Shown: one piece after another, positions 1-54,981 of the stretch | Layout of the letters: each line of letters opens with the position of its first letter | Numbering within the stretch: the stretch's first letter is position 1 | IMG/VR virus record: IMGVR_UViG_3300033412_000020 | Coordinates: 1-54,981 of that record | Strand: one strand, 5' to 3' | Source: a virus | Lineage: Duplodnaviria; Caudoviricetes | Length of the DNA: 54,981 bases | The notes under the pieces: model-generated | What the model was told of the DNA's origin: nothing | Seen by the model: the letters and a program-made list of their open reading frames with translations, nothing else | Database searches by the model: none | Translations under genes and position numbers: made by a program

Positions 1-2
1 GG

Positions 3-221
3 CACTCGTTCGCGGAGATGCCCCGCGACGCAGAGGAGTGGTTGGTCCTGGCCAAACAGGTCGGCTGCGTCTGGGCTATCGACCCGCCCACGCTCGACCA
101 CGCCGAGACCGACGTGTACCTGTGCGGGAAACCACGGATGGCCGACGACCGGCTGCACTGCGGCACGCACAACACCGAGTTCCAGCGATCAATCCTGGGG
201 GTGACTGACCTGCTGCGCTAA
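3..221 (+). CDS. hypothetical protein, probably the 3' part of a gene entering from the left edge
   Basis: Frame is open from the window edge (first ATG at 18). Its TAA stop directly abuts pentamer array A. Confidence 0.5.
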   Translation, partial: HSFAEMPRDAEEWLVLAKQVGCVWAIDPPTLDHAETDVYLCGKPRMADDRLHCGTHNTEFQRSILGVTDLLR

Positions 222-824
222 CGACACGCCTCGCCATCTCGGCTCTACTGACAACGCGTGCCTCGTCTGCCCCATACCACTTCATCTCGCATCGACAGGC
301 CATCGCAGATCATCACACTGACAAGCCACTACCAACCGTCGACATGTCTGTACCTGCCAGCTCGGCCTTACCCGACGATACGAACCAGGTCTACGACGGT
401 ACGAGCCAAACCATGACGACAAGCCGATACTCGACGAATCAGTCCCTATCCGACATGCCACTACGTATCCACCCGACTCTAATGACATGTCACTAGCACC
501 CCCGTTCAGACCGACATGCCCAGCCCTCACCGGCCGGCTCGCCCGACATCACATGCCAAGCCCGACCGGCCTCGACGAACCTGTTCGAACCTAAGCCAAT
601 CCGACTGACCAGACCGTGTCCAAGACCGACTAACCAGGCCTTGCCGTTTCCAAGCGACACACCTCACCGTTCCCTGACTAAGCGACATCCCTGTTCATTG
701 CTCGTCAGCTCGGCCCGACACCACAGGCCGTTACATCTCCGTTTCTATCCGACTGGGCTCGTCAAACCTTCGCATCGGCCGACCAGGCACAACCTTTCAC
801 GCCACATCCCACCTAAACCACATA
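222..824 (+). repeat. pentamer-periodic non-coding array A: (NNNNC)n blocks punctuated by GAC
   Basis: Parses as e.g. GAC taacc aggcc ttgcc gtttc caagc GAC acacc tcacc gttcc ctgac taagc GAC atccc tgttc attgc tcgtc agctc ggccc GAC. About 20 blocks, no credible ORF. Confidence 0.85.
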
Positions 825-856
825 CGGCCTGCCACACTGATCAACGTGGCAGGCCG
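825..856 (+). terminator. hairpin closing array A
   Basis: Perfect 11-bp inverted repeat cggcctgccac / gtggcaggccg, with no U-tract. Confidence 0.5.
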
Positions 857-857
857 C

Positions 858-1226
858 ATGTCGTTGGAGCTGGCGCACCGTCAGGGCGCGCACCTGGACT
901 GTGGGCCACTACTGGACGAGTTCCTGGACCAGTTTGCCGGCAAAGACCTCGAACGCATCGTCATCGAGGGCGAAGTCATCAGCGACCAGTTCGTGTCGAC
1001 CGGCGAGGTCATGCACCCCGGCGCCACTGAGACGCTGATGGAGTACTGGACCCACGGCAAGGGCGCGGCGAAGATCCGGTGGGGCGTGGACGGTAGCTTC
1101 GCGCGCTGCGTGCGTCACCTGCGCAAGTACTTCCCGAAGAACCCGGAAGGCTTGTGCGCCAACCTTCACCACCGCGCCACCGGGGAGTGGCCCACTGAGC
1201 ATGGGAAGTTAGGCATACCTAGCTAG
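858..1226 (+). CDS. conserved-looking phage hypothetical protein
   Basis: Motif YW..GKGAAKIRWG..GSFARCVRHL.KY....EGLCANLH..ATGEWP resembles small Cys/His actinophage domains. GC3-rich codons. Confidence 0.65.
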   Translation: MSLELAHRQGAHLDCGPLLDEFLDQFAGKDLERIVIEGEVISDQFVSTGEVMHPGATETLMEYWTHGKGAAKIRWGVDGSFARCVRHLRKYFPKNPEGLCANLHHRATGEWPTEHGKLGIPS

Positions 1227-1247
1227 TCCCACGGGTATCCTGATCAT

Positions 1248-1586
1248 GTGAGTACATCTCAGGTCAGCGTGACCCTCACCTTGATCGGTCAGACCGCACC
1301 GGTGAGCTTGACCATCAACCTGAGTGGATGCGAAGACCAGATCAACGAGCTGAAGGACATCATCATGACCGCGAAGGACGACCTGACCGCCACGCTCACC
1401 ACGGTGGCCGACGGACTGACTGAGGTATCCAAGGATCTCCAGCGCCTGGTGGATCTGTTCAACGAGGCTGTGGCGAACGGCGACCTGGCCGCTGTCCAGG
1501 CCCTCGCAGATCAGCTGGCGGCCAACGTGACCGCGATCGACAACGCCATCGAGGCCGTGGCGCCAGAGACCCCGCCGACCCCGTAG
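1248..1586 (+). CDS. hypothetical coiled-coil protein
   Basis: ORF with helical heptad pattern and typical codon usage. Start uncertain. Confidence 0.6.
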   Translation: MSTSQVSVTLTLIGQTAPVSLTINLSGCEDQINELKDIIMTAKDDLTATLTTVADGLTEVSKDLQRLVDLFNEAVANGDLAAVQALADQLAANVTAIDNAIEAVAPETPPTP

Positions 1587-1652
1587 TTCCACCCAGCTCG
1601 ACGAGCGCGTACGTGCACAACGGCAATCGTGTGCGCGTACGCGCTCAGCTGT

Positions 1653-4121
1653 TTACCGGCCGTCCTCCAGCTCCAGGTTCGCGACCATGACCTTGCGCAG
1701 ACCCACGAACATGCGCTCACCGTGCGACTTGACCCGCTCATAGCCGATCTCCAGCATCCGGCGCGGGAAGTGCTGGTTCGACACCGGCCGGTCGATGAAG
1801 TTCTCCTGGCACCAGCTCCGGTACTGCGCGTACATCTGGTTCGAGGCCATCCGCGCCTGCGGTTCCTTGGTGAACCGGCCGGAGTCCACCATCTCCTCGA
1901 CGAACGTGGTCACGCTGTCCTGGTCGTTGCGGTGCACCTGGACGGCAGCGCGCACGGGCTCCGGCGCGTCCAGGCCGACCTCGCGATACTTGCGCAGGCC
2001 TTCGAGAATCCAGTTCAGAATGCCAGCCGCTTCGTCTTCGAAACGTTTCAGTAGGAACGGGTCCTTATCCGGCGGCACCTCATTGAAGCTGACGATCTTG
2101 ATGCGGTCCCAGGTCGCGCCGTCGGATGGATCGATCCGGAACAGGTGATTCGTGGCCAGCCAGATGACGCACCGAGGCATCCAGGACTGATTCTCCTCGT
2201 ACAACCCGCGCGACGTGATTCGGTCGTACCCAGTGAGCCGTTTGACGAGGGCTTCGTCCATGCGAATGCTCGGGTCCAGCTCGGACACGCTAGCCAGTCG
2301 CATGTTTCTCAGGTCATTCAGGTCATTGCTGGGACCGGACGAGTCGCGTTTCACCTGGAATAGCGAGGATGCGGCTGTCGTCGCGTATCCACCGAGAATC
2401 ATGTTCATTGTCTCGACGAACTTGGACTTGCCAGTCCCTTTAGGACCGTGCAGGACGACCAGGCTGCGCTCAACGGGCTCGCCCAGGAGCGTGTAGCCGG
2501 CCGCGCGCTGGACGTAGTCCTGCAGCGCGGGATCGGGCAGCACTTCGTCGAGGTACTTCTGGAAGGCGGGCGCGCTGGCCTCGGGGTCGTAGTCCGCGCC
2601 CATCATCTTGGTGCAGTAGTGCTCTGGCTTGTGTGGCTCCAGCTCCAGCGTGGTGAGATCGAGCAGCCCGTTGCTGGTGTTCAGCTTATTCGGGTCCTTA
2701 TCGAACTCTTCCAGGTGAATCCACAGCTCAGATTTGAGCAGGTTGATGGCCGCACTGATACGTGCGCTCGTCAGACATCTCAATGCGAACTTGGTTAGCG
2801 ACTCGTTGTTGGTTTCCTTGGCCTGTTCGAGCATCTGATAGATGCTCGTCTTCACGTACTTGCCAAGGATTACCGCTTGATAGTCGACCCGCCACTCGCC
2901 TTTCTCATCCCAGTACAACCATTTGTTGCGCAGGGGGGAGAATCGAAAACGATCCTTGAATTCAGCTGCCAGGAGATCCGTCATTCCACAGTCCGTGTAG
3001 GTGTGCGGTCGCAGAGATCGCTCCGGCGCCTTCGTGAGACCTTTCTCGGCCTCCTCGAACGCCGTGACCACCTCGGCGACCGGCTCGTCCGGCTCGCCCA
3101 TGAAGGTCGCGTCGGACAGGCGCGGCGCCAGCGGTGTGCCGAACCCCTGCGCGCGAAGCTCTCGCGCACCTGCAACCATATCCCCCTGCGCGTGGTAGTG
3201 CGACCATACGAAGAATTTGGTCAATGGCTGCTCGTGCGGCAGGTCGGTGCTCGTGGAGAAGACCCACAGGCCCGGGTCGTCGTCGTGGGTGGTCGCGGAA
3301 TGCCCGTCGGCCCACTTTTTGCCCGGGCGGACCCACCATCGCTCCCCAGCGGGTCCGCCGGGATGCAAGGTCCAACCCTCGGGCTCCAGGATTTCTGCCC
3401 AGTCCGTCCGCAGAGAGAAGTCGTCCCCGGGCGACAGGGTGCCGGCTGGTCGGACCGCAAGCGCGCGCTTCGGGCTCGGTGCCGGTGGCGGGGGAGTCTC
3501 GTCGAGGGCCCTGGCGATGGCCTGGACGACCGACTGGCGCTGAGCCCAGCTGATGGTGGGGATGGTGTCCGGCGAGCCCGCCAGGGCCTCCCAGGGCTCG
3601 CCGGAGGGGTGACAGGAGCCATTCGTCGGCGCCACGATGACGTAGCCGCCCTCGCCCCGGGTCTCGGCCTTCGTCTTGAGCTTGGGGGTCCTGTCCGCGA
3701 CGTACTCGCTGGCGATCTTCGTGTTGCCCGGCACGTCGTGATCCGAAATGCGGTACATGATGTGCAAACCGCCGGAAGGCGACCATTCGGAGTACCCGTT
3801 GTTGGTCAAAAAGTCCCAGAGATCCAGAGTGTCCGAATCCATCTGGTTGGCGATGCGTTCGAGCGAGTGCGCGCCGGTCCAGGCCGACTCCAGCTCCAGC
3901 ATCTCCAGGTTCGCTGACACCTTCCCGCAGATGACCGCGACACCGTGCCCCTCGGGCCAGGTCACCGGGCGTACGGAGCGGTGCTGGAGATCTTTCCAGT
4001 CGCGGTCGGGAGCCTTCGAGCCATCGGGACGAATCGGGACAGTGCTACACCCAGCGTCGTGCCAGGGCACCGCGATGTTGTGTGGGGCTTGACTGGCGAC
4101 CACAACATCTGCCATTGTCAC
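1653..4121 (-). CDS. DNA primase-polymerase fused to D5-like SF3 helicase
   Basis: N-terminal prim-pol motifs (SPSGGLHIMY, TRGEGGYVIVAPT), Walker A GPKGTGKS, and a D5/P4-type C-terminal region. Confidence 0.9.
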   Translation of the reverse strand: MTMADVVVASQAPHNIAVPWHDAGCSTVPIRPDGSKAPDRDWKDLQHRSVRPVTWPEGHGVAVICGKVSANLEMLELESAWTGAHSLERIANQMDSDTLDLWDFLTNNGYSEWSPSGGLHIMYRISDHDVPGNTKIASEYVADRTPKLKTKAETRGEGGYVIVAPTNGSCHPSGEPWEALAGSPDTIPTISWAQRQSVVQAIARALDETPPPPAPSPKRALAVRPAGTLSPGDDFSLRTDWAEILEPEGWTLHPGGPAGERWWVRPGKKWADGHSATTHDDDPGLWVFSTSTDLPHEQPLTKFFVWSHYHAQGDMVAGARELRAQGFGTPLAPRLSDATFMGEPDEPVAEVVTAFEEAEKGLTKAPERSLRPHTYTDCGMTDLLAAEFKDRFRFSPLRNKWLYWDEKGEWRVDYQAVILGKYVKTSIYQMLEQAKETNNESLTKFALRCLTSARISAAINLLKSELWIHLEEFDKDPNKLNTSNGLLDLTTLELEPHKPEHYCTKMMGADYDPEASAPAFQKYLDEVLPDPALQDYVQRAAGYTLLGEPVERSLVVLHGPKGTGKSKFVETMNMILGGYATTAASSLFQVKRDSSGPSNDLNDLRNMRLASVSELDPSIRMDEALVKRLTGYDRITSRGLYEENQSWMPRCVIWLATNHLFRIDPSDGATWDRIKIVSFNEVPPDKDPFLLKRFEDEAAGILNWILEGLRKYREVGLDAPEPVRAAVQVHRNDQDSVTTFVEEMVDSGRFTKEPQARMASNQMYAQYRSWCQENFIDRPVSNQHFPRRMLEIGYERVKSHGERMFVGLRKVMVANLELEDGR

Positions 4122-4141
4122 TCCTACCTGTTGTGTGTATC

Positions 4142-4177
4142 GAAAGCCAGCCCTCCTCCCAGGTCGGGCTGGCTTTC
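4142..4177. promoter_or_regulatory. stem-loop upstream of the primase gene
   Basis: Inverted repeat gaaagccagccc / gggctggctttc. Confidence 0.4.
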
Positions 4178-4322
4178 ATTTTGCTCAGAGGATCTTGCCG
4201 CCCCTTGCGAAGGTTCCGTCAGACTACGGCACCAGACGTGGTTGCTGGCAAGAGTCAACGTGAAAACGTATGCTGGGTTCAGCTAGGCGGTCTCGGTCTC
4301 CTCCGGTCTCCCTTGTGTGCGT

Positions 4323-4356
4323 GAAGAAGCCCTCCAGGACGCTGGAGGGCTTCTTC
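4323..4356 (-). terminator. intrinsic terminator-like hairpin
   Basis: gaagaagccctccag-gacg-ctggagggcttcttc just downstream of the 4367-4672 gene. Confidence 0.6.
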
Positions 4357-4366
4357 GTGTTCGAGG

Positions 4367-4672
4367 TCAGTAGTCGGCGGTTGGAGCATAGTGCGCTTCG
4401 ATGTCCGGTTCAGGAACCTCAACCATCGCCAGAACTCGGCGCCAGTCTTGTTCGAGCGCGTCAACGATCTGCTGAGCAAGGTCACACGCGGCCTCATGAT
4501 CAGCACACAGTCCAACGTGATCGCAGTCCCGAGGGCAGCTGAGCAGACCGTCTTCGTCCATGTCGTCTTCGACCGCGCTCTGGGCACCGTTGAACACGAG
4601 GGAGAGCGCGTAGGCCTGGATCTTGCCACGTGGGTGGTGCTCGTCAGGGATCACGCCAGGAGTGAAGATCAT
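4367..4672 (-). CDS. hypothetical protein
   Basis: ORF coupled (TGATG overlap) to the upstream SSB-like gene. Confidence 0.6.
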   Translation of the reverse strand: MIFTPGVIPDEHHPRGKIQAYALSLVFNGAQSAVEDDMDEDGLLSCPRDCDHVGLCADHEAACDLAQQIVDALEQDWRRVLAMVEVPEPDIEAHYAPTADY

Positions 4673-5349
4673 CAGAACGGGATCTCTTCGTCGAGCGAGT
4701 GATGCTGCGGACCGGAGACCACCGTGTCGGGCATCTCATCGACGACCACGGCCTCGACGGTGCGGTTCTCGCGGGCCTGGCGCACCGCTTCCTCCTGGGC
4801 CAGCCGCTGGGCCCGAAGGCGATCGAGCGTGGACTCACGGCCGGGGTCCGGCGTGTTCACCGGAGTCTCAACCTTGGGTTGAGAGTTTGCTGGCGGCGTG
4901 TCCATCGGGTTGTCCATGAACCCTGGTTCAGCCTGCGGTACCGGTGGCTTGTACCAGGCTTTCCAGCCGATCTTGGGCGGGTTGAACCCGCGCTTCGTGG
5001 CGGGACCGAACTCCAGGAACCGCAGCGCCAGGTCGCCACCGACCTCGATGGTCTTCTGCTTCGCGTCCCGCACGGCCTGCCGGACCGCGTCGAGGCGCTT
5101 CCAGGACAGGTACAGCGCGCGCACGCCGTCGTCCATGTCGTCGTCGTGCAGGTTGGTCTGGAGCATGAGCCGGAACATCCACTTCGGCTTCGTCTTCTCG
5201 TCATCCCAGTACGAAGGCTCGTTTGTGTCCATGTCCCGCTGCTGCTCCTTGACGGGCAGCTCGATGACCGTACCGCGAACCGTGTCACCGATATTGTCGA
5301 AGGGGAAGGTCTTATACCCTCCACCCATAAATTCATCTGTGTCAGCCAT
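4672..5349 (-). CDS. ssDNA-binding-like protein
   Basis: Actinophage OB-fold-like N-terminus, acidic tail ending DEEIPF, located in the replication module. Confidence 0.7.
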   Translation of the reverse strand: MADTDEFMGGGYKTFPFDNIGDTVRGTVIELPVKEQQRDMDTNEPSYWDDEKTKPKWMFRLMLQTNLHDDDMDDGVRALYLSWKRLDAVRQAVRDAKQKTIEVGGDLALRFLEFGPATKRGFNPPKIGWKAWYKPPVPQAEPGFMDNPMDTPPANSQPKVETPVNTPDPGRESTLDRLRAQRLAQEEAVRQARENRTVEAVVVDEMPDTVVSGPQHHSLDEEIPF

Positions 5350-5486
5350 CAGTGCCTCTTTTCAGTGCTCTCAGGATTCTTGACTGTGATGCGGACGAAC
5401 GGCAGTGGGTATATCCGGACTACCGGAGTGTCGCGGTCCTTATATATCCCGACTACGCCGTAGCGCCAGGAGAATTCGACCTTCAT
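5349..5486 (-). CDS. small hypothetical protein (45 aa, MKVEFSWRYG...)
   Basis: AGGAGG RBS, stop overlaps the next start. Below the ORF-track cutoff. Confidence 0.6.
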   Translation of the reverse strand: MKVEFSWRYGVVGIYKDRDTPVVRIYPLPFVRITVKNPESTEKRH

Positions 5487-5494
5487 CGGTCCTC

Positions 5495-5599
5495 CTATTT
5501 GGGCCGGTCCTTCTCGGCCCGCTTCTTGTCCGCCTCTTGCTCTTTAGCGACCCGGTCTTTATCAGCTTGTCGCTCTTTATCAGCGTCGCTCCTACTCAT
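5495..5599 (-). CDS. small charged peptide (34 aa, MSRSDADKERQ...)
   Basis: Start overlaps the end of the previous gene and it fills the gap in the operon. Confidence 0.5.
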   Translation of the reverse strand: MSRSDADKERQADKDRVAKEQEADKKRAEKDRPK

Positions 5600-5876
5600 C
5601 CACTCTCTCCGGCCAGTGCCAGGTTCCCGGGGCCTTGTTCTCGTCATGCTTGCAGGTGTTGAAGAACAGACCGCTCGGGTTCATCACGAACAGGACGCAG
5701 GCTTCCTCGTCCCAGTTCTGGTACATGACTCGACCGTCAGCCGGGAAGTCTTCCATGATGTCGAGCCACGCACCGACCTCCACAATGGTTGCAGCGCGGC
5801 ACGTGGACGAGTACTCGCCGCCAGGCGTGCCGTAGCTGACGTAGTGGACTGCGCGCGAGATGCTGGGCTTGGTCAT
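5592..5876 (-). CDS. phage hypothetical protein
   Basis: PSI.R.VHYVSYGTPGGEY...CRAA.I...GTWHWPERV pattern familiar from phage small proteins. ATGA overlap. Confidence 0.7.
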   Translation of the reverse strand: MTKPSISRAVHYVSYGTPGGEYSSTCRAATIVEVGAWLDIMEDFPADGRVMYQNWDEEACVLFVMNPSGLFFNTCKHDENKAPGTWHWPERVDE

Positions 5877-6106
5877 GCTGAGGGCTTCGAGGTGAGCACG
5901 CCTTCACAGAACCAGTCCCAGTCGTAGAACGCGGCTATGAGAATGCGTTGCGTGCCTTTTTTCTGATAGAACCGCAACACAGTATCGTCGCCGACACGTC
6001 GACCGGCTTCGTCGTGATAGCCGACTTGAACTAGATCGGCGTCGACCGCGTGCACCTTGGAGGGACCTCCGCAGCGCTCGTTCACGGTCACGTTGTAGAT
6101 CGTCAT
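5873..6106 (-). CDS. hypothetical protein
   Basis: Tightly packed in the operon, with RBS. Confidence 0.6.
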   Translation of the reverse strand: MTIYNVTVNERCGGPSKVHAVDADLVQVGYHDEAGRRVGDDTVLRFYQKKGTQRILIAAFYDWDWFCEGVLTSKPSA

Positions 6107-6110
6107 TGTG

Positions 6111-6953
6111 TTACCTTCCTGGACAACCGAACCCGTCGGCCGTCACTCCCATCGTGGCGTCATCGGACGAGAACCACGGACAGAACCCACAATCGTCTGA
6201 GGGATGGGCTGGGAAGTCCTGTGGCGCGGTTCCGTCCAGGAGCATATCCCCGATACCCTGTAGTCGCGCAAGAGCCTCCTCGGCGATTTCTCGGCGGTAC
6301 ACGTCCCGCCAGACGTACGTGTCGCTCAGCCGACCGCCTCGGGCCAGGAAGACCAGGGCCACGTCCTTCACCTGACGGCCAGCGTTCTCATGTCCAAGCC
6401 CGTAAATATTGACCTGGATGATGTACTTGCGGGGCGGGCCCTGGGCGACGTACTTCTTCATGTACTCGGTGCTGGCGGTCTTCCAGTCGATCACCCGGAA
6501 GTTGTTGTGGTCGTACACGTCCGAGGAGCCGGCCACGACGGCGTTCGCGGCGACCCTCATCTCGGTTTCCCAGTGCATGCCGCCGAACTTGGGCGAGAGG
6601 CTGGGCTTGTTGGTCGGCCAGCCTTTGACCGCCTTCTCCATCCAGTGGTGCACGGCGGTGCCCTGGATGGCCGGCCACGGGTCGCGCAGCCGGTTCTTCG
6701 TGGGCACGTCGAGGATCTGGTAGGCGATCTTGCGCTGGCACTCCTCGCCCACCTCGCTGGGACCGAGCAGCTTCTGCAGCGACCGGGGCGAGTTCGCGTC
6801 CGTACTGCGGATGATTTGCTGGACCAGCTTCTTCAGCTCGATTGACTCCGGGTCGCCCGAGGCGCTGTTCATGGTGTCGCAGTTGGGATGGACGGCGTAG
6901 CCCTTTTCGACTAGAAAGCCATCCATGCCCTCTTTGCAGATCAAACAGTCCAT
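6111..6953 (-). CDS. Cas4/RecB-like PD-(D/E)XK exonuclease
   Basis: PSEVG..C.RK, GTAVH, GSSD...IDWKT, Q..IY and C-terminal CGFCPW...C (Fe-S-type cysteines). Confidence 0.85.
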   Translation of the reverse strand: MDCLICKEGMDGFLVEKGYAVHPNCDTMNSASGDPESIELKKLVQQIIRSTDANSPRSLQKLLGPSEVGEECQRKIAYQILDVPTKNRLRDPWPAIQGTAVHHWMEKAVKGWPTNKPSLSPKFGGMHWETEMRVAANAVVAGSSDVYDHNNFRVIDWKTASTEYMKKYVAQGPPRKYIIQVNIYGLGHENAGRQVKDVALVFLARGGRLSDTYVWRDVYRREIAEEALARLQGIGDMLLDGTAPQDFPAHPSDDCGFCPWFSSDDATMGVTADGFGCPGR

Positions 6954-7181
6954 TTAGGACTTCTCTTCCAGCTCCAGGTCCCCGAACTCAGCCGGCACCA
7001 TGATGGTGTCCGTGGCGCCGGTGGCTCTCGTGAGCTGCTGGATGAACTGACGCCCCTCCAGTCCAGCCAGTGCCGTGCGCTGTGCCACGGTGAGGCGGTC
7101 CAGGACGTTGATGTGCTTGTTGGGGCCGATGCCGGCGAACCTGAGTCTCATGGTCGGCAGCGTAGCGCGCACCCCCGACAT
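6954..7181 (-). CDS. hypothetical protein
   Basis: ORF abuts the exonuclease start. ATG at 7181 preferred. Confidence 0.5.
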   Translation of the reverse strand: MSGVRATLPTMRLRFAGIGPNKHINVLDRLTVAQRTALAGLEGRQFIQQLTRATGATDTIMVPAEFGDLELEEKS

Positions 7182-7422
7182 GACGAAGCCCTCGCGGGCC
7201 GGATGGGAGTCCGACAGCCTGCGAGGGCTTCGTGGCGGCAACCTGACTGCAAGGTCGTCATCGCGGGTTCAAGTGTACTGCACGTTGTGATGCCGGCCAG
7301 GGTACTGATCACAGGAGCCTGTGATCCTGGGGGGAGATCAGCAACAGACTCCCTGGCCGGAACCTTTCACAGCTGAGGGGAATACGATCCCAAGGCGCCT
7401 CAGCTGGGAAGCCGACGGTACC

Positions 7423-8235
7423 TCAGCGCTGGATGTCCGGCAACTTATTCTCCGGCTTCTGGTACTTGTTGTAGTGCTTGTTGATGACGTCGGCCACGGC
7501 CAGACGCACCGCTCCGCCCTTCGCCTTGTGGTACGGCGTCGCGGTCGCGATGATGTCCCGGAAGCCGACGTTCACGCCTTCGTCGTCCGCCATCTCCTGC
7601 AGCCGCTTGATGAGCGTGACGACCTTGACCTTGTCGCCGTGGTAGCGCAGGTACGTGGCGATGCCCTCGACGATGCGGTAGTCGAGCGAGCCGTCCACCA
7701 GACCCCACACCTGGTTGATGATGTTCAGCGTCACGTCCAGGCGGGTGTATCCATCCGGGAACTCGACGATTCGCTTCGCGGCGCCCACGCAGGCGAAGCC
7801 GTCGGCGTGGACCTTGAGTCCGTACGACTGGACGATGTTGGTGATCCTGACTTCCCGCTCCAGGCCCTCGTGCACGCCGGCGTTGAACTGATCGATGGTG
7901 TGCATCGTGGCCCGGGTGTTGTACAGCCGGAACAGGCGCGCCTCCTCCGGCAGGGTCAGGCCGTCGAAGATGATCGCGTCCAGCTTGGCTGGCGCCTCCG
8001 GCACCAGCTTGCAGGCCTCGGCACGGTGCCATCCGTCCAGGCAGACGTAGCTGTTGTCGTTGCGCCGGGACACGATGAGCACGCCGAGGGCATCCTCATC
8101 GAAGTCGGCCACCATGGCGTTGATCTTCAGCTTGTTGAGCTGCGCCCGCTGGACGCGGTAGTCGATGGCGATGTCCTTCACGGGCACCGTGCCGACGGTC
8201 TTGGTCGATTCGCTTTGGAGTGCTTTCGGGCTCAT
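7423..8235 (-). CDS. ParB/Srx-like domain protein (DUF6551-like)
   Basis: ID.RVQR...FDE.ALG.L.VS.R....Y.CLDG.HR motif. Confidence 0.75.
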   Translation of the reverse strand: MSPKALQSESTKTVGTVPVKDIAIDYRVQRAQLNKLKINAMVADFDEDALGVLIVSRRNDNSYVCLDGWHRAEACKLVPEAPAKLDAIIFDGLTLPEEARLFRLYNTRATMHTIDQFNAGVHEGLEREVRITNIVQSYGLKVHADGFACVGAAKRIVEFPDGYTRLDVTLNIINQVWGLVDGSLDYRIVEGIATYLRYHGDKVKVVTLIKRLQEMADDEGVNVGFRDIIATATPYHKAKGGAVRLAVADVINKHYNKYQKPENKLPDIQR

Positions 8236-9077
8236 GACTGGTCTCCTTGGTCTTTGAGCATCTCTTTGAACTTCTTGCGCAGGGCGAAGATCTCCCCGTG
8301 GATCTTGTTCAGTTGTTTGAGCCAGACGGCGACCTCTTCGAGGTCGTGGCCCGGGTCGAGATCTGCTGGGTTCGGCAGCGCGAGCGCGGCTCCCTGTAGG
8401 CCAGACATGGCCCGAGGAATGAGTGATCGCTGGTCCGAGATGACCTTCTTGCTGGTGACGGTGGGTCGATGCTGCAGGATCATCTGCATCGCGTTCAGCG
8501 AGCTGAAGATGTTGAACCGCACGGGATACATGGCTTCCCGCAACCGTTTGCGCATCTCCGGCGTGTGCGCCGGGTTGGTGTAGGTTCGGCGAACCCGACC
8601 CAACTCTTCGACCTGGTTGGCCGACATCCCCATAGCCTCGGGAATGTCGATCGCTGACCCCGAGAAGCCTTCGGTCAGCTGCTTCGGGTAGCGCTGACCT
8701 CGACTTTTCGCGCTCATGGCACGCGCGTGAGGTCGGTAGATCTCGCGCATGATGTGCAGCAACTCCATCAAGGCGAACACATCGTGTGGAAGCTCGAACT
8801 GGCCGTCTCGCGTGTTCTTCAGGTGGCTCGACATCGTGAAGAAGTCGCGCGCCACCACCACGTAGATGGTCGTCCAGCCGATCAGGCGGGCGGCCTCGAT
8901 GCGTCGCGCGCCGTCAATGACCCGATATGTGCTGTCTAGTAGGACTGGGTAGTATTGGCCCTCCTTCTTGAGGCTCTTGGACAGTGGGCCCAGGTCTCCG
9001 AGGTCTTCGCGGAGCCAGGCGGGATTGGCGTTCAAGATGTGATCGATCGGTAACGTAACGTCCACACTGGACATCAT
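8232..9077 (-). CDS. ParB N-terminal domain protein
   Basis: R.DLGDL..L..SL...GQ..PVLL....RVIDGARR.EA motif. Start moved to 9077 because the longer ORF overlaps a tRNA. Confidence 0.8.
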   Translation of the reverse strand: MMSSVDVTLPIDHILNANPAWLREDLGDLGPLSKSLKKEGQYYPVLLDSTYRVIDGARRIEAARLIGWTTIYVVVARDFFTMSSHLKNTRDGQFELPHDVFALMELLHIMREIYRPHARAMSAKSRGQRYPKQLTEGFSGSAIDIPEAMGMSANQVEELGRVRRTYTNPAHTPEMRKRLREAMYPVRFNIFSSLNAMQMILQHRPTVTSKKVISDQRSLIPRAMSGLQGAALALPNPADLDPGHDLEEVAVWLKQLNKIHGEIFALRKKFKEMLKDQGDQS

Positions 9078-9103
9078 GAGAAGGCTCCCATCTTCTTCGT
9101 GCG

Positions 9104-9175
9104 TCTTCTCGGAAGGACTCGAACCTTCGACCAAGGGATTAAGAGGCCCCGGCTCTGCCACTGAGCTACGAGAAG
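9104..9175 (-). tRNA. tRNA-Lys(CTT)
   Basis: Acceptor CTTCTCG/CGAGAAG, D-arm GCTCAGTGGCAGAGC, anticodon loop CTCTTAA, T-arm GAAGGTTCGAGTCCTTC. Imperfect anticodon stem, no encoded CCA. Confidence 0.8.
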
Positions 9176-9185
9176 TTGTTGCTGG

Positions 9186-9272
9186 CTACAGACCCATCAG
9201 CCACTGGATTGCCAGTCCGACAAGGAAGCCGATACCTACGCCGGCCAGCAGTAAGACGAACCACATGCCCAT
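9186..9272 (-). CDS. 28-aa single-TM peptide
   Basis: GGAGGT RBS, then MGMWFVLLLAGVGIGFLVGLAIQWLMGL. Confidence 0.55.
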   Translation of the reverse strand: MGMWFVLLLAGVGIGFLVGLAIQWLMGL

Positions 9273-9349
9273 ACCTCCAAGTTGATCAGTCCAATGTGGA
9301 CAGTCGTATAAAATTGGGGTTTTTCCGGCAGGCCCCGGTAGGGCCTTCG

Positions 9350-9423
9350 TAGCGGGAGTGGGATTCGAACCCACGATCTTCGGGTTATGAGCCCGACGGG
9401 CTGACCAGCTGCCCTATCCCGCG
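9350..9423 (-). tRNA. initiator-type tRNA-Met(CAT)
   Basis: CGCGGGA 5' end with 1:72 mismatch, GGG/CCC in the anticodon stem, CTCATAA loop, GGTTCGAATCC T-arm. Confidence 0.9.
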
Positions 9424-9482
9424 TTGACCTCGCTAAGACTACACCCCCATATACCTATTCGCAAGGCCACCTGCGCGGATCT

Positions 9483-9510
9483 TTGATGACGGGCATATCC
9501 ACCGTATGAT
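9483..9510 (+). promoter_or_regulatory. SigA-like promoter for the terminase gene (probably leaderless)
   Basis: TTGATG-N16-TATGAT a few nt upstream of the start. Confidence 0.4.
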
Positions 9511-9513
9511 CAT

Positions 9514-10941
9514 TTGGTGGGCAAATCCCTCCAGCAGATGTATGCCGACCTGCCCGAGGGCATGCGGCGCAAGTACATCGCCGCCCAACCGGACTACATG
9601 ATCGCCGAAATGCTGCGCGGTGAATGGTGGTGGACCGCGCGCCCCGAGCAGTTGCCCCCCGAGACACCTTGGTTCGTCTGCCTGGCCCTCGCTGGCCGTG
9701 GCTGGGGGAAGAGTCGAGCTGGCTCCGAGTGGATCGTCAACCGCGTCATCAAGCACCCCTACGACTCCCATGGCGTGCCTACGGAGTGGCTGGTCATCGG
9801 GGAGACGCTGTCCGACGCGCGGGCCATCTGCATCGAGGGACCGGCCGGCATCATTCGAGTCCTCGAACGTCGCAAAGTGAAGCACAAGTACGTCAAGTCC
9901 CCGCGACCGATGATCCGATTCCCCAACGGCAGCAAGATCTACACCGAGGGTGCGGACGACCCCGACGTAGGGCGTGGATACAACGCCTCGGGCGCGTGGC
10001 TCGACGAGATCGCCAAGTGGCGGTACTCGAAGGAGAGCTGGGACGAGGGCATCATGCCGTCCCTGCGCGCCGACCTGGTCGCGGACCAACCTCGCGCCTT
10101 CGTCACCACCACCCCGAAGCCCATCAAGCTGCTGCAGGAGTGGCTGAAGCGGTCCGACGGCACCGTGCACGTGATGCGCGGCTCGACCTTCGACAACAGT
10201 GCCAACCTGTCCCGAGCGGTCCTCGTAGAGCTGAAGAACCGCTACGAAGGAACACTGATCGGCCGCCAGGAGCTGTACGGCGAGATCATCGAGGCGTTCG
10301 AGGGCGCCCTGTTCAACCGCCTCGATCTGGAGAACTACCGCGTCCACGAAGTACCGGACGAGCTGGTCTCCATCATCGTCGGCGTCGACCCGTCGCTAAC
10401 CGGCGAGGACGACGAGATGGGCGTGGTCGTGGTCGGCAACACGGGCGACCGCCAGATGTTCGTCCTGGCCGACAAGTCCATCATGGCCGTCGGCCGAGCT
10501 GCCGCGCTGCACGCCTGGCGAGTGGTCGCCGAGTACGGTGCAGACCTGCTTGTCTACGAGGCTAACCTGGGCAAGCGCTGGATGGCCCAGGTCTTCGAGG
10601 ACGCCTACAAGGAGTCCGTCGACAATGGACTGTTCATGCGTGGCACCCGGCCGCCCATGAAGGCCATCGACGCCAAGATCGGCAAGCGTACTCGTGGCGA
10701 GCCAGTCGCGATGCGATCGGAGCAGGGACGGCTGCACTTCGTCGGGCGCCATCCTGAGCTGGAAGACCAGTGCGCGACGTTCACGGCCTGGGGTACGGCG
10801 GAGTCTCCGGACCGGCTCGATGCCCTCGTCCACGCCTGTCGGTGGCTCATGTTGCACGAGCGCAAGGCCGCCTCGATTACCTCGGCTGTGGACTTCTCGA
10901 CCACCTTGCAGAGCTTGTTCGCCGAGCAGGCCCGGTGGTAG
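9514..10941 (+). CDS. terL: terminase large subunit
   Basis: Walker A AGRGWGKS, Walker B AWLDE, TTTP coupling motif, nuclease VGVDP...SPDRLDA. Confidence 0.95.
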   Translation: MVGKSLQQMYADLPEGMRRKYIAAQPDYMIAEMLRGEWWWTARPEQLPPETPWFVCLALAGRGWGKSRAGSEWIVNRVIKHPYDSHGVPTEWLVIGETLSDARAICIEGPAGIIRVLERRKVKHKYVKSPRPMIRFPNGSKIYTEGADDPDVGRGYNASGAWLDEIAKWRYSKESWDEGIMPSLRADLVADQPRAFVTTTPKPIKLLQEWLKRSDGTVHVMRGSTFDNSANLSRAVLVELKNRYEGTLIGRQELYGEIIEAFEGALFNRLDLENYRVHEVPDELVSIIVGVDPSLTGEDDEMGVVVVGNTGDRQMFVLADKSIMAVGRAAALHAWRVVAEYGADLLVYEANLGKRWMAQVFEDAYKESVDNGLFMRGTRPPMKAIDAKIGKRTRGEPVAMRSEQGRLHFVGRHPELEDQCATFTAWGTAESPDRLDALVHACRWLMLHERKAASITSAVDFSTTLQSLFAEQARW

Positions 10942-10983
10942 GGCCCGCTCGGCGAAGCTTCTACTTACAGGTCGGTAAAAACG

Positions 10984-11025
10984 ACTGGGGACCCGACCAC
11001 CCCTCTAAGGAATCGGGTCCCCAGT
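10984..11025. terminator. hairpin between convergent genes
   Basis: 13-bp inverted repeat actggggacccga / tcgggtccccagt. Confidence 0.65.
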
Positions 11026-11028
11026 ACT

Positions 11029-11463
11029 TCATTCCTTGCTGGCCGTCGGGTGAGTCGACGCTCTCCGGTGGCTCAGGTCGGAAGTCACGGAGCCAGTCAG
11101 GCTCCGGCCGCTATCGTACATGCCCTCGTTGACGCTGAGGACCAGGTCGATCCATTCCGCGCTCACGCCTTGATTGGCCTGAGACAAGGTCACCAGCTCC
11201 ACCACCACGTCGGCGGTGAGCTTGCGTACGAAGTCCCGGAACTTGGCCACCGGGATGGCGCCTTCCGGGTCGGCAACCGACGGTAGCCGGTTGCCGACGA
11301 TCCAGGCTTCGGTCTTGCTATCGAGCTGCATGCCCGCGCTCACGGCACTCGAAGCTGCAGGTGTGGACGCCGCGATCGCGGCTTCCCACCGTCGATCCTG
11401 TGCCATCTTCCTTGCCTGCTGTGCGGACCTGTGCGCGTTCCTCTTCCCACGGCCATACGCCAT
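11029..11463 (-). CDS. hypothetical protein
   Basis: GGAGG upstream of the ATG. Overlaps the 3' end of the TROVE ORF by 146 nt. Confidence 0.5.
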   Translation of the reverse strand: MAYGRGKRNAHRSAQQARKMAQDRRWEAAIAASTPAASSAVSAGMQLDSKTEAWIVGNRLPSVADPEGAIPVAKFRDFVRKLTADVVVELVTLSQANQGVSAEWIDLVLSVNEGMYDSGRSLTGSVTSDLSHRRASTHPTASKE

Positions 11464-12979
11464 CCCGACCTGCCTCCAGTAGCGCGATCATCTGGAAGGA
11501 CTTGTCCGTCAGACCACCACCGATGGTGACCCGGTTGGCTGAGTCCGGTACCTGGCTGGGACGGTAGCCGGCCAGGTTGAAGGTGTACATCGGGACGCTG
11601 GCCGGCGCAGCCTTGCTCGGGTCTTCGCCGGAGTGCACCTGCTCATCCGTGATCACGATAATCCGATCGTGTCCGGTGAAGCGCTCCCTGATCGCGGTCG
11701 CGGTGCGCGTGCCACCCAGGTTGCTGAAGCGCCGTTCCGCCCGAAGGATCGACATGCTCTTCGGGAAGATCATCTCTACTGACCGGCTTCCGTACTGGAC
11801 CAGCGTCGCGTTTGGCTGGTTGCGCAGGTACAGCGCGGTGCCGAACATGGCGGCCACGGCTGCCCAACGCACACTGCTGTACTCAGACAGGCCATAGAAC
11901 ATCGAGTCTGACCGGTCTACCAGGATCAGCGTGCGACCCCGAAGTGCGGGCAGGTTCTGCAGTGACAGGTTCAGCGCCGTCTCCAAGGCGTGACCCCAGG
12001 TCAGACTGTTCAGCTGCGTGTACGCGGACAGGAACCGGAACGGGAACTGGCGTGAGCGCTTCACCTCCTCGGGGTCCGTGAGCCGGTCGATGACCTGGCG
12101 CACGGTCGCGGCGGAGATGCCAGCCTCGTCGAAGTTGCGCAGGTTCCGCAGCAACGCCATGTAGCCCATGGTCGGGATCGTGTTCTCCCACGCTGCCTTC
12201 TTGTCGACGGCAGCTGAGATCGTGTTCTCCCACGTCATGCCCGCCAGCTTGATGTCGGCCTGGCTCATCTCCTCAACCGCAGTCCCCTTCAGGTCTGCGC
12301 GGTGCTGGATGGTGGGCAACGTGGCAGGGATGATGATGTTCGACCGGTTGTGCCGGCGATCGAGCGCGTACTTATACAGGTCCGAACGCCAGAGAGCATC
12401 CGGCCGGACGTGGCACAGCTCGATCACGTCGGCGAACCGGAATGGCTTGCCCGACGTGTCGTACTTGAGCAGCGCCGCCTCGGTGTACAGCCGGCGAGCC
12501 GCGTCCGCGATACCACGCTTCACCGGCATGGGTAGCCGGCGACCGTAGTGCTTCATCCAGTACGCCACTGCTTCGCCCGGCTCGTCCGGCCGACTCATGC
12601 TGCTGGCGATCAGCTGACGAGAGCCAGCGATACCGAGAGTCAGCATCGAGCGAGCCGACTCCAGCGCACCCACGAGCGGCGCGGTCCGCATGTTCGCGCT
12701 GTTACGCAGCCACGGAATGAAGCCAGCCATCCAGACTGGATAGTTCGGCGCTACGGCGTGGACAAGGTTCGCGTACCGCTCGTCTCGCGCTGACGCGCCC
12801 TCGTGGTACGTCTTCTCGCCACCGAGATTCGAGACAGCGAAGACGAACAGTTCCGACCGCGAGTCACGCTCGTAGGACTGACCGCCCTGGTGTCCCAGGA
12901 TGACCGGTACTGGCGTGGTCGACGTGATCGGCGAACGGCCAGCGACCGGCCGCGCGCCTGGCTTGTTGAACTTGGACAT
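11318..12979 (-). CDS. rsr: Ro60/TROVE-domain RNA-binding protein with C-terminal vWA domain
   Basis: TROVE motifs (RPDEPGE, PVKRGIADA, MALLRNLRNF, SRQFPFRF), MIDAS DRSDS...GGT...ITDEQ, GGAGG RBS. Confidence 0.92.
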   Translation of the reverse strand: MSKFNKPGARPVAGRSPITSTTPVPVILGHQGGQSYERDSRSELFVFAVSNLGGEKTYHEGASARDERYANLVHAVAPNYPVWMAGFIPWLRNSANMRTAPLVGALESARSMLTLGIAGSRQLIASSMSRPDEPGEAVAYWMKHYGRRLPMPVKRGIADAARRLYTEAALLKYDTSGKPFRFADVIELCHVRPDALWRSDLYKYALDRRHNRSNIIIPATLPTIQHRADLKGTAVEEMSQADIKLAGMTWENTISAAVDKKAAWENTIPTMGYMALLRNLRNFDEAGISAATVRQVIDRLTDPEEVKRSRQFPFRFLSAYTQLNSLTWGHALETALNLSLQNLPALRGRTLILVDRSDSMFYGLSEYSSVRWAAVAAMFGTALYLRNQPNATLVQYGSRSVEMIFPKSMSILRAERRFSNLGGTRTATAIRERFTGHDRIIVITDEQVHSGEDPSKAAPASVPMYTFNLAGYRPSQVPDSANRVTIGGGLTDKSFQMIALLEAGRDGVWPWEEERAQVRTAGKEDGTGSTVGSRDRGVHTCSFECRERGHAAR

Positions 12980-13001
12980 GGTGCCTCCCATCAGAAAACA
13001 A

Positions 13002-13032
13002 GAGACCCCCCGCTCACAAGACGGGGGGTCTC
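13002..13032 (-). terminator. terminator between the Y RNAs and the Ro gene
   Basis: gagaccccccg / cggggggtctc stem followed on the minus strand by TTGTTTT. Confidence 0.65.
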
Positions 13033-13040
13033 AATGTAGT

Positions 13041-13184
13041 GATGCCTGAGTACAAGGTCGAGCAGGTGACATTAGCGCGCTCTGCCAATTGAGCTACAAG
13101 GGTGGTTTCCCACTCTCATCAGGAATCGAACCTGAAACATCGCCCTCCGGAAGGGAAGTAACCCACTCTGTCGCAACAGGCATC
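13041..13184 (-). ncRNA. Y RNA, YrlA-like (tRNA mimic)
   Basis: Terminal stem GATGCCTG/CAGGCATC. T-arm CAGGTTCGATTCCTG precedes D-arm TAGCTCAATTGGCAGAGC (permuted order). Adjacent to Ro. Confidence 0.85.
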
Positions 13185-13194
13185 AAAGCTATAG

Positions 13195-13330
13195 AGACCC
13201 CAGAGAACCAGGCACGACAAGATGGGGTTTACCCGCCAAGGGCCTCCCCATGGTGGGGAGTACAGGAATCGAACCTGTGTTTCTCTTTTTATCAGAAAGA
13301 AGTATCTCGTCGCTATCGCAACTGGGATCT
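13195..13330 (-). ncRNA. second Y-RNA-like gene
   Basis: Terminal stem AGATCCCAG/CTGGGGTCT, shared GTTGCGA and TACTTC, T-arm CAGGTTCGATTCCTG. Confidence 0.75.
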
Positions 13331-13344
13331 TAAGTTGTCAAGTA

Positions 13345-13435
13345 AAGCACCCCGAGAACAAGTCGAGTAAGCCACCTGTTAACACGGTAGGAAACCCTGA
13401 TTTGAAGTAGGCCGACTCTTCGCAACGGGGTGCTT
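13345..13435 (-). ncRNA. third, shorter Y-RNA-like gene without a tRNA module
   Basis: Terminal stem AAGCACCCCG/CGGGGTGCTT, shared GTTGCGA, TACTTC and TCGACTTGTTCT elements. Confidence 0.7.
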
Positions 13436-13484
13436 CAGTGCTGGAGCCAACACTAGCGGGGATATCCGGGTACCGCAACCCCCT

Positions 13485-14561
13485 TTACAGGGGCTGCCCG
13501 TTATCGTCCACGTTGCCCGATACCCACCGTTCGTCGGTGCATTCCGTCCACTGGACCGGCGGGTGCAGGATGCTGCCCCAGATGACGTTGTCCGTGATGG
13601 TGTTGTTCATGCCGCTGGTGGGGCAGCGTAGCGGGAAGTAGGCGTTGGCGTGTAGCCAGTTCCCGCTGATCGTCAGCAGATCGAACCGGTCGTCCGCGAT
13701 GATCGCCGAGGTGCCATCGGGGGTCATGTTCTCGATCCAGTTCCCGATGATCGTGATGGGCGGTCCAGCTCCGATGAACACCTGGATGCCGTCCGTGTGT
13801 CCGATCTCCGGGATCATCTGCTCGTACAGGTCGTGGATGTACGACCTCTCCACGAGGTTTTGCCCATCCAGGCTCATGCCGTTCTCGCAGCCATGGATGT
13901 TGACCCGGCGAGCCGTGAAGTTCCCGACCATGCCGGTACCGGGGCTGAACAGGCAGTCCGCCTCGACGTCCTCGATCAGGACACCGCTGCGGGTACGTGC
14001 GTTGATCGGCTCAGTCGAGCAGCGAATCCGGGAGTTGCGGACGGTCACGTTGTCCGCGCCGATGGTCAAGCATCCATCGATGTCTTCCCCATTGATCACT
14101 GTGCCGGCGACCGTGATGGTCCGGCCCGAGGTGTGGATCAGCGTGGTGCCTGCCGGCACTCCCGTGTTGCTGGCGTTCGGTGGAGTGACAGGTGGGGGAG
14201 TAGTGGTGGGTGTAGGGGTGGGCGGGGGAGTGCTGATGGGTGGTGATGTCGGGGGAGCTGACGTGGGTGGGGAGGTTGTGGATGGGTTCGTCGGAGTCGC
14301 GGTCCGCGATGGTGTGGGGGTTGGCGACAGCAGCACCAGTATGCGCGTCTGGTCCTGGACGCAGGCGTTGGCTCGATCTCGCTGAGAGCCGGATGAGTGG
14401 GCGGCTAGGAGGCGACAGTTGTCCAGATTGTTCTGGGCTGTCACCCGTTGGGTGTCGATGGAAGCGAACGCGGGTCGCGTTGTTGGTGAGGCGTATGCGC
14501 CTATCGCGATCAACACGAGGGCTGCCACCACTGCTGAGGCGGTGATGATCCTGCTCTTCAT
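13485..14561 (-). CDS. secreted protein with Pro/Thr linker and right-handed beta-helix domain
   Basis: Signal peptide, PT-rich linker, P...NTGVPAGT.L start, I.ADNVTVRNSRI and HTDGIQ beta-helix motifs. Confidence 0.8.
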   Translation of the reverse strand: MKSRIITASAVVAALVLIAIGAYASPTTRPAFASIDTQRVTAQNNLDNCRLLAAHSSGSQRDRANACVQDQTRILVLLSPTPTPSRTATPTNPSTTSPPTSAPPTSPPISTPPPTPTPTTTPPPVTPPNASNTGVPAGTTLIHTSGRTITVAGTVINGEDIDGCLTIGADNVTVRNSRIRCSTEPINARTRSGVLIEDVEADCLFSPGTGMVGNFTARRVNIHGCENGMSLDGQNLVERSYIHDLYEQMIPEIGHTDGIQVFIGAGPPITIIGNWIENMTPDGTSAIIADDRFDLLTISGNWLHANAYFPLRCPTSGMNNTITDNVIWGSILHPPVQWTECTDERWVSGNVDDNGQPL

Positions 14562-14702
14562 GAGATCGATTATCGCCTGTCTCGGTTACGGTGGGTCAAC
14601 GAGTGCAGGTATATACCCCTTTTCGTAGGCCTCGGAACGTCTATGTCCGGAACCCTCGCGTATGCCTTCCATGCGTGGTATATGGCCTACGATCATGATG
14701 TG

Positions 14703-14990
14703 ATGATCCTCTGGTTCGCGGTGTTCGCGCTGGCGACCGCCCGCGCCACCCGACTAGCTCGCGCGGACGAGATCCTCAGCCGTCCTCGGCGTTGGCTCAT
14801 CACCCGCTGGGGCACGACGTCGAAGATGGCCTACTTCATCACCTGTCCGTGGTGCCTATCGATCTACTTCGGAACGATGAGCGCGGTCGCGTTCGTCGCT
14901 CTCTCCCACGTGAGCTGGTGGCTGATCATCCCGGCCGCGCTGGCGTTCTCGTACATTGCCGGACTTCTCGCTCGGATCGAACAGGACTAA
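14703..14990 (+). CDS. membrane protein (DUF1360-like)
   Basis: LATARATRL...D.I...CPWCLSIY motif with TM segments, directly upstream of the portal. Confidence 0.75.
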   Translation: MILWFAVFALATARATRLARADEILSRPRRWLITRWGTTSKMAYFITCPWCLSIYFGTMSAVAFVALSHVSWWLIIPAALAFSYIAGLLARIEQD

Positions 14991-14993
14991 TCC

Positions 14994-16937
14994 ATGACCG
15001 AGACGCTGGAAGCCGTGATCACGGACGAAGAGATCCCCTACGTCCTCACCGCGTCAGCACTGCGAATGAACTTCGATGACGCTTCGTACTCGAACTACCG
15101 GTTCCGAGACGAAACGTGGCAGCGGGAGTTGTGGCGCTACTACGACATCATCCCCGAGCTTCGATTCGCAGCCAGCTGGATTGGTAGCGCCTGTTCCAAG
15201 GTCGACATCTTCGTGGCTGAAGTGGACAAGCTTGGGCGGGTCCAGGGGCGGGCGAAGAAGAAGGAGGTCGCAGCCCTCAGCGACACACTGCTCGGCGGTC
15301 CAGCCGCAAAGGCTGAAGCCATCCGGATGGCGGCAATCAATCTCACCATCGCGGGTGAGTGCTACATCCTGGGCAAGCCCGCCTCGAAGCCGGGCGTGGA
15401 CAAAGACAAGTGGTTCATCCTTTCGTCCAGCGAGATACGGCGGGTCAAGGGCGGGCAGGTCTTCTGGGGCGATCGCCAGTACTACCAGGAGATTCTGGAC
15501 CTGACGAAGTCGATGGTCACTCGGGTCTGGACACCACATCCCCAGAGGATATGGTGCGCGGACAGCCCGGCTCGCGCGTGCCAAGCCATCCTGCGCGAGC
15601 TGGAGCAGCTGACCAAGTACGTCTTCAGTCAGATCGACTCGCGGTTGGCCGGCGCCGGCATGCTGGTGATCCCGAACAACCTCGACTTCCCGGCCGAGGA
15701 CGGCGTCACTACTGCGGGCGAGTCCCTGATGATGCGGATGGCCCAAGCCATGGCCGCGTCCCTCAAGGGCGACGGCACGGCGATGGCCCTGGTCCCGCTC
15801 ATCATCGAGGCCGCGCCGGAGGACATCGAGCGCAGCTTCAAGCTCATCCAGTTCGCCTCCGAGCTGTCCAAGCAGGCGGTCGAGCTGCGCGATGAGGCCA
15901 TCCGTCGGCTCTCGTTGGGCCTGGACATCGCGCCGGAGATCCTGACCGGCCAGGGCGACATGAACCACTGGTCGTCTTGGTTCGTTGACGAAGCAACGGT
16001 GAAGTTGCACGTAGAACCGTTGATGAACCGGCTCTGTGACGCGCTGAGCACCGCGTACCTCGTCCCAGCCCTGAAGATCATGGGCCTCGATCCGCAGCGG
16101 TTCGTGTACTCGTTCGATACGTCGCCGCTCACCATCCGTCCACAGCGACTGCAGGACGCACTGAACCTGTTCGAGAAAGGCGCGATCGGGTACGAGGCGC
16201 TGCGCGTGGCGGGATACTTCAAGGAGTCTGACGCACCGACGCCGGAGCAGCTGGCCATGTCGTTCGCGAAGGAACTGATGCTGCGTGACCCGAACCTGGC
16301 GCAGCAGCCTGGCTGGCGCCACCTCGCTGGGATCACTGATGAGATGCTTCCTCCCGCATCTCTGACAGCGCCAGTGCCCAGTGGTGGTGGGATCGGTGGC
16401 GGTGGGGGAACAGGGGCGCCTCCGCCGCCACCACCTCCATCGAGCATCATGGATACCGGGATCGCGCCTACTCCGGACGGCCTGGCAGCACCCCCCGCTG
16501 GCATCAGCGGGGGCGACATGCCCGGAGCTGGTTCTGGCGCACCGCAAGGCATTCAGGCCAGCTCGGCGATCGAAGGCGCGCACGATATGGCCGTCATCAT
16601 CGCCGCCCACGCCACTGTCCTACGTGGACTGGAGCTGGCCGGCAACAAGCTGCGTACGCGCGCCACTTACAAGGAGCATCCGAACCTCGACAAGCACCAG
16701 ATCCATACGGTCATCAAGGCGCGGGACCGGCTCCAGGCGGTGTCCCTGATCGAGGGAGCGTGGAGTCATCTGCCCACGTTGCTGAGCCAGTTCCACTCGC
16801 ACGTGAAGCCCATCGATCTGCGTCAGTCCCTGACCCGCTACTGCTCGGTCCTACTGACCGAGGGCATCGAGCATGATCCCGTCACGATGATCAAGCTTCT
16901 TAGACAGGACGGACATCTCAATGGCCGCGAGTCGTGA
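14994..16937 (+). CDS. portal protein
   Basis: WQRELW.YYD..PELRFA and RLSLGLD..PE.LTG....NHWS.W actinophage portal motifs, plus position. Confidence 0.85.
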   Translation: MTETLEAVITDEEIPYVLTASALRMNFDDASYSNYRFRDETWQRELWRYYDIIPELRFAASWIGSACSKVDIFVAEVDKLGRVQGRAKKKEVAALSDTLLGGPAAKAEAIRMAAINLTIAGECYILGKPASKPGVDKDKWFILSSSEIRRVKGGQVFWGDRQYYQEILDLTKSMVTRVWTPHPQRIWCADSPARACQAILRELEQLTKYVFSQIDSRLAGAGMLVIPNNLDFPAEDGVTTAGESLMMRMAQAMAASLKGDGTAMALVPLIIEAAPEDIERSFKLIQFASELSKQAVELRDEAIRRLSLGLDIAPEILTGQGDMNHWSSWFVDEATVKLHVEPLMNRLCDALSTAYLVPALKIMGLDPQRFVYSFDTSPLTIRPQRLQDALNLFEKGAIGYEALRVAGYFKESDAPTPEQLAMSFAKELMLRDPNLAQQPGWRHLAGITDEMLPPASLTAPVPSGGGIGGGGGTGAPPPPPPPSSIMDTGIAPTPDGLAAPPAGISGGDMPGAGSGAPQGIQASSAIEGAHDMAVIIAAHATVLRGLELAGNKLRTRATYKEHPNLDKHQIHTVIKARDRLQAVSLIEGAWSHLPTLLSQFHSHVKPIDLRQSLTRYCSVLLTEGIEHDPVTMIKLLRQDGHLNGRES

Positions 16938-17649
16938 CGCGGAGGGCTCCGTCTACCGGGCAGCGAAAGCTGGCTTGACCCGGTGGCTGGCGGCTGCTCG
17001 CACGGCGGTCATGGCTCCATTCACCAGGTTCCGCGCCACCCCCAGCCCCGGCGCGCTCGACTCCGTCCTACCAGTTTGGCAGGCAGAAGTAGATCGCATC
17101 CTCGCAGCGCTGACACCAGCCCTGAAGGAAGGCTGGGCCGGCGCCCATATCCCAGGTGACTACGACCCGAACGATCCTTTCGTCCAGGCAAACCTCGCAT
17201 TGACCCGGAATCTGCTCGTTCGCATACCCGATGAGGTTCATGCCCTCATCGTCGCCAAGATCCTCGAAGGCTCGAACGCCGGGCAGACGATCGACCAGGT
17301 GGCGGCGGCGGTAGATGACGTCCTCACCTTCACCGGCTCCGAAAACTGGGATGCGCGCGCCCGCGTCATTGCTCAAACGGAAACCACCAGACACTTCTCC
17401 TCCTCCATGCTGGCTCACGGTCTGCTAGCGGAGCGCCAAGACGGCACACCGATGATCAAGACATGGGAGACACAGACCGACGGGAAGGAGCGTAGCTCCC
17501 ATCACGCGGCGGACAAGCAGACGCGCCCCCTGTCCCAACCGTTCACCGTAGGTACATCTCAGATGATGTTCCCGGGCGACCCGAGCGCCCCGGCGAACGA
17601 GGTCTGTGGCTGCCGCTGCTACCCATCGATCAAGAAGGCAGGCTCATGA
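16921..17649 (+). CDS. MuF-like minor head protein
   Basis: RARVIAQTET, K.W....D.KER.SH, F.VG....FPGDP...A.EV.GCRC. Confidence 0.85.
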   Translation: MAASRDAEGSVYRAAKAGLTRWLAAARTAVMAPFTRFRATPSPGALDSVLPVWQAEVDRILAALTPALKEGWAGAHIPGDYDPNDPFVQANLALTRNLLVRIPDEVHALIVAKILEGSNAGQTIDQVAAAVDDVLTFTGSENWDARARVIAQTETTRHFSSSMLAHGLLAERQDGTPMIKTWETQTDGKERSSHHAADKQTRPLSQPFTVGTSQMMFPGDPSAPANEVCGCRCYPSIKKAGS

Positions 17650-20003
17650 CGCTCCGGTTCCGGGGGCTGTTCGAGCCCCATGAAGTACCTACGGGCGACC
17701 GGCGGATGTTTAAGGCCAACGGCCTGACCAACCGCAACCTGCCGCTACCGCTGATGATGCGCTCCAGCTCTGGCGGGCATATGGGTGCTGAGGTGGTTGC
17801 CAAGATCACCAAGATCGAGCCGGTGCCGGGCGGACGCAAGTACTCGGGCGTCTTCCTGGACCCCAAGGTCATCCCGGCCGTACGCAAGGCGATCTATCTG
17901 GCCCGGCACAAGATGATCGGTCCGAGCGTGGACCTCGATCGATCGTTCACTGTGGAGCCTCGCCCGCACACGGACGGCAAGCCGATGGCGTACTTCACCT
18001 CCGGCAACGTGATCGGCGTGACGCTGGTACCGATGCCCGCCTTCGCGGACGTCACGTTCGAGGTCGAAGGCGACGACAGCGAGGACGAAGCCCTCATCGC
18101 CAGCATCCTGGCCGAGGAGTTCGCGGTCAGCGGTGCCAACTGGAACGCCCTGCCGGTGGCTCCCCGGGACTACACATACGACGCGGACAACGCGGTCAAG
18201 CGGATCGCTGCCTGGGCTGGAGTTGGTACCGCACAAGCGGATACGAGCAAGTACGCCTCGATGTTCCTCTGGCGTGGTGGCAACCAGACCGGAGATAGTC
18301 TGGCCCAGGAGGACTTCCGGCTACCGATCGGTGACATCATCAACGGTCAGCCGTACCTCGTCTTCCACGCCATCTACGCTGCCGCTGCCCTGCTATCCGG
18401 TGCTCACGGTGGTCTTCCCAACATCCCCGAAGGCGAGAAGACTGCCCTCAAGGGCGTGATCAACCAGATCTACCCCAAGATGGCCAGCGCCTTCGGGGAC
18501 GAGACGATGCACTCCCCCTTCACGGGGGATCAGCAAGGAGGGCAGCAGCAGATGAGTCAGCCGGTCGAAGAGTTCGCCGCGAAGGCTGAACCGTACGGGG
18601 ACGTGGAGTATGCGGACCCGGGGTACCGCGACAACAAGAAGCGCTACCCGATCAACGACGAGAAGCATGTGCGGGCGGCATGGGCTTACATCAATGTCGC
18701 AAGCAATGCGTCCGAATACACTCCCGGTCAGCTAAAAGCTATCCGGGAGAAGATCATGGCTGCCGCCAAGCGTCTCGGTATCCAGATCAACGACACGTCG
18801 GGAAACATGAGTGCCCTTACCGTCGATCCGCTCCAGACGGAATTCGCAGTCAAGAGCATCAGTGGCCGCATTCAGAACCCACGTCCAGCGGCCTACATGT
18901 TCGCCAACCCGAATCTCAAGCGTCCCACGAAGCTCACTGTTGACGACGACGGTCACGTCTTCGGGCACCTCGGCAAGTGGGGCGAGTGCCATGTGGGCAT
19001 AGGGGATAAGTGCGTTCTGTTGCCACGCTCGCGCACTGGCTACCAGCTCTTCAAATCGGGTCACGTCATCACTCATGACGGCCAGACTATCGAGGTAGGG
19101 AAAATCAGCCTCGGTACCGGCCACGCGCACCCCACGTACGGGATCGTGCCGGCCCGCGAGCACTACGACAACTCGGGCTGGTGCGCCGCTGTCGTCAACA
19201 TCGGCGAGGACCAGTTCGGTGTCTGGGTATCGGGCGCCCTGACCGATCCGTCGAAGGCGGACGAGCTGCGCCGGTCCCCGCTGTCCGGTGACTGGCGTCG
19301 GTACAACGGCAACCTTGAGCTGGTGGCCGCGCTCGCGGTCAACAACCCGGGCTTCCCGGTCTTCCACCAGCAGGAGAGCGAGGAGTTCTCGCTGGTAGCC
19401 GCTGGCATGGTGACCGAGGAGCCCCCGGACGATGACCTGACCTTCGTCATTCAGAACATGGGTTCGGACGTTCGCCAGGGTGACCCGATGGACCCGAGCC
19501 AGCTGTACGGCATCGTGGATATGGACGCCATCGAGGCTGAGGTTCGCCAGCGCCTGGAGGCTGAGAACGCTCGCAGGCACCGTCTGGCCGAGGTCCGACG
19601 GATGGGTGACTTCGCTGCCCAGCGGGAGCGCGCTCGCCGGCTGAACGAACTGCTGGGACTGGTTGCGGCGGCGCCCCCAGCTCCGGCACCTGGAACTCCG
19701 CAGACAGGCTCGTCCCCAGGGGCGCCGGCCCCAGCTTCGCAGACCGCGACCGGTGCTGGCCAGCCCGGAGGCGATCCAGAAGCAGATCCATCAACACCCG
19801 GAATCGCCGAGGTTGATGATCCAGGCCGTGAGACGATGTTGGCACGGCAGAATTCGGGCGATTTCTACATCGTGCAGGAATCACCCGAAGACAACCCTGA
19901 TGCGACCACACCCGACACGGGAGCGCCGCCCGCTCAGGCCACGCCAGCACCAACAGCAGCACCGCAGCAGCCCGCCCCACCGGCACCGCCGATGGCCCAG
20001 TAG
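17646..20003 (+). CDS. capsid maturation protease / scaffold polyprotein
   Basis: PTGDRR.F...LPLPLM, GPSVDLD, TLVP.PAF protease-like region, then YADPGY...RYPI....HVRAAW.YI and G.VFGHL..WG.CH...SGDWR domains. Confidence 0.8.
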   Translation: MTLRFRGLFEPHEVPTGDRRMFKANGLTNRNLPLPLMMRSSSGGHMGAEVVAKITKIEPVPGGRKYSGVFLDPKVIPAVRKAIYLARHKMIGPSVDLDRSFTVEPRPHTDGKPMAYFTSGNVIGVTLVPMPAFADVTFEVEGDDSEDEALIASILAEEFAVSGANWNALPVAPRDYTYDADNAVKRIAAWAGVGTAQADTSKYASMFLWRGGNQTGDSLAQEDFRLPIGDIINGQPYLVFHAIYAAAALLSGAHGGLPNIPEGEKTALKGVINQIYPKMASAFGDETMHSPFTGDQQGGQQQMSQPVEEFAAKAEPYGDVEYADPGYRDNKKRYPINDEKHVRAAWAYINVASNASEYTPGQLKAIREKIMAAAKRLGIQINDTSGNMSALTVDPLQTEFAVKSISGRIQNPRPAAYMFANPNLKRPTKLTVDDDGHVFGHLGKWGECHVGIGDKCVLLPRSRTGYQLFKSGHVITHDGQTIEVGKISLGTGHAHPTYGIVPAREHYDNSGWCAAVVNIGEDQFGVWVSGALTDPSKADELRRSPLSGDWRRYNGNLELVAALAVNNPGFPVFHQQESEEFSLVAAGMVTEEPPDDDLTFVIQNMGSDVRQGDPMDPSQLYGIVDMDAIEAEVRQRLEAENARRHRLAEVRRMGDFAAQRERARRLNELLGLVAAAPPAPAPGTPQTGSSPGAPAPASQTATGAGQPGGDPEADPSTPGIAEVDDPGRETMLARQNSGDFYIVQESPEDNPDATTPDTGAPPAQATPAPTAAPQQPAPPAPPMAQ

Positions 20004-20013
20004 GAGACAGTAG

Positions 20014-23000
20014 ATGGCTCGGTTTTCGAACCTCTGGGATGAGGCGGAGCACCCCCGCGACCGGCTGGGACGGTTCCGGAGCAAGTGGAAGATCGGCGGT
20101 AAGGCTAAGGCCATCGTCGATGCCATCTTGGACCGGTTCAGCCCCAAGACGTTCCCGGACTTCCAGCGTGCCAACAACTATGGCATCGAGCGGGGCTGGT
20201 CGCGGTATACGCCCGAGCAGAAGAAGTCGATTACCAGCTATGTCAAAGGCGACTTCAGGGCCATTGACGCCGAACTGAAGCAGGGCAAGGAAAGCCCTGA
20301 GTCGAAGGCCATCGATTCGGCGATGCATCCGCTCGAAGACGATCTGATCCTGACTCGTTCCTTCTCCCCGGAGCGGTTCGGGCTGGCCGCCAATGACGCA
20401 CAGGCGGCCGAGGAACTGACCGGAAAGCTCATCGCGTCCAAGACGTACCAGAACGCCTGGATGGGGCCCGGCACCAACAACGGAGGCATTCAACTCCACA
20501 TCCTCGCTCCACGTGGGACTCCAGCCGTCTTCTCCGGTGGCGCCGAAGTCATGATGAGCCGGGACCAGCCCATCCGGATCACTCGCGCCGAACGGGTCCC
20601 GGACGGTTCGCTCCGCCTGTACGGGGTTGCGGTTCCGAAGGGTGCCGCCGGCAACCTGCGCCCGAGTCACGACGTCCCTGGCGCGGTTCAGGCTGGCCGG
20701 GTCGCCGGCAACGCCGAGCCAGGCGTACCGCAGGAGAACATCCCCGGCCAGCTGCCCACCCCGAACGCTCCCACTCCCGAGCGGATGACTCCGAACCCGC
20801 GCGCTGGCGAGATCACGCCAGCTCCCGCGCCGCCCCGCGACCTGGGCGACACTCCGGGTGGTATCGAGGCGGACGGCCGTCCCAGCTGGACGCACGGTGG
20901 CCAGCCCATCGAGCTGCACCCGGCAACCGGTTCGCCCGGTGGTGGGGGAATTACGGCAAAAGCCGGGAATCAAACGCTTATCCAAGACGCGCCGGATATG
21001 GAGACTCTGGCGGTAGAAGCAGACCGCGCCGGCCTGCCCGAGGTGGCTAAGTGGGCTCGGGCGAATCAGCGGTTCGTGAAGGGCTCGGACGCTCCAGCTG
21101 CGGGTCAGCGGGCAGCGGCGCGGGCTGCCCTGGCTCGCCAGGAAGCGAATACTCCTGCACCAGAGCCCAACGCCCCGAACGCCCCAGCACCAAATGCCCC
21201 GGCTGCACCTGCTCAACCAGAACCCAACGCTCCCCCGGTGGCTCCGGCGGCTCCAGCCACACCGGCAGCTCCTGCGGCACCTTCTCCCGCACCTTCCGCC
21301 GCACCCACTCCGGCAGCTCCAACTGCTCCGGCAGAGCCCGCACCTCTTCCGACTCCGGTCGAGCCTGCTCCGGCGCCACCTGCTCCTCCGACCCCATCAT
21401 CTTCTCCTCAAGTCCCGGTCGACATCAGCCAACCTGTCCCAGCGGACGCTACCCCCGAGGTGCGCGCTGCACATGCCGAGGCGTTGCGGAAAGCCGGCGA
21501 AGACGCGCTACGGCAGAACCCACCAGCCCCGGCTCCGGTGAAGTCTGCCGCCCGCGCCGCCCGGGTCAAGAAGGCCCTGGCGCCCGCGAAGGCTGCCCCG
21601 GCTCCGGTTGCGGCACCACCAGCTCCGGTGGCTACCGAGCCGCCTTCGACCATGCCGGCGAAGAAAGCAGCAGCGGCAGTCAAGAAGGCTGCCCCGAAGA
21701 AGACCACGCTGACGTCAGCCAACCGCAAAGAGCGGGACATGCTGGCGCCCGAAGACCAGACCACGTACGACAAGGCTCGCGCTGAAGGGTTGAGCCACAA
21801 GGAAGCGATAGATCGAGCAACGGCACCGCCGGTCAAAAAGGCTGCGGCCAAGGCGGTCAAGAAGGCTGCCACCAAGGCCGCACCGGTCAAGAAGGCCGCA
21901 CCGGTCAAGAAGGCTGCCCCGGCAAAGGCTGCCCCGGCCAAGAAAGCTGTCCCGGAGAAGGCCGCTCCAGCGAAGGCGGCGCCGGCCAAGCGGGTAGCCA
22001 AGCCGAAGCTCACTCCAGCTCAGGAAGCGCAGCAGAATGCCGCGCACGACGTCGCGAACCGCGAGCAGCGCAAGGTCTGGTCGGATGCCATTCCGGGTGG
22101 CGAGCCCAAGGATCTTCGCGAGCTGGAGAAGACTCAGCTCGACCAGACGGCCGAGTTCATTCGGACCAAGAAGTGGTCCAAGAAGCGCGCCGTCGAAGAG
22201 CTACGAGGCTTTGCTCGCAACAGAAACGACACCCACGCGGCGTACCTCAACAAGGTCGCTGACTTCCTGGAGACACAGCCTCGGGCACCTCGCAAGGCTG
22301 CGGTCAAGAAGGTCATTGCCGTACCGAGTGTCGACAATCTGCGCGGTATCAGCAATTCCGAGGAGCGGCTGAAGGCGCTCGATGGCCTGGACGTGGCTTC
22401 GCTCCGCAAGATCGCCAGCGAGGCTGGCGTGCCCGGTCGGTCCAAGCTGACCAAGGAAGCCTTGAAGAAGGCCATCTCCGACCACATTGGATCGACGAAG
22501 GCTGAAGCTCCAGCGAAGGCAGTCAGCAAGGCCACCAAGGCGGTAGCCAAGAAGGCCGAGGCCCCCGCCAAGGTCGCCAAGACTGCAGTCAAGAAGGCCG
22601 AGGCCGCTGCTGCTGCTGAAGCTCCGGTCAAGGCAGCAGTCAAAGCCGTGAAAGCGGTGGAACCCAAGAAGAACGCGGGGCCTGGCAGTCTGGACGAGTT
22701 CCTACGCCGGGATTCCGAAGGCGTACCGATGGGCGATCGGGTCGCCGCGCGCATCCTCGAACGCGAAACGCCAGAGAACCAGCGGAAGATCCTGGACACG
22801 CTCAGCCCTGAGCACCGCATTGCCATGCACCGGGCCATGGAGGTTAACCGCAACGCTGACCGGCGACGCGAAACACCGCAGCCGGCAGCGGTACGCAAGG
22901 CTGCCGCGAAGGCGGTCAAGGAAGGTGCTCCGGCTCCAACTCGTGCCCAGACGCGGGCAGCTCGCCCACCGGCTAAGGCCGTATCGCCTGAAGTGGCGGC

Positions 23001-24765
23001 TGAGCAGAAGCGGATTTCTGACCTCGGTAACGCCAAGACGGCTGCCACTGAGGCGGCAGACAGGGCCAAGGAGAAGAGCGTCCAGGACGGTTGGGATGCG
23101 GCAATTGGCGCACCCCCGGCTGATCTCAGCAGCATCGACAAGAGTGGTTTGGCCATTCTGGCAGGACGTCTCGCGGACAAGAAGATCTCTCGGCCAGCGG
23201 CGGCTCGATTGCTTCGGGACATGCCTGGCCAGAATCCAGCTGCCAAGGCTTACCTGAGCAAGCTGGCTGACCATCTGGGTACGCGGGCGCCAGTCAAGAA
23301 GGCAGCGGTCGCGGCCAAGGCGGCTCGTACTGTCCCTGGATTCGACGAGCTGGCCGGAATGAAGAGCCGCGACGAGGTGCATCAGCGTCTCGACGCCTTG
23401 ACCGTGGCTGAACTGAAGCAGGTGGCCAAGGAAGGCGACGTAATCCACTCGGCCAGCGTGCTGAAGCCCCGCCTGAAGCAGCTGATCGCGGACAAGGCGG
23501 TCGGTAACAGGCTGGACACCTCAGCAATCCTCGGTACCAGTGAGGCAGATCGCGAGGCCGTACGAGTGGCAGCGGTCGCCAAAGCGCGGGCTCGCAAGGC
23601 AGCGGCTGAGGCACCCAGTGCGCCCGAAGTGGCTCCGGTGAAGAAGGCTGCGAAGGCAGCGGTCAAGGCGGCCGAGCCAGTAGTGCCGGCCAAGACGGCT
23701 TCAGTGAAGGCAGCCAAGGTGACCAAGAAGGCCGCAGCTGCTGCCGCTGACGAGAAGTCGGCCGCTGGCATCAAGTTGATCTCGCAAGGTGGTTTCCGTG
23801 GTACGCCCGAGAAGCACACCCGCGCCGAGCTGGAGGACATGAGCCCCGGCCAGCTGAAGGACATCGAGGACGAGCTGGGGGTTGAGCGTCCAAGCCTGCT
23901 TCGCAGCGAGCGTGTTGACGCCATCCTGAAGGCCCAGGCTGGTGAAGCACCGCCCAAGAAGACCGCAGCCCAGCGTCTCGCTGCCTTCAAAGAGCGCGAC
24001 GCGGCGGCGAAAGCGACCACTCCGGCCGCGCCAGTCAAGGCCGCGAAGGCGGTTAAGAAGGCTGCCCAGCCACCTGTCACACCGGCCAAGGCGGTACAGA
24101 AGGCCGAAACGTCTACCGGCGCCATTAAGGCGGGTAAGTACTCGAACAAGCCGATCCCGGAAAACCAGTGGGGTTCGGGTTCCGGCGAGATTCATTACCA
24201 CCCTGACGGCGTAATCGGTACCGAAGTGAGACATCTAGGCGAGGACCGGAAGCTCGATGTGGATGGATTGCCACTAGAGACCGTGCTTGGTCATATTGCT
24301 ACCGACACAGTGACCGGGAAGACAACCACCAACGAGATGCTGGCTAAATTGCGAGCGCTTCAAGGTCGACTGCCCGAGGGTAGTCGGGCTAAGTCTGCCG
24401 TAACTCACATGATCGCTTCCATCGACGAGCCTAAGTCCAGCCCGATTCATGTTCCGACTGGTACTCCAGGACCGATGAAGGAACTGGCCAAGAAACTGGC
24501 GGACATTCCGTTGGCTCGCAAGCCGAAGCCGGACAGCACCACGGAGCTGGCCAAGCTTGCGCGCATCATGGATGACTTCGAGCACAGCAAGGTCGGTGGC
24601 TTGCGACTGATCCGTGAGGTCGAGAGCCTACACAACGGTCGACACGAGAGCGTGGAAGGTAAATTGGAGCTGGACCGCGCTGTCCAAGCAGCAGTCACCG
24701 AACTGCGAGCGCTGTACAAGGATGCGAAGACGAGATCTCAGCTACAGCCACCAAAGAAGGAGTAG
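20014..24765 (+). CDS. 1583-aa head-associated protein: ADP-ribosyltransferase-like N-terminus, Pro- and Lys/Ala-rich repeats, Rho-N-like helical modules
   Basis: WDEAEHPRD..GRF leader, VIP2-like pattern, PAKKA repeats, LDVASLRKIASEAGVPGRSKLTKEAL module. Confidence 0.7.
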   Translation: MARFSNLWDEAEHPRDRLGRFRSKWKIGGKAKAIVDAILDRFSPKTFPDFQRANNYGIERGWSRYTPEQKKSITSYVKGDFRAIDAELKQGKESPESKAIDSAMHPLEDDLILTRSFSPERFGLAANDAQAAEELTGKLIASKTYQNAWMGPGTNNGGIQLHILAPRGTPAVFSGGAEVMMSRDQPIRITRAERVPDGSLRLYGVAVPKGAAGNLRPSHDVPGAVQAGRVAGNAEPGVPQENIPGQLPTPNAPTPERMTPNPRAGEITPAPAPPRDLGDTPGGIEADGRPSWTHGGQPIELHPATGSPGGGGITAKAGNQTLIQDAPDMETLAVEADRAGLPEVAKWARANQRFVKGSDAPAAGQRAAARAALARQEANTPAPEPNAPNAPAPNAPAAPAQPEPNAPPVAPAAPATPAAPAAPSPAPSAAPTPAAPTAPAEPAPLPTPVEPAPAPPAPPTPSSSPQVPVDISQPVPADATPEVRAAHAEALRKAGEDALRQNPPAPAPVKSAARAARVKKALAPAKAAPAPVAAPPAPVATEPPSTMPAKKAAAAVKKAAPKKTTLTSANRKERDMLAPEDQTTYDKARAEGLSHKEAIDRATAPPVKKAAAKAVKKAATKAAPVKKAAPVKKAAPAKAAPAKKAVPEKAAPAKAAPAKRVAKPKLTPAQEAQQNAAHDVANREQRKVWSDAIPGGEPKDLRELEKTQLDQTAEFIRTKKWSKKRAVEELRGFARNRNDTHAAYLNKVADFLETQPRAPRKAAVKKVIAVPSVDNLRGISNSEERLKALDGLDVASLRKIASEAGVPGRSKLTKEALKKAISDHIGSTKAEAPAKAVSKATKAVAKKAEAPAKVAKTAVKKAEAAAAAEAPVKAAVKAVKAVEPKKNAGPGSLDEFLRRDSEGVPMGDRVAARILERETPENQRKILDTLSPEHRIAMHRAMEVNRNADRRRETPQPAAVRKAAAKAVKEGAPAPTRAQTRAARPPAKAVSPEVAAEQKRISDLGNAKTAATEAADRAKEKSVQDGWDAAIGAPPADLSSIDKSGLAILAGRLADKKISRPAAARLLRDMPGQNPAAKAYLSKLADHLGTRAPVKKAAVAAKAARTVPGFDELAGMKSRDEVHQRLDALTVAELKQVAKEGDVIHSASVLKPRLKQLIADKAVGNRLDTSAILGTSEADREAVRVAAVAKARARKAAAEAPSAPEVAPVKKAAKAAVKAAEPVVPAKTASVKAAKVTKKAAAAAADEKSAAGIKLISQGGFRGTPEKHTRAELEDMSPGQLKDIEDELGVERPSLLRSERVDAILKAQAGEAPPKKTAAQRLAAFKERDAAAKATTPAAPVKAAKAVKKAAQPPVTPAKAVQKAETSTGAIKAGKYSNKPIPENQWGSGSGEIHYHPDGVIGTEVRHLGEDRKLDVDGLPLETVLGHIATDTVTGKTTTNEMLAKLRALQGRLPEGSRAKSAVTHMIASIDEPKSSPIHVPTGTPGPMKELAKKLADIPLARKPKPDSTTELAKLARIMDDFEHSKVGGLRLIREVESLHNGRHESVEGKLELDRAVQAAVTELRALYKDAKTRSQLQPPKKE

Positions 24766-24768
24766 GCC

Positions 24769-24924
24769 GTGGGATGCAAGACATGTGGCGGGGGTTCGAT
24801 CCCGCCCGAGCAGGTGGTCGTGGAGCGCATGGACGGCTCGACGTTCACCGTGGACTCGCTGGTGGAAGCCCGCGTCCAGGTCGCCCTGGGCAACGGCAAG
24901 AAGTACTACGCCAAGAAGAAGTAG
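24769..24924 (+). CDS. small protein (51 aa, MGCKTCGGG...)
   Basis: AAGGAG RBS with GTG start. CxxC N-terminus, directly before the capsid gene. Confidence 0.65.
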   Translation: MGCKTCGGGSIPPEQVVVERMDGSTFTVDSLVEARVQVALGNGKKYYAKKK

Positions 24925-25034
24925 ATACATCCCCTTTGTGATGCCCGGTGGTATCCTCCGGGTAGTTGATCGTGCGCTGCTGGCCTAGGGCCGGGTGACG
25001 GATCGTCCCCCAGACCTGCCCTGAGAGGCTAGCG

Positions 25035-26645
25035 ATGCCATTCCAGATTCCTGAGGACGTCACTGTCCTCACCACGAAGGCGCTGCGCGAGTTCGCGCTC
25101 ACCGCAGCCGCAGAGTATGAGTCGATCAAGGACTCCGCCACCGAGGAAACCGTCACTGACGAGCAGCTCGATGAGATGGAGAGCTACTCCAACTTCATGC
25201 TGGTCGTGGACGACGAGCTGACCGCTCGCGCCGAGCGCGCCACCCGGTTCCGTGCTCAGACCGCCGAGGTCGAAGAGGAAGAGCCGGAAGACACGGGCGA
25301 GTTCGCCGAAGGTGAGGCCAACGGCGAGGAAGTGCCCACGCCGACGCTGGCTCAGATCAACGCGGTGGCGCCGTCCAACGAGACGACGGACGCCATTCCG
25401 ACGCCGAAGATGTTCAGCTTCATCGCGGCACCGGAGACCGGCTTCGCGGCTGGCACCGAGCTGAGCGGCTGGGACGACGTCGTCAAGGCGTTCAACACCC
25501 GCACCCGCTCGCACGTGCGCGGGGCTCCCACCCAGCAGCACCAGTTTGCCTCGATCAAGCGCGAGTTCGGCGAGTTCGACATCTTCGAGAACGACTCTGA
25601 GACCGAACAGATGCGCAAGATCGACCTGGTCCGCGACGAGAGCCAGGCGGACGGCGGGTCGCTGCTGGCCGGCGTCGGCTGGTGCTCCCCATCCGAGACG
25701 ATCTACACCACCTGCAACCAGGTGACCACGTCCGGCATGCTGAAGGTTCCGGAGATCGGTGCCCGTCGCGGCGGTGTCCGGCACAACCAGGGCATCCGGT
25801 GGTCCGACATCTACGGCACCGGCACCGGCTTCAACATCCTCACTGAAGAGCAGGTCATCGCGGACACCGTGAAGACCTGTGTGCCGGTCAACTGCCCCCC
25901 GTTCGTGGACGACCGGCTGAAGGTAGCCGTCCTCTGCATCACCGGTGACATCCTCCAGGACCGCTCCTACCCGGAGTACGTCAAGGAGTTCATCCGTGGC
26001 GCCGTGGCTTCCCAGGCCCACAACGTCAACCGTCAGATCATCGCGGACATCGTCTCCGGCTCGACGGCGGTCACCCTCACCGGTAACCAGCCGTGGACCT
26101 CGGACGGCTCGGTCGTGTCCCAGCTCATGTCCGCATTGGACATGGCGGCCATGGACGAGCGGTACAACCTGCGCCTGGACCCGGACGCCACGCTCGAAGT
26201 GGTGCTCCCGTACTGGGTGAAGCAGGCTTACCGCGCGGACTGGCTACGTCGCAACGCGCAGGACGACAACAACCTGGTCGACAGCATGGTGAACTCCATG
26301 TACGCGACCCGGAACCTGTCCGTCCAGTACGTGTACGACTGGCAGGACGCCTTCTCCACTGGCGCGTCTGGTGGCACCGCGTTCGGTGGCGCCGTGGCCA
26401 TGGTGACTCCTCCGACCTCGGTCTCGTTCCTCATGTACCCGGCCGGGACCTGGGTGGTCGCCCGTCAGGACGTCATCCGCCTCGACACCATCTACGACAG
26501 CACGAACATCACCACCAACAAGGTGACCGAGCTGTTCGTGGAAGACGGTTTCCGGGCCATGCGGTTCTGCCCACTGTCCCGCGTGTACACCATCGGCATC
26601 TGCGCCAACGGCTCGACCGGGGTTCAGCGCGCCGTCACCTGCTAG
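25035..26645 (+). CDS. major capsid protein
   Basis: Acidic scaffold-like N-terminus, GWCSPSETIY, RGG...K.C..V.CP, LDTIYDS motifs, strongly biased codons, position. Confidence 0.88.
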   Translation: MPFQIPEDVTVLTTKALREFALTAAAEYESIKDSATEETVTDEQLDEMESYSNFMLVVDDELTARAERATRFRAQTAEVEEEEPEDTGEFAEGEANGEEVPTPTLAQINAVAPSNETTDAIPTPKMFSFIAAPETGFAAGTELSGWDDVVKAFNTRTRSHVRGAPTQQHQFASIKREFGEFDIFENDSETEQMRKIDLVRDESQADGGSLLAGVGWCSPSETIYTTCNQVTTSGMLKVPEIGARRGGVRHNQGIRWSDIYGTGTGFNILTEEQVIADTVKTCVPVNCPPFVDDRLKVAVLCITGDILQDRSYPEYVKEFIRGAVASQAHNVNRQIIADIVSGSTAVTLTGNQPWTSDGSVVSQLMSALDMAAMDERYNLRLDPDATLEVVLPYWVKQAYRADWLRRNAQDDNNLVDSMVNSMYATRNLSVQYVYDWQDAFSTGASGGTAFGGAVAMVTPPTSVSFLMYPAGTWVVARQDVIRLDTIYDSTNITTNKVTELFVEDGFRAMRFCPLSRVYTIGICANGSTGVQRAVTC

Positions 26646-26652
26646 TAGCAAC

Positions 26653-26679
26653 GGGGTCCCTCCTCAGTGGAGGGACCCC
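26653..26679 (+). terminator. hairpin after the capsid gene
   Basis: ggggtccctcc / ggagggacccc. Confidence 0.6.
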
Positions 26680-26715
26680 ACCCTGCTTCGCCGCTACTAA
26701 CAGGAAGGAGGCGAC

Positions 26716-27567
26716 ATGGCAGTCCTCACTGGACGGGTAACCCTTCCGGCCAACCCGAACCCGATGGTGAAGCGCGTCGGGCTCTTCGACGTCTCCACCG
26801 GCCCGCTCGACCTTCCAGTCCACGCCCGGTCCGGTGGAATCCAGTACCAGACCTCGATCTGTGCGGACCCACACTGCTACGCGGTGACCTGCATCGGCAA
26901 CCACACGTCGAAGACGCTGAATGACACGCTGGCGCTCATCACGGGTGACCCGTTCGTCATCTACTCGGACCTGCTGTGCTCGCCGGTCGGCATCAATGAG
27001 AGCGAAGTCCGTAACCACCTGTTCACTCGCCTCACCATGGGCGAGCAGCTGGTGGTGGAGAGCGTTTTCAGCCAGCAACTGTGTGGCGAGGCCCCCGGCC
27101 TGTCCAACAACTCTGGCATCACCGCGATAGTCACTCCGGCCACCGATCCGGTGGACGCGGTCAGTCAGCTCGAAGCCGCGTTGTACGCAACCTACGGACT
27201 GCCGGGCGTGCTTCACGTGCCGTACCGGTTTGCTCCGTACTTCAGCAACATGTGGATCTTCGATGACCGGCACCAGGACAACCAGGTGTACCACACCACG
27301 GCGCTCGGTACGAAGGTCAACTTCGGCAACTATGCCGGCCTGTCCACCAGTGGTGCGAACCCGACAGCCGGCAGCATGTACATCTACATCACCGGCCAGA
27401 CAACGGTTTGGCGTACTCCAGACAGCGAGCTATTCGTCGCGAACATCGTGGACACGCTGAACCGTACGCACAACCAGTTCACGGCCGTGATGGAGCGCGA
27501 GTACATCGTCAGCTTCGACTGCGGTGGGTTCGCAATCGAATGCCCGATCACAGGGGTGGTGGCTTGA
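26716..27567 (+). CDS. minor capsid / capsid accessory protein
   Basis: Follows the capsid gene, strong RBS, PF.IY....C..VG and GNY motifs. Confidence 0.65.
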   Translation: MAVLTGRVTLPANPNPMVKRVGLFDVSTGPLDLPVHARSGGIQYQTSICADPHCYAVTCIGNHTSKTLNDTLALITGDPFVIYSDLLCSPVGINESEVRNHLFTRLTMGEQLVVESVFSQQLCGEAPGLSNNSGITAIVTPATDPVDAVSQLEAALYATYGLPGVLHVPYRFAPYFSNMWIFDDRHQDNQVYHTTALGTKVNFGNYAGLSTSGANPTAGSMYIYITGQTTVWRTPDSELFVANIVDTLNRTHNQFTAVMEREYIVSFDCGGFAIECPITGVVA

Positions 27568-27770
27568 TGGCCGAGATCCATGCGGACCAGGATGTGGTCC
27601 AGGTGGTGGCCCGCCAGCTGCTGGCCCTGACCAACGACCCGAACGAGATCACCTCTACCCACGGCGACGGGGGCAGGATCTTCCTGGTCTCCGACGAGCT
27701 GGGCGAGCGCTGGTACCAGAAGTACATCGAGGACGAGGTCCCGGTGGCACCGAAGAAGAAGGGAAAGTAG
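27567..27770 (+). CDS. hypothetical protein
   Basis: TGATG-coupled ORF. Confidence 0.6.
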   Translation: MAEIHADQDVVQVVARQLLALTNDPNEITSTHGDGGRIFLVSDELGERWYQKYIEDEVPVAPKKKGK

Positions 27771-28691
27771 ATGGCTTCCTACTGCTTCAAGCCCTTCAAG
27801 GTGCCGCGCGTGCGGGCCACCTTGCTGGACGCTTGTGGCACTCCGGTGACCGGTGACGGCTCGTCCGAGGTCACCACCGACGGCATTATCACCATCGAGC
27901 AGACCGCACAGCTCCAGGACATCGACGACTTCTACGAGAAGAATGCCGACGGCGCCTTCTGCATCGAGGAAGTCAACCCCGAGATCCTGAAGTGGTACTC
28001 CTACACGTTGACCTTCTGCAACGTCGACCCGGACCTGGTCTACCTGCTCACCCGGCAGGGACTGATTCTGGACGACGCGCCGACCCCGACAGCGGTGGGT
28101 AACCGGTCCGCCGAGGGCGACATCGCGCTGGTCAACTTCGCGTTCGAGTTCTGGACCCGGCTGGCCAACCAGGCTGACTGCGGTACGGGCGTGAAGTTTG
28201 GCTACGGCCTGGTGCCCTGGATGGTGCAGGGCAAGATGGGCGACGTCACGTACCAGAACGGCACCGCGAACTTCGTGGTGACCGCCCGTTCTCACCGTGA
28301 CGCGCTTTGGGGTGTCGGTCCGTACAATGTGTACAAGTCCAAGGCTCTGGCCACATTGGACCAGCCGATGCCACTACTGAGCGGCATGTCCGTACAGCCG
28401 GCAGACCACCGACTGTTCTTCGTCACTGGTCTACAGCCTCCGGTATCCGGCTGTGGTGCTCAGGCAGTTCCGCTGACGCTGGCTGCACCGGTCATCGCCG
28501 GCCAGCTGGTCACGGTCACCCTGCCGACCGGCGTTGCTCCAGCCTTCATTAACTGGGGTGACGGCAACGTCACGTCCAACGCTGCGGGACCGACCTCCCA
28601 ACACACATACAGCGGTACGGGCACCTACACGATCAAGGTGTGGCCCCAGGGCGTCTCGTCCCAGCCATACCAGCGCACCATCACTACCTGA
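27771..28691 (+). CDS. major tail protein with C-terminal PKD-like domain
   Basis: R.T.LD.CG.P, KNADG..C, FCNVDPD motifs, then INWGDG...HTY...GTYTI. Confidence 0.8.
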   Translation: MASYCFKPFKVPRVRATLLDACGTPVTGDGSSEVTTDGIITIEQTAQLQDIDDFYEKNADGAFCIEEVNPEILKWYSYTLTFCNVDPDLVYLLTRQGLILDDAPTPTAVGNRSAEGDIALVNFAFEFWTRLANQADCGTGVKFGYGLVPWMVQGKMGDVTYQNGTANFVVTARSHRDALWGVGPYNVYKSKALATLDQPMPLLSGMSVQPADHRLFFVTGLQPPVSGCGAQAVPLTLAAPVIAGQLVTVTLPTGVAPAFINWGDGNVTSNAAGPTSQHTYSGTGTYTIKVWPQGVSSQPYQRTITT

Positions 28692-28734
28692 GCAATAGCT
28701 GACTCAGCAACTACTGCACCAGCAAGGAGGGGTC

Positions 28735-29745
28735 ATGGCAGCCATTGGCTACACCGGCGGTGACCCCTCCAAGCTGGATGCTGGCGGGTACATCAAAGGT
28801 GACGTCGTCGCGGCCAATGCCAGCGGCGTGCTCACCCCCGTGCCGGTCGGCCCTGACACGGACGTGCTGACTGCTGACTCAGTAGCGGCGGAAGGCGTGG
28901 ACTGGCAAGCAGGTGGTGGAGGCGGTGGCGGTACGCCGTCGAACACCGTGGTCACCGAGACCACGTTCGGGCAGGCCTCCACTGCCGGCGTAGCAACTGC
29001 CTATTCACGCGGTGACCACACGCACGGAACGCCGGCCACGCCGTCGATGCCTGTTCCTGCAACTACTGTCACGAGCGAGACCACGTTCGGCATCGCGCCG
29101 GCCGTCGGAGTTGCAGCTCCATATGCTCGCGAAGACCACACACATGGCTCGCCAACGGCGCCGACCGCCGCCAGTGTGGGAGCCGATCCGGCTGGCACGG
29201 GAGCTGCGCAGGCAGCTGCTGTTGCTGCAACTATTGCTGACGCAAAGGCTGCCCGTTTCGGTCTGCAGCTGCTGACTATTGAATCCGGCGCGGTCACGAC
29301 AGACTTCAGCGTGAATGCCGGCGTCGCCGTTTTCGTGCTTGTCTTCTGTACTCGTTCAGTCACACTCACCACCTTGGGTGCATGGGTTACCGCACCGGGT
29401 GTCACCGGCTCTGGCGACAACAACATGGCCATTTACTCCGAGGCGGGTGTGCGGCTCGGCATTACTGGTGACATGACAGCCGCACTGTCGGCGGGTGACT
29501 GGGCCGAGGGAACGCTAACGTCCGGAGTTCCGATTGTTGTTGGAACAAGGTACTACCTACATCTGCTGACACATTTCTCTGGCACTGCGCCAAAGATCGC
29601 TGCTGGTGCAACTAGTTTCAATCACATCGCCATCAACGCACACCTGCCAACTATCTTCCTGACTGGCCAAGCTTCCAGTCCAGCGTCATTCAGTCCTGCT
29701 GGCGCGAGCGTCAATACGGCTGAATACTTCCTGGGGGCCCGATGA
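28735..29745 (+). CDS. fibre-like structural protein
   Basis: KGD....G.D..VLTADS....GV.W fibre motif and two TTFG...R.DHTHG repeats. Confidence 0.65.
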   Translation: MAAIGYTGGDPSKLDAGGYIKGDVVAANASGVLTPVPVGPDTDVLTADSVAAEGVDWQAGGGGGGGTPSNTVVTETTFGQASTAGVATAYSRGDHTHGTPATPSMPVPATTVTSETTFGIAPAVGVAAPYAREDHTHGSPTAPTAASVGADPAGTGAAQAAAVAATIADAKAARFGLQLLTIESGAVTTDFSVNAGVAVFVLVFCTRSVTLTTLGAWVTAPGVTGSGDNNMAIYSEAGVRLGITGDMTAALSAGDWAEGTLTSGVPIVVGTRYYLHLLTHFSGTAPKIAAGATSFNHIAINAHLPTIFLTGQASSPASFSPAGASVNTAEYFLGAR

Positions 29746-30845
29746 CCACTTTCATCACCACCGTAGGCGGCACGCTCGTTAGCGAGTGGTTTCAGTTCGC
29801 GGGTGGTCCGGCACAGAACCTGGACGCCAACCCGACCATCACCATCACCAGCCTTGGTACCGGAACGGTGGTGCTGGGACCGACGGCGGTCGGCGTCGGG
29901 CATCCAGCCGTAGGTGTATATACCTACACGTGGACAGCCGGTGTCACCCCCGACAACTACATCGTGGTCTGGAATGGACTGTCCGCCACCGACCCGGTGC
30001 AAGCGTCAGAGATCGTCAATGTGCTGGCGGCAGCCAGCGGCGGCGTCGGTCCCTGCGCGTGGGAGTTGGGCTCCGGGTGCTCGCCGGACTGGGACACCTA
30101 CAGCACTCAGCTGAAGGCTGACGCCACTGCGTACGCGACCCTCGTGCTCTGGTCCGCCACCGGACGCCAGTTCGGGCTGTGCCCGATGACCGTGTACCCC
30201 TGTGGGCGCGACTACTCCGGCTACGGCTGGGGCGACGGCGCGTGGGGCTGGTCCTGGTACGAAGGCACCTTCGTGCCCTACATCTGGGGTGGTCAATGGT
30301 TCAACGCCTACTGCGGTTGCGGGCTGCCAAGCTGCTTCGCCTGCAAGCCTCGGTGCGCCGCGTACCTGCCGGGACCGGTCGCCTCCATCGTCCAGGTGAC
30401 GCTTAACGGAACGGTCATCGACCCATCGACATACCGGGTCTGGGACCAGCAATGGCTCACTCGTAAGAGCGATACCACCACGCCGGCCGCCGACGTCTGC
30501 TGGCCCCGCTGTCAGAGCTTCAACGCCATCACTCCCGCCTTCGAGGTCATCTACCTACGCGGTACGCCCGTGCCGGTCGCACTGATGAGCGCAGCCAAGA
30601 CGCTCGCGGGTGAGTACGCGAAGGCCTGCCTCGGCCAGGACTGCCAGCTGCCCAGCCGGGTCGTCAACATCGCCCGCCAAGGCGTCACCGTGTCCCTGCA
30701 GGACATCGACACTCTGCTACGCGATGGCTTCACCGGAGTCGTGACCGTGGACCAGGTGATCCGCCAGCTCAACCCACACAGCCTGAAATCCCGGACGCGG
30801 CTGTACTCTCCGGACGTGCAGATCGCCCGGGTGATCACCTCGTGA
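29742..30845 (+). CDS. head-to-tail adaptor with N-terminal beta-rich extension
   Basis: LWSATGRQFG.C...PC, C.LP.RV..I.RQGVT motifs. Confidence 0.75.
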   Translation: MTTFITTVGGTLVSEWFQFAGGPAQNLDANPTITITSLGTGTVVLGPTAVGVGHPAVGVYTYTWTAGVTPDNYIVVWNGLSATDPVQASEIVNVLAAASGGVGPCAWELGSGCSPDWDTYSTQLKADATAYATLVLWSATGRQFGLCPMTVYPCGRDYSGYGWGDGAWGWSWYEGTFVPYIWGGQWFNAYCGCGLPSCFACKPRCAAYLPGPVASIVQVTLNGTVIDPSTYRVWDQQWLTRKSDTTTPAADVCWPRCQSFNAITPAFEVIYLRGTPVPVALMSAAKTLAGEYAKACLGQDCQLPSRVVNIARQGVTVSLQDIDTLLRDGFTGVVTVDQVIRQLNPHSLKSRTRLYSPDVQIARVITS

Positions 30846-31390
30846 CCAATCCAGCTGACCTCGATCTCCTGCTGCTGCCCATCGCGCTGGAGCTGCTGGA
30901 GTGCTACCGCACCGCGCTGAACCTGCAGACGAACCCGCCCACCACCATCTGCCTGCGCGCAGGTGATTCGGTCGCGGCGGACATCGGTCAGAACTTCGAC
31001 GAGTGCTGTGAAGGTCTGGCCTGGGTACGGCCAGCCGGCTTCTACATGTCCGGCACCCAGACCTCGCCGTTCCCCAGTCCCAGCACGGACGAGGCACTGT
31101 TCGCCTGCGGAGTGCCAGCTTGGGGCTTCTCGATGGAGATGGGTGCACTTCGGTGCATACCCACCAATCATCGACTGACCTGTACGGAATGGACAAACGC
31201 GACCGCTACCCAGCTCGCGGACGCCAAGGCCATGCGTAAAGCCATCTGCTGCCTGGAGGAAGCGCACGACCCGGGCGACGTGGCGCTGGGGACCTGGCAG
31301 CCACTAGGGCCAGCAGGAGGATGTCTCGGCTCAACCTGGACCGTATCGTTCCTCGTGTCGAACGTATGCGAGGTGAACTGTGGACCCTGA
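30842..31390 (+). CDS. tail terminator-like protein
   Basis: Position, Cys-rich, P.GP.GGC.G motif. Confidence 0.6.
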   Translation: MTNPADLDLLLLPIALELLECYRTALNLQTNPPTTICLRAGDSVAADIGQNFDECCEGLAWVRPAGFYMSGTQTSPFPSPSTDEALFACGVPAWGFSMEMGALRCIPTNHRLTCTEWTNATATQLADAKAMRKAICCLEEAHDPGDVALGTWQPLGPAGGCLGSTWTVSFLVSNVCEVNCGP

Positions 31391-31539
31391 GCTGCCGGAA
31401 GAGCAGGTCTACATGGAGGTCATGATCGCCTTCAGTGGTCTCCAGGTGGGCGATCGCGGCCTCGTGCCACGATCCTGGTTTCAGACGCACCGCCAGTACC
31501 TAAGACCGATCTTGGTACGACGTTGGATCGAGGAACCTG

Positions 31540-32004
31540 ATGGCGCGAGTGGAGATCTACCAGCCAACGACGGATGACTTCGCCATCCGCGCCGCGTCCA
31601 GCCGAGTGAAGAAGCTCGTCGAGGTGGTCACGCTGGAGGCTCGCCGCATGGCCGCCCGTCACACGGGCAACTCGTACCCGCCAGCAACCGGATACTTCGC
31701 CACCACCATCAAGGGCTCAGTGAACCGAACTGGACGCTGGACCGTGGTCGGCCAGGTCGGCTCGGAGAACTCGAAGGCCCTGCTGATTCACAACGGCGCC
31801 AGACCGCACACCATTCGCCCGGTGAACGCTGGCGGCCTTCTGTTCTGGTACAAGGAGAAGGGCCGGCTCATCTGCATCAAGCGACCAGTCCATCACCCCG
31901 GCGCGCAGGGAAAGTTCTACCTGACCGTGCCGCTACGAATCCAGGGCACCGCTCAAGGCTTCCGGGTGATCGAGTCGATCTACACGGAACGCCTGTTCCG
32001 CTAG
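31540..32004 (+). CDS. neck / tail completion protein (HK97 gp10-like)
   Basis: H.GARPH.IRP......L.F.......V.HPG motif. Confidence 0.65.
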   Translation: MARVEIYQPTTDDFAIRAASSRVKKLVEVVTLEARRMAARHTGNSYPPATGYFATTIKGSVNRTGRWTVVGQVGSENSKALLIHNGARPHTIRPVNAGGLLFWYKEKGRLICIKRPVHHPGAQGKFYLTVPLRIQGTAQGFRVIESIYTERLFR

Positions 32005-32013
32005 TATGCGGAT

Positions 32014-32370
32014 ATGCCCCCCCGTCGCAAGGTTGAACCTGTCGAGCCGGCCACAACGGAAGACCTGCTAGTCGTTTCGTTGGGTGGCCGGGACTACAAG
32101 ATGCGCCCCATGAACGCCAGTCAATGGGCTGTGCTGACCAAGGTCACCATGGAAGCGGAGCGCGCCAACACAGGCGCGGCCAACACCCGCGCGGTCTCCG
32201 TGTTCTTCGGCGTGATCGAACGACTACTGGTTGACCCGGCCGACCTGATCCGCCTGGAGGACGCTCTCGTGGACGGCAGCGTCACCGTGGAAGACCTCTC
32301 CAAGGCCATCGAAGGCGAACGGAATGGCACGACAAAGCCAGCCGTCACCCGCACCCGTCGAGGGCAGTAG
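32014..32370 (+). CDS. tail assembly chaperone (putative)
   Basis: Size and position upstream of the tape measure gene. Confidence 0.55.
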   Translation: MPPRRKVEPVEPATTEDLLVVSLGGRDYKMRPMNASQWAVLTKVTMEAERANTGAANTRAVSVFFGVIERLLVDPADLIRLEDALVDGSVTVEDLSKAIEGERNGTTKPAVTRTRRGQ

Positions 32371-32941
32371 CCAGCGAGTCGTCCTCCCCAAGGTCCCCTG
32401 CGAGCCGCTGGCTTCGCTGCCTCCAACGTCGATCCTGGTGGACTGCGCTGACCGCACGTGGACCATCCCGGCCAAGATGGCGGACGAGTGGCTTCGTGTC
32501 GTCTGGACCGAACCTCTCGACCCGTACTTGATCTTCCCGGGGTTCGTGATCGAGGACGGCGCGGACGAACACCTCACCAGCGCGGCGCTCGACGGCGTCA
32601 TCGAGGCGGACGACCTGGTCATGATCGCCATGGAGGCGCTGGAGATCGCCAGCGGGTACCGCTGGTGGTTCACGCTGCGCCTGATCGCCGGCCTGGGGGC
32701 TGCCTGGTCCCGGCTGGGCGGCATGCTGCTGAACTCCGGAGTGGACGCCAGGACGCTCAGCCTGGGTGCCTGGTGCTCGGCGGCGCTGGAGATGTGGGTC
32801 GCCAACATCGAGCCGAACAAGGCCGCCGACCTCCTGAACACCCTCCTCGAACCGCCCGAAGGGATGGAGGGCGAAGACGACCAGTTCGACGAGTTCAACG
32901 ACGAGGAGGAGTTCCTGGCGGCGATGACTACCGCTTTCTGA
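32324..32941 (+). CDS. second tail assembly chaperone-like protein
   Basis: Overlapping ORF directly before the tape measure gene. Start uncertain. Confidence 0.55.
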   Translation: MARQSQPSPAPVEGSSQRVVLPKVPCEPLASLPPTSILVDCADRTWTIPAKMADEWLRVVWTEPLDPYLIFPGFVIEDGADEHLTSAALDGVIEADDLVMIAMEALEIASGYRWWFTLRLIAGLGAAWSRLGGMLLNSGVDARTLSLGAWCSAALEMWVANIEPNKAADLLNTLLEPPEGMEGEDDQFDEFNDEEEFLAAMTTAF

Positions 32942-32973
32942 TCTTTCCTGGCTAGACCACCTACGATGAGCAC

Positions 32974-34773
32974 ATGGCGGTAAATGTCCTAGGGCGCGCG
33001 TACATCGAGGTGCACGCGGACACAAAGCCGTTTGGACGTGAACTCAAGGCCGAGGTGACCGCCATCTCGACTGCGGTCGAGAAGACAGCCCGTACGTCTG
33101 GTCGAGATGTGGGCAAAGCCCTCGGCCAGGGCATCGAGCGGGAAACCACCACAAACTCCCCCGGTCTCGTGCGTCGCATCTTCTCCGTCTTCGGTCGCGA
33201 GGCGGACAAGATTGGCCGAGGAACCAACCCGATCTCACGATTCCTGTTTGGATCGTTGCGCCGGGACGCGGAGAAGGCTGGCGTAGACGCGGCGGCCGGG
33301 TTCGCCAGCAGCTTCACTAAGAACGTTGGCGACACCATCAGCGCTGCTGCCCAGGGCGTGGGGAAGCTGGTTTCCTCGATCGGTTCCAGCGTGGGCAACG
33401 TCGGAGGTTCCAGCCCGCTGAGCGGAATCGCTGGAGTCGGCGTGATTCTGGGCATCCCGGCCCTCATCGGCGCGGTCATCTCGCTGCTGAACGTGCTGGG
33501 CCCACTGATCAACGGCATTGGTCTGCTGCCTGGTGCCTTCGCGCTGGCCGGCGCCGCGATCGTGCCGGTAGTCGTTGCGTTCCAAGGCTTCGGGGCAGCC
33601 ATCCAGGCCATCATCTCCGGCGATCCAAAGAAGATCGCTGAAGCGATGAAGGGCCTGGCACCAGCAGCTCAGTCAGTGGCCAAAGACTTCCAGACCATGC
33701 TGCCGTTCCTGCGGGAACTGAAGAAAAGCACCCAGCAGTCTTTCTTTGCTCGCCTGGTAGGGGACCTGCCCAAGGTCCAGGCCGCCCTGGGACCCATCTT
33801 CACCAAGGGATTCAGCCAGGTCGCGGACGCGGCCGGCGCGTTCGCCCACAACCTGCTCCAGCTGGCCTACGACCCGGTGGTGCAGAAGTTCTTCGCGGAC
33901 GTCTTCTTGTTCGCCAAGACAGCTTTCGACACGCTGAGCGACCCGGTCCGGCACCTGGTTGGCGCGCTGGCCGAGATCGCAGACGCCTCCTTCCCGCACA
34001 TCCAGATCCTCATTGGAATGTTCGGTGACCTGCTGGACACGTTCGCCAAGTTCCTGGACGAGAGTGTCCGCAATGGAGACTTCGACGAGTTCCTGAACAA
34101 CTTCATGGATGCACTCGGGGCAGCCAAGGAGCTGGGCACCGTCTCCATTGGACTGTTCAAGGCACTGCTCGGTGGTCCTGACGAGGAGGCTAAGTCCAGA
34201 GCGTTCTTCGCACTGCTCATCGATGTCATCGGGAGACTGGAGACGTTCTTCAAGTCCGACCAGGGCAAGCTCGCCATCCAGGGCATGATCGACCTCGGCC
34301 GCATCTTCCTGGTCGTCCTGGGCGGCTTCGTGCTCCTCATCGGCGAGGCGCTGGCCGAGGCCGAGGAACTGATGCGCGTGATCAAGTGGGTGCTTGTCCA
34401 CACTGGAATCATGGGTGTCGGCACGGACGCGGCGCAGGCAGCGGCCAATGCGGCTAAAGGCACTACCGTCAGTCAGAGCTTTGGTGCGGCTCCCGGCCAC
34501 GCCGCTGGTGGCATCTTCGACATGGAGCACCTAGCCCGTATCGCGGAAGGCGGCCGGCGCGAAGTAGTCATCCCGCTCACCGATCGTAGGCGAGCCATGG
34601 AGCTGGCCGACCGGTCTGGCCTCACTCAGATGATGAACAACCCGCCCACCGTGAATGTCTACATTGGAGACGAGCAGATCCAGGCTCGCGTGGACAAGCG
34701 GGTGCAGCTCGGCATCAAGGGACTAACCAGCTCGATGACATACGGGCCCCGGCCCATCGGCGTGGGAGGCTGA
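32974..34773 (+). CDS. tape measure protein
   Basis: LGRAYIEV.ADT..F N-terminus, Ala/Gly amphipathic core, A.GG......IAEGG..EVVIPL C-terminus. Confidence 0.9.
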   Translation: MAVNVLGRAYIEVHADTKPFGRELKAEVTAISTAVEKTARTSGRDVGKALGQGIERETTTNSPGLVRRIFSVFGREADKIGRGTNPISRFLFGSLRRDAEKAGVDAAAGFASSFTKNVGDTISAAAQGVGKLVSSIGSSVGNVGGSSPLSGIAGVGVILGIPALIGAVISLLNVLGPLINGIGLLPGAFALAGAAIVPVVVAFQGFGAAIQAIISGDPKKIAEAMKGLAPAAQSVAKDFQTMLPFLRELKKSTQQSFFARLVGDLPKVQAALGPIFTKGFSQVADAAGAFAHNLLQLAYDPVVQKFFADVFLFAKTAFDTLSDPVRHLVGALAEIADASFPHIQILIGMFGDLLDTFAKFLDESVRNGDFDEFLNNFMDALGAAKELGTVSIGLFKALLGGPDEEAKSRAFFALLIDVIGRLETFFKSDQGKLAIQGMIDLGRIFLVVLGGFVLLIGEALAEAEELMRVIKWVLVHTGIMGVGTDAAQAAANAAKGTTVSQSFGAAPGHAAGGIFDMEHLARIAEGGRREVVIPLTDRRRAMELADRSGLTQMMNNPPTVNVYIGDEQIQARVDKRVQLGIKGLTSSMTYGPRPIGVGG

Positions 34774-34774
34774 C

Positions 34775-35728
34775 GTGCCCGCTATCACCGCCACGGTGCT
34801 GGATACCCTGGGCTTCTCGATCCTGAGCATCGACTGGACCGACGTGCCCAGCGAGACGTTCGCCAACGTGGTACGCACCGTCAATGGCATCGACACCATC
34901 GTGCGTATGCACACCTTCGTCGATCCCACGGGCGCCTACATCGAGCTGTCCGGTGGCCTGGCGACCATCTACGACACCGAGGCTCCGTTCAACACCCCGA
35001 TCACGTACACCACCACCGGTCTCACATCATTGCTGACCGCGAGTATCACGGTGACAATAACCAACGCCTTCCCCTGGCTGAAGTCTCCGCTGCACCCATG
35101 GGCCGACAAGCAGCTGGTGTACGTGCCCATCAGCTACTCAGGGCCAGGGTGTCTGCCCGGAGACTCCATTGTGTTCGCTCAGATGGGCGCGGAAGCTCGA
35201 CCCAACCGGACGACAGCCTTCTACCCCAACAACGCTGAGTTTCCCATTCCGGCCAACCGGACCAGGGGCTCGATCCAGTCCTCGCTACGTCTGGTGACGC
35301 GCACCTTCACCGCTCGCGACTCGATCATCACCTTGAACGCCTCCGGCGATCCGCTGCTCTTCCAGATCCCAGCCGCCTACGGCATCCCCGATCGCTACAT
35401 GACCGTGGGTGACTACACAGTGGACCGATTCAGCGCGGACCACAAGGTGGAGTGGCGGGCCAACACCCTCCCGCATGTCGCGGTCGAGTCCCCGCCAGGA
35501 CTGGCCGAAGGCGTGCTCGGTGTGCGTTGGATCGACCTCTGCAACCGGTACGTCACGTTCGACGACGCGAACGCGGCCGGCTTGACCTGGAGCCAAGTTC
35601 TCCTGGGTGAGGGTGTCTCGCCTCCGCTGCACTCCTTCTGCTCGTACAGTGACCTCGCTGCCGCGTACGCCACGTACAACGCGATGACAGCGGCCAATGT
35701 GGACTACAACGCATTGGAGGACTGCTGA
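34775..35728 (+). CDS. minor tail protein (distal tail position)
   Basis: First gene after the tape measure, with D.EAPF.....Y and WLK.P..P motifs. Confidence 0.7.
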   Translation: MPAITATVLDTLGFSILSIDWTDVPSETFANVVRTVNGIDTIVRMHTFVDPTGAYIELSGGLATIYDTEAPFNTPITYTTTGLTSLLTASITVTITNAFPWLKSPLHPWADKQLVYVPISYSGPGCLPGDSIVFAQMGAEARPNRTTAFYPNNAEFPIPANRTRGSIQSSLRLVTRTFTARDSIITLNASGDPLLFQIPAAYGIPDRYMTVGDYTVDRFSADHKVEWRANTLPHVAVESPPGLAEGVLGVRWIDLCNRYVTFDDANAAGLTWSQVLLGEGVSPPLHSFCSYSDLAAAYATYNAMTAANVDYNALEDC

Positions 35729-36855
35729 TGCTCGCAGGCGGCACCGATCCCGCCTACCGCAGTCTCCTGGTAGGCCCACACACTCCCACGTCTCGCATTG
35801 AGATCTGGCGTTCCGGCGTACGGGTGGACACGTTCGGCTCACCTGGGCTGCCGAACTGGGACGGCACACTGTCGTCCACGTTGACCTCCCAAGTGTCGCG
35901 CCAGTTCGCCTTCTCGGTGCAGGAAGATCTCTACCCCGGCGAGGACGACGGGGCGCTTCTGGCGCCCTGGGGCAACGAGGTTCGCGCCTTCATGGGTATC
36001 AAGCCTGGCTCTGGCATCCCCTACGAGTTCCAGGTTTTCCGGGGACGCATCAACACGGTCAGCCTGGAAGCTGAGGGCAACGTGTCAGTGTCCTGTGTGG
36101 ACCGTGGTGGAGATGTCAACGACTCAGGCTTCCTGGGGCCGGCCATGTCTCAGGCGGGCAACGTGGTGACCGATGAGTTCCGGCGCGTGGTGAACGATGG
36201 CGTCGTCGATGCCACGTTCGGCGTCTTCGACGTCAACGCTCAGATCACCCCTGCGATCACCTGGGAATGGGACCGAGGGGGCGCCTGTGACGACCTGGCT
36301 ACAGCTGTAGCAGGCTACTGGTATGCCCTGGCCAACGGCGACTACGTGCTGCGCCAGGTGCCCTGGACGAAGCGCCAGACCATCTCTGTGACATTGCGTG
36401 ACGGGCCAGGCGGAGAGCTGATCACAGCGATACCGTCGCTGTCCCGGGCGAATGTGTTCAACGCGGTGATCGTGGTAGGCGAGCAGGTCGACTCCAACAT
36501 TCCGCCCGTCTTCGCCGTGGTGCAGGACTCAGACCCGGCCAGCCGGACCTACTGGGGCGGTCCGTTCGGTCGCAAGACGAAGACCGTCAACGCTCAGGGC
36601 GTGACCACGCAAGGGCAGGCTCTGGCGCTCGCCCGGTCCACGCTGAACCAGGCCCGCTCGCTGCAGGCCACCTGGACCACCTCGCAGACCCCGGACCCGT
36701 CCATGGAGCTGGGGGACGCCGTGTACATCATCGCCCGTAACCAGCCTCGCTCCGCCCAGGTGCTGGCTAGCTTCTCCATGCCGTTCGATGGCGGTGGCCC
36801 GATGAACTGTACTTGGCGCAACCTCACACCCGACTTGATAGAAGGAGCGCTCTAG
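35728..36855 (+). CDS. minor tail protein (baseplate hub position)
   Basis: LAPWGNEV, R..VFNAV.V.G, T.WGGPFG, PDPS.ELGD motifs. Confidence 0.75.
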   Translation: MLAGGTDPAYRSLLVGPHTPTSRIEIWRSGVRVDTFGSPGLPNWDGTLSSTLTSQVSRQFAFSVQEDLYPGEDDGALLAPWGNEVRAFMGIKPGSGIPYEFQVFRGRINTVSLEAEGNVSVSCVDRGGDVNDSGFLGPAMSQAGNVVTDEFRRVVNDGVVDATFGVFDVNAQITPAITWEWDRGGACDDLATAVAGYWYALANGDYVLRQVPWTKRQTISVTLRDGPGGELITAIPSLSRANVFNAVIVVGEQVDSNIPPVFAVVQDSDPASRTYWGGPFGRKTKTVNAQGVTTQGQALALARSTLNQARSLQATWTTSQTPDPSMELGDAVYIIARNQPRSAQVLASFSMPFDGGGPMNCTWRNLTPDLIEGAL

Positions 36856-37403
36856 TGTCTGGTACCACCCCGAACTACAGCTGGCCGTACCCGACCGGCA
36901 CTGACTCGCCACCGGACGTGGCCGGCGATATGCAGGCCCTGGCGGTCGCGGCGGACAGTACGGTCGGCACCCTCGCGTCCGGCTTCACCACCATCACGTC
37001 CGCCATCGGGCGCGGCGCCGCAATCAGTAACACAGCCGGCTCTGGCACCACCACGTCAGCGACGCCGGCCAACATCGCTGGTACGTCTTCCTTCGCGTTC
37101 ACGAAGAAGCTGGCCGCCTCGAAGCTCATCATTGCCATGGGTCTGGTGACCAGCTCCTCGGCGGTCGACACGACGCTCGGGCTAGGCGTGCTGATCGGCG
37201 GCGTAGACACGACCGTGACGCAGTTCCGGCACACCACGGCCTCGGAGTACCGCCAGGGCTTCGGGATCAACCAGATCTCGGGCCTCGCCGCTGGCGCGTA
37301 CACGGTGCAGGGTCGCTGGTTCCGGGTTGGTGGCGCCGGCACACTGAGCACCGTGATCAACGAGACGTGGCTGACGATCGGCTGTCTGGAGATCGCAGCG
37401 TGA
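36855..37403 (+). CDS. minor tail protein
   Basis: TPNY.WPYP...D.PD...DMQALA N-terminal motif. Confidence 0.7.
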   Translation: MSGTTPNYSWPYPTGTDSPPDVAGDMQALAVAADSTVGTLASGFTTITSAIGRGAAISNTAGSGTTTSATPANIAGTSSFAFTKKLAASKLIIAMGLVTSSSAVDTTLGLGVLIGGVDTTVTQFRHTTASEYRQGFGINQISGLAAGAYTVQGRWFRVGGAGTLSTVINETWLTIGCLEIAA

Positions 37404-37633
37404 CCGGTCCAGGCAGTCAGCTCAAGGGCACCTATCCCCCGGATACGAACTTCCGGGTCGGGACGGTGCGCAACAACGGCGTTATCATCAGCATCGAGGT
37501 CGCTGGCAACCTGATCGCGAACGGCTTCCTCGATCCGAGCGCGGCATCCATGACCGATGGAGCGTCGGTGCTGGTGCTGCGCTTCGGCTCTCGCTGGGTG
37601 TGCCTGGGCGCCATCGTGGATCAACCAGTTTAG
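37400..37633 (+). CDS. small tail protein
   Basis: R.GTV...G..VLVL.....W..LG pattern, GTGA overlap. Confidence 0.6.
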   Translation: MTGPGSQLKGTYPPDTNFRVGTVRNNGVIISIEVAGNLIANGFLDPSAASMTDGASVLVLRFGSRWVCLGAIVDQPV

Positions 37634-37641
37634 GAGGACAG

Positions 37642-38250
37642 ATGCCTGCGGTGACTCCCACCTGGCTGATTCCGTACCCCGTGGGGACGGACCAGTTCTG
37701 TGCCGGCGACACCTACGTCGAGGATCTGGCCGTGCGAGTCGATGAGATCCTGGACTTCTTCGACGCATTGCTACCACGCCTCGTGACTCCGCCGATGGCG
37801 AAGATCGTGGCCACCGTGCCAGGTCCAGTGTGGAGTCCGGTCACCGGGGTCCAGTCGAACCAGACCATCAACTACGACGCGGTCGACTACGACACCGACG
37901 ATATGACAAACATTACCTTCGACCCACAGAAGATCACCTATACCCGCAACGGGTATTGGATCATGGGCGGTATGGCCAACTTCAACACCACCGGCACGGT
38001 CGATTCCGTCATCACCGTGCAGTGGGTGGTCGGGAACACGCTCGCGACCGCCGGGCGAGCCATCTGCTTCCAAGCGCGACGCACCGCTACGAACCACCTC
38101 GAAGGCAGCATGCTCAAGCGGTACGCGAACTTCGGTGTACCGGGCCTGGGCGCTGAGGCGCAGACTGACTACAACATCAGCGCCAACGTGGCCACCATCC
38201 AGGTCGCCGAGGAGACGCACATGTACATCCGCTGGTTCTCGGACCTGTAA
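37642..38250 (+). CDS. minor tail protein
   Basis: AGGAGG RBS, TP...IPYP...D N-terminal motif. Confidence 0.7.
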   Translation: MPAVTPTWLIPYPVGTDQFCAGDTYVEDLAVRVDEILDFFDALLPRLVTPPMAKIVATVPGPVWSPVTGVQSNQTINYDAVDYDTDDMTNITFDPQKITYTRNGYWIMGGMANFNTTGTVDSVITVQWVVGNTLATAGRAICFQARRTATNHLEGSMLKRYANFGVPGLGAEAQTDYNISANVATIQVAEETHMYIRWFSDL

Positions 38251-38258
38251 GGAGATCG

Positions 38259-38906
38259 ATGGACAGCACCGACAGCCAGCATCTCCCGTTCCCCGAGGAC
38301 TTCGACCCCGGGGACGGTGCGCTGGACCTCCAGATCCTCGCCGAGGCTATCGACGCCAAGCTGTCAGCTCAGTTCGCGTCCATGCGGGGAGCGATCAACA
38401 AGAAGCTCAAGGTGTCCCAGATGAACGCGGACAGCGCGGCTTCTGCCTCTGGCACGCTCATCCAGCTCTATCCAACTTCAACCACCTGGACCACGCTGTT
38501 CGACTCGACGGGTGGCTCGGACACGGCTAACCCCTATGACCTGTCAGGGTTCACTGGTGGTGGTGTGTACCGGGTGGGGTTCTATTGCCGTAGCCAGCCA
38601 TCAGGAACCGTGGATGTCAACACGGAGCGGGATGCGTCGTTGAACGTCCAGGTGGCGCTCGACGCCTCGACTCCTTCGACCTTCCAGACGCAGATCCTCG
38701 CGGCCACGAGCTACGACACCAACAACGGCGTCGTCGTCCAGGTTGTGGATTCCGAGATCTTCCTGCCGTTCCCTGGCACGTTCCCGTTCGTCACGGGCGG
38801 CAGCAACATCCGGCCGTACTTCTTCCACCTAAACACGAGCAGCGGTGTGGCCGTCCTCGCCGGTTCATTGGCCTGGGTGGAGCGCGTCGGAGATTTGGAC
38901 GGATAA
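38259..38906 (+). CDS. minor tail protein
   Basis: LPFP...D......LQ.LAEAID N-terminal motif. Confidence 0.7.
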   Translation: MDSTDSQHLPFPEDFDPGDGALDLQILAEAIDAKLSAQFASMRGAINKKLKVSQMNADSAASASGTLIQLYPTSTTWTTLFDSTGGSDTANPYDLSGFTGGGVYRVGFYCRSQPSGTVDVNTERDASLNVQVALDASTPSTFQTQILAATSYDTNNGVVVQVVDSEIFLPFPGTFPFVTGGSNIRPYFFHLNTSSGVAVLAGSLAWVERVGDLDG

Positions 38907-39484
38907 TGCCTGGCACGACTTCCCTCGGAATCCCGTACCCGTTTCAGAACGAGACGGTAGACGCCGCGTCCTGGCAGAACATGGCGACCGCTGTCGACGC
39001 TCTGTTCACTCAGCTGAACTCGCTGAGCACGCTGGCGACGAACCGGCCGACCGCATCCATCTCTTCGACCGGCGCGGTAACCGGTATCGCCAGCGGCAGC
39101 ACGCTGGTCCAGTCGTTCGCCACTGAGGACTGGGACACAGGCGGGTACGCGAACCTCGGCGTCAACGCGGACCGGCTCACGCTGGACACGGGGATCTTCT
39201 ATGCCCGCTTCAACGTGCTGGTGACTCCGACCAACTCGGCCACGAACATCACGCTGGTGCGGACTTTCCTCGTGCTGGACGGGTTGACGCTCGGCGCGGT
39301 GGAGACAGACCAGGCCGAGACGGACAACGGCAGCGCGGGCCAGGTAGCTACCAGCATGATGGCCGTGTACAACAACGGGGCTGTCCTGCAAGGCGTCTAC
39401 AGCTTCTTCGGTACTGGCGGTACCGCCTTCTCCGGCTCAGCCACCTTGCAGGTTTACAAGATCCGTGAACTACTCGATCAGTGA
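38906..39484 (+). CDS. minor tail protein
   Basis: T.LGIPYP....A.AVD N-terminal motif. Confidence 0.7.
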   Translation: MPGTTSLGIPYPFQNETVDAASWQNMATAVDALFTQLNSLSTLATNRPTASISSTGAVTGIASGSTLVQSFATEDWDTGGYANLGVNADRLTLDTGIFYARFNVLVTPTNSATNITLVRTFLVLDGLTLGAVETDQAETDNGSAGQVATSMMAVYNNGAVLQGVYSFFGTGGTAFSGSATLQVYKIRELLDQ

Positions 39485-40554
39485 AAGTTATCTGCTTCCC
39501 GGCCGACGACATCGGTTGCGGGTCGTACCGGATCAGCTGGCCGGCGCAGTACCTGGCTTACCAGGGTCACGATGTGCACCTTTCGCTGCTGGGACGCCGG
39601 GGCTCCGGCCTGTTCGAGTTGATCACAGATGCAGATGGTCGGCTCACCGAGGTGAAGATTCCTAGGGATACCGATGTCGTGGTATTCCAACGCATTTCGC
39701 GCCGCATCCACGCTGAAGCCCTGCTCTGGCTTCGCAAAGTGGGGGTAGCGGTAGTGCATGACATGGATGACGACCTTGGGCGTATCCATTCCAAGAGTGC
39801 CGCGCTGGCCACGTATGAAGATCCCGGGGGCCATTCCTGGAAATGGTGCGAGCTGGCCTGCCGCAATGCAACGCTGGTAACGACGTCGACTGAACGCCTC
39901 AAAGAGGTGTACGGATTCGGTCATGGTCATGTCATCGATAACTACGTACCCGGGAGCTACACGGAGACCGAGCATCAGGATTCCGCGTTGTTCGGTTGGG
40001 GCGGTTCGACGGCGGCGCACCCGGAAGACCTGGCGCAGGTTGGCCGTAGCGTGCGCAAGCTTGTTGATGAGGGGCATCGGTTCATGGTGGTCGGACCACC
40101 GTCGGATGTCCAGCGACAACTTCACCTGAAGCCATACCCCCGCGTGTTCCGCAACGGCGTGCTGGTGGATTCGCTGTACACGGGCCGGATCGAACTGATG
40201 GATTGGGCCCGGGGTCTGGCGTTGCTTGGTGTCGGAATCGCACCACTTCAAGACACTCTGTTCAACGCTGCGAAGTCTCGCCTGAAACTGGCAGAAATGT
40301 CAGCCGTTGGGGTGCCTTGGGTGGCTTCACCTTCGGCTGAGTACCAGCGCTTCCACAAAGAGAGCTGCACGGGTATATTGGCGTGTAGCCCCACCGAGTG
40401 GTATCGAGGGCTGAAGCGGCTCTTGGGCGACCCGTCCATGCGGGCTGAGATGGGAGAAGCCGGGCGCACTTACATGCGCACGCAGACGATCGAGGAGAAC
40501 GCATGGCGCTGGCTAGAGGCCTGGACGAGAGCACTCGCGTTACAGCGAGGCTGA
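39481..40554 (+). CDS. glycosyltransferase (GT-B, family 4-like)
   Basis: GC..YRI..P, VFQR, DMDDD, GWGGS..H..DL, IAPL....FN.AKS.LK..E motifs. Confidence 0.85.
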   Translation: MKVICFPADDIGCGSYRISWPAQYLAYQGHDVHLSLLGRRGSGLFELITDADGRLTEVKIPRDTDVVVFQRISRRIHAEALLWLRKVGVAVVHDMDDDLGRIHSKSAALATYEDPGGHSWKWCELACRNATLVTTSTERLKEVYGFGHGHVIDNYVPGSYTETEHQDSALFGWGGSTAAHPEDLAQVGRSVRKLVDEGHRFMVVGPPSDVQRQLHLKPYPRVFRNGVLVDSLYTGRIELMDWARGLALLGVGIAPLQDTLFNAAKSRLKLAEMSAVGVPWVASPSAEYQRFHKESCTGILACSPTEWYRGLKRLLGDPSMRAEMGEAGRTYMRTQTIEENAWRWLEAWTRALALQRG

Positions 40555-40583
40555 AGACGCTGGTGGGCGGGAAGGTTACCTAC

Positions 40584-41279
40584 ATGGCCGACTACCTGCC
40601 GCTGCACGAGAACCGAGGACGGTTCGCGATCATTCCCTCCAAGGGAAACCGCAACGACAACCTGGTCACTCTGACGACCAAGCTCTGGTCAGAGGACATT
40701 TTTCCCTACATCATCGATACGAGCGAAGACGGGAGGCTCTTCGATGCCTTCCTGGGTAAGCCGGAAGTCACGGTCATCCCAGCGATCATTGGCGACATCA
40801 AAGAGATCAACATTTCTCGCTGGTGGATGCTGGGGCTGTACAACGTTCGTCTCACCGCGACACACCTAGGTCTTCCAGCCTGGGACGTGGCCATCCTGAA
40901 TGACGATTGCCTGCCAGACTTCGGCTGGTTCGACCGTGTCTCCACAGCGATGCGCCGGGACGGATCGTACGCAGCCTGCTCTGGCACCAGCGGCCACAAG
41001 CTGACTGTGCCGCAGCCGGTGAATCTCTGGTACCGCATGACGGGCTGGGCGTTCATCGTTGCCGGCGAGTCAGATCTCCGGCCGGATTCGCGCCAGCGCT
41101 GGTGGTACAGCGACGACGCCATCGACTGGAGAGCCCGCAAGATGGGCGGCATGACCATGGTGGCTAGCGGGCTCGTACCGCACTTCCATCCCAATGGCCA
41201 GATGACGCCCGAGCTTCAAGTCGTCGCGGCCGAAGATCGTCAACGTTTCATCGAGAGCTGGGGAGAGGCGCCATTTTAG
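40584..41279 (+). CDS. glycosyltransferase (GT-A, family 2-like)
   Basis: AIIP, ILNDD, GWAF, WWYSDD motifs. Confidence 0.75.
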   Translation: MADYLPLHENRGRFAIIPSKGNRNDNLVTLTTKLWSEDIFPYIIDTSEDGRLFDAFLGKPEVTVIPAIIGDIKEINISRWWMLGLYNVRLTATHLGLPAWDVAILNDDCLPDFGWFDRVSTAMRRDGSYAACSGTSGHKLTVPQPVNLWYRMTGWAFIVAGESDLRPDSRQRWWYSDDAIDWRARKMGGMTMVASGLVPHFHPNGQMTPELQVVAAEDRQRFIESWGEAPF

Positions 41280-41455
41280 TGACCGACTTAAGCGAGGAAG
41301 ACTGGGCGAACTTCGTTGTCTACATGGAATTCAAGAGCTACTACCTGAAGCACTTGAAGTGTAGGGAAACGATAGATCTCGGTGGCGGTCCTCAGCGCCT
41401 GGAAGACCTGAAGTACGAAGCTGCGTACCACCTAAGCCAGGGGTGCAATCTATGA
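41279..41455 (+). CDS. small hypothetical protein (58 aa)
   Basis: Coupled at both ends (TAGTG and ATGA overlaps). Confidence 0.5.
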   Translation: MTDLSEEDWANFVVYMEFKSYYLKHLKCRETIDLGGGPQRLEDLKYEAAYHLSQGCNL

Positions 41456-41793
41456 AATCTGATCCCGACTACAGGGACCATCTTGGTCGAGTAGCCAATC
41501 ACTTCGCCAACAATCCTGAGACTCAACTGATCAAACTGATGGAAGAGTGCGGCGAGGCTGCGGCTGCATGGATCGGGGCAACGGGCACCAACCCCCGCAA
41601 GGGATTCAGTCACAACATCGGTGATGTTGGTGACGAGTTAGCAGACGTCGTCGCGACTGCACTCGTAGCCATGGTGATGCTCGGCTTCGATCCCTTCGAA
41701 CTGATAACCAGGCAACAGGAGAAAGCGGAAGGAAGGTTGCTCGATGCACCTGCACACGTTTCTGGCGGAACTGCACAGACGCTTGAAGCCTGA
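41452..41793 (+). CDS. MazG-like nucleotide pyrophosphohydrolase
   Basis: KL.EE.GEAA.A.IG..G.NPRKG.......DELADV motif. Confidence 0.85.
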   Translation: MKSDPDYRDHLGRVANHFANNPETQLIKLMEECGEAAAAWIGATGTNPRKGFSHNIGDVGDELADVVATALVAMVMLGFDPFELITRQQEKAEGRLLDAPAHVSGGTAQTLEA

Positions 41794-42409
41794 GGTCTAC
41801 CTGGAGGTGGGAGTCCAATTTGGGACCAGCCTGTTGCTGGCCATAGGATCCAACACGGCCATCGGCATCGATCCGAACCCGCTGATCACGGATGACGATC
41901 TGAGCGTCCTCATGGGAGACAACCAGCGGATCATCAAGGCCACCTCGAACGAGGCGTTCGGGCCCACCATGGCGATCGAGTATCCACCGATCGACCTCGC
42001 CTTCATCGACGGCCTGCACCACGCCGAGCAAGCACTGAAGGACTTCATCCACATCGCTCGCCGGCTCGCCCCGGCCGGCGTGATCGTCTTCGACGACGTG
42101 CTACCGCGCAATCAGGGCGAGGCCGCACGCCGGCAATGCCCGGGCGACTGGACCGGCGACGTGTGGCGTATCGCAGCGAAGATCAACGCGATGCCGGGAG
42201 TCAGCTCGATCTACGTCAACACGGAACCCACGGGCGTGCTGGTGGTGACCAGCGTGACCAAGGAGGCGATCACCGTACTGTCACGGCAGGTCCCGCACTT
42301 CACTCGCATGTTCCAGGAGGAGATCGACGTGCCGCAGTCGATCCTGAACCGCGAGCTAGCCTGGGGCCCGTTGCCCGCGCTTGATCACATTGCTAGCTTC
42401 GTCGCATGA
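41744..42409 (+). CDS. class I SAM-dependent methyltransferase
   Basis: YLEVGV..G.S, GIDP, DLAFIDGLH, G.IVFDD, WTGDVW motifs. Confidence 0.85.
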   Translation: MHLHTFLAELHRRLKPEVYLEVGVQFGTSLLLAIGSNTAIGIDPNPLITDDDLSVLMGDNQRIIKATSNEAFGPTMAIEYPPIDLAFIDGLHHAEQALKDFIHIARRLAPAGVIVFDDVLPRNQGEAARRQCPGDWTGDVWRIAAKINAMPGVSSIYVNTEPTGVLVVTSVTKEAITVLSRQVPHFTRMFQEEIDVPQSILNRELAWGPLPALDHIASFVA

Positions 42410-43230
42410 GGAAGAAGATCGCGGTCACAGGCTCGGGTGGATTCATCGGGCAGTACGTCGAGAAGGTCATCGTCGACAACGGCGACGACTTCATTCCGTT
42501 CGATCGTGTCGACGGCCACAACGTACTGGGTAGCCTGCGCGGACTCGAAGGCGCCAGCACGGTCATCCACCTGGCCGGCATGCTGGGGACAGCTGAGCTG
42601 TTCGACCTGCCTGAGCGTGCCGTGGAAGAGAACGTCATCGGCACGCTGCGCATCCTAGAGTGGTGCCGGGACAACGGGGGCGGCTTCGTTGGGATCACCA
42701 TGCCGGACAGCTCCTGGGCCAACGTCTACCAGGCCACGAAGCTCTGTGCGATGCGCCTGGCGACCGCCTGGCACCGCAACATGGGCGTTCCGGTCGCGCA
42801 CGTGCGCGCCTTCAATGCGTACGGTCCCGGCCAGAAGCATGGCGACCTGCATCCCCAGAAGATCATCCCGACCTTCGCTTACCACGCTTGGCGGGGGTCA
42901 CCTATCCCGATCTGGGGCGACGGCAAGCAGACCGTTGACCTGGTGCACGTTCAGGACGTAGCTCAGATGCTGTACCAGGCAACTCGGTTCGGTGATGACG
43001 AGGTCTTCGACGCCGGCACCGGAGTCTCCATGCCAGTGAATATGGTGGCCGCCCTGGTCAACATGGTCACCGGAAACGAGGCCGGCGTTACCTATTACCC
43101 CATGCGGGCCGGTGAGGAACCGAACAGTCACATCGCGGCACGCGGTGAAGGTTGGCACCGGATCGGCTGGACACCAACCCTGGACATCAACCTGCTCGCA
43201 GAGACTGTACGCTCCTACAAGCCTTCCTGA
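42406..43230 (+). CDS. NAD-dependent epimerase/dehydratase
   Basis: VTGSGGFIG, HLAG, YQATK (YxxxK), FNAYGPGQ, GDGKQT.D.VHV.D motifs. Confidence 0.92.
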   Translation: MRKKIAVTGSGGFIGQYVEKVIVDNGDDFIPFDRVDGHNVLGSLRGLEGASTVIHLAGMLGTAELFDLPERAVEENVIGTLRILEWCRDNGGGFVGITMPDSSWANVYQATKLCAMRLATAWHRNMGVPVAHVRAFNAYGPGQKHGDLHPQKIIPTFAYHAWRGSPIPIWGDGKQTVDLVHVQDVAQMLYQATRFGDDEVFDAGTGVSMPVNMVAALVNMVTGNEAGVTYYPMRAGEEPNSHIAARGEGWHRIGWTPTLDINLLAETVRSYKPS

Positions 43231-43279
43231 GATTTGGGAAAAAACCTCTCCGAAAAGGACAGTCCACATTGGACAGTCA

Positions 43280-43939
43280 GTGAAAGCTCGCATCTACTCC
43301 GCCTTGTACGGAAGCTACGAGGAGCCCAAGTCCCTGCCTGCGGGTACACGAGGGCTCCTTTACGCTGACCGTCCCTACCTGTCGCGCGGCTGGGCGTACT
43401 CAGTCGCCAGGCATAACATCGTGACCCGGAAGGGTGACCCGCTACTGGTCGCCCCGATGCTGGCGCACAAGTACTGGAAGTGTCACCCTGGAGAGGCGTT
43501 GCCTAATGCGGATATTTCGATGTGGGTGGACGCGTCGATCCGGCTGGAGCCTGGATTCTTCGAGCGGGCAGTGGAAGCCCTCGGAGAAGATGACTGGCTT
43601 CTGGTACGACATCCATGGCGTAACTGTGTATACGAGGAGGTGGCGTATTCTGCCTCACTACCTCGGTATCAATCACTTAGTGCCGACCTTGAAGCACAAT
43701 CAGCCTGGTATGTGTCCCTGGGGCACCCGGCCAAGGGGGGCCTCCCGGCCACCGGGGTCATGGTCAGAAGACACACGCCCGAGGTCCTGGAAGCGTCGCG
43801 GCACTGGTGGCAAGAGTGCCTGAACTGGAGCCACCAGGACCAGGTCAGCCTGCCAGTCATACTGGACATGCTGAAGATCAAATACCGCTACGGACTGGAA
43901 TGGATGGATGGATGGGAAACCTTCCCACACAGCAAGTGA
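43280..43939 (+). CDS. glycosyltransferase-like protein (DUF616-like)
   Basis: YSAL.G.YE, KYWK..P, WVDAS, HP.RNCVYEE, DQVSLP motifs. Confidence 0.75.
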   Translation: MKARIYSALYGSYEEPKSLPAGTRGLLYADRPYLSRGWAYSVARHNIVTRKGDPLLVAPMLAHKYWKCHPGEALPNADISMWVDASIRLEPGFFERAVEALGEDDWLLVRHPWRNCVYEEVAYSASLPRYQSLSADLEAQSAWYVSLGHPAKGGLPATGVMVRRHTPEVLEASRHWWQECLNWSHQDQVSLPVILDMLKIKYRYGLEWMDGWETFPHSK

Positions 43940-44532
43940 CGTCAAGTGATGTCACGGTCGCCATCCCGGTTCACCCGGCCCGCATTCGTAACGGAATGCT
44001 CCAGCGGGCGGTCGACTCCGTCTGGGCTCAGACCAGGCTTCCAGATCAGCTCTCCATCGCTGTCGATGTGCGCGGCGATGGTGCGGCCAAGACTCGCCAG
44101 CGCGCGCTGGACGCGGTCAACACTCGATGGGTCGCGTTCCTCGACTCCGACGACAAGCTGCTGCCGCAGCACCTCCAGGCACTCACCGAGGTAGCGGAAC
44201 GCCTCGACGCAGTGTTCGTGTACTCCTGGTTCGAGCCGGTCGGGTTCGGCGCTGATCCGCTCGGGCACTTCGGTAAGCCCTTTGACCCCCGGAACCCACA
44301 TCACACGACCATGACCGTCCTGGTGGATACAAAGCTCGCTCAGGAAGTCGGCTTTGTCGCCCCAGAACCAGGTAGCACCTGCGGGAATGAAGACTGGCGC
44401 TTCATCCTGGGTATCTGCAAGCTCGCGGTCGAGCGGGGGCTGCTCATGACTCACCTCGCTGAGCGTACCTGGCAGTACCACTACCACGGGAACAACACGT
44501 CAGGCATGCCGCACCAGGGGGACGCGCAATGA
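43936..44532 (+). CDS. glycosyltransferase family 2
   Basis: VTVAIP, RAVDSV.AQT, WVAFLDSDD, EDW motifs. Confidence 0.88.
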   Translation: MTSSDVTVAIPVHPARIRNGMLQRAVDSVWAQTRLPDQLSIAVDVRGDGAAKTRQRALDAVNTRWVAFLDSDDKLLPQHLQALTEVAERLDAVFVYSWFEPVGFGADPLGHFGKPFDPRNPHHTTMTVLVDTKLAQEVGFVAPEPGSTCGNEDWRFILGICKLAVERGLLMTHLAERTWQYHYHGNNTSGMPHQGDAQ

Positions 44533-44690
44533 GTCGGGCCCGCATCCAGCAGTACGAGCGACGTTGGAACCGATATGTCCACCGATGTCGGAAGCTGGGA
44601 GCTTCGCCGCTTATGACCGTCTGGGAGCGTCGCTACCTTCGCCTGATCGCCCGCTGGTACGAGGGATATTACGGGAATAAGCCCGTATGA
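44529..44690 (+). CDS. small basic hypothetical protein (53 aa)
   Basis: ATGA overlap with the previous gene, fills the gap before the lysin. Confidence 0.4.
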   Translation: MSRARIQQYERRWNRYVHRCRKLGASPLMTVWERRYLRLIARWYEGYYGNKPV

Positions 44691-44697
44691 TCAGCCC

Positions 44698-45558
44698 ATG
44701 GAAGGCGTGGACTACTCGTTTGACCCCCCGTCGCCAGCATCGCTGAAGGCGGCGGGGAAGACCTTCGCCATGACATACATCGGGCCTGGCAGCGAAGGTA
44801 AGCAGCTCGACGACTTCGAGCGCGACCAGCTCTGGGCCAATGGGCTCGCTATCTGTCTGCTGGCCGAGGGCACCGAGCAGGGCGCGCTCGGGGGCGCCTC
44901 GGTAGGTATCCAGCACGCCCAGGCGGTCCAGGCCGACCTGAAAGACCTCAGCGTGCCGGACTCGATCCCGGTCTACTTCGCAGTCGACTTCAACGCGACC
45001 GCGACACAGTGGCCCCTCGTGGCAAGCTACTTCCGAGGCGCCGCCAGCGTGCTGGGTGCAGCTCGTATTGGCCTGTACGGCGGATACTGGCAGGTCTCCT
45101 GGGGTGTGCGAGACAACATCGCGGCCTACTTCTTCCAGACGTATGGCTGGAGCATCGTCAACGGCGTTCTGACCTGGCATCCGGCCGCCCACATTCAGCA
45201 GTACAAAAACAACGTCGTCATCGGGACCGGGACGGCCGACTTGTGCCGCTCCATGAAGCCGAATTTCGGACAATGGGTTAAAGGAGGCAGTTCGGTGACA
45301 CAACCGTCTTATGTGGAGCTAGGACACCAATGGGACGGCTCCTACCTGATCAAGCGCATGGAGTCGCTGTGCCGGATGGACGCGGAGTACACGGTCACGA
45401 AGCCCGACGGCAGCAAAGCCACCGAGGTCAATGACCTGGTGGTGGCGCTGAACACGTTGCTGGCCAAGGTAAACGCGCCCACGACTGGCGGTCTCACCGA
45501 GGCACAGATTCGCCAGATTGTGCGCGAGGAGCTAAACAAGACAAAGCTCACCAGCTAA
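44698..45558 (+). CDS. endolysin, GH25-like (DUF1906) glycoside hydrolase
   Basis: GVDYS, PVYFAVDF, YFRGA.SVLG..R.G.YG, QTYGWS motifs, next to a holin-like gene. Confidence 0.85.
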   Translation: MEGVDYSFDPPSPASLKAAGKTFAMTYIGPGSEGKQLDDFERDQLWANGLAICLLAEGTEQGALGGASVGIQHAQAVQADLKDLSVPDSIPVYFAVDFNATATQWPLVASYFRGAASVLGAARIGLYGGYWQVSWGVRDNIAAYFFQTYGWSIVNGVLTWHPAAHIQQYKNNVVIGTGTADLCRSMKPNFGQWVKGGSSVTQPSYVELGHQWDGSYLIKRMESLCRMDAEYTVTKPDGSKATEVNDLVVALNTLLAKVNAPTTGGLTEAQIRQIVREELNKTKLTS

Positions 45559-45601
45559 CCGGAATACGCGAATGTCTGTCATATCTGGCAAGATTGAGGA
45601 C

Positions 45602-45958
45602 ATGAAGACCATGCCCTGGCCGATAGCTCTCGTAGTGACCGTGGCGATCGTTGTCATCGGTGTCCTGTCTGCCATGGGTAAAGATCCCGTGACCGTCGTC
45701 GGCGCCATCGTGTTGCTGCTGGGAGCGTTCGGATATGCCGAGTTGCGCGAGATCAAAGGCAACACCAACGGCAACATGAGCAAGCTGATGGAGCAGAACA
45801 CAGCTTTGCTGACTGAGCTTGCCGAGTACCGACGGACCGCCGCCCAGAACTTCCAGCAGGCACTGGAGAACCCCGCCATCCCGGCCAAGGATGTGGTGAC
45901 CGCCATCTTGCCAGCCACCACCCAGAACCAGGGCACGCCCTATGACCGTCACCCGTGA
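45602..45958 (+). CDS. holin-like membrane protein
   Basis: Two TM segments followed by NTNG, directly after the lysin. Confidence 0.7.
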   Translation: MKTMPWPIALVVTVAIVVIGVLSAMGKDPVTVVGAIVLLLGAFGYAELREIKGNTNGNMSKLMEQNTALLTELAEYRRTAAQNFQQALENPAIPAKDVVTAILPATTQNQGTPYDRHP

Positions 45959-46316
45959 CTACGTCTGGCGGTTGACCCCCAAGGAAGACGAGGACCTGGC
46001 CGACTTGTCACGCCGAGCGCGCAAGGTCCTCGCCTGGGCCTGCGAGGGCGACAAGCGGCTCACCTGCAAGGGCGTGAGCGGGGAAGCGTTCGGGTTCGTC
46101 GAGATCGGGTTCACTGTAGTGGGCCGGGACTTGTGGGCGGCCGGCCAGATCGGTCAGGACATCATCAACTTGGCCACCCAGCGTCTCATCCACCCAGCCC
46201 GCGCTTCGGTCCTCATGGAGCCGCTGGAGCCCCACAACCATCGGGGATATGCCCATGGACGAACGAAGCGCGTCAACCGACCGCGAGGTCAGCGACGCGC
46301 TTCGGGCGAGGACTAA
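45942..46316 (+). CDS. hypothetical protein
   Basis: Last ORF of the rightward operon, typical codon usage. Confidence 0.55.
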   Translation: MTVTRDYVWRLTPKEDEDLADLSRRARKVLAWACEGDKRLTCKGVSGEAFGFVEIGFTVVGRDLWAAGQIGQDIINLATQRLIHPARASVLMEPLEPHNHRGYAHGRTKRVNRPRGQRRASGED

Positions 46317-46322
46317 CGCGCC

Positions 46323-46547
46323 TCAGACGGTGGGGGGCTTCACCGCCGCGTCCACCGGCACCTCGATGCCGTGCTCGCGCAGCGTGTTAGCTAGCAGCAG
46401 GTTGTACGCCTGACGGTCGGTGCTCTCCTGGTTCACGATCCTGTGAACTCCTCTGATCTCTTTCCAGAGCACCAGAAACGCCGCACTCAGTGGGACTGAT
46501 GCTCCCGCGATGGCGCCCACCACAACTGCTATGTCCCCCGAGGTCAT
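46323..46547 (-). CDS. small membrane protein
   Basis: One TM segment, then HRIVN motif. Confidence 0.6.
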   Translation of the reverse strand: MTSGDIAVVVGAIAGASVPLSAAFLVLWKEIRGVHRIVNQESTDRQAYNLLLANTLREHGIEVPVDAAVKPPTV

Positions 46548-47230
46548 TACGGCACCATGCCGTCGCTGTAGACGTTGTCGTAGTCAGTGACTCCTCGGGC
46601 ACTCAGGTGCGCTTCGATCTCTTCGTCGATGAGCTTCTGGTTAGCGACCGGCTTCGTTGGTTTCATCAGCCAGTCGTACTGGTGCTTGACCGCCCAGGCG
46701 TCCACGAGAGCGTGGTGCTCGATCAGCGGCGGTTCTTTCTCGACCGCCTGCCGCATGTCGTGCCAGACGGTCTCGCTGAGGATGCGTCGGAGCTGCTGGA
46801 GATCGTTCATCATCATCGGTAGGTTGCCCGGGACATCCTTGAACGGTCCGAAGAGCTGGGACAGCAGCACCATGTCGAAGGCGCAGTAATCGCCCCACAG
46901 CTCAACCCAGTCACCGCCGAGGAACGCTCGCGCCTTCTCGCGCAGCTCGTACAGTTCCATGAGGTGTTCGCTCTGACTGTTGGTGGGGTCCCATTCCAGG
47001 ATCGAGCCGGCCAGCCCGCGCCACTCGAACGGTGCCAGTGGCAGATGCGGCCACACGTGGTCGACGATGAACTGATCCATCGCCAACGCGCCCAGCGGGA
47101 CCTCCGCGTTGATCGCGTAGAACTCGTTGCCAGCGTCGTCGACCATGCCGAGCGAGATCAGGTGTAGTGGATGACCGGCGCCCCGGTTCAGGAACTCGGT
47201 TTCCACGAAAATGCGTTTTTCGCGCATCAT
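46547..47230 (-). CDS. 3'-5' exoribonuclease, DEDD / Rv2179c-like
   Basis: xTEF, LISLGMV....EFYA, ELWG.Y.A.D.V.L.QLFG, HHAL.DA motifs. First acidic residue is E rather than D. Confidence 0.85.
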   Translation of the reverse strand: MMREKRIFVETEFLNRGAGHPLHLISLGMVDDAGNEFYAINAEVPLGALAMDQFIVDHVWPHLPLAPFEWRGLAGSILEWDPTNSQSEHLMELYELREKARAFLGGDWVELWGDYCAFDMVLLSQLFGPFKDVPGNLPMMMNDLQQLRRILSETVWHDMRQAVEKEPPLIEHHALVDAWAVKHQYDWLMKPTKPVANQKLIDEEIEAHLSARGVTDYDNVYSDGMVP

Positions 47231-47409
47231 TTCTCCTCCTTGGCCTGTTTGTGCTGAATTTGCAGCTCGGTGAACGCGCCCCGGATCAGTTCCGCGTCAG
47301 GACCCCACATGTAGCCCACCACGCAGCCACTGGGGCACGAGAACTGGACCAACGTGTGCTCGGCCTGGGTGACGGACACCTTGCCGTGTAAGCGGTGTGC
47401 GTTGCTCAT
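47227..47409 (-). CDS. hypothetical protein
   Basis: Coupled ORF. Confidence 0.5.
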   Translation of the reverse strand: MSNAHRLHGKVSVTQAEHTLVQFSCPSGCVVGYMWGPDAELIRGAFTELQIQHKQAKEEK

Positions 47410-47690
47410 GGCTCTTCCCGAGGGATGTCCGCGAGCATGCGTAGCGCTTGGTCCTCGACTGTTGGCCAGAGCATCGTGTAGATGGTTCTGACCAGGTGCC
47501 AGGGGGTCAGCTGCTGCAGCATGAACTCCTGAGCCAGGTCAGCGTGGCGCTGACCCGCCTCGGGATCGCCGAGAACCTGGGCCATGTACGAGCTGACCAG
47601 GTGGGCGAGAACCTGGTCCATGACGACGCGGATCTCCCCATCCACCAAGCTCGGGTCGTCGTCCCATTCGGTCGTCATGGACTCGCTCAT
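47406..47690 (-). CDS. hypothetical protein
   Basis: Coupled ORF. Confidence 0.55.
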   Translation of the reverse strand: MSESMTTEWDDDPSLVDGEIRVVMDQVLAHLVSSYMAQVLGDPEAGQRHADLAQEFMLQQLTPWHLVRTIYTMLWPTVEDQALRMLADIPREEP

Positions 47691-48244
47691 TCCGGCTCCA
47701 ACGCTTCGCCGTAGCCGGCCGCGCGCACCAGCTCCACCATTTCACGGACCTGCACGGCGACGTACCAGCTGTCGACGTGCTCTTTCTTGCCCGGCGGGCA
47801 GTACCTGACCTGCCGTCGGACCCCGCGCAGGTTCGCCGAGATCTCCCGAGTGTTGCGCACCTGGACGGTATTCCACATCATGTGGTCCTCGCCGGCCTGC
47901 TTGACCGCCTCGGCCTGGAGGCGCATGAAGTCACCCAAGTACATGAACGCCGGCCACTGGCCGACGCTGAGAGCGCCAAGGCCAGGTGTCTTGCAGACCA
48001 GGATCGCGTGATCTGCCTTGCCGTTGGCTCGCTCCACATAGGTCTCGCGAAGCCAGGGACCGAGCTGGAAGCCACGGTGGGCGAGCTTGCACTCCCAGAC
48101 CAGACCAGGACAGCCCGTGACGTCGCCCTTGTCGAGAGCCCCCTGGAGGGACCGGCGCTCCGCGTACGGAAAGCCGGTCTCCTTCAGGTAGTTCACGAAG
48201 GCTGTCTCGACGGCAGTCCCCGCGATCTTGGGTTTGTTGACCAT
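47687..48244 (-). CDS. Holliday junction resolvase-like nuclease
   Basis: K..GT..ET..V.YL...GF..AERR...G..D.GD......V.ECK motif. Confidence 0.8.
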   Translation of the reverse strand: MVNKPKIAGTAVETAFVNYLKETGFPYAERRSLQGALDKGDVTGCPGLVWECKLAHRGFQLGPWLRETYVERANGKADHAILVCKTPGLGALSVGQWPAFMYLGDFMRLQAEAVKQAGEDHMMWNTVQVRNTREISANLRGVRRQVRYCPPGKKEHVDSWYVAVQVREMVELVRAAGYGEALEPE

Positions 48245-48245
48245 G

Positions 48246-48647
48246 TCAGTCGACGCGCTTGAACTGACGAACCTGGAACTGGTGGTACAGGTCCGCCTGA
48301 CCCATCCGGAACAAGTCCTTGTCGAACTTGGGCACCTCGACCAGGTGCGTGTACGCCTGATAGAGGTTCGGGTTCTTCTTCTTCAGCTCGGTCTCGTTGA
48401 CCCGGTCGATGCGCTTCCAGGTGAACACCACCTTGCCGGCCAAGGTGGCTTCCTCGCGGTCGCCGATGGCTTCCTTGAGCTTGGCCTGACAGGCTTCCAG
48501 CTTCTCCGTCCAGTCCGTGACGTACTCGCGGAGCATCTTCTCCATGAAGACGAGATCGGCGACCTCGTCCAGGATCGCTGGCTCGGCAACCTCGGTACTG
48601 GCGACGTCAGTCACCGTGGGTACGGCCAGGCGGTCGGTCTCACTCAT
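48246..48647 (-). CDS. hypothetical protein
   Basis: AGGAG RBS, coiled coil followed by LKE.IGD...TWK...L....P.LY motif. Confidence 0.65.
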   Translation of the reverse strand: MSETDRLAVPTVTDVASTEVAEPAILDEVADLVFMEKMLREYVTDWTEKLEACQAKLKEAIGDREEATLAGKVVFTWKRIDRVNETELKKKNPNLYQAYTHLVEVPKFDKDLFRMGQADLYHQFQVRQFKRVD

Positions 48648-48656
48648 TGCGGTCTC

Positions 48657-48731
48657 CTAGGTGAGCTTGCCCGGTCGCGGGTGCGGACGCGGGCTCCGTG
48701 GATCTACGGGGTGCGGGTCGGGGCGGGGCAC
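48657..48731 (-). CDS. 24-aa Pro/Arg-rich peptide (putative)
   Basis: GGAGG plus GTG, giving MPRPDPHPVDPRSPRPHPRPGKLT. Confidence 0.35.
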   Translation of the reverse strand: MPRPDPHPVDPRSPRPHPRPGKLT

Positions 48732-48787
48732 ACTACCTCCGAGGGTGTGTCGGTCTGGGCGGTGCGGGCGGCGGCTTCGGCGGTGTA

Positions 48788-49003
48788 CTAGGACCCGGCA
48801 TGAGCCACCACCTTCGTCGGCCGCGTCGGCCGTGGCTTCGGGTCCGGCCGTGGCTCGGTCGGGGGCCGGAAGCCGGCGCTAATGAACTTCTTCGGCGGCT
48901 TCGGTGGCTTCGGCTTCTTCGGTTCCGGCTCGATCGGGTAGTACAACGCGATCTTCGGCGGGGTGGTTGGCGGGTCGCCTGGGGGCTTCTGAGGGTCGCC
49001 CAT
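48788..49003 (-). CDS. 71-aa Pro/Lys-rich protein
   Basis: AGGAGG RBS before the ATG at 49003. Confidence 0.55.
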   Translation of the reverse strand: MGDPQKPPGDPPTTPPKIALYYPIEPEPKKPKPPKPPKKFISAGFRPPTEPRPDPKPRPTRPTKVVAHAGS

Positions 49004-49011
49004 GCTTCCTC

Positions 49012-49257
49012 CTAGAAGAGGGTTTGATCTTCTTCCAGCCTGGGTGGGGCTGGCGGTAGCTTCGATCGGTTGGTGCCGATGCACGCGGGACACAGGTGGG
49101 ATTCGAGCGGGTTCCCGCCGAAGGTCATGCCCTCGAACAAGTGCCAGCCTTTCGCGCTGGCCTTGGCGGCGAGCTTGCCCTTGTCCAGGCCGTGCGCGAG
49201 AAGCAGGCTCGTGCACGACCTGGTACTGCAGGACAGATCTCCGGCGGGAGTCCACAC
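49012..49257 (-). CDS. small Cys-containing protein
   Basis: CxxxxC...GW...CPAC pattern. Confidence 0.55.
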   Translation of the reverse strand: MWTPAGDLSCSTRSCTSLLLAHGLDKGKLAAKASAKGWHLFEGMTFGGNPLESHLCPACIGTNRSKLPPAPPRLEEDQTLF

Positions 49258-49258
49258 G

Positions 49259-49636
49259 TCAGATCTCCTGCATCGAGGTGGTGATGGCGCCGATCGTCAC
49301 AATCCGTCGACGGTACTTGCGGACGTACGCAGCCTGCAAGGCAGCTGTTGGTGCTTCGTTGTCAAGGCGCGCATGCCGTGGCCGGTACTCGGAATTGCTA
49401 CCGAGCACTCGCTCCACGCTGGCGCGCCAACGCTTCCAGGCCATCTCCCACCCAACGAGGTGGCCCCACATGGGCATGGCGTTCTCCTTCCGAAGCGCGC
49501 GGGCTTCCCGGCGCTCCTGCCTATCGGTTACGCGGTCAGGATTACGGAGGTTCCCGAGGTGCATCACCCCCAACGCTACGAGCGCCGAGGAGCCGACGAC
49601 GATCAGAACGATTCCGAACATCTCTGTGAAAGACAT
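49259..49636 (-). CDS. membrane-anchored hypothetical protein
   Basis: GGAGG RBS before the ATG at 49636, N-terminal TM. The longer ORF call runs through array B and is probably over-extended. Confidence 0.65.
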   Translation of the reverse strand: MSFTEMFGIVLIVVGSSALVALGVMHLGNLRNPDRVTDRQERREARALRKENAMPMWGHLVGWEMAWKRWRASVERVLGSNSEYRPRHARLDNEAPTAALQAAYVRKYRRRIVTIGAITTSMQEI

Positions 49637-49649
49637 CTCGGGAACCTCC

Positions 49650-50090
49650 AGGAGTATCGGGGAGAACTTCAGATGTGGCCCGTATCGTCGGGTCTGTAGT
49701 TGGTTGGCTCGCCTGGTCGGGGCTAACTCGGCTTGTCGGACGAGATATGTCAACGGCCTGAAGTGTCGGACGAAGACTGGGTCGAGCACGGCCTGTCGGT
49801 AGGCGGATGGAATAGTGCGGTGCGGTGAGTGAATGGGGCGGTGCGGTCGAACGCTGTTGAGATGAGCAGGCAAGTCGACCGTGAGGGCCAGCGCAGAATA
49901 GTCGGTAAGGATGGCAAATCTGGTGAGGATAGTCGAGCTGGATTGGTGTGTAAGCGGATCTGACAAGTTTGGTCGGAATGGGTCAGGCTAGAGCCGAAGC
50001 CGATCCGAAATGTCGATGGGGAGTGAAGTGAGAGGACGAGTATCGATTAGTCGCTAGAGTTGGAGTGAAGCGACTGAGGTTGATCGGTCG
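49650..50090 (-). repeat. pentamer-periodic non-coding array B, downstream of the Cas7-like gene
   Basis: Minus strand begins right after the TAG: CGAC cgatc aacct cagtc gcttc actcc aactc tagc GAC taatc gatac tcgtc ctctc acttc actcc ccatc GAC... Confidence 0.85.
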
Positions 50091-51023
50091 CTAGGATGTG
50101 GCCTTACGCGCCGCGAGCTTGCGAGGAGTCGGCTTCGCTGCCGCTTCGTCCGCCTCTTCCTTCAGCTTCTTGGCCTTGGCCATCATCTTCTCTTTCGCCT
50201 TGGCGTTGACGGCCGGGTCTGTGGTGTCCTTCCACTGGATGACCTTGTGTCGGCCGTAGCCCTGCGAGCGGGAGGCGCCGAGCCCGTTGAACTCCTGGGT
50301 GGTCCAGATCATGCCCCACTCCTCGGGGGAGAGGTAGTAGTCGGCCATCACGGTGAACTTGAGACGGGCGTTGTTGACGTACTCCTGGTACTGCAGGGCC
50401 GAGCCGAACCGGGTGTGCACGAAGTGCTGGATGACGCCCGTCGGCTCCCACACTGGAACCTCGTTACGGTCGGTCAGCAGCAGTTCGTCCTCGACGACGA
50501 AGAAGTGCTCAGCGAAGAAGCTGAGCAGTCCCTTGTTGGTGGTACCCCAGCCACGCCCGGGCAGCTTGCCGGAGGCGACCGCGATGTTTGCGGCCTCCTT
50601 CAGGCCAGCCTTGAGCTGCCGGCCGGACACGTACAGCTGGTGCTCGGTGATCGGGCACAGCGGGCCGGTCTCCTCGCAGTCGCGGCAGCGCGCCCGGAGG
50701 AAGCCGTTCAGGCTTCGGTTCTTCGCCACCTCGGCGGTAGCGTCCTCCTGACTGATGCCGCGCTCCTCAACGATCTTCATGACCTGGTTGCGGATCTCGA
50801 CCTCCTTGTCCAGGCCGAGCTTGGTACGCAGCCAGCCTTCGATCACGTTCGGATCGCTGGGCACGCCGCCAAGGATGTTGCGTAGCAGCAGTTCGCCCTC
50901 GTACCGGAACGGGTACGAGGAGGCGAGCATGCCCTCGAAGACGGACCGGAACTGAGGGATGTCGTCGTCTGGGACAACGAGGTCTTCCAGGTTGTCTACG
51001 GGGTCAACCAATTCGATAGGCAT
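50091..51023 (-). CDS. stand-alone Cas7/RAMP-superfamily protein
   Basis: LYVSGRQLKAGLKEAA matches the RAMP xIPGSSxKGxxR helix motif. GLGASRSQGYGR is the C-terminal Gly-rich loop. CxxC...C...H insertion, AGGAG RBS. Confidence 0.8.
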   Translation of the reverse strand: MPIELVDPVDNLEDLVVPDDDIPQFRSVFEGMLASSYPFRYEGELLLRNILGGVPSDPNVIEGWLRTKLGLDKEVEIRNQVMKIVEERGISQEDATAEVAKNRSLNGFLRARCRDCEETGPLCPITEHQLYVSGRQLKAGLKEAANIAVASGKLPGRGWGTTNKGLLSFFAEHFFVVEDELLLTDRNEVPVWEPTGVIQHFVHTRFGSALQYQEYVNNARLKFTVMADYYLSPEEWGMIWTTQEFNGLGASRSQGYGRHKVIQWKDTTDPAVNAKAKEKMMAKAKKLKEEADEAAAKPTPRKLAARKATS

Positions 51024-51035
51024 GAAGGTCTCCTA

Positions 51036-51368
51036 GGTGTGTCGGATCTGGGCTGAAGCGAATGGTTGGGTACGGGATAGGTCCGTCGGGTTGTGGAAGG
51101 ACTAGTCGGGAGTGAATGGGCTCGTCGGGAACAGGTTCGTCAGAGGAATGTGGCGAAGTGCCTGTATCGAACTGTCAAGTAGTGGGGTTCCGAGCCGAAT
51201 AGTCGAGATGGATTGGGGGAAAGAGGGAACGGGATGAAGAGTCGATGCGAAAGGATTGGGTTAGGTTTGTCGCATGATCCGAAGAGTCCCGTGTCGTGTC
51301 GTCGATGTGTTGGAGAGAACAGGTCCGTCGAGGCGACGGGAGATGAACTGCGATGAAACGGCGAGTCA
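51036..51368 (-). repeat. pentamer-periodic non-coding array C, upstream of the Cas7-like gene
   Basis: Minus strand: TGAC tcgcc gtttc atcgc agttc atctc ccgtc gcctc GAC ggacc tgttc tctcc aacac atc GAC ... GAC ggacc tatcc cgtac ccaac cattc gcttc agccc agatc CGAC acacc, then the RBS. Confidence 0.88.
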
Positions 51369-52265
51369 GAACGTGACGTTGAACTGCGCGGTCAGCTTTC
51401 TCTTCAATTCCTCCACTGTGCTGGCGTAATCGGCAGCGAAGATCTCGCTCACGTTTGTGCCGAGCGCTTCGCTGGCCAGGCGTTCCCAGAGCCCATCGTT
51501 CATTTGATTGGCTTCGATGGACCGCTCCAGGTAGTTAATCTGGTAGACGTCGCTGGGTTTGCCCTCCTTCTTCAGACGGTCCAGCCTCAGCTGTAGTAGC
51601 GCCTTGCCGGACTTGCCGAGCTTGCCGTTGTACCGGTTGTATCCGACCAGCGTGGTGGTCCAGCCAGCGAGGCAGAACTGGGTGCCGCACAACGTCTTCG
51701 GCGGGTTGTCCTGGTCCTCCTGGGAACGACTCCAGGCCCCCTGGTTCCAGTTCTCGGGGTATGCCTCGATCATGGCCACAACCGCTCGCAGTAGCGGGAC
51801 GTTGAGTCCCTGCGGCACGGGGCCGGCCAGTGCGGGCGCGACGACGACGCCGGTCTTCTCTTCGATGACCCGCATCATCTCCGCAGCGTTGAAGCCCGGT
51901 TCCCGTGTGCCGGCCAGGAAGAGGGGGTGCGTCTCTTCGTAGTAGGAGCCCTCCTTGTACAGGCCAAAGATCTCCTCGCCGAGCTTGGTCCAGTCCCGGT
52001 TCTCCAGTCCTACCGGCGTGTAGCCGTCGTAGCGCTCCTGAGCCCAGGTGCGCCCCTGTTTGGTGAGCTTGCCGTCCGTACGCACGTAGCCGGCGAGGTA
52101 GGCACCCCAGCCGGCGAGACAGAAGCTGGTTCCGCAGAAGTTCTTCTGCAGTTCCGGCTCGTGGTTTTCCTCAGTCGCCGAGCACCACTTGGCCTGGTCC
52201 CAGTTTTCCGGGAAGGCCAGGATCATGTTGCCTGCGGCGCGGATGAGGGCTTCGTTCACGGTCAT
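51366..52265 (-). CDS. hypothetical protein with an internally duplicated domain
   Basis: Two copies of N..L.RA...MI.A.PENW.Q..W...CGT.FCLAGW, GAGGAG RBS. Confidence 0.75.
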   Translation of the reverse strand: MTVNEALIRAAGNMILAFPENWDQAKWCSATEENHEPELQKNFCGTSFCLAGWGAYLAGYVRTDGKLTKQGRTWAQERYDGYTPVGLENRDWTKLGEEIFGLYKEGSYYEETHPLFLAGTREPGFNAAEMMRVIEEKTGVVVAPALAGPVPQGLNVPLLRAVVAMIEAYPENWNQGAWSRSQEDQDNPPKTLCGTQFCLAGWTTTLVGYNRYNGKLGKSGKALLQLRLDRLKKEGKPSDVYQINYLERSIEANQMNDGLWERLASEALGTNVSEIFAADYASTVEELKRKLTAQFNVTF

Positions 52266-52335
52266 GTTGGTCTCCTCAGTAGAACGAGAAGGGCCCGAGC
52301 GTACGTGAGCGTCGGGCCCCCCTGTTATTTCAGCA

Positions 52336-52365
52336 AGTCTAGTGGGGATATGGAGGTGTAGTCAA
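52336..52365 (-). promoter_or_regulatory. SigA-like promoter upstream of the array / Cas7-like unit
   Basis: TTGACT-N18-TAGACT on the minus strand. Confidence 0.5.
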
Positions 52366-52368
52366 CCC

Positions 52369-52701
52369 TTAGGCTGGGACGTCCTCCTCGACTTCCGCTC
52401 GTACCCGGTGTCTAGTGAGCAACCGGCTCACCGTGGGCCCCGACAGGCCCGACTCGCTGACGATCTCGGCCGGCGACATGCCCAGCTCGTCTTTCGCGCA
52501 CTGAGCGGCGGCCTTGCGCATCTCGCTGGTCAGTCGCATGAGTTGATCTCGCATGAGATCGATGAGGTCCCGGCCAATGACAATCTGGTCGATGGGATTG
52601 CGCCCGTCCAGGATGTCCACCAGGGCTTTACGGAGCACGGCCTGCTCCTCTGTGTCAATCCAACCCTCCTTGGGGCTACAGATTGCTTCTACGTTGATCA
52701 T
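52369..52701 (-). CDS. helix-turn-helix DNA-binding protein
   Basis: GMSPAEIVSESGLSGPTVSRLL HTH motif. Confidence 0.7.
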   Translation of the reverse strand: MINVEAICSPKEGWIDTEEQAVLRKALVDILDGRNPIDQIVIGRDLIDLMRDQLMRLTSEMRKAAAQCAKDELGMSPAEIVSESGLSGPTVSRLLTRHRVRAEVEEDVPA

Positions 52702-52787
52702 TGTTCTCCCGTTTGGGCTGGTAGGGGGTGGCCTTAGCGTACGACAGGGGTATGTACCCGTAAAGGTCAACTCAGGCCTGGACATGG

Positions 52788-52828
52788 AGCAGCCCCCGAG
52801 CCGGTTGGTAGCTGGCTCGGGGGCTGCT
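52788..52828 (-). terminator. hairpin after the paralog cluster
   Basis: 15-bp stem agcagcccccgagcc / ggctcgggggctgct. Confidence 0.6.
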
Positions 52829-52844
52829 GGTTCATACGCCCCGC

Positions 52845-53324
52845 CTACGGGTGGGTTTCTTCCTGCTCCAGCTCGACGGCTTCCTGTTCCAGCTCGGCCG
52901 CTTTCTGTGCTTCGAGTTCTTCCATCAAGCTGTTCTCGATCAGATCGGCCAGCCGATCGAAGGTGTACACGCCGCCACTGTCGTTCAACTCAGCCAGATT
53001 GGAGTGACGACCGAAGATGTCATCGTCGGCTTCGACGGAGGTACAGACCGTAGGGTCGACCTCGTGCAGTCCCGCCCAGAGCATCACGCTGTACGGCAGG
53101 GCCTTGGTGTCCGTGCCATCGTAGATCCAATGAGGAGGACTGACGACGTCGCGAGGCATAACCGATGTGCGCTTGGCCGGAAGGATGACGCCGTCCTGGA
53201 CGGCCAGCTCGCACAGTACGCCGAGGCAACAGAACCCTTCCTCGGTCCGCAGGTAGCCCTCGGCTTGCCGGTACTCGCCGGAGCGCAGCGCCGCGACCCA
53301 ACGCTCCTTGATGTCCGCTTTCAT
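52845..53324 (-). CDS. CCLGVLC-family hypothetical protein, copy 1
   Basis: W..ALRSG.Y.Q...L...FCCLGVLCE...LND....F..LAD.IE. Confidence 0.8.
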   Translation of the reverse strand: MKADIKERWVAALRSGEYRQAEGYLRTEEGFCCLGVLCELAVQDGVILPAKRTSVMPRDVVSPPHWIYDGTDTKALPYSVMLWAGLHEVDPTVCTSVEADDDIFGRHSNLAELNDSGGVYTFDRLADLIENSLMEELEAQKAAELEQEAVELEQEETHP

Positions 53325-53755
53325 AGCTGCTCCTCGATGACGTCTGCGATCTCGTTGAAGCTCAGGTGTCGTTGATCGTTGAGTTCCGAAAGCGAGACAA
53401 GCTGCCCCTCGTACTCAATGACGGGATCGCCGTAACTAAGAGCGCTTCGGAATTTACCGTTACCCCAGGCCCACGCAGTGACCCGAGGAGGCAGATGGCT
53501 CGTGTCACCGTCGTAGAAGTAGGTGTTCTTCCCTTCTTGTCCGAACATCATTTCTTTTACCCGGCGTATCGGTGACTCTTGGTCGCTCCTGATGGCCACC
53601 TCGCACAGCACACCGAGGCAGCAGAACTTCTCCTGTCCGTCTCTGTCGCGCATACCGAGCCGGCCAATGCCTTGCTCGTACTCGCCACTGCGGAGTGCGG
53701 TGAGCCAGGCTGCCTTGATCTCCGGCCGCATTCGGGGAGTAGTAGTCGTGGTCAT
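53321..53755 (-). CDS. CCLGVLC-family hypothetical protein, copy 2
   Basis: Same motif set, ATGA coupling. Confidence 0.8.
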   Translation of the reverse strand: MTTTTTPRMRPEIKAAWLTALRSGEYEQGIGRLGMRDRDGQEKFCCLGVLCEVAIRSDQESPIRRVKEMMFGQEGKNTYFYDGDTSHLPPRVTAWAWGNGKFRSALSYGDPVIEYEGQLVSLSELNDQRHLSFNEIADVIEEQL

Positions 53756-54201
53756 AGCTGCGCCTCGATGATGTCTGCGATCTGGTGGAAGTTGTATCGA
53801 TGGCAATCGTTGAGCCCGGACAGGCGTGTCGGGGCACCGAATCGCTCGCCATCCCCGTCGCGCTGCAGCATGATCATTGGGTCCCGCAGTTGAGCGATCG
53901 TGCCAGCCTTGCGCCCGAGACCCCCCCAGGCCCACCGAATGACTGCGGTCGGCAGATCGCTGGAATAGCCGCTGTACGTGTATGCCGCCACGTTGGGGTT
54001 ACCACTGGCAAGTTCGTCGCGCTTGATGGCTCCGTCCTGACGTGCCAGCTCGCACAGCACACCGAGGCAGCAGAACTTCTCCTGTCCGTCGGTGCCGCGC
54101 ATACCGAGCCGGCCGGTGCCCTGCTCGTACTGGTCAGACCGGAGTGCCGCGAGCCAGCGCTCCTTGATCTCCGGCCTCATCTTGGCCTCGATGTCGGTCA
54201 T
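53752..54201 (-). CDS. CCLGVLC-family hypothetical protein, copy 3
   Basis: Same motif set, GGAGGT RBS. Confidence 0.8.
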   Translation of the reverse strand: MTDIEAKMRPEIKERWLAALRSDQYEQGTGRLGMRGTDGQEKFCCLGVLCELARQDGAIKRDELASGNPNVAAYTYSGYSSDLPTAVIRWAWGGLGRKAGTIAQLRDPMIMLQRDGDGERFGAPTRLSGLNDCHRYNFHQIADIIEAQL

Positions 54202-54464
54202 ACCTCCCCCTTCCTGGGCATCAGGTAGAAGATGCTGCGGAAGAGCAGGATCACGACGGTCGACGTCCAGAAGCCCCAGTTCGGGACCAGCCAGGTGAGA
54301 TCCGAGTGCAGGATGCCCAGCAGCAGCATGAACATCCAGCCCCGGGTTGCTATCGCCACGCCGGTAACGACGATGGCCTGGACGCAACCCTTCAGCCCGG
54401 TGGGCTTCGGGCGCTTCATCACCCGGTAGATCTCGTCGTAGTTGATGATGGGGGTGCCGGTCAC
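54198..54464 (-). CDS. membrane protein
   Basis: Hydrophobic segments, coupled at both ends. Confidence 0.65.
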   Translation of the reverse strand: MTGTPIINYDEIYRVMKRPKPTGLKGCVQAIVVTGVAIATRGWMFMLLLGILHSDLTWLVPNWGFWTSTVVILLFRSIFYLMPRKGEV

Positions 54465-54967
54465 AGCTGCTCCTCGATGAGTTGGGCGATCTGCTCGAAT
54501 GTGAGACGAGCCCGATCATTGATGATCGGCAGGCCCAACCGCGCCGTACCGTCGGCCTCCACCTCATTTCTGAGATGTTCGTGATCATCTTCCTTGAGAG
54601 GCAGCCACGCCTCGGGCACCTTTACCTTGGGACTGTGTGCTAGCCCCTCGAAGTCCGCACGGCGCGGAAAGCCAGCCCAGCGACGGACGCTGGCTGGTGG
54701 GTAGCCGGCAAAGAAGCCTTCCTCGAATCCGAGGGCGTCGGTCATGCCACCGTACTGCCACGCTCCGAACTTCCGTCGCCTCGTGACACCTGCGTCCACG
54801 GCCAGCTCGCACAGCACGCCGAGGCAGCAGAAGGTGTCGTCGGAGCTGCGCAGGTACTCGCGGCCTTGTGTGTAGTCGCCGGACCGGAGCGCCGCGACCC
54901 ATGCCGCTTTGACCTCCGGATCGAGCTTCCCAGAATGTGGAACGGTTTGATCTTGTCCCAAATTCAC
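54461..54967 (-). CDS. CCLGVLC-family hypothetical protein, copy 4
   Basis: Same motif set. Start uncertain. Confidence 0.78.
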   Translation of the reverse strand: MNLGQDQTVPHSGKLDPEVKAAWVAALRSGDYTQGREYLRSSDDTFCCLGVLCELAVDAGVTRRRKFGAWQYGGMTDALGFEEGFFAGYPPASVRRWAGFPRRADFEGLAHSPKVKVPEAWLPLKEDDHEHLRNEVEADGTARLGLPIINDRARLTFEQIAQLIEEQL

Positions 54968-54981
54968 TGAATCAGTGTTTG

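Follow-up and report, generated by a model that had tools for sequence, protein, structure and literature searches.

The window (the whole stretch of 54,981 nucleotides analyzed here) carries on its – strand a vipr-like gene (50091..51023), whose 310-aa product was assigned to the Cas7-type RAMP fold from the ORF call, AlphaFold, Foldseek and hhalign. Two non-coding tracts adjoin this gene directly. Array B (51024..51365, 342 nt) lies upstream and fills the space between the preceding gene's stop codon and the ribosome-binding site of vipr, and array A (49640..50090, 451 nt) lies downstream, where the first CGAC follows immediately after the vipr stop codon. Both tracts are G-rich on the + strand (G 0.40, C 0.16–0.17) and C-rich on the – strand, which is that of the operon. 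Their lengths agree with an earlier interpretation made from the letters alone (hereafter, the sequence-only reading), which had described ~330 nt upstream and ~440 nt downstream of non-coding sequence without exact repeats; TRF likewise detected no tandem repeat in either flank. A third tract, array C (222..845), is the cleanest of the three; it is G-rich on the – strand and C-rich on the + strand, and sits between + strand genes at 18-221 and 846/858-1226, so that, compared with arrays A and B, the array is turned around together with its neighboring genes. Where array C ends, immediately ahead of the next start codon, there is an 11-bp stem-loop (820..863, + strand, –26.4 kcal/mol), and an Rfam search of the window identified no structured RNA in the arrays. 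Further G-rich stretches (14111-14510, 21132-21471, 34932-35421 and 43471-43640) look coding on inspection and were not taken as arrays.

The gene upstream of array B (51366..52265, – strand) is co-oriented with vipr and encodes 299 aa with two repeats of the phrog_889 domain; it holds the slot that a different conserved partner gene occupies in most relatives. The next gene after array A is a 125-aa ORF (49259..49636, – strand; an inner start of ORF 49259..49966), in which an N-terminal hydrophobic segment was recognized by eye and which had no PHROG match. Pfam, PHROGs and the Atlas placed these vipr neighbors in no known family, and the Atlas search provided no usable lead for either the 299-aa gene or the relatives' partner gene. 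The sole sigma-70-like promoter match between 49000 and 52400, TTGACT-18-TAGACT (52336..52365, – strand), stands ahead of the 299-aa gene and is weak (1 observed versus 0.6 expected in shuffles); counts of promoters and terminators across this region were at chance level. PHROGs identified the terminase, portal, major head, major tail, tape measure and endolysin genes of a tailed soil phage, and 9 of 10 genomic relatives are classed as Actinomycetota; the host is probably an actinobacterium. No terminal repeat was found at the contig ends.

We located in the translation of the 310-aa ORF all of the features that the sequence-only reading had reported, namely the RAMP motif YVSGRQLKAGLKEAA (residues 131-145), the G-loop GLGASRSQGYGR (residues 247-258) and a cysteine/histidine insertion (C113-x2-C116-x6-C123-x4-H128). 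The protein further contains helix-1 (GRQLKAGLKEA), a long beta-hairpin (residues 196-227) and a C-terminal tail rich in Lys and Ala. In an alignment of 47 family sequences the G-loop is invariant, and the knuckle at residues 113-128 is optional: of 47 close relatives, 19 have it. The AlphaFold model (pLDDT 80) yielded 95 PDB matches in Foldseek at E ≤ 1e-3, and those listed were Cas7-type chains, including type VII Cas7 (6e-6), Csm3, Csf2 and Cas7-11; the RAMP fold that had been proposed was thus recovered by structure. A structure search of BFVD gave three matches at E ≤ 1e-3, one of them named as a RAMP protein. Sequence searches with the ORF assigned no family in Pfam or PHROGs and returned nothing significant in the PDB (best E 0.63). 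The locus had no blastn match in the phage collection; the sole tblastn match of the protein was Microcystis phage Mae-JY09, of which a literature search found no mention.

VIPR systems were first described in 2026 preprints (10.64898/2026.04.26.720920; 10.64898/2026.04.26.720927), in which the type II system of Escherichia phage SUSP1 comprises Vipr (ALH47069), vap1 and four vrRNAs. We compared profiles of the window protein with the SUSP1 family, whose Vipr is experimentally validated. The alignment of a broad profile with the SUSP1-family profile covered 135 columns, helix-1 through G-loop (hhalign, 95.0%, E 3.6e-8). The narrow family profile gave 0.7% (E 0.078) and the single sequence 0.4%, and an HMM search of SUSP1 with the vipr-like family gave no match; the homology to Vipr is visible with the broad profile only. 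The window protein belongs to a large family of unnamed proteins, mostly from actinobacterial phages and prophages, in which 720 clusters (50% identity) score E ≤ 1e-3; one member is encoded at a prophage locus (L057) of Nocardiopsis tropica JCM 10877.

We then analyzed the periodicity of the flanks on the + strand, where the C at every fifth base of the gene strand appears as a G at every fifth base. A lag-5 autocorrelation peak had been predicted beforehand, and it was observed in both flanks: G co-occurrence at lag 5 reached z = 2.9 in array A (equalled by 5 of 1000 dinucleotide shuffles) and z = 4.5 in array B (0 of 1000), with z = 6.4 against shuffles in array C. The vipr coding sequence showed periodicity at lag 3 (z = 2.4) and none at lag 5 (z = –0.2). 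Across the whole 55-kb window, the period-5 power of G peaks at 51041 (11.4, versus a window-wide 99th percentile of 5.4). The GAC punctuation noted earlier is also present in both flanks, as GTCG on the + strand or CGAC on the gene strand, with 14 marks in array A and 11 in array B; array C has 20. Altogether 45 marks bound ~40 short units of ~4–8 pentamers, ~10 of these units being in array B. At positions –5, –10 and –15 from the marks, G was found in 13/14, 10/14 and 9/14 cases in array A, in 10/11, 8/11 and 8/11 cases in array B, and in 19/20 cases at each position in array C. The claim of a C at every fifth base therefore stands near the marks, for about three pentamers per unit, and does not stand farther out, where the five-base phase fades.

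No cas1, cas2, cas5 or cas6 gene was found when 50 ORFs (42 + 8, all but ~10 small ones) were compared with PHROGs, and neither TRF nor Rfam detected a CRISPR array in the window, in agreement with the sequence-only reading. The sole Cas-flavored match was a Cas4-like/RecB-type exonuclease (6114-6953), 43 kb from vipr.

The flanks of homologous genes were checked for the same periodicity, and at least one array was present at 43 of 46 phage loci encoding a vipr relative. In the 1 kb upstream of the gene, runs of at least four exact GG pentamers covered 9.2% of the antisense strand and 0.1% of the sense strand, compared with 1.0% far away. The family logo consists of GG-g-N-N pentamers with an inserted GTC; the third position is biased toward G rather than a pyrimidine. 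The relatives' units are ~5–8 pentamers long (mostly 6–7) and are set apart by the GTC, and the spacing of marks peaks at 28/33/38/43 nt, with 409 of 1019 spacings being of the form 5k+3. In 32 of the 46 loci a partner gene, an array and vipr follow one another, all co-oriented. This conserved partner gene of ~180 aa, which lies upstream of vipr, had weak matches in Pfam and PHROGs (E 0.006–0.067) and was not found in the window (best hmmsearch E 0.68).

The linkage bears on the alternative that the periodic tracts work at the DNA level, for example as protein-binding iterons, as signals for replication or packaging, or as G-quadruplexes, and that their adjacency to a RAMP gene is unrelated. 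GG every 5 nt could in principle form two-tier quadruplexes, none of the sequencing runs listed for this sequence is an RNA run, and on the linear contig a long distance separates array C from vipr. However, vipr is the only gene shared by the very different phages that carry arrays, its product is homologous to an RNA-guided effector, and one relative's guide reads the vipr of another phage in frame by the published code (see below). We consider a role as DNA highly improbable.

The arrays of the window are degenerate: mostly one fixed letter is left and the spacing is irregular. This raises the possibility of a decaying or idle VIPR locus, in which the protein is intact and drift has left the arrays with a single fixed letter, units of irregular length and no working guides. 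In accordance with such decay, no run of at least four exact GG pentamers is present in the window's flanks, where relatives have many, the mark spacings mix 5k, 5k+3 and 5k+4, and the window's guides had no targets in our searches. However, the protein keeps every residue that is invariant across the 47-sequence alignment, and a significant 5-nt phase is retained in three separate arrays. Moreover, the arrays of a relative whose vipr is 82% identical are just as loose but made of other units, a pattern that points to turnover and not to decay, and NNNNG repeats are described as a natural variant in the text of the published work. We consider decay an unlikely account of the locus.

To examine the targeting code, we parsed 259 units, read two variable letters (NN) per pentamer and allowed a skip of 0–3 nt in the target. 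With a 1-nt skip, 35 exact 14-base matches were obtained versus 1.2 ± 1.3 in shuffled controls; skips of 0, 2 or 3 gave 2 matches each, and none of the alternative codes (pairing by three letters of each pentamer; pairing by positions 3-4; skips 0, 2 and 3) was enriched. Of the 35 skip-1 matches (second test), 34 trace to one guide, from locus L017, and the support for the skip rule is essentially one guide matching homologous sites. This guide matches the KVAEGWL codons in the vipr genes of other loci at 16/16 bases in 11 loci and at 15/16 in six, with the skipped base falling on the wobble position, and matches its own phage's vipr at 14/16. The third pentamer letter agrees with the skipped target base at no more than 6 of 8 positions. 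Guides that target vipr with wobble alignment are reported for SUSP1-type phages in the text of a further preprint (10.64898/2026.10.15.759431).

The nine window guides with at least five in-phase pentamers gave nothing above shuffled controls against 406 kb of related loci. IMG/VR was scanned twice with patterns: 11 stretches (7 distinct sequences) matched at 16 specified bases and 2 stretches at 18 specified bases, and on the strand that matched none of them had an open frame. Going by a rough estimate of the collection size, these yields are at about chance level. A search for targets with masked positions, as suggested in the sequence-only reading, gave matches for one relative's guide at a skip of one base and nothing above chance level for the guides of the window itself.

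The fold, the profile homology, the co-occurrence of gene and arrays, and one relative's gapped-code guide together support the idea of a CRISPR-independent, VIPR-like system with a solo RAMP and pentamer-coded arrays. We conclude with considerable confidence that the window holds a VIPR system, of the known kind in which a lone Cas7-like protein accompanies guide arrays with a five-base step. The 310-aa protein is very probably a Vipr-family RAMP and the three skewed non-coding tracts its guide arrays. By analogy with the SUSP1 work, we infer the steps of transcription, processing, coating and silencing as follows. The arrays would be transcribed, and the 3-nt separator would be either a cleavage site or the boundary of a unit. 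Vipr protomers would coat each unit, one per pentamer, as the published text reports from cryo-EM of SUSP1 Vipr (10.64898/2026.04.26.720927), and would hold the fixed letter or letters while exposing two variable letters per pentamer. The exposed letters would pair with double-stranded DNA with every third target base skipped, and a unit of 6–8 pentamers would thereby read 12–16 bases of a rival element and silence it.

We further considered which strand serves as the guide. The G-rich strand is antisense to vipr and the neighboring genes in 107 of 109 flanks that could be decided; this total combines 92 of 93 flanks in the main set of loci with 15 of 16 in a further 13, counted as cases where the strand of the adjoining genes is the one on which the array is C-rich. 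This rule also holds for inverted arrays, namely array C of the window and those of L033, L038 and L042; neither a strand rule of this kind nor the residue replacement described next was found in the text and legends of the published VIPR work. In SUSP1, Vipr reads GG through D177, W178 and R138, according to the published text (10.64898/2026.04.26.720927). These residues are conserved in the SUSP1 family (D177 in 33/40, an aromatic residue at 178 in 40/40, R138 in 40/40) and are replaced in the alignment of the window family, where D177 corresponds to A250 (44/47), position 178 to S251 (47/47) and R138 to Q/E213; SUSP1 R179 is retained as R252. The flank orientation, the tight fit of the arrays against the ribosome-binding site and against the stop codon of vipr, which leaves no room for a promoter of their own, the co-oriented gene order, the co-orientation of the SUSP1 arrays with vipr and the replaced GG-reading residues lead us to lean slightly toward the operon's own C-rich strand as the guide, 5'-GAC-(NN-n-CC)k, which would be co-transcribed with vipr. 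The sequence-only reading had proposed that the protein reads the C of the sense strand and that this may be a distinct variant, and the strand rule and the replaced residues favor both ideas. We put just short of even the chance that the actinophage clade as a whole uses the C-rich transcript of its operon, with an anchor switched from GG to CC through replacement of the Asp, aromatic and Arg residues and with the 3-nt separator in the place of the structured tail.

Another reading of the same VIPR system is that the guides are antisense, G-anchored RNAs, (GG-n-NN)k-GTC, of the published relaxed NNNGG/NNNNG type, transcribed from promoters that would point in the direction opposite to the operon. 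On the G strand, the fixed letters, the semi-fixed one and the variable ones come in the same order as in GGY-NN, and the phase is locked to the mark 3' on the G strand, as SUSP1 repeats are to their 3' tail. As far as the published text goes, NNNGG, YNNNG and NNNNG repeats and staggered arrays are already on record, every vrRNA sequenced or validated so far is G-anchored, and the NNNGG/NNNNG variants would make an antisense reading equally simple. The best hairpins slightly favored the 3' side of the G strand, in frequency and in stability (mean –18.1 kcal/mol, versus –16.4 kcal/mol on the 3' side of the C strand; Wilcoxon test, P = 0.014); as a test of the strand, hairpin position is not discriminating and is slightly opposite to the sense-strand lean. 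However, this reading requires antisense promoters inside vipr or at its 5' end, where the N-terminus is not conserved, and no promoter-like site was found on the + strand between 49000 and 52400. The strand rule, co-inverted arrays included, the sense orientation of the SUSP1 arrays and the replacement of the residues that read GG also argue against it. We regard antisense guides as a reasonable possibility, at somewhat less than an even chance.

VIPR systems, which bind DNA under the guidance of RNA with minimal machinery, were first described only months ago, and those tested are limited to a few from E. coli and Pseudomonas. The window locus is part of a large uncharacterized branch whose mini-guides lack tails and are separated by GTC and whose arrays strictly follow the inverted strand rule. 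An array orientation opposite to that of the model system is an unusual trait of this locus. If the guide is the C-rich sense RNA, the anchor letters would be evolvable, which would bear on how Vipr reads RNA and on the engineering of orthogonal systems, and a CC anchor, if true, would mean that one gapped code for reading DNA has two anchor alphabets, the second complementary to the first. If the guide is instead the antisense G-rich RNA, the clade would represent obligatory production of antisense guides inside phage operons. The anti-vipr guide of a relative carries VIPR-against-VIPR conflict beyond SUSP1-type phages.

Among known systems, the Cas7 backbone of class 1 CRISPR complexes (Csm3, type VII Cas7, Csf2) shares with the window protein the RRM core, the G-loop and the beta-hairpin thumb, and provides the best structural matches. 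In contrast to these complexes, the window locus is phage-borne and shows a 5-nt rather than a 6-nt step, and we found in the window no repeat-spacer array, Cas5, Cas6, large subunit or other cas gene of such a complex.

The SUSP1 VIPR resembles the window locus more closely: a lone small RAMP with G-loop and thumb and profile-level homology, long non-coding flanks with 5-nt steps on both sides of vipr, and a phage-borne setting without a CRISPR array. Its code of two variable letters per pentamer with one base skipped fits one relative's guide here. However, the GGY-NN arrays of SUSP1 are on the vipr strand, whereas the G strand of the window clade is antisense, and the canonical GGY-NN repeat was not found on the vipr strand in that clade. 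The third position is a pyrimidine in the SUSP1 repeat and not in the window clade, and the window keeps about one fixed letter. SUSP1 units have 9–16 repeats and a tail, whereas those of the window clade have ~5–8 pentamers with GTC between them and leave no room for a tail or pseudoknot; the conserved structured 3' tail of type II is absent, with 28–43 nt from mark to mark and GTC only between units. The window protein is longer (310 aa versus 195 aa), with an extra helical insert, the optional Zn-knuckle-like motif and a basic tail, and differs at D177, W178 and R138. vap1, present in SUSP1, has no homologue here; VIPR loci typically, though not universally, carry such an accessory vap gene beside vipr.

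Non-canonical arrays found by a genomic language model (10.64898/2026.10.21.760802), as its text describes them, have period 5, fixed letters other than GGY and C-containing fixed triplets such as GAC/NN and CAC/NN, and adjoin Vipr-like folds, as in the window; there the triplet is the repeating unit (~10 repeats), whereas in the window GAC stands between successive series of NN-n-CC (or GG-n-NN) pentamers and separates them. The text of the VIPR preprint (10.64898/2026.04.26.720920) also accepts NNNGG, YNNNG and NNNNG as related consensus repeats. Compared through its text and legends (methods and the legend of fig. S18), the alternative-repeat and staggered types resemble the window in having relaxed pentamers and tail-less units in which the end of one is the start of the next.

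We examined the two flanks of the vipr-like ORF (50091–51023, minus strand), which lies within a co-oriented block of minus-strand genes (46323–54967) in a sequence of 63% G+C carrying tailed-phage genes for terminase, portal, major head, major tail, tape measure, endolysin, primase, RusA and RNase H. Neither the upstream flank (array B, 51024–51365; 342 nt) nor the downstream flank (array A, 49640–50090; 451 nt) has a credible coding signal, and on the plus strand both are strongly skewed in composition (G 40%, C 16–17%). A third, cleaner array that was absent from the sequence-only reading was found at 222–845 (array C). Within the gene block, positions 51366–54967 (minus strand) hold five tandem paralogues with a common Cys-rich motif (FCCLGVLCE / FCLAGW), matching two families of unknown function, phrog_889 and phrog_18067. 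The first paralogue, immediately upstream of array B, is a fusion of two repeats. Also on the minus strand are a Cas4-like/RecB-type exonuclease (6114–6953), two adjoining ParB-like genes (7426–9161), two tRNA genes (9104–9175 and 9350–9423) and a 557-aa protein (11321–12991) matching phrog_850 'RNA-binding protein' (E 2.6e-42).

We computed G–G co-occurrence at lag 5 and compared it with dinucleotide-preserving shuffles (1000 for the vipr flanks). The lag-5 signal that the sequence-only reading had anticipated in the flanks proved real, both in array A (z = 2.9; reached by 5 of 1000 shuffles) and in array B (z = 4.5; reached by 0 of 1000), and array C gave z = 6.4; the vipr coding sequence had a signal at lag 3 and none at lag 5, and the top period-5 G power of the entire window fell at 51041. 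The GAC punctuation described earlier corresponds to the mark GTCG on the plus strand (CGAC on the gene strand), with 14 marks in array A, 11 in array B and 20 in array C. At 5, 10 and 15 nt before a mark, G occupied 13/14, 10/14 and 9/14 sites in array A and 10/11, 8/11 and 8/11 in array B, and 19/20 at each offset in array C. Accordingly, the claim of a C at every fifth base (G on the plus strand) holds near the marks and weakens farther from them in arrays A and B, where the phase loosens; the claimed lack of exact repeats agrees with TRF, which found no repeat in these two arrays. A strong 11-bp stem-loop (820–863, plus strand; –26.4 kcal/mol) sits between array C and the start codon that follows it, and a comparable perfect hairpin comes after the array of phage Mae-JY09, which encodes a relative (locus L001, about 4090–4125).

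We then compared loci encoding relatives of the protein (45 from IMG/VR, phage Mae-JY09, 10 genomic and 3 metagenome); going by record titles, nine of the 10 genomic loci belong to Actinomycetota, and vipr is the sole gene that the window and the 46 phage loci have in common. On the strand complementary to the gene, 42 of the 45 loci yielded 1038 pentamers of the form GG-g-N-N, far clearer than in the window and grouped in units with GTC inserted between them. Mark spacings peaked at 28, 33, 38 and 43 nt (5k+3 in 409 of 1019), and runs of at least four exact GG-pentamers within 1 kb upstream of the gene covered 9.2% of the antisense strand versus 0.1% of the sense strand. The periodic flanks predicted for homologues were thus present, by our own criteria, in 43 of 46 loci, and in two of the three array-less loci the sequence stops a short way upstream of the gene. 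In the window this grammar takes a loose form, usually with one fixed letter and mixed spacings, and its arrays contain no exact GG-pentamer run of four or more. The same loose style occurs in L080, a relative's locus whose vipr is 82% identical to that of the window; only part of the arrays can be aligned between the two (67% over 215 nt), compared with 72% over 1280 nt for the flanking gene, so the arrays turn over faster than the genes. Near the start of array B (51286–51312), a 17-nt block (CGACGACACGACACGGG, gene strand) is identical in L080, the array being otherwise mostly diverged; this block may serve in processing or regulation.

The motifs cited in the sequence-only reading are present in the 310-aa translation, and its CxxC..C..H insertion is real, yet optional (19 of 47 close and 3 of 53 broader relatives). 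The protein matched no Pfam or PHROG family and had no sequence relative in the PDB; a word-indexed search returned 491 relatives, all without a name, and an exhaustive profile search 720 clusters at 50% identity (E ≤ 1e-3; 165 of them at E ≤ 1e-30). Modelled with AlphaFold from 47 sequences (pLDDT 80), the protein gave 95 Foldseek matches in the PDB at E ≤ 1e-3, and those listed are Cas7-type chains from type VII, III-A, IV-A and Cas7-11 complexes, in line with the proposed Cas7 relationship; in BFVD, three matches passed, one of them named RAMP protein. Residues 268–310 (50091–50220) form a Lys/Ala-rich helical C-terminal tail (AKAKEKMMAKAKKLKEE...), found only in some relatives, that resembles basic DNA-binding tails.

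VIPR systems, which pair a Vipr protein with vrRNA guide arrays, were first described in April 2026 (10.64898/2026.04.26.720920; structural companion 10.64898/2026.04.26.720927). In the model type II system of Escherichia phage SUSP1 (KT454805.2), vipr lies at 28474–29061 (minus strand) with the accessory gene vap1 adjoining and YNNGG arrays on the vipr strand. An HMM of the window's family did not match SUSP1, and narrow comparisons with SUSP1 Vipr were weak (0.4% and 0.7%). A broad window-family profile (53 sequences, Neff 4.3) matched the SUSP1-family profile (40 sequences) with 95.0% probability (E 3.6e-8) over 135 columns that run from helix 1 to the G-loop and include the thumb hairpin. 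From this match and the modelled fold, we take the window protein to be a member of the Vipr superfamily.

To decode guides, we parsed 259 units from all loci, joined pentamer positions 4–5 with 0–3 skipped bases and, after masking the arrays, searched for them in the 406 kb of DNA collected. The 1-nt skip alone stood out, with 35 exact 14-base matches versus 1.2 ± 1.3 in order-shuffled controls; skips of 0, 2 and 3 gave two matches each. A looser second parse gave 35 matches (controls, 4.6 ± 2.2), 34 of them from one guide, the unit adjoining the vipr start of a relative's locus (L017:2955–2997). Its eight dinucleotides equal codon positions 1–2 of the conserved KVAEGWL(K/N) in the vipr of other loci, at 16/16 in 11 loci and 15/16 in six, each skipped base being a wobble position; it fits its own vipr at 14/16. 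Since the target sites are homologous, these matches amount in effect to a single event counted repeatedly, and the signal is supportive, not conclusive. The preprint 10.64898/2026.10.15.759431 describes likewise wobble-aligned guides of SUSP1-type phages against early vipr codons, and the L017 guide could, judging from its match, serve anti-VIPR warfare or autoregulation. The gapped-mask search proposed earlier gave this supportive signal for a relative; the window's own guides had no target above controls in the collected loci, and the match counts of two IMG/VR scans with them were judged to be chance.

Whereas the G-rich repeat strand of SUSP1 is the vipr strand, that of the window clade is the opposite one. 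This strand rule tracks local genes, not vipr itself. The 67 arrays gave 93 flanks that could be decided and 41 that could not, and in 92 of the 93 the flanking gene lay on the strand where the array is C-rich; arrays inverted along with their neighbours (window array C and three relatives' loci, L033, L038 and L042) are among them. The rule also held in 15 of 16 decidable flanks of 13 further loci. With a slightly better than even chance, the guide would be a C-anchored sense RNA, 5΄-GAC-(NN-n-CC)k, co-transcribed with the operon. A guide from the G-rich antisense strand, read as GG-n-NN, has a chance just short of even: this is exactly the published layout with the third letter relaxed, NNNGG and NNNNG variants are already reported (10.64898/2026.04.26.720920), and vrRNAs sequenced to date are all G-anchored, as far as described, and a hairpin test points slightly the same way. 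However, the arrays run right up to the ribosome-binding site and the stop codon of vipr, and a conserved gene of about 180 aa, the array and vipr follow one another on one strand in 32 of 46 loci. Moreover, the SUSP1 residues that read two guanines, conserved in the SUSP1 family, align to Ala, Ser and Gln/Glu in the window clade, and the pyrimidine-contacting Arg is retained (roles from 10.64898/2026.04.26.720927). The ~180-aa gene (about 300–1500 nt upstream in L003–L046; e.g. L005:1000–1605), for which the window has no counterpart, matched no Pfam family and phrog_4604 only weakly; in the relatives it is a candidate for an accessory (vap-like) role.

Sequence and a modelled fold mark the window locus as a VIPR system, as the resemblance noted earlier had suggested: its fold, its homology, the type of locus and the grammar of the arrays all agree, as does the targeting code in a relative. 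That the feature is real and belongs to an already known VIPR kind is well supported, and the specific question that it poses is which strand serves as the guide and which letters anchor it. The locus departs from the canonical GGY-NN on the gene strand, and both the type II tail and vap1 are absent from it. The preprint 10.64898/2026.04.26.720920, however, distinguishes seven VIPR types, among them alternative repeats and 'staggered' arrays that lack tails, and a later preprint (10.64898/2026.10.21.760802) reports non-GGY anchors; the window clade may already be typed in the former.
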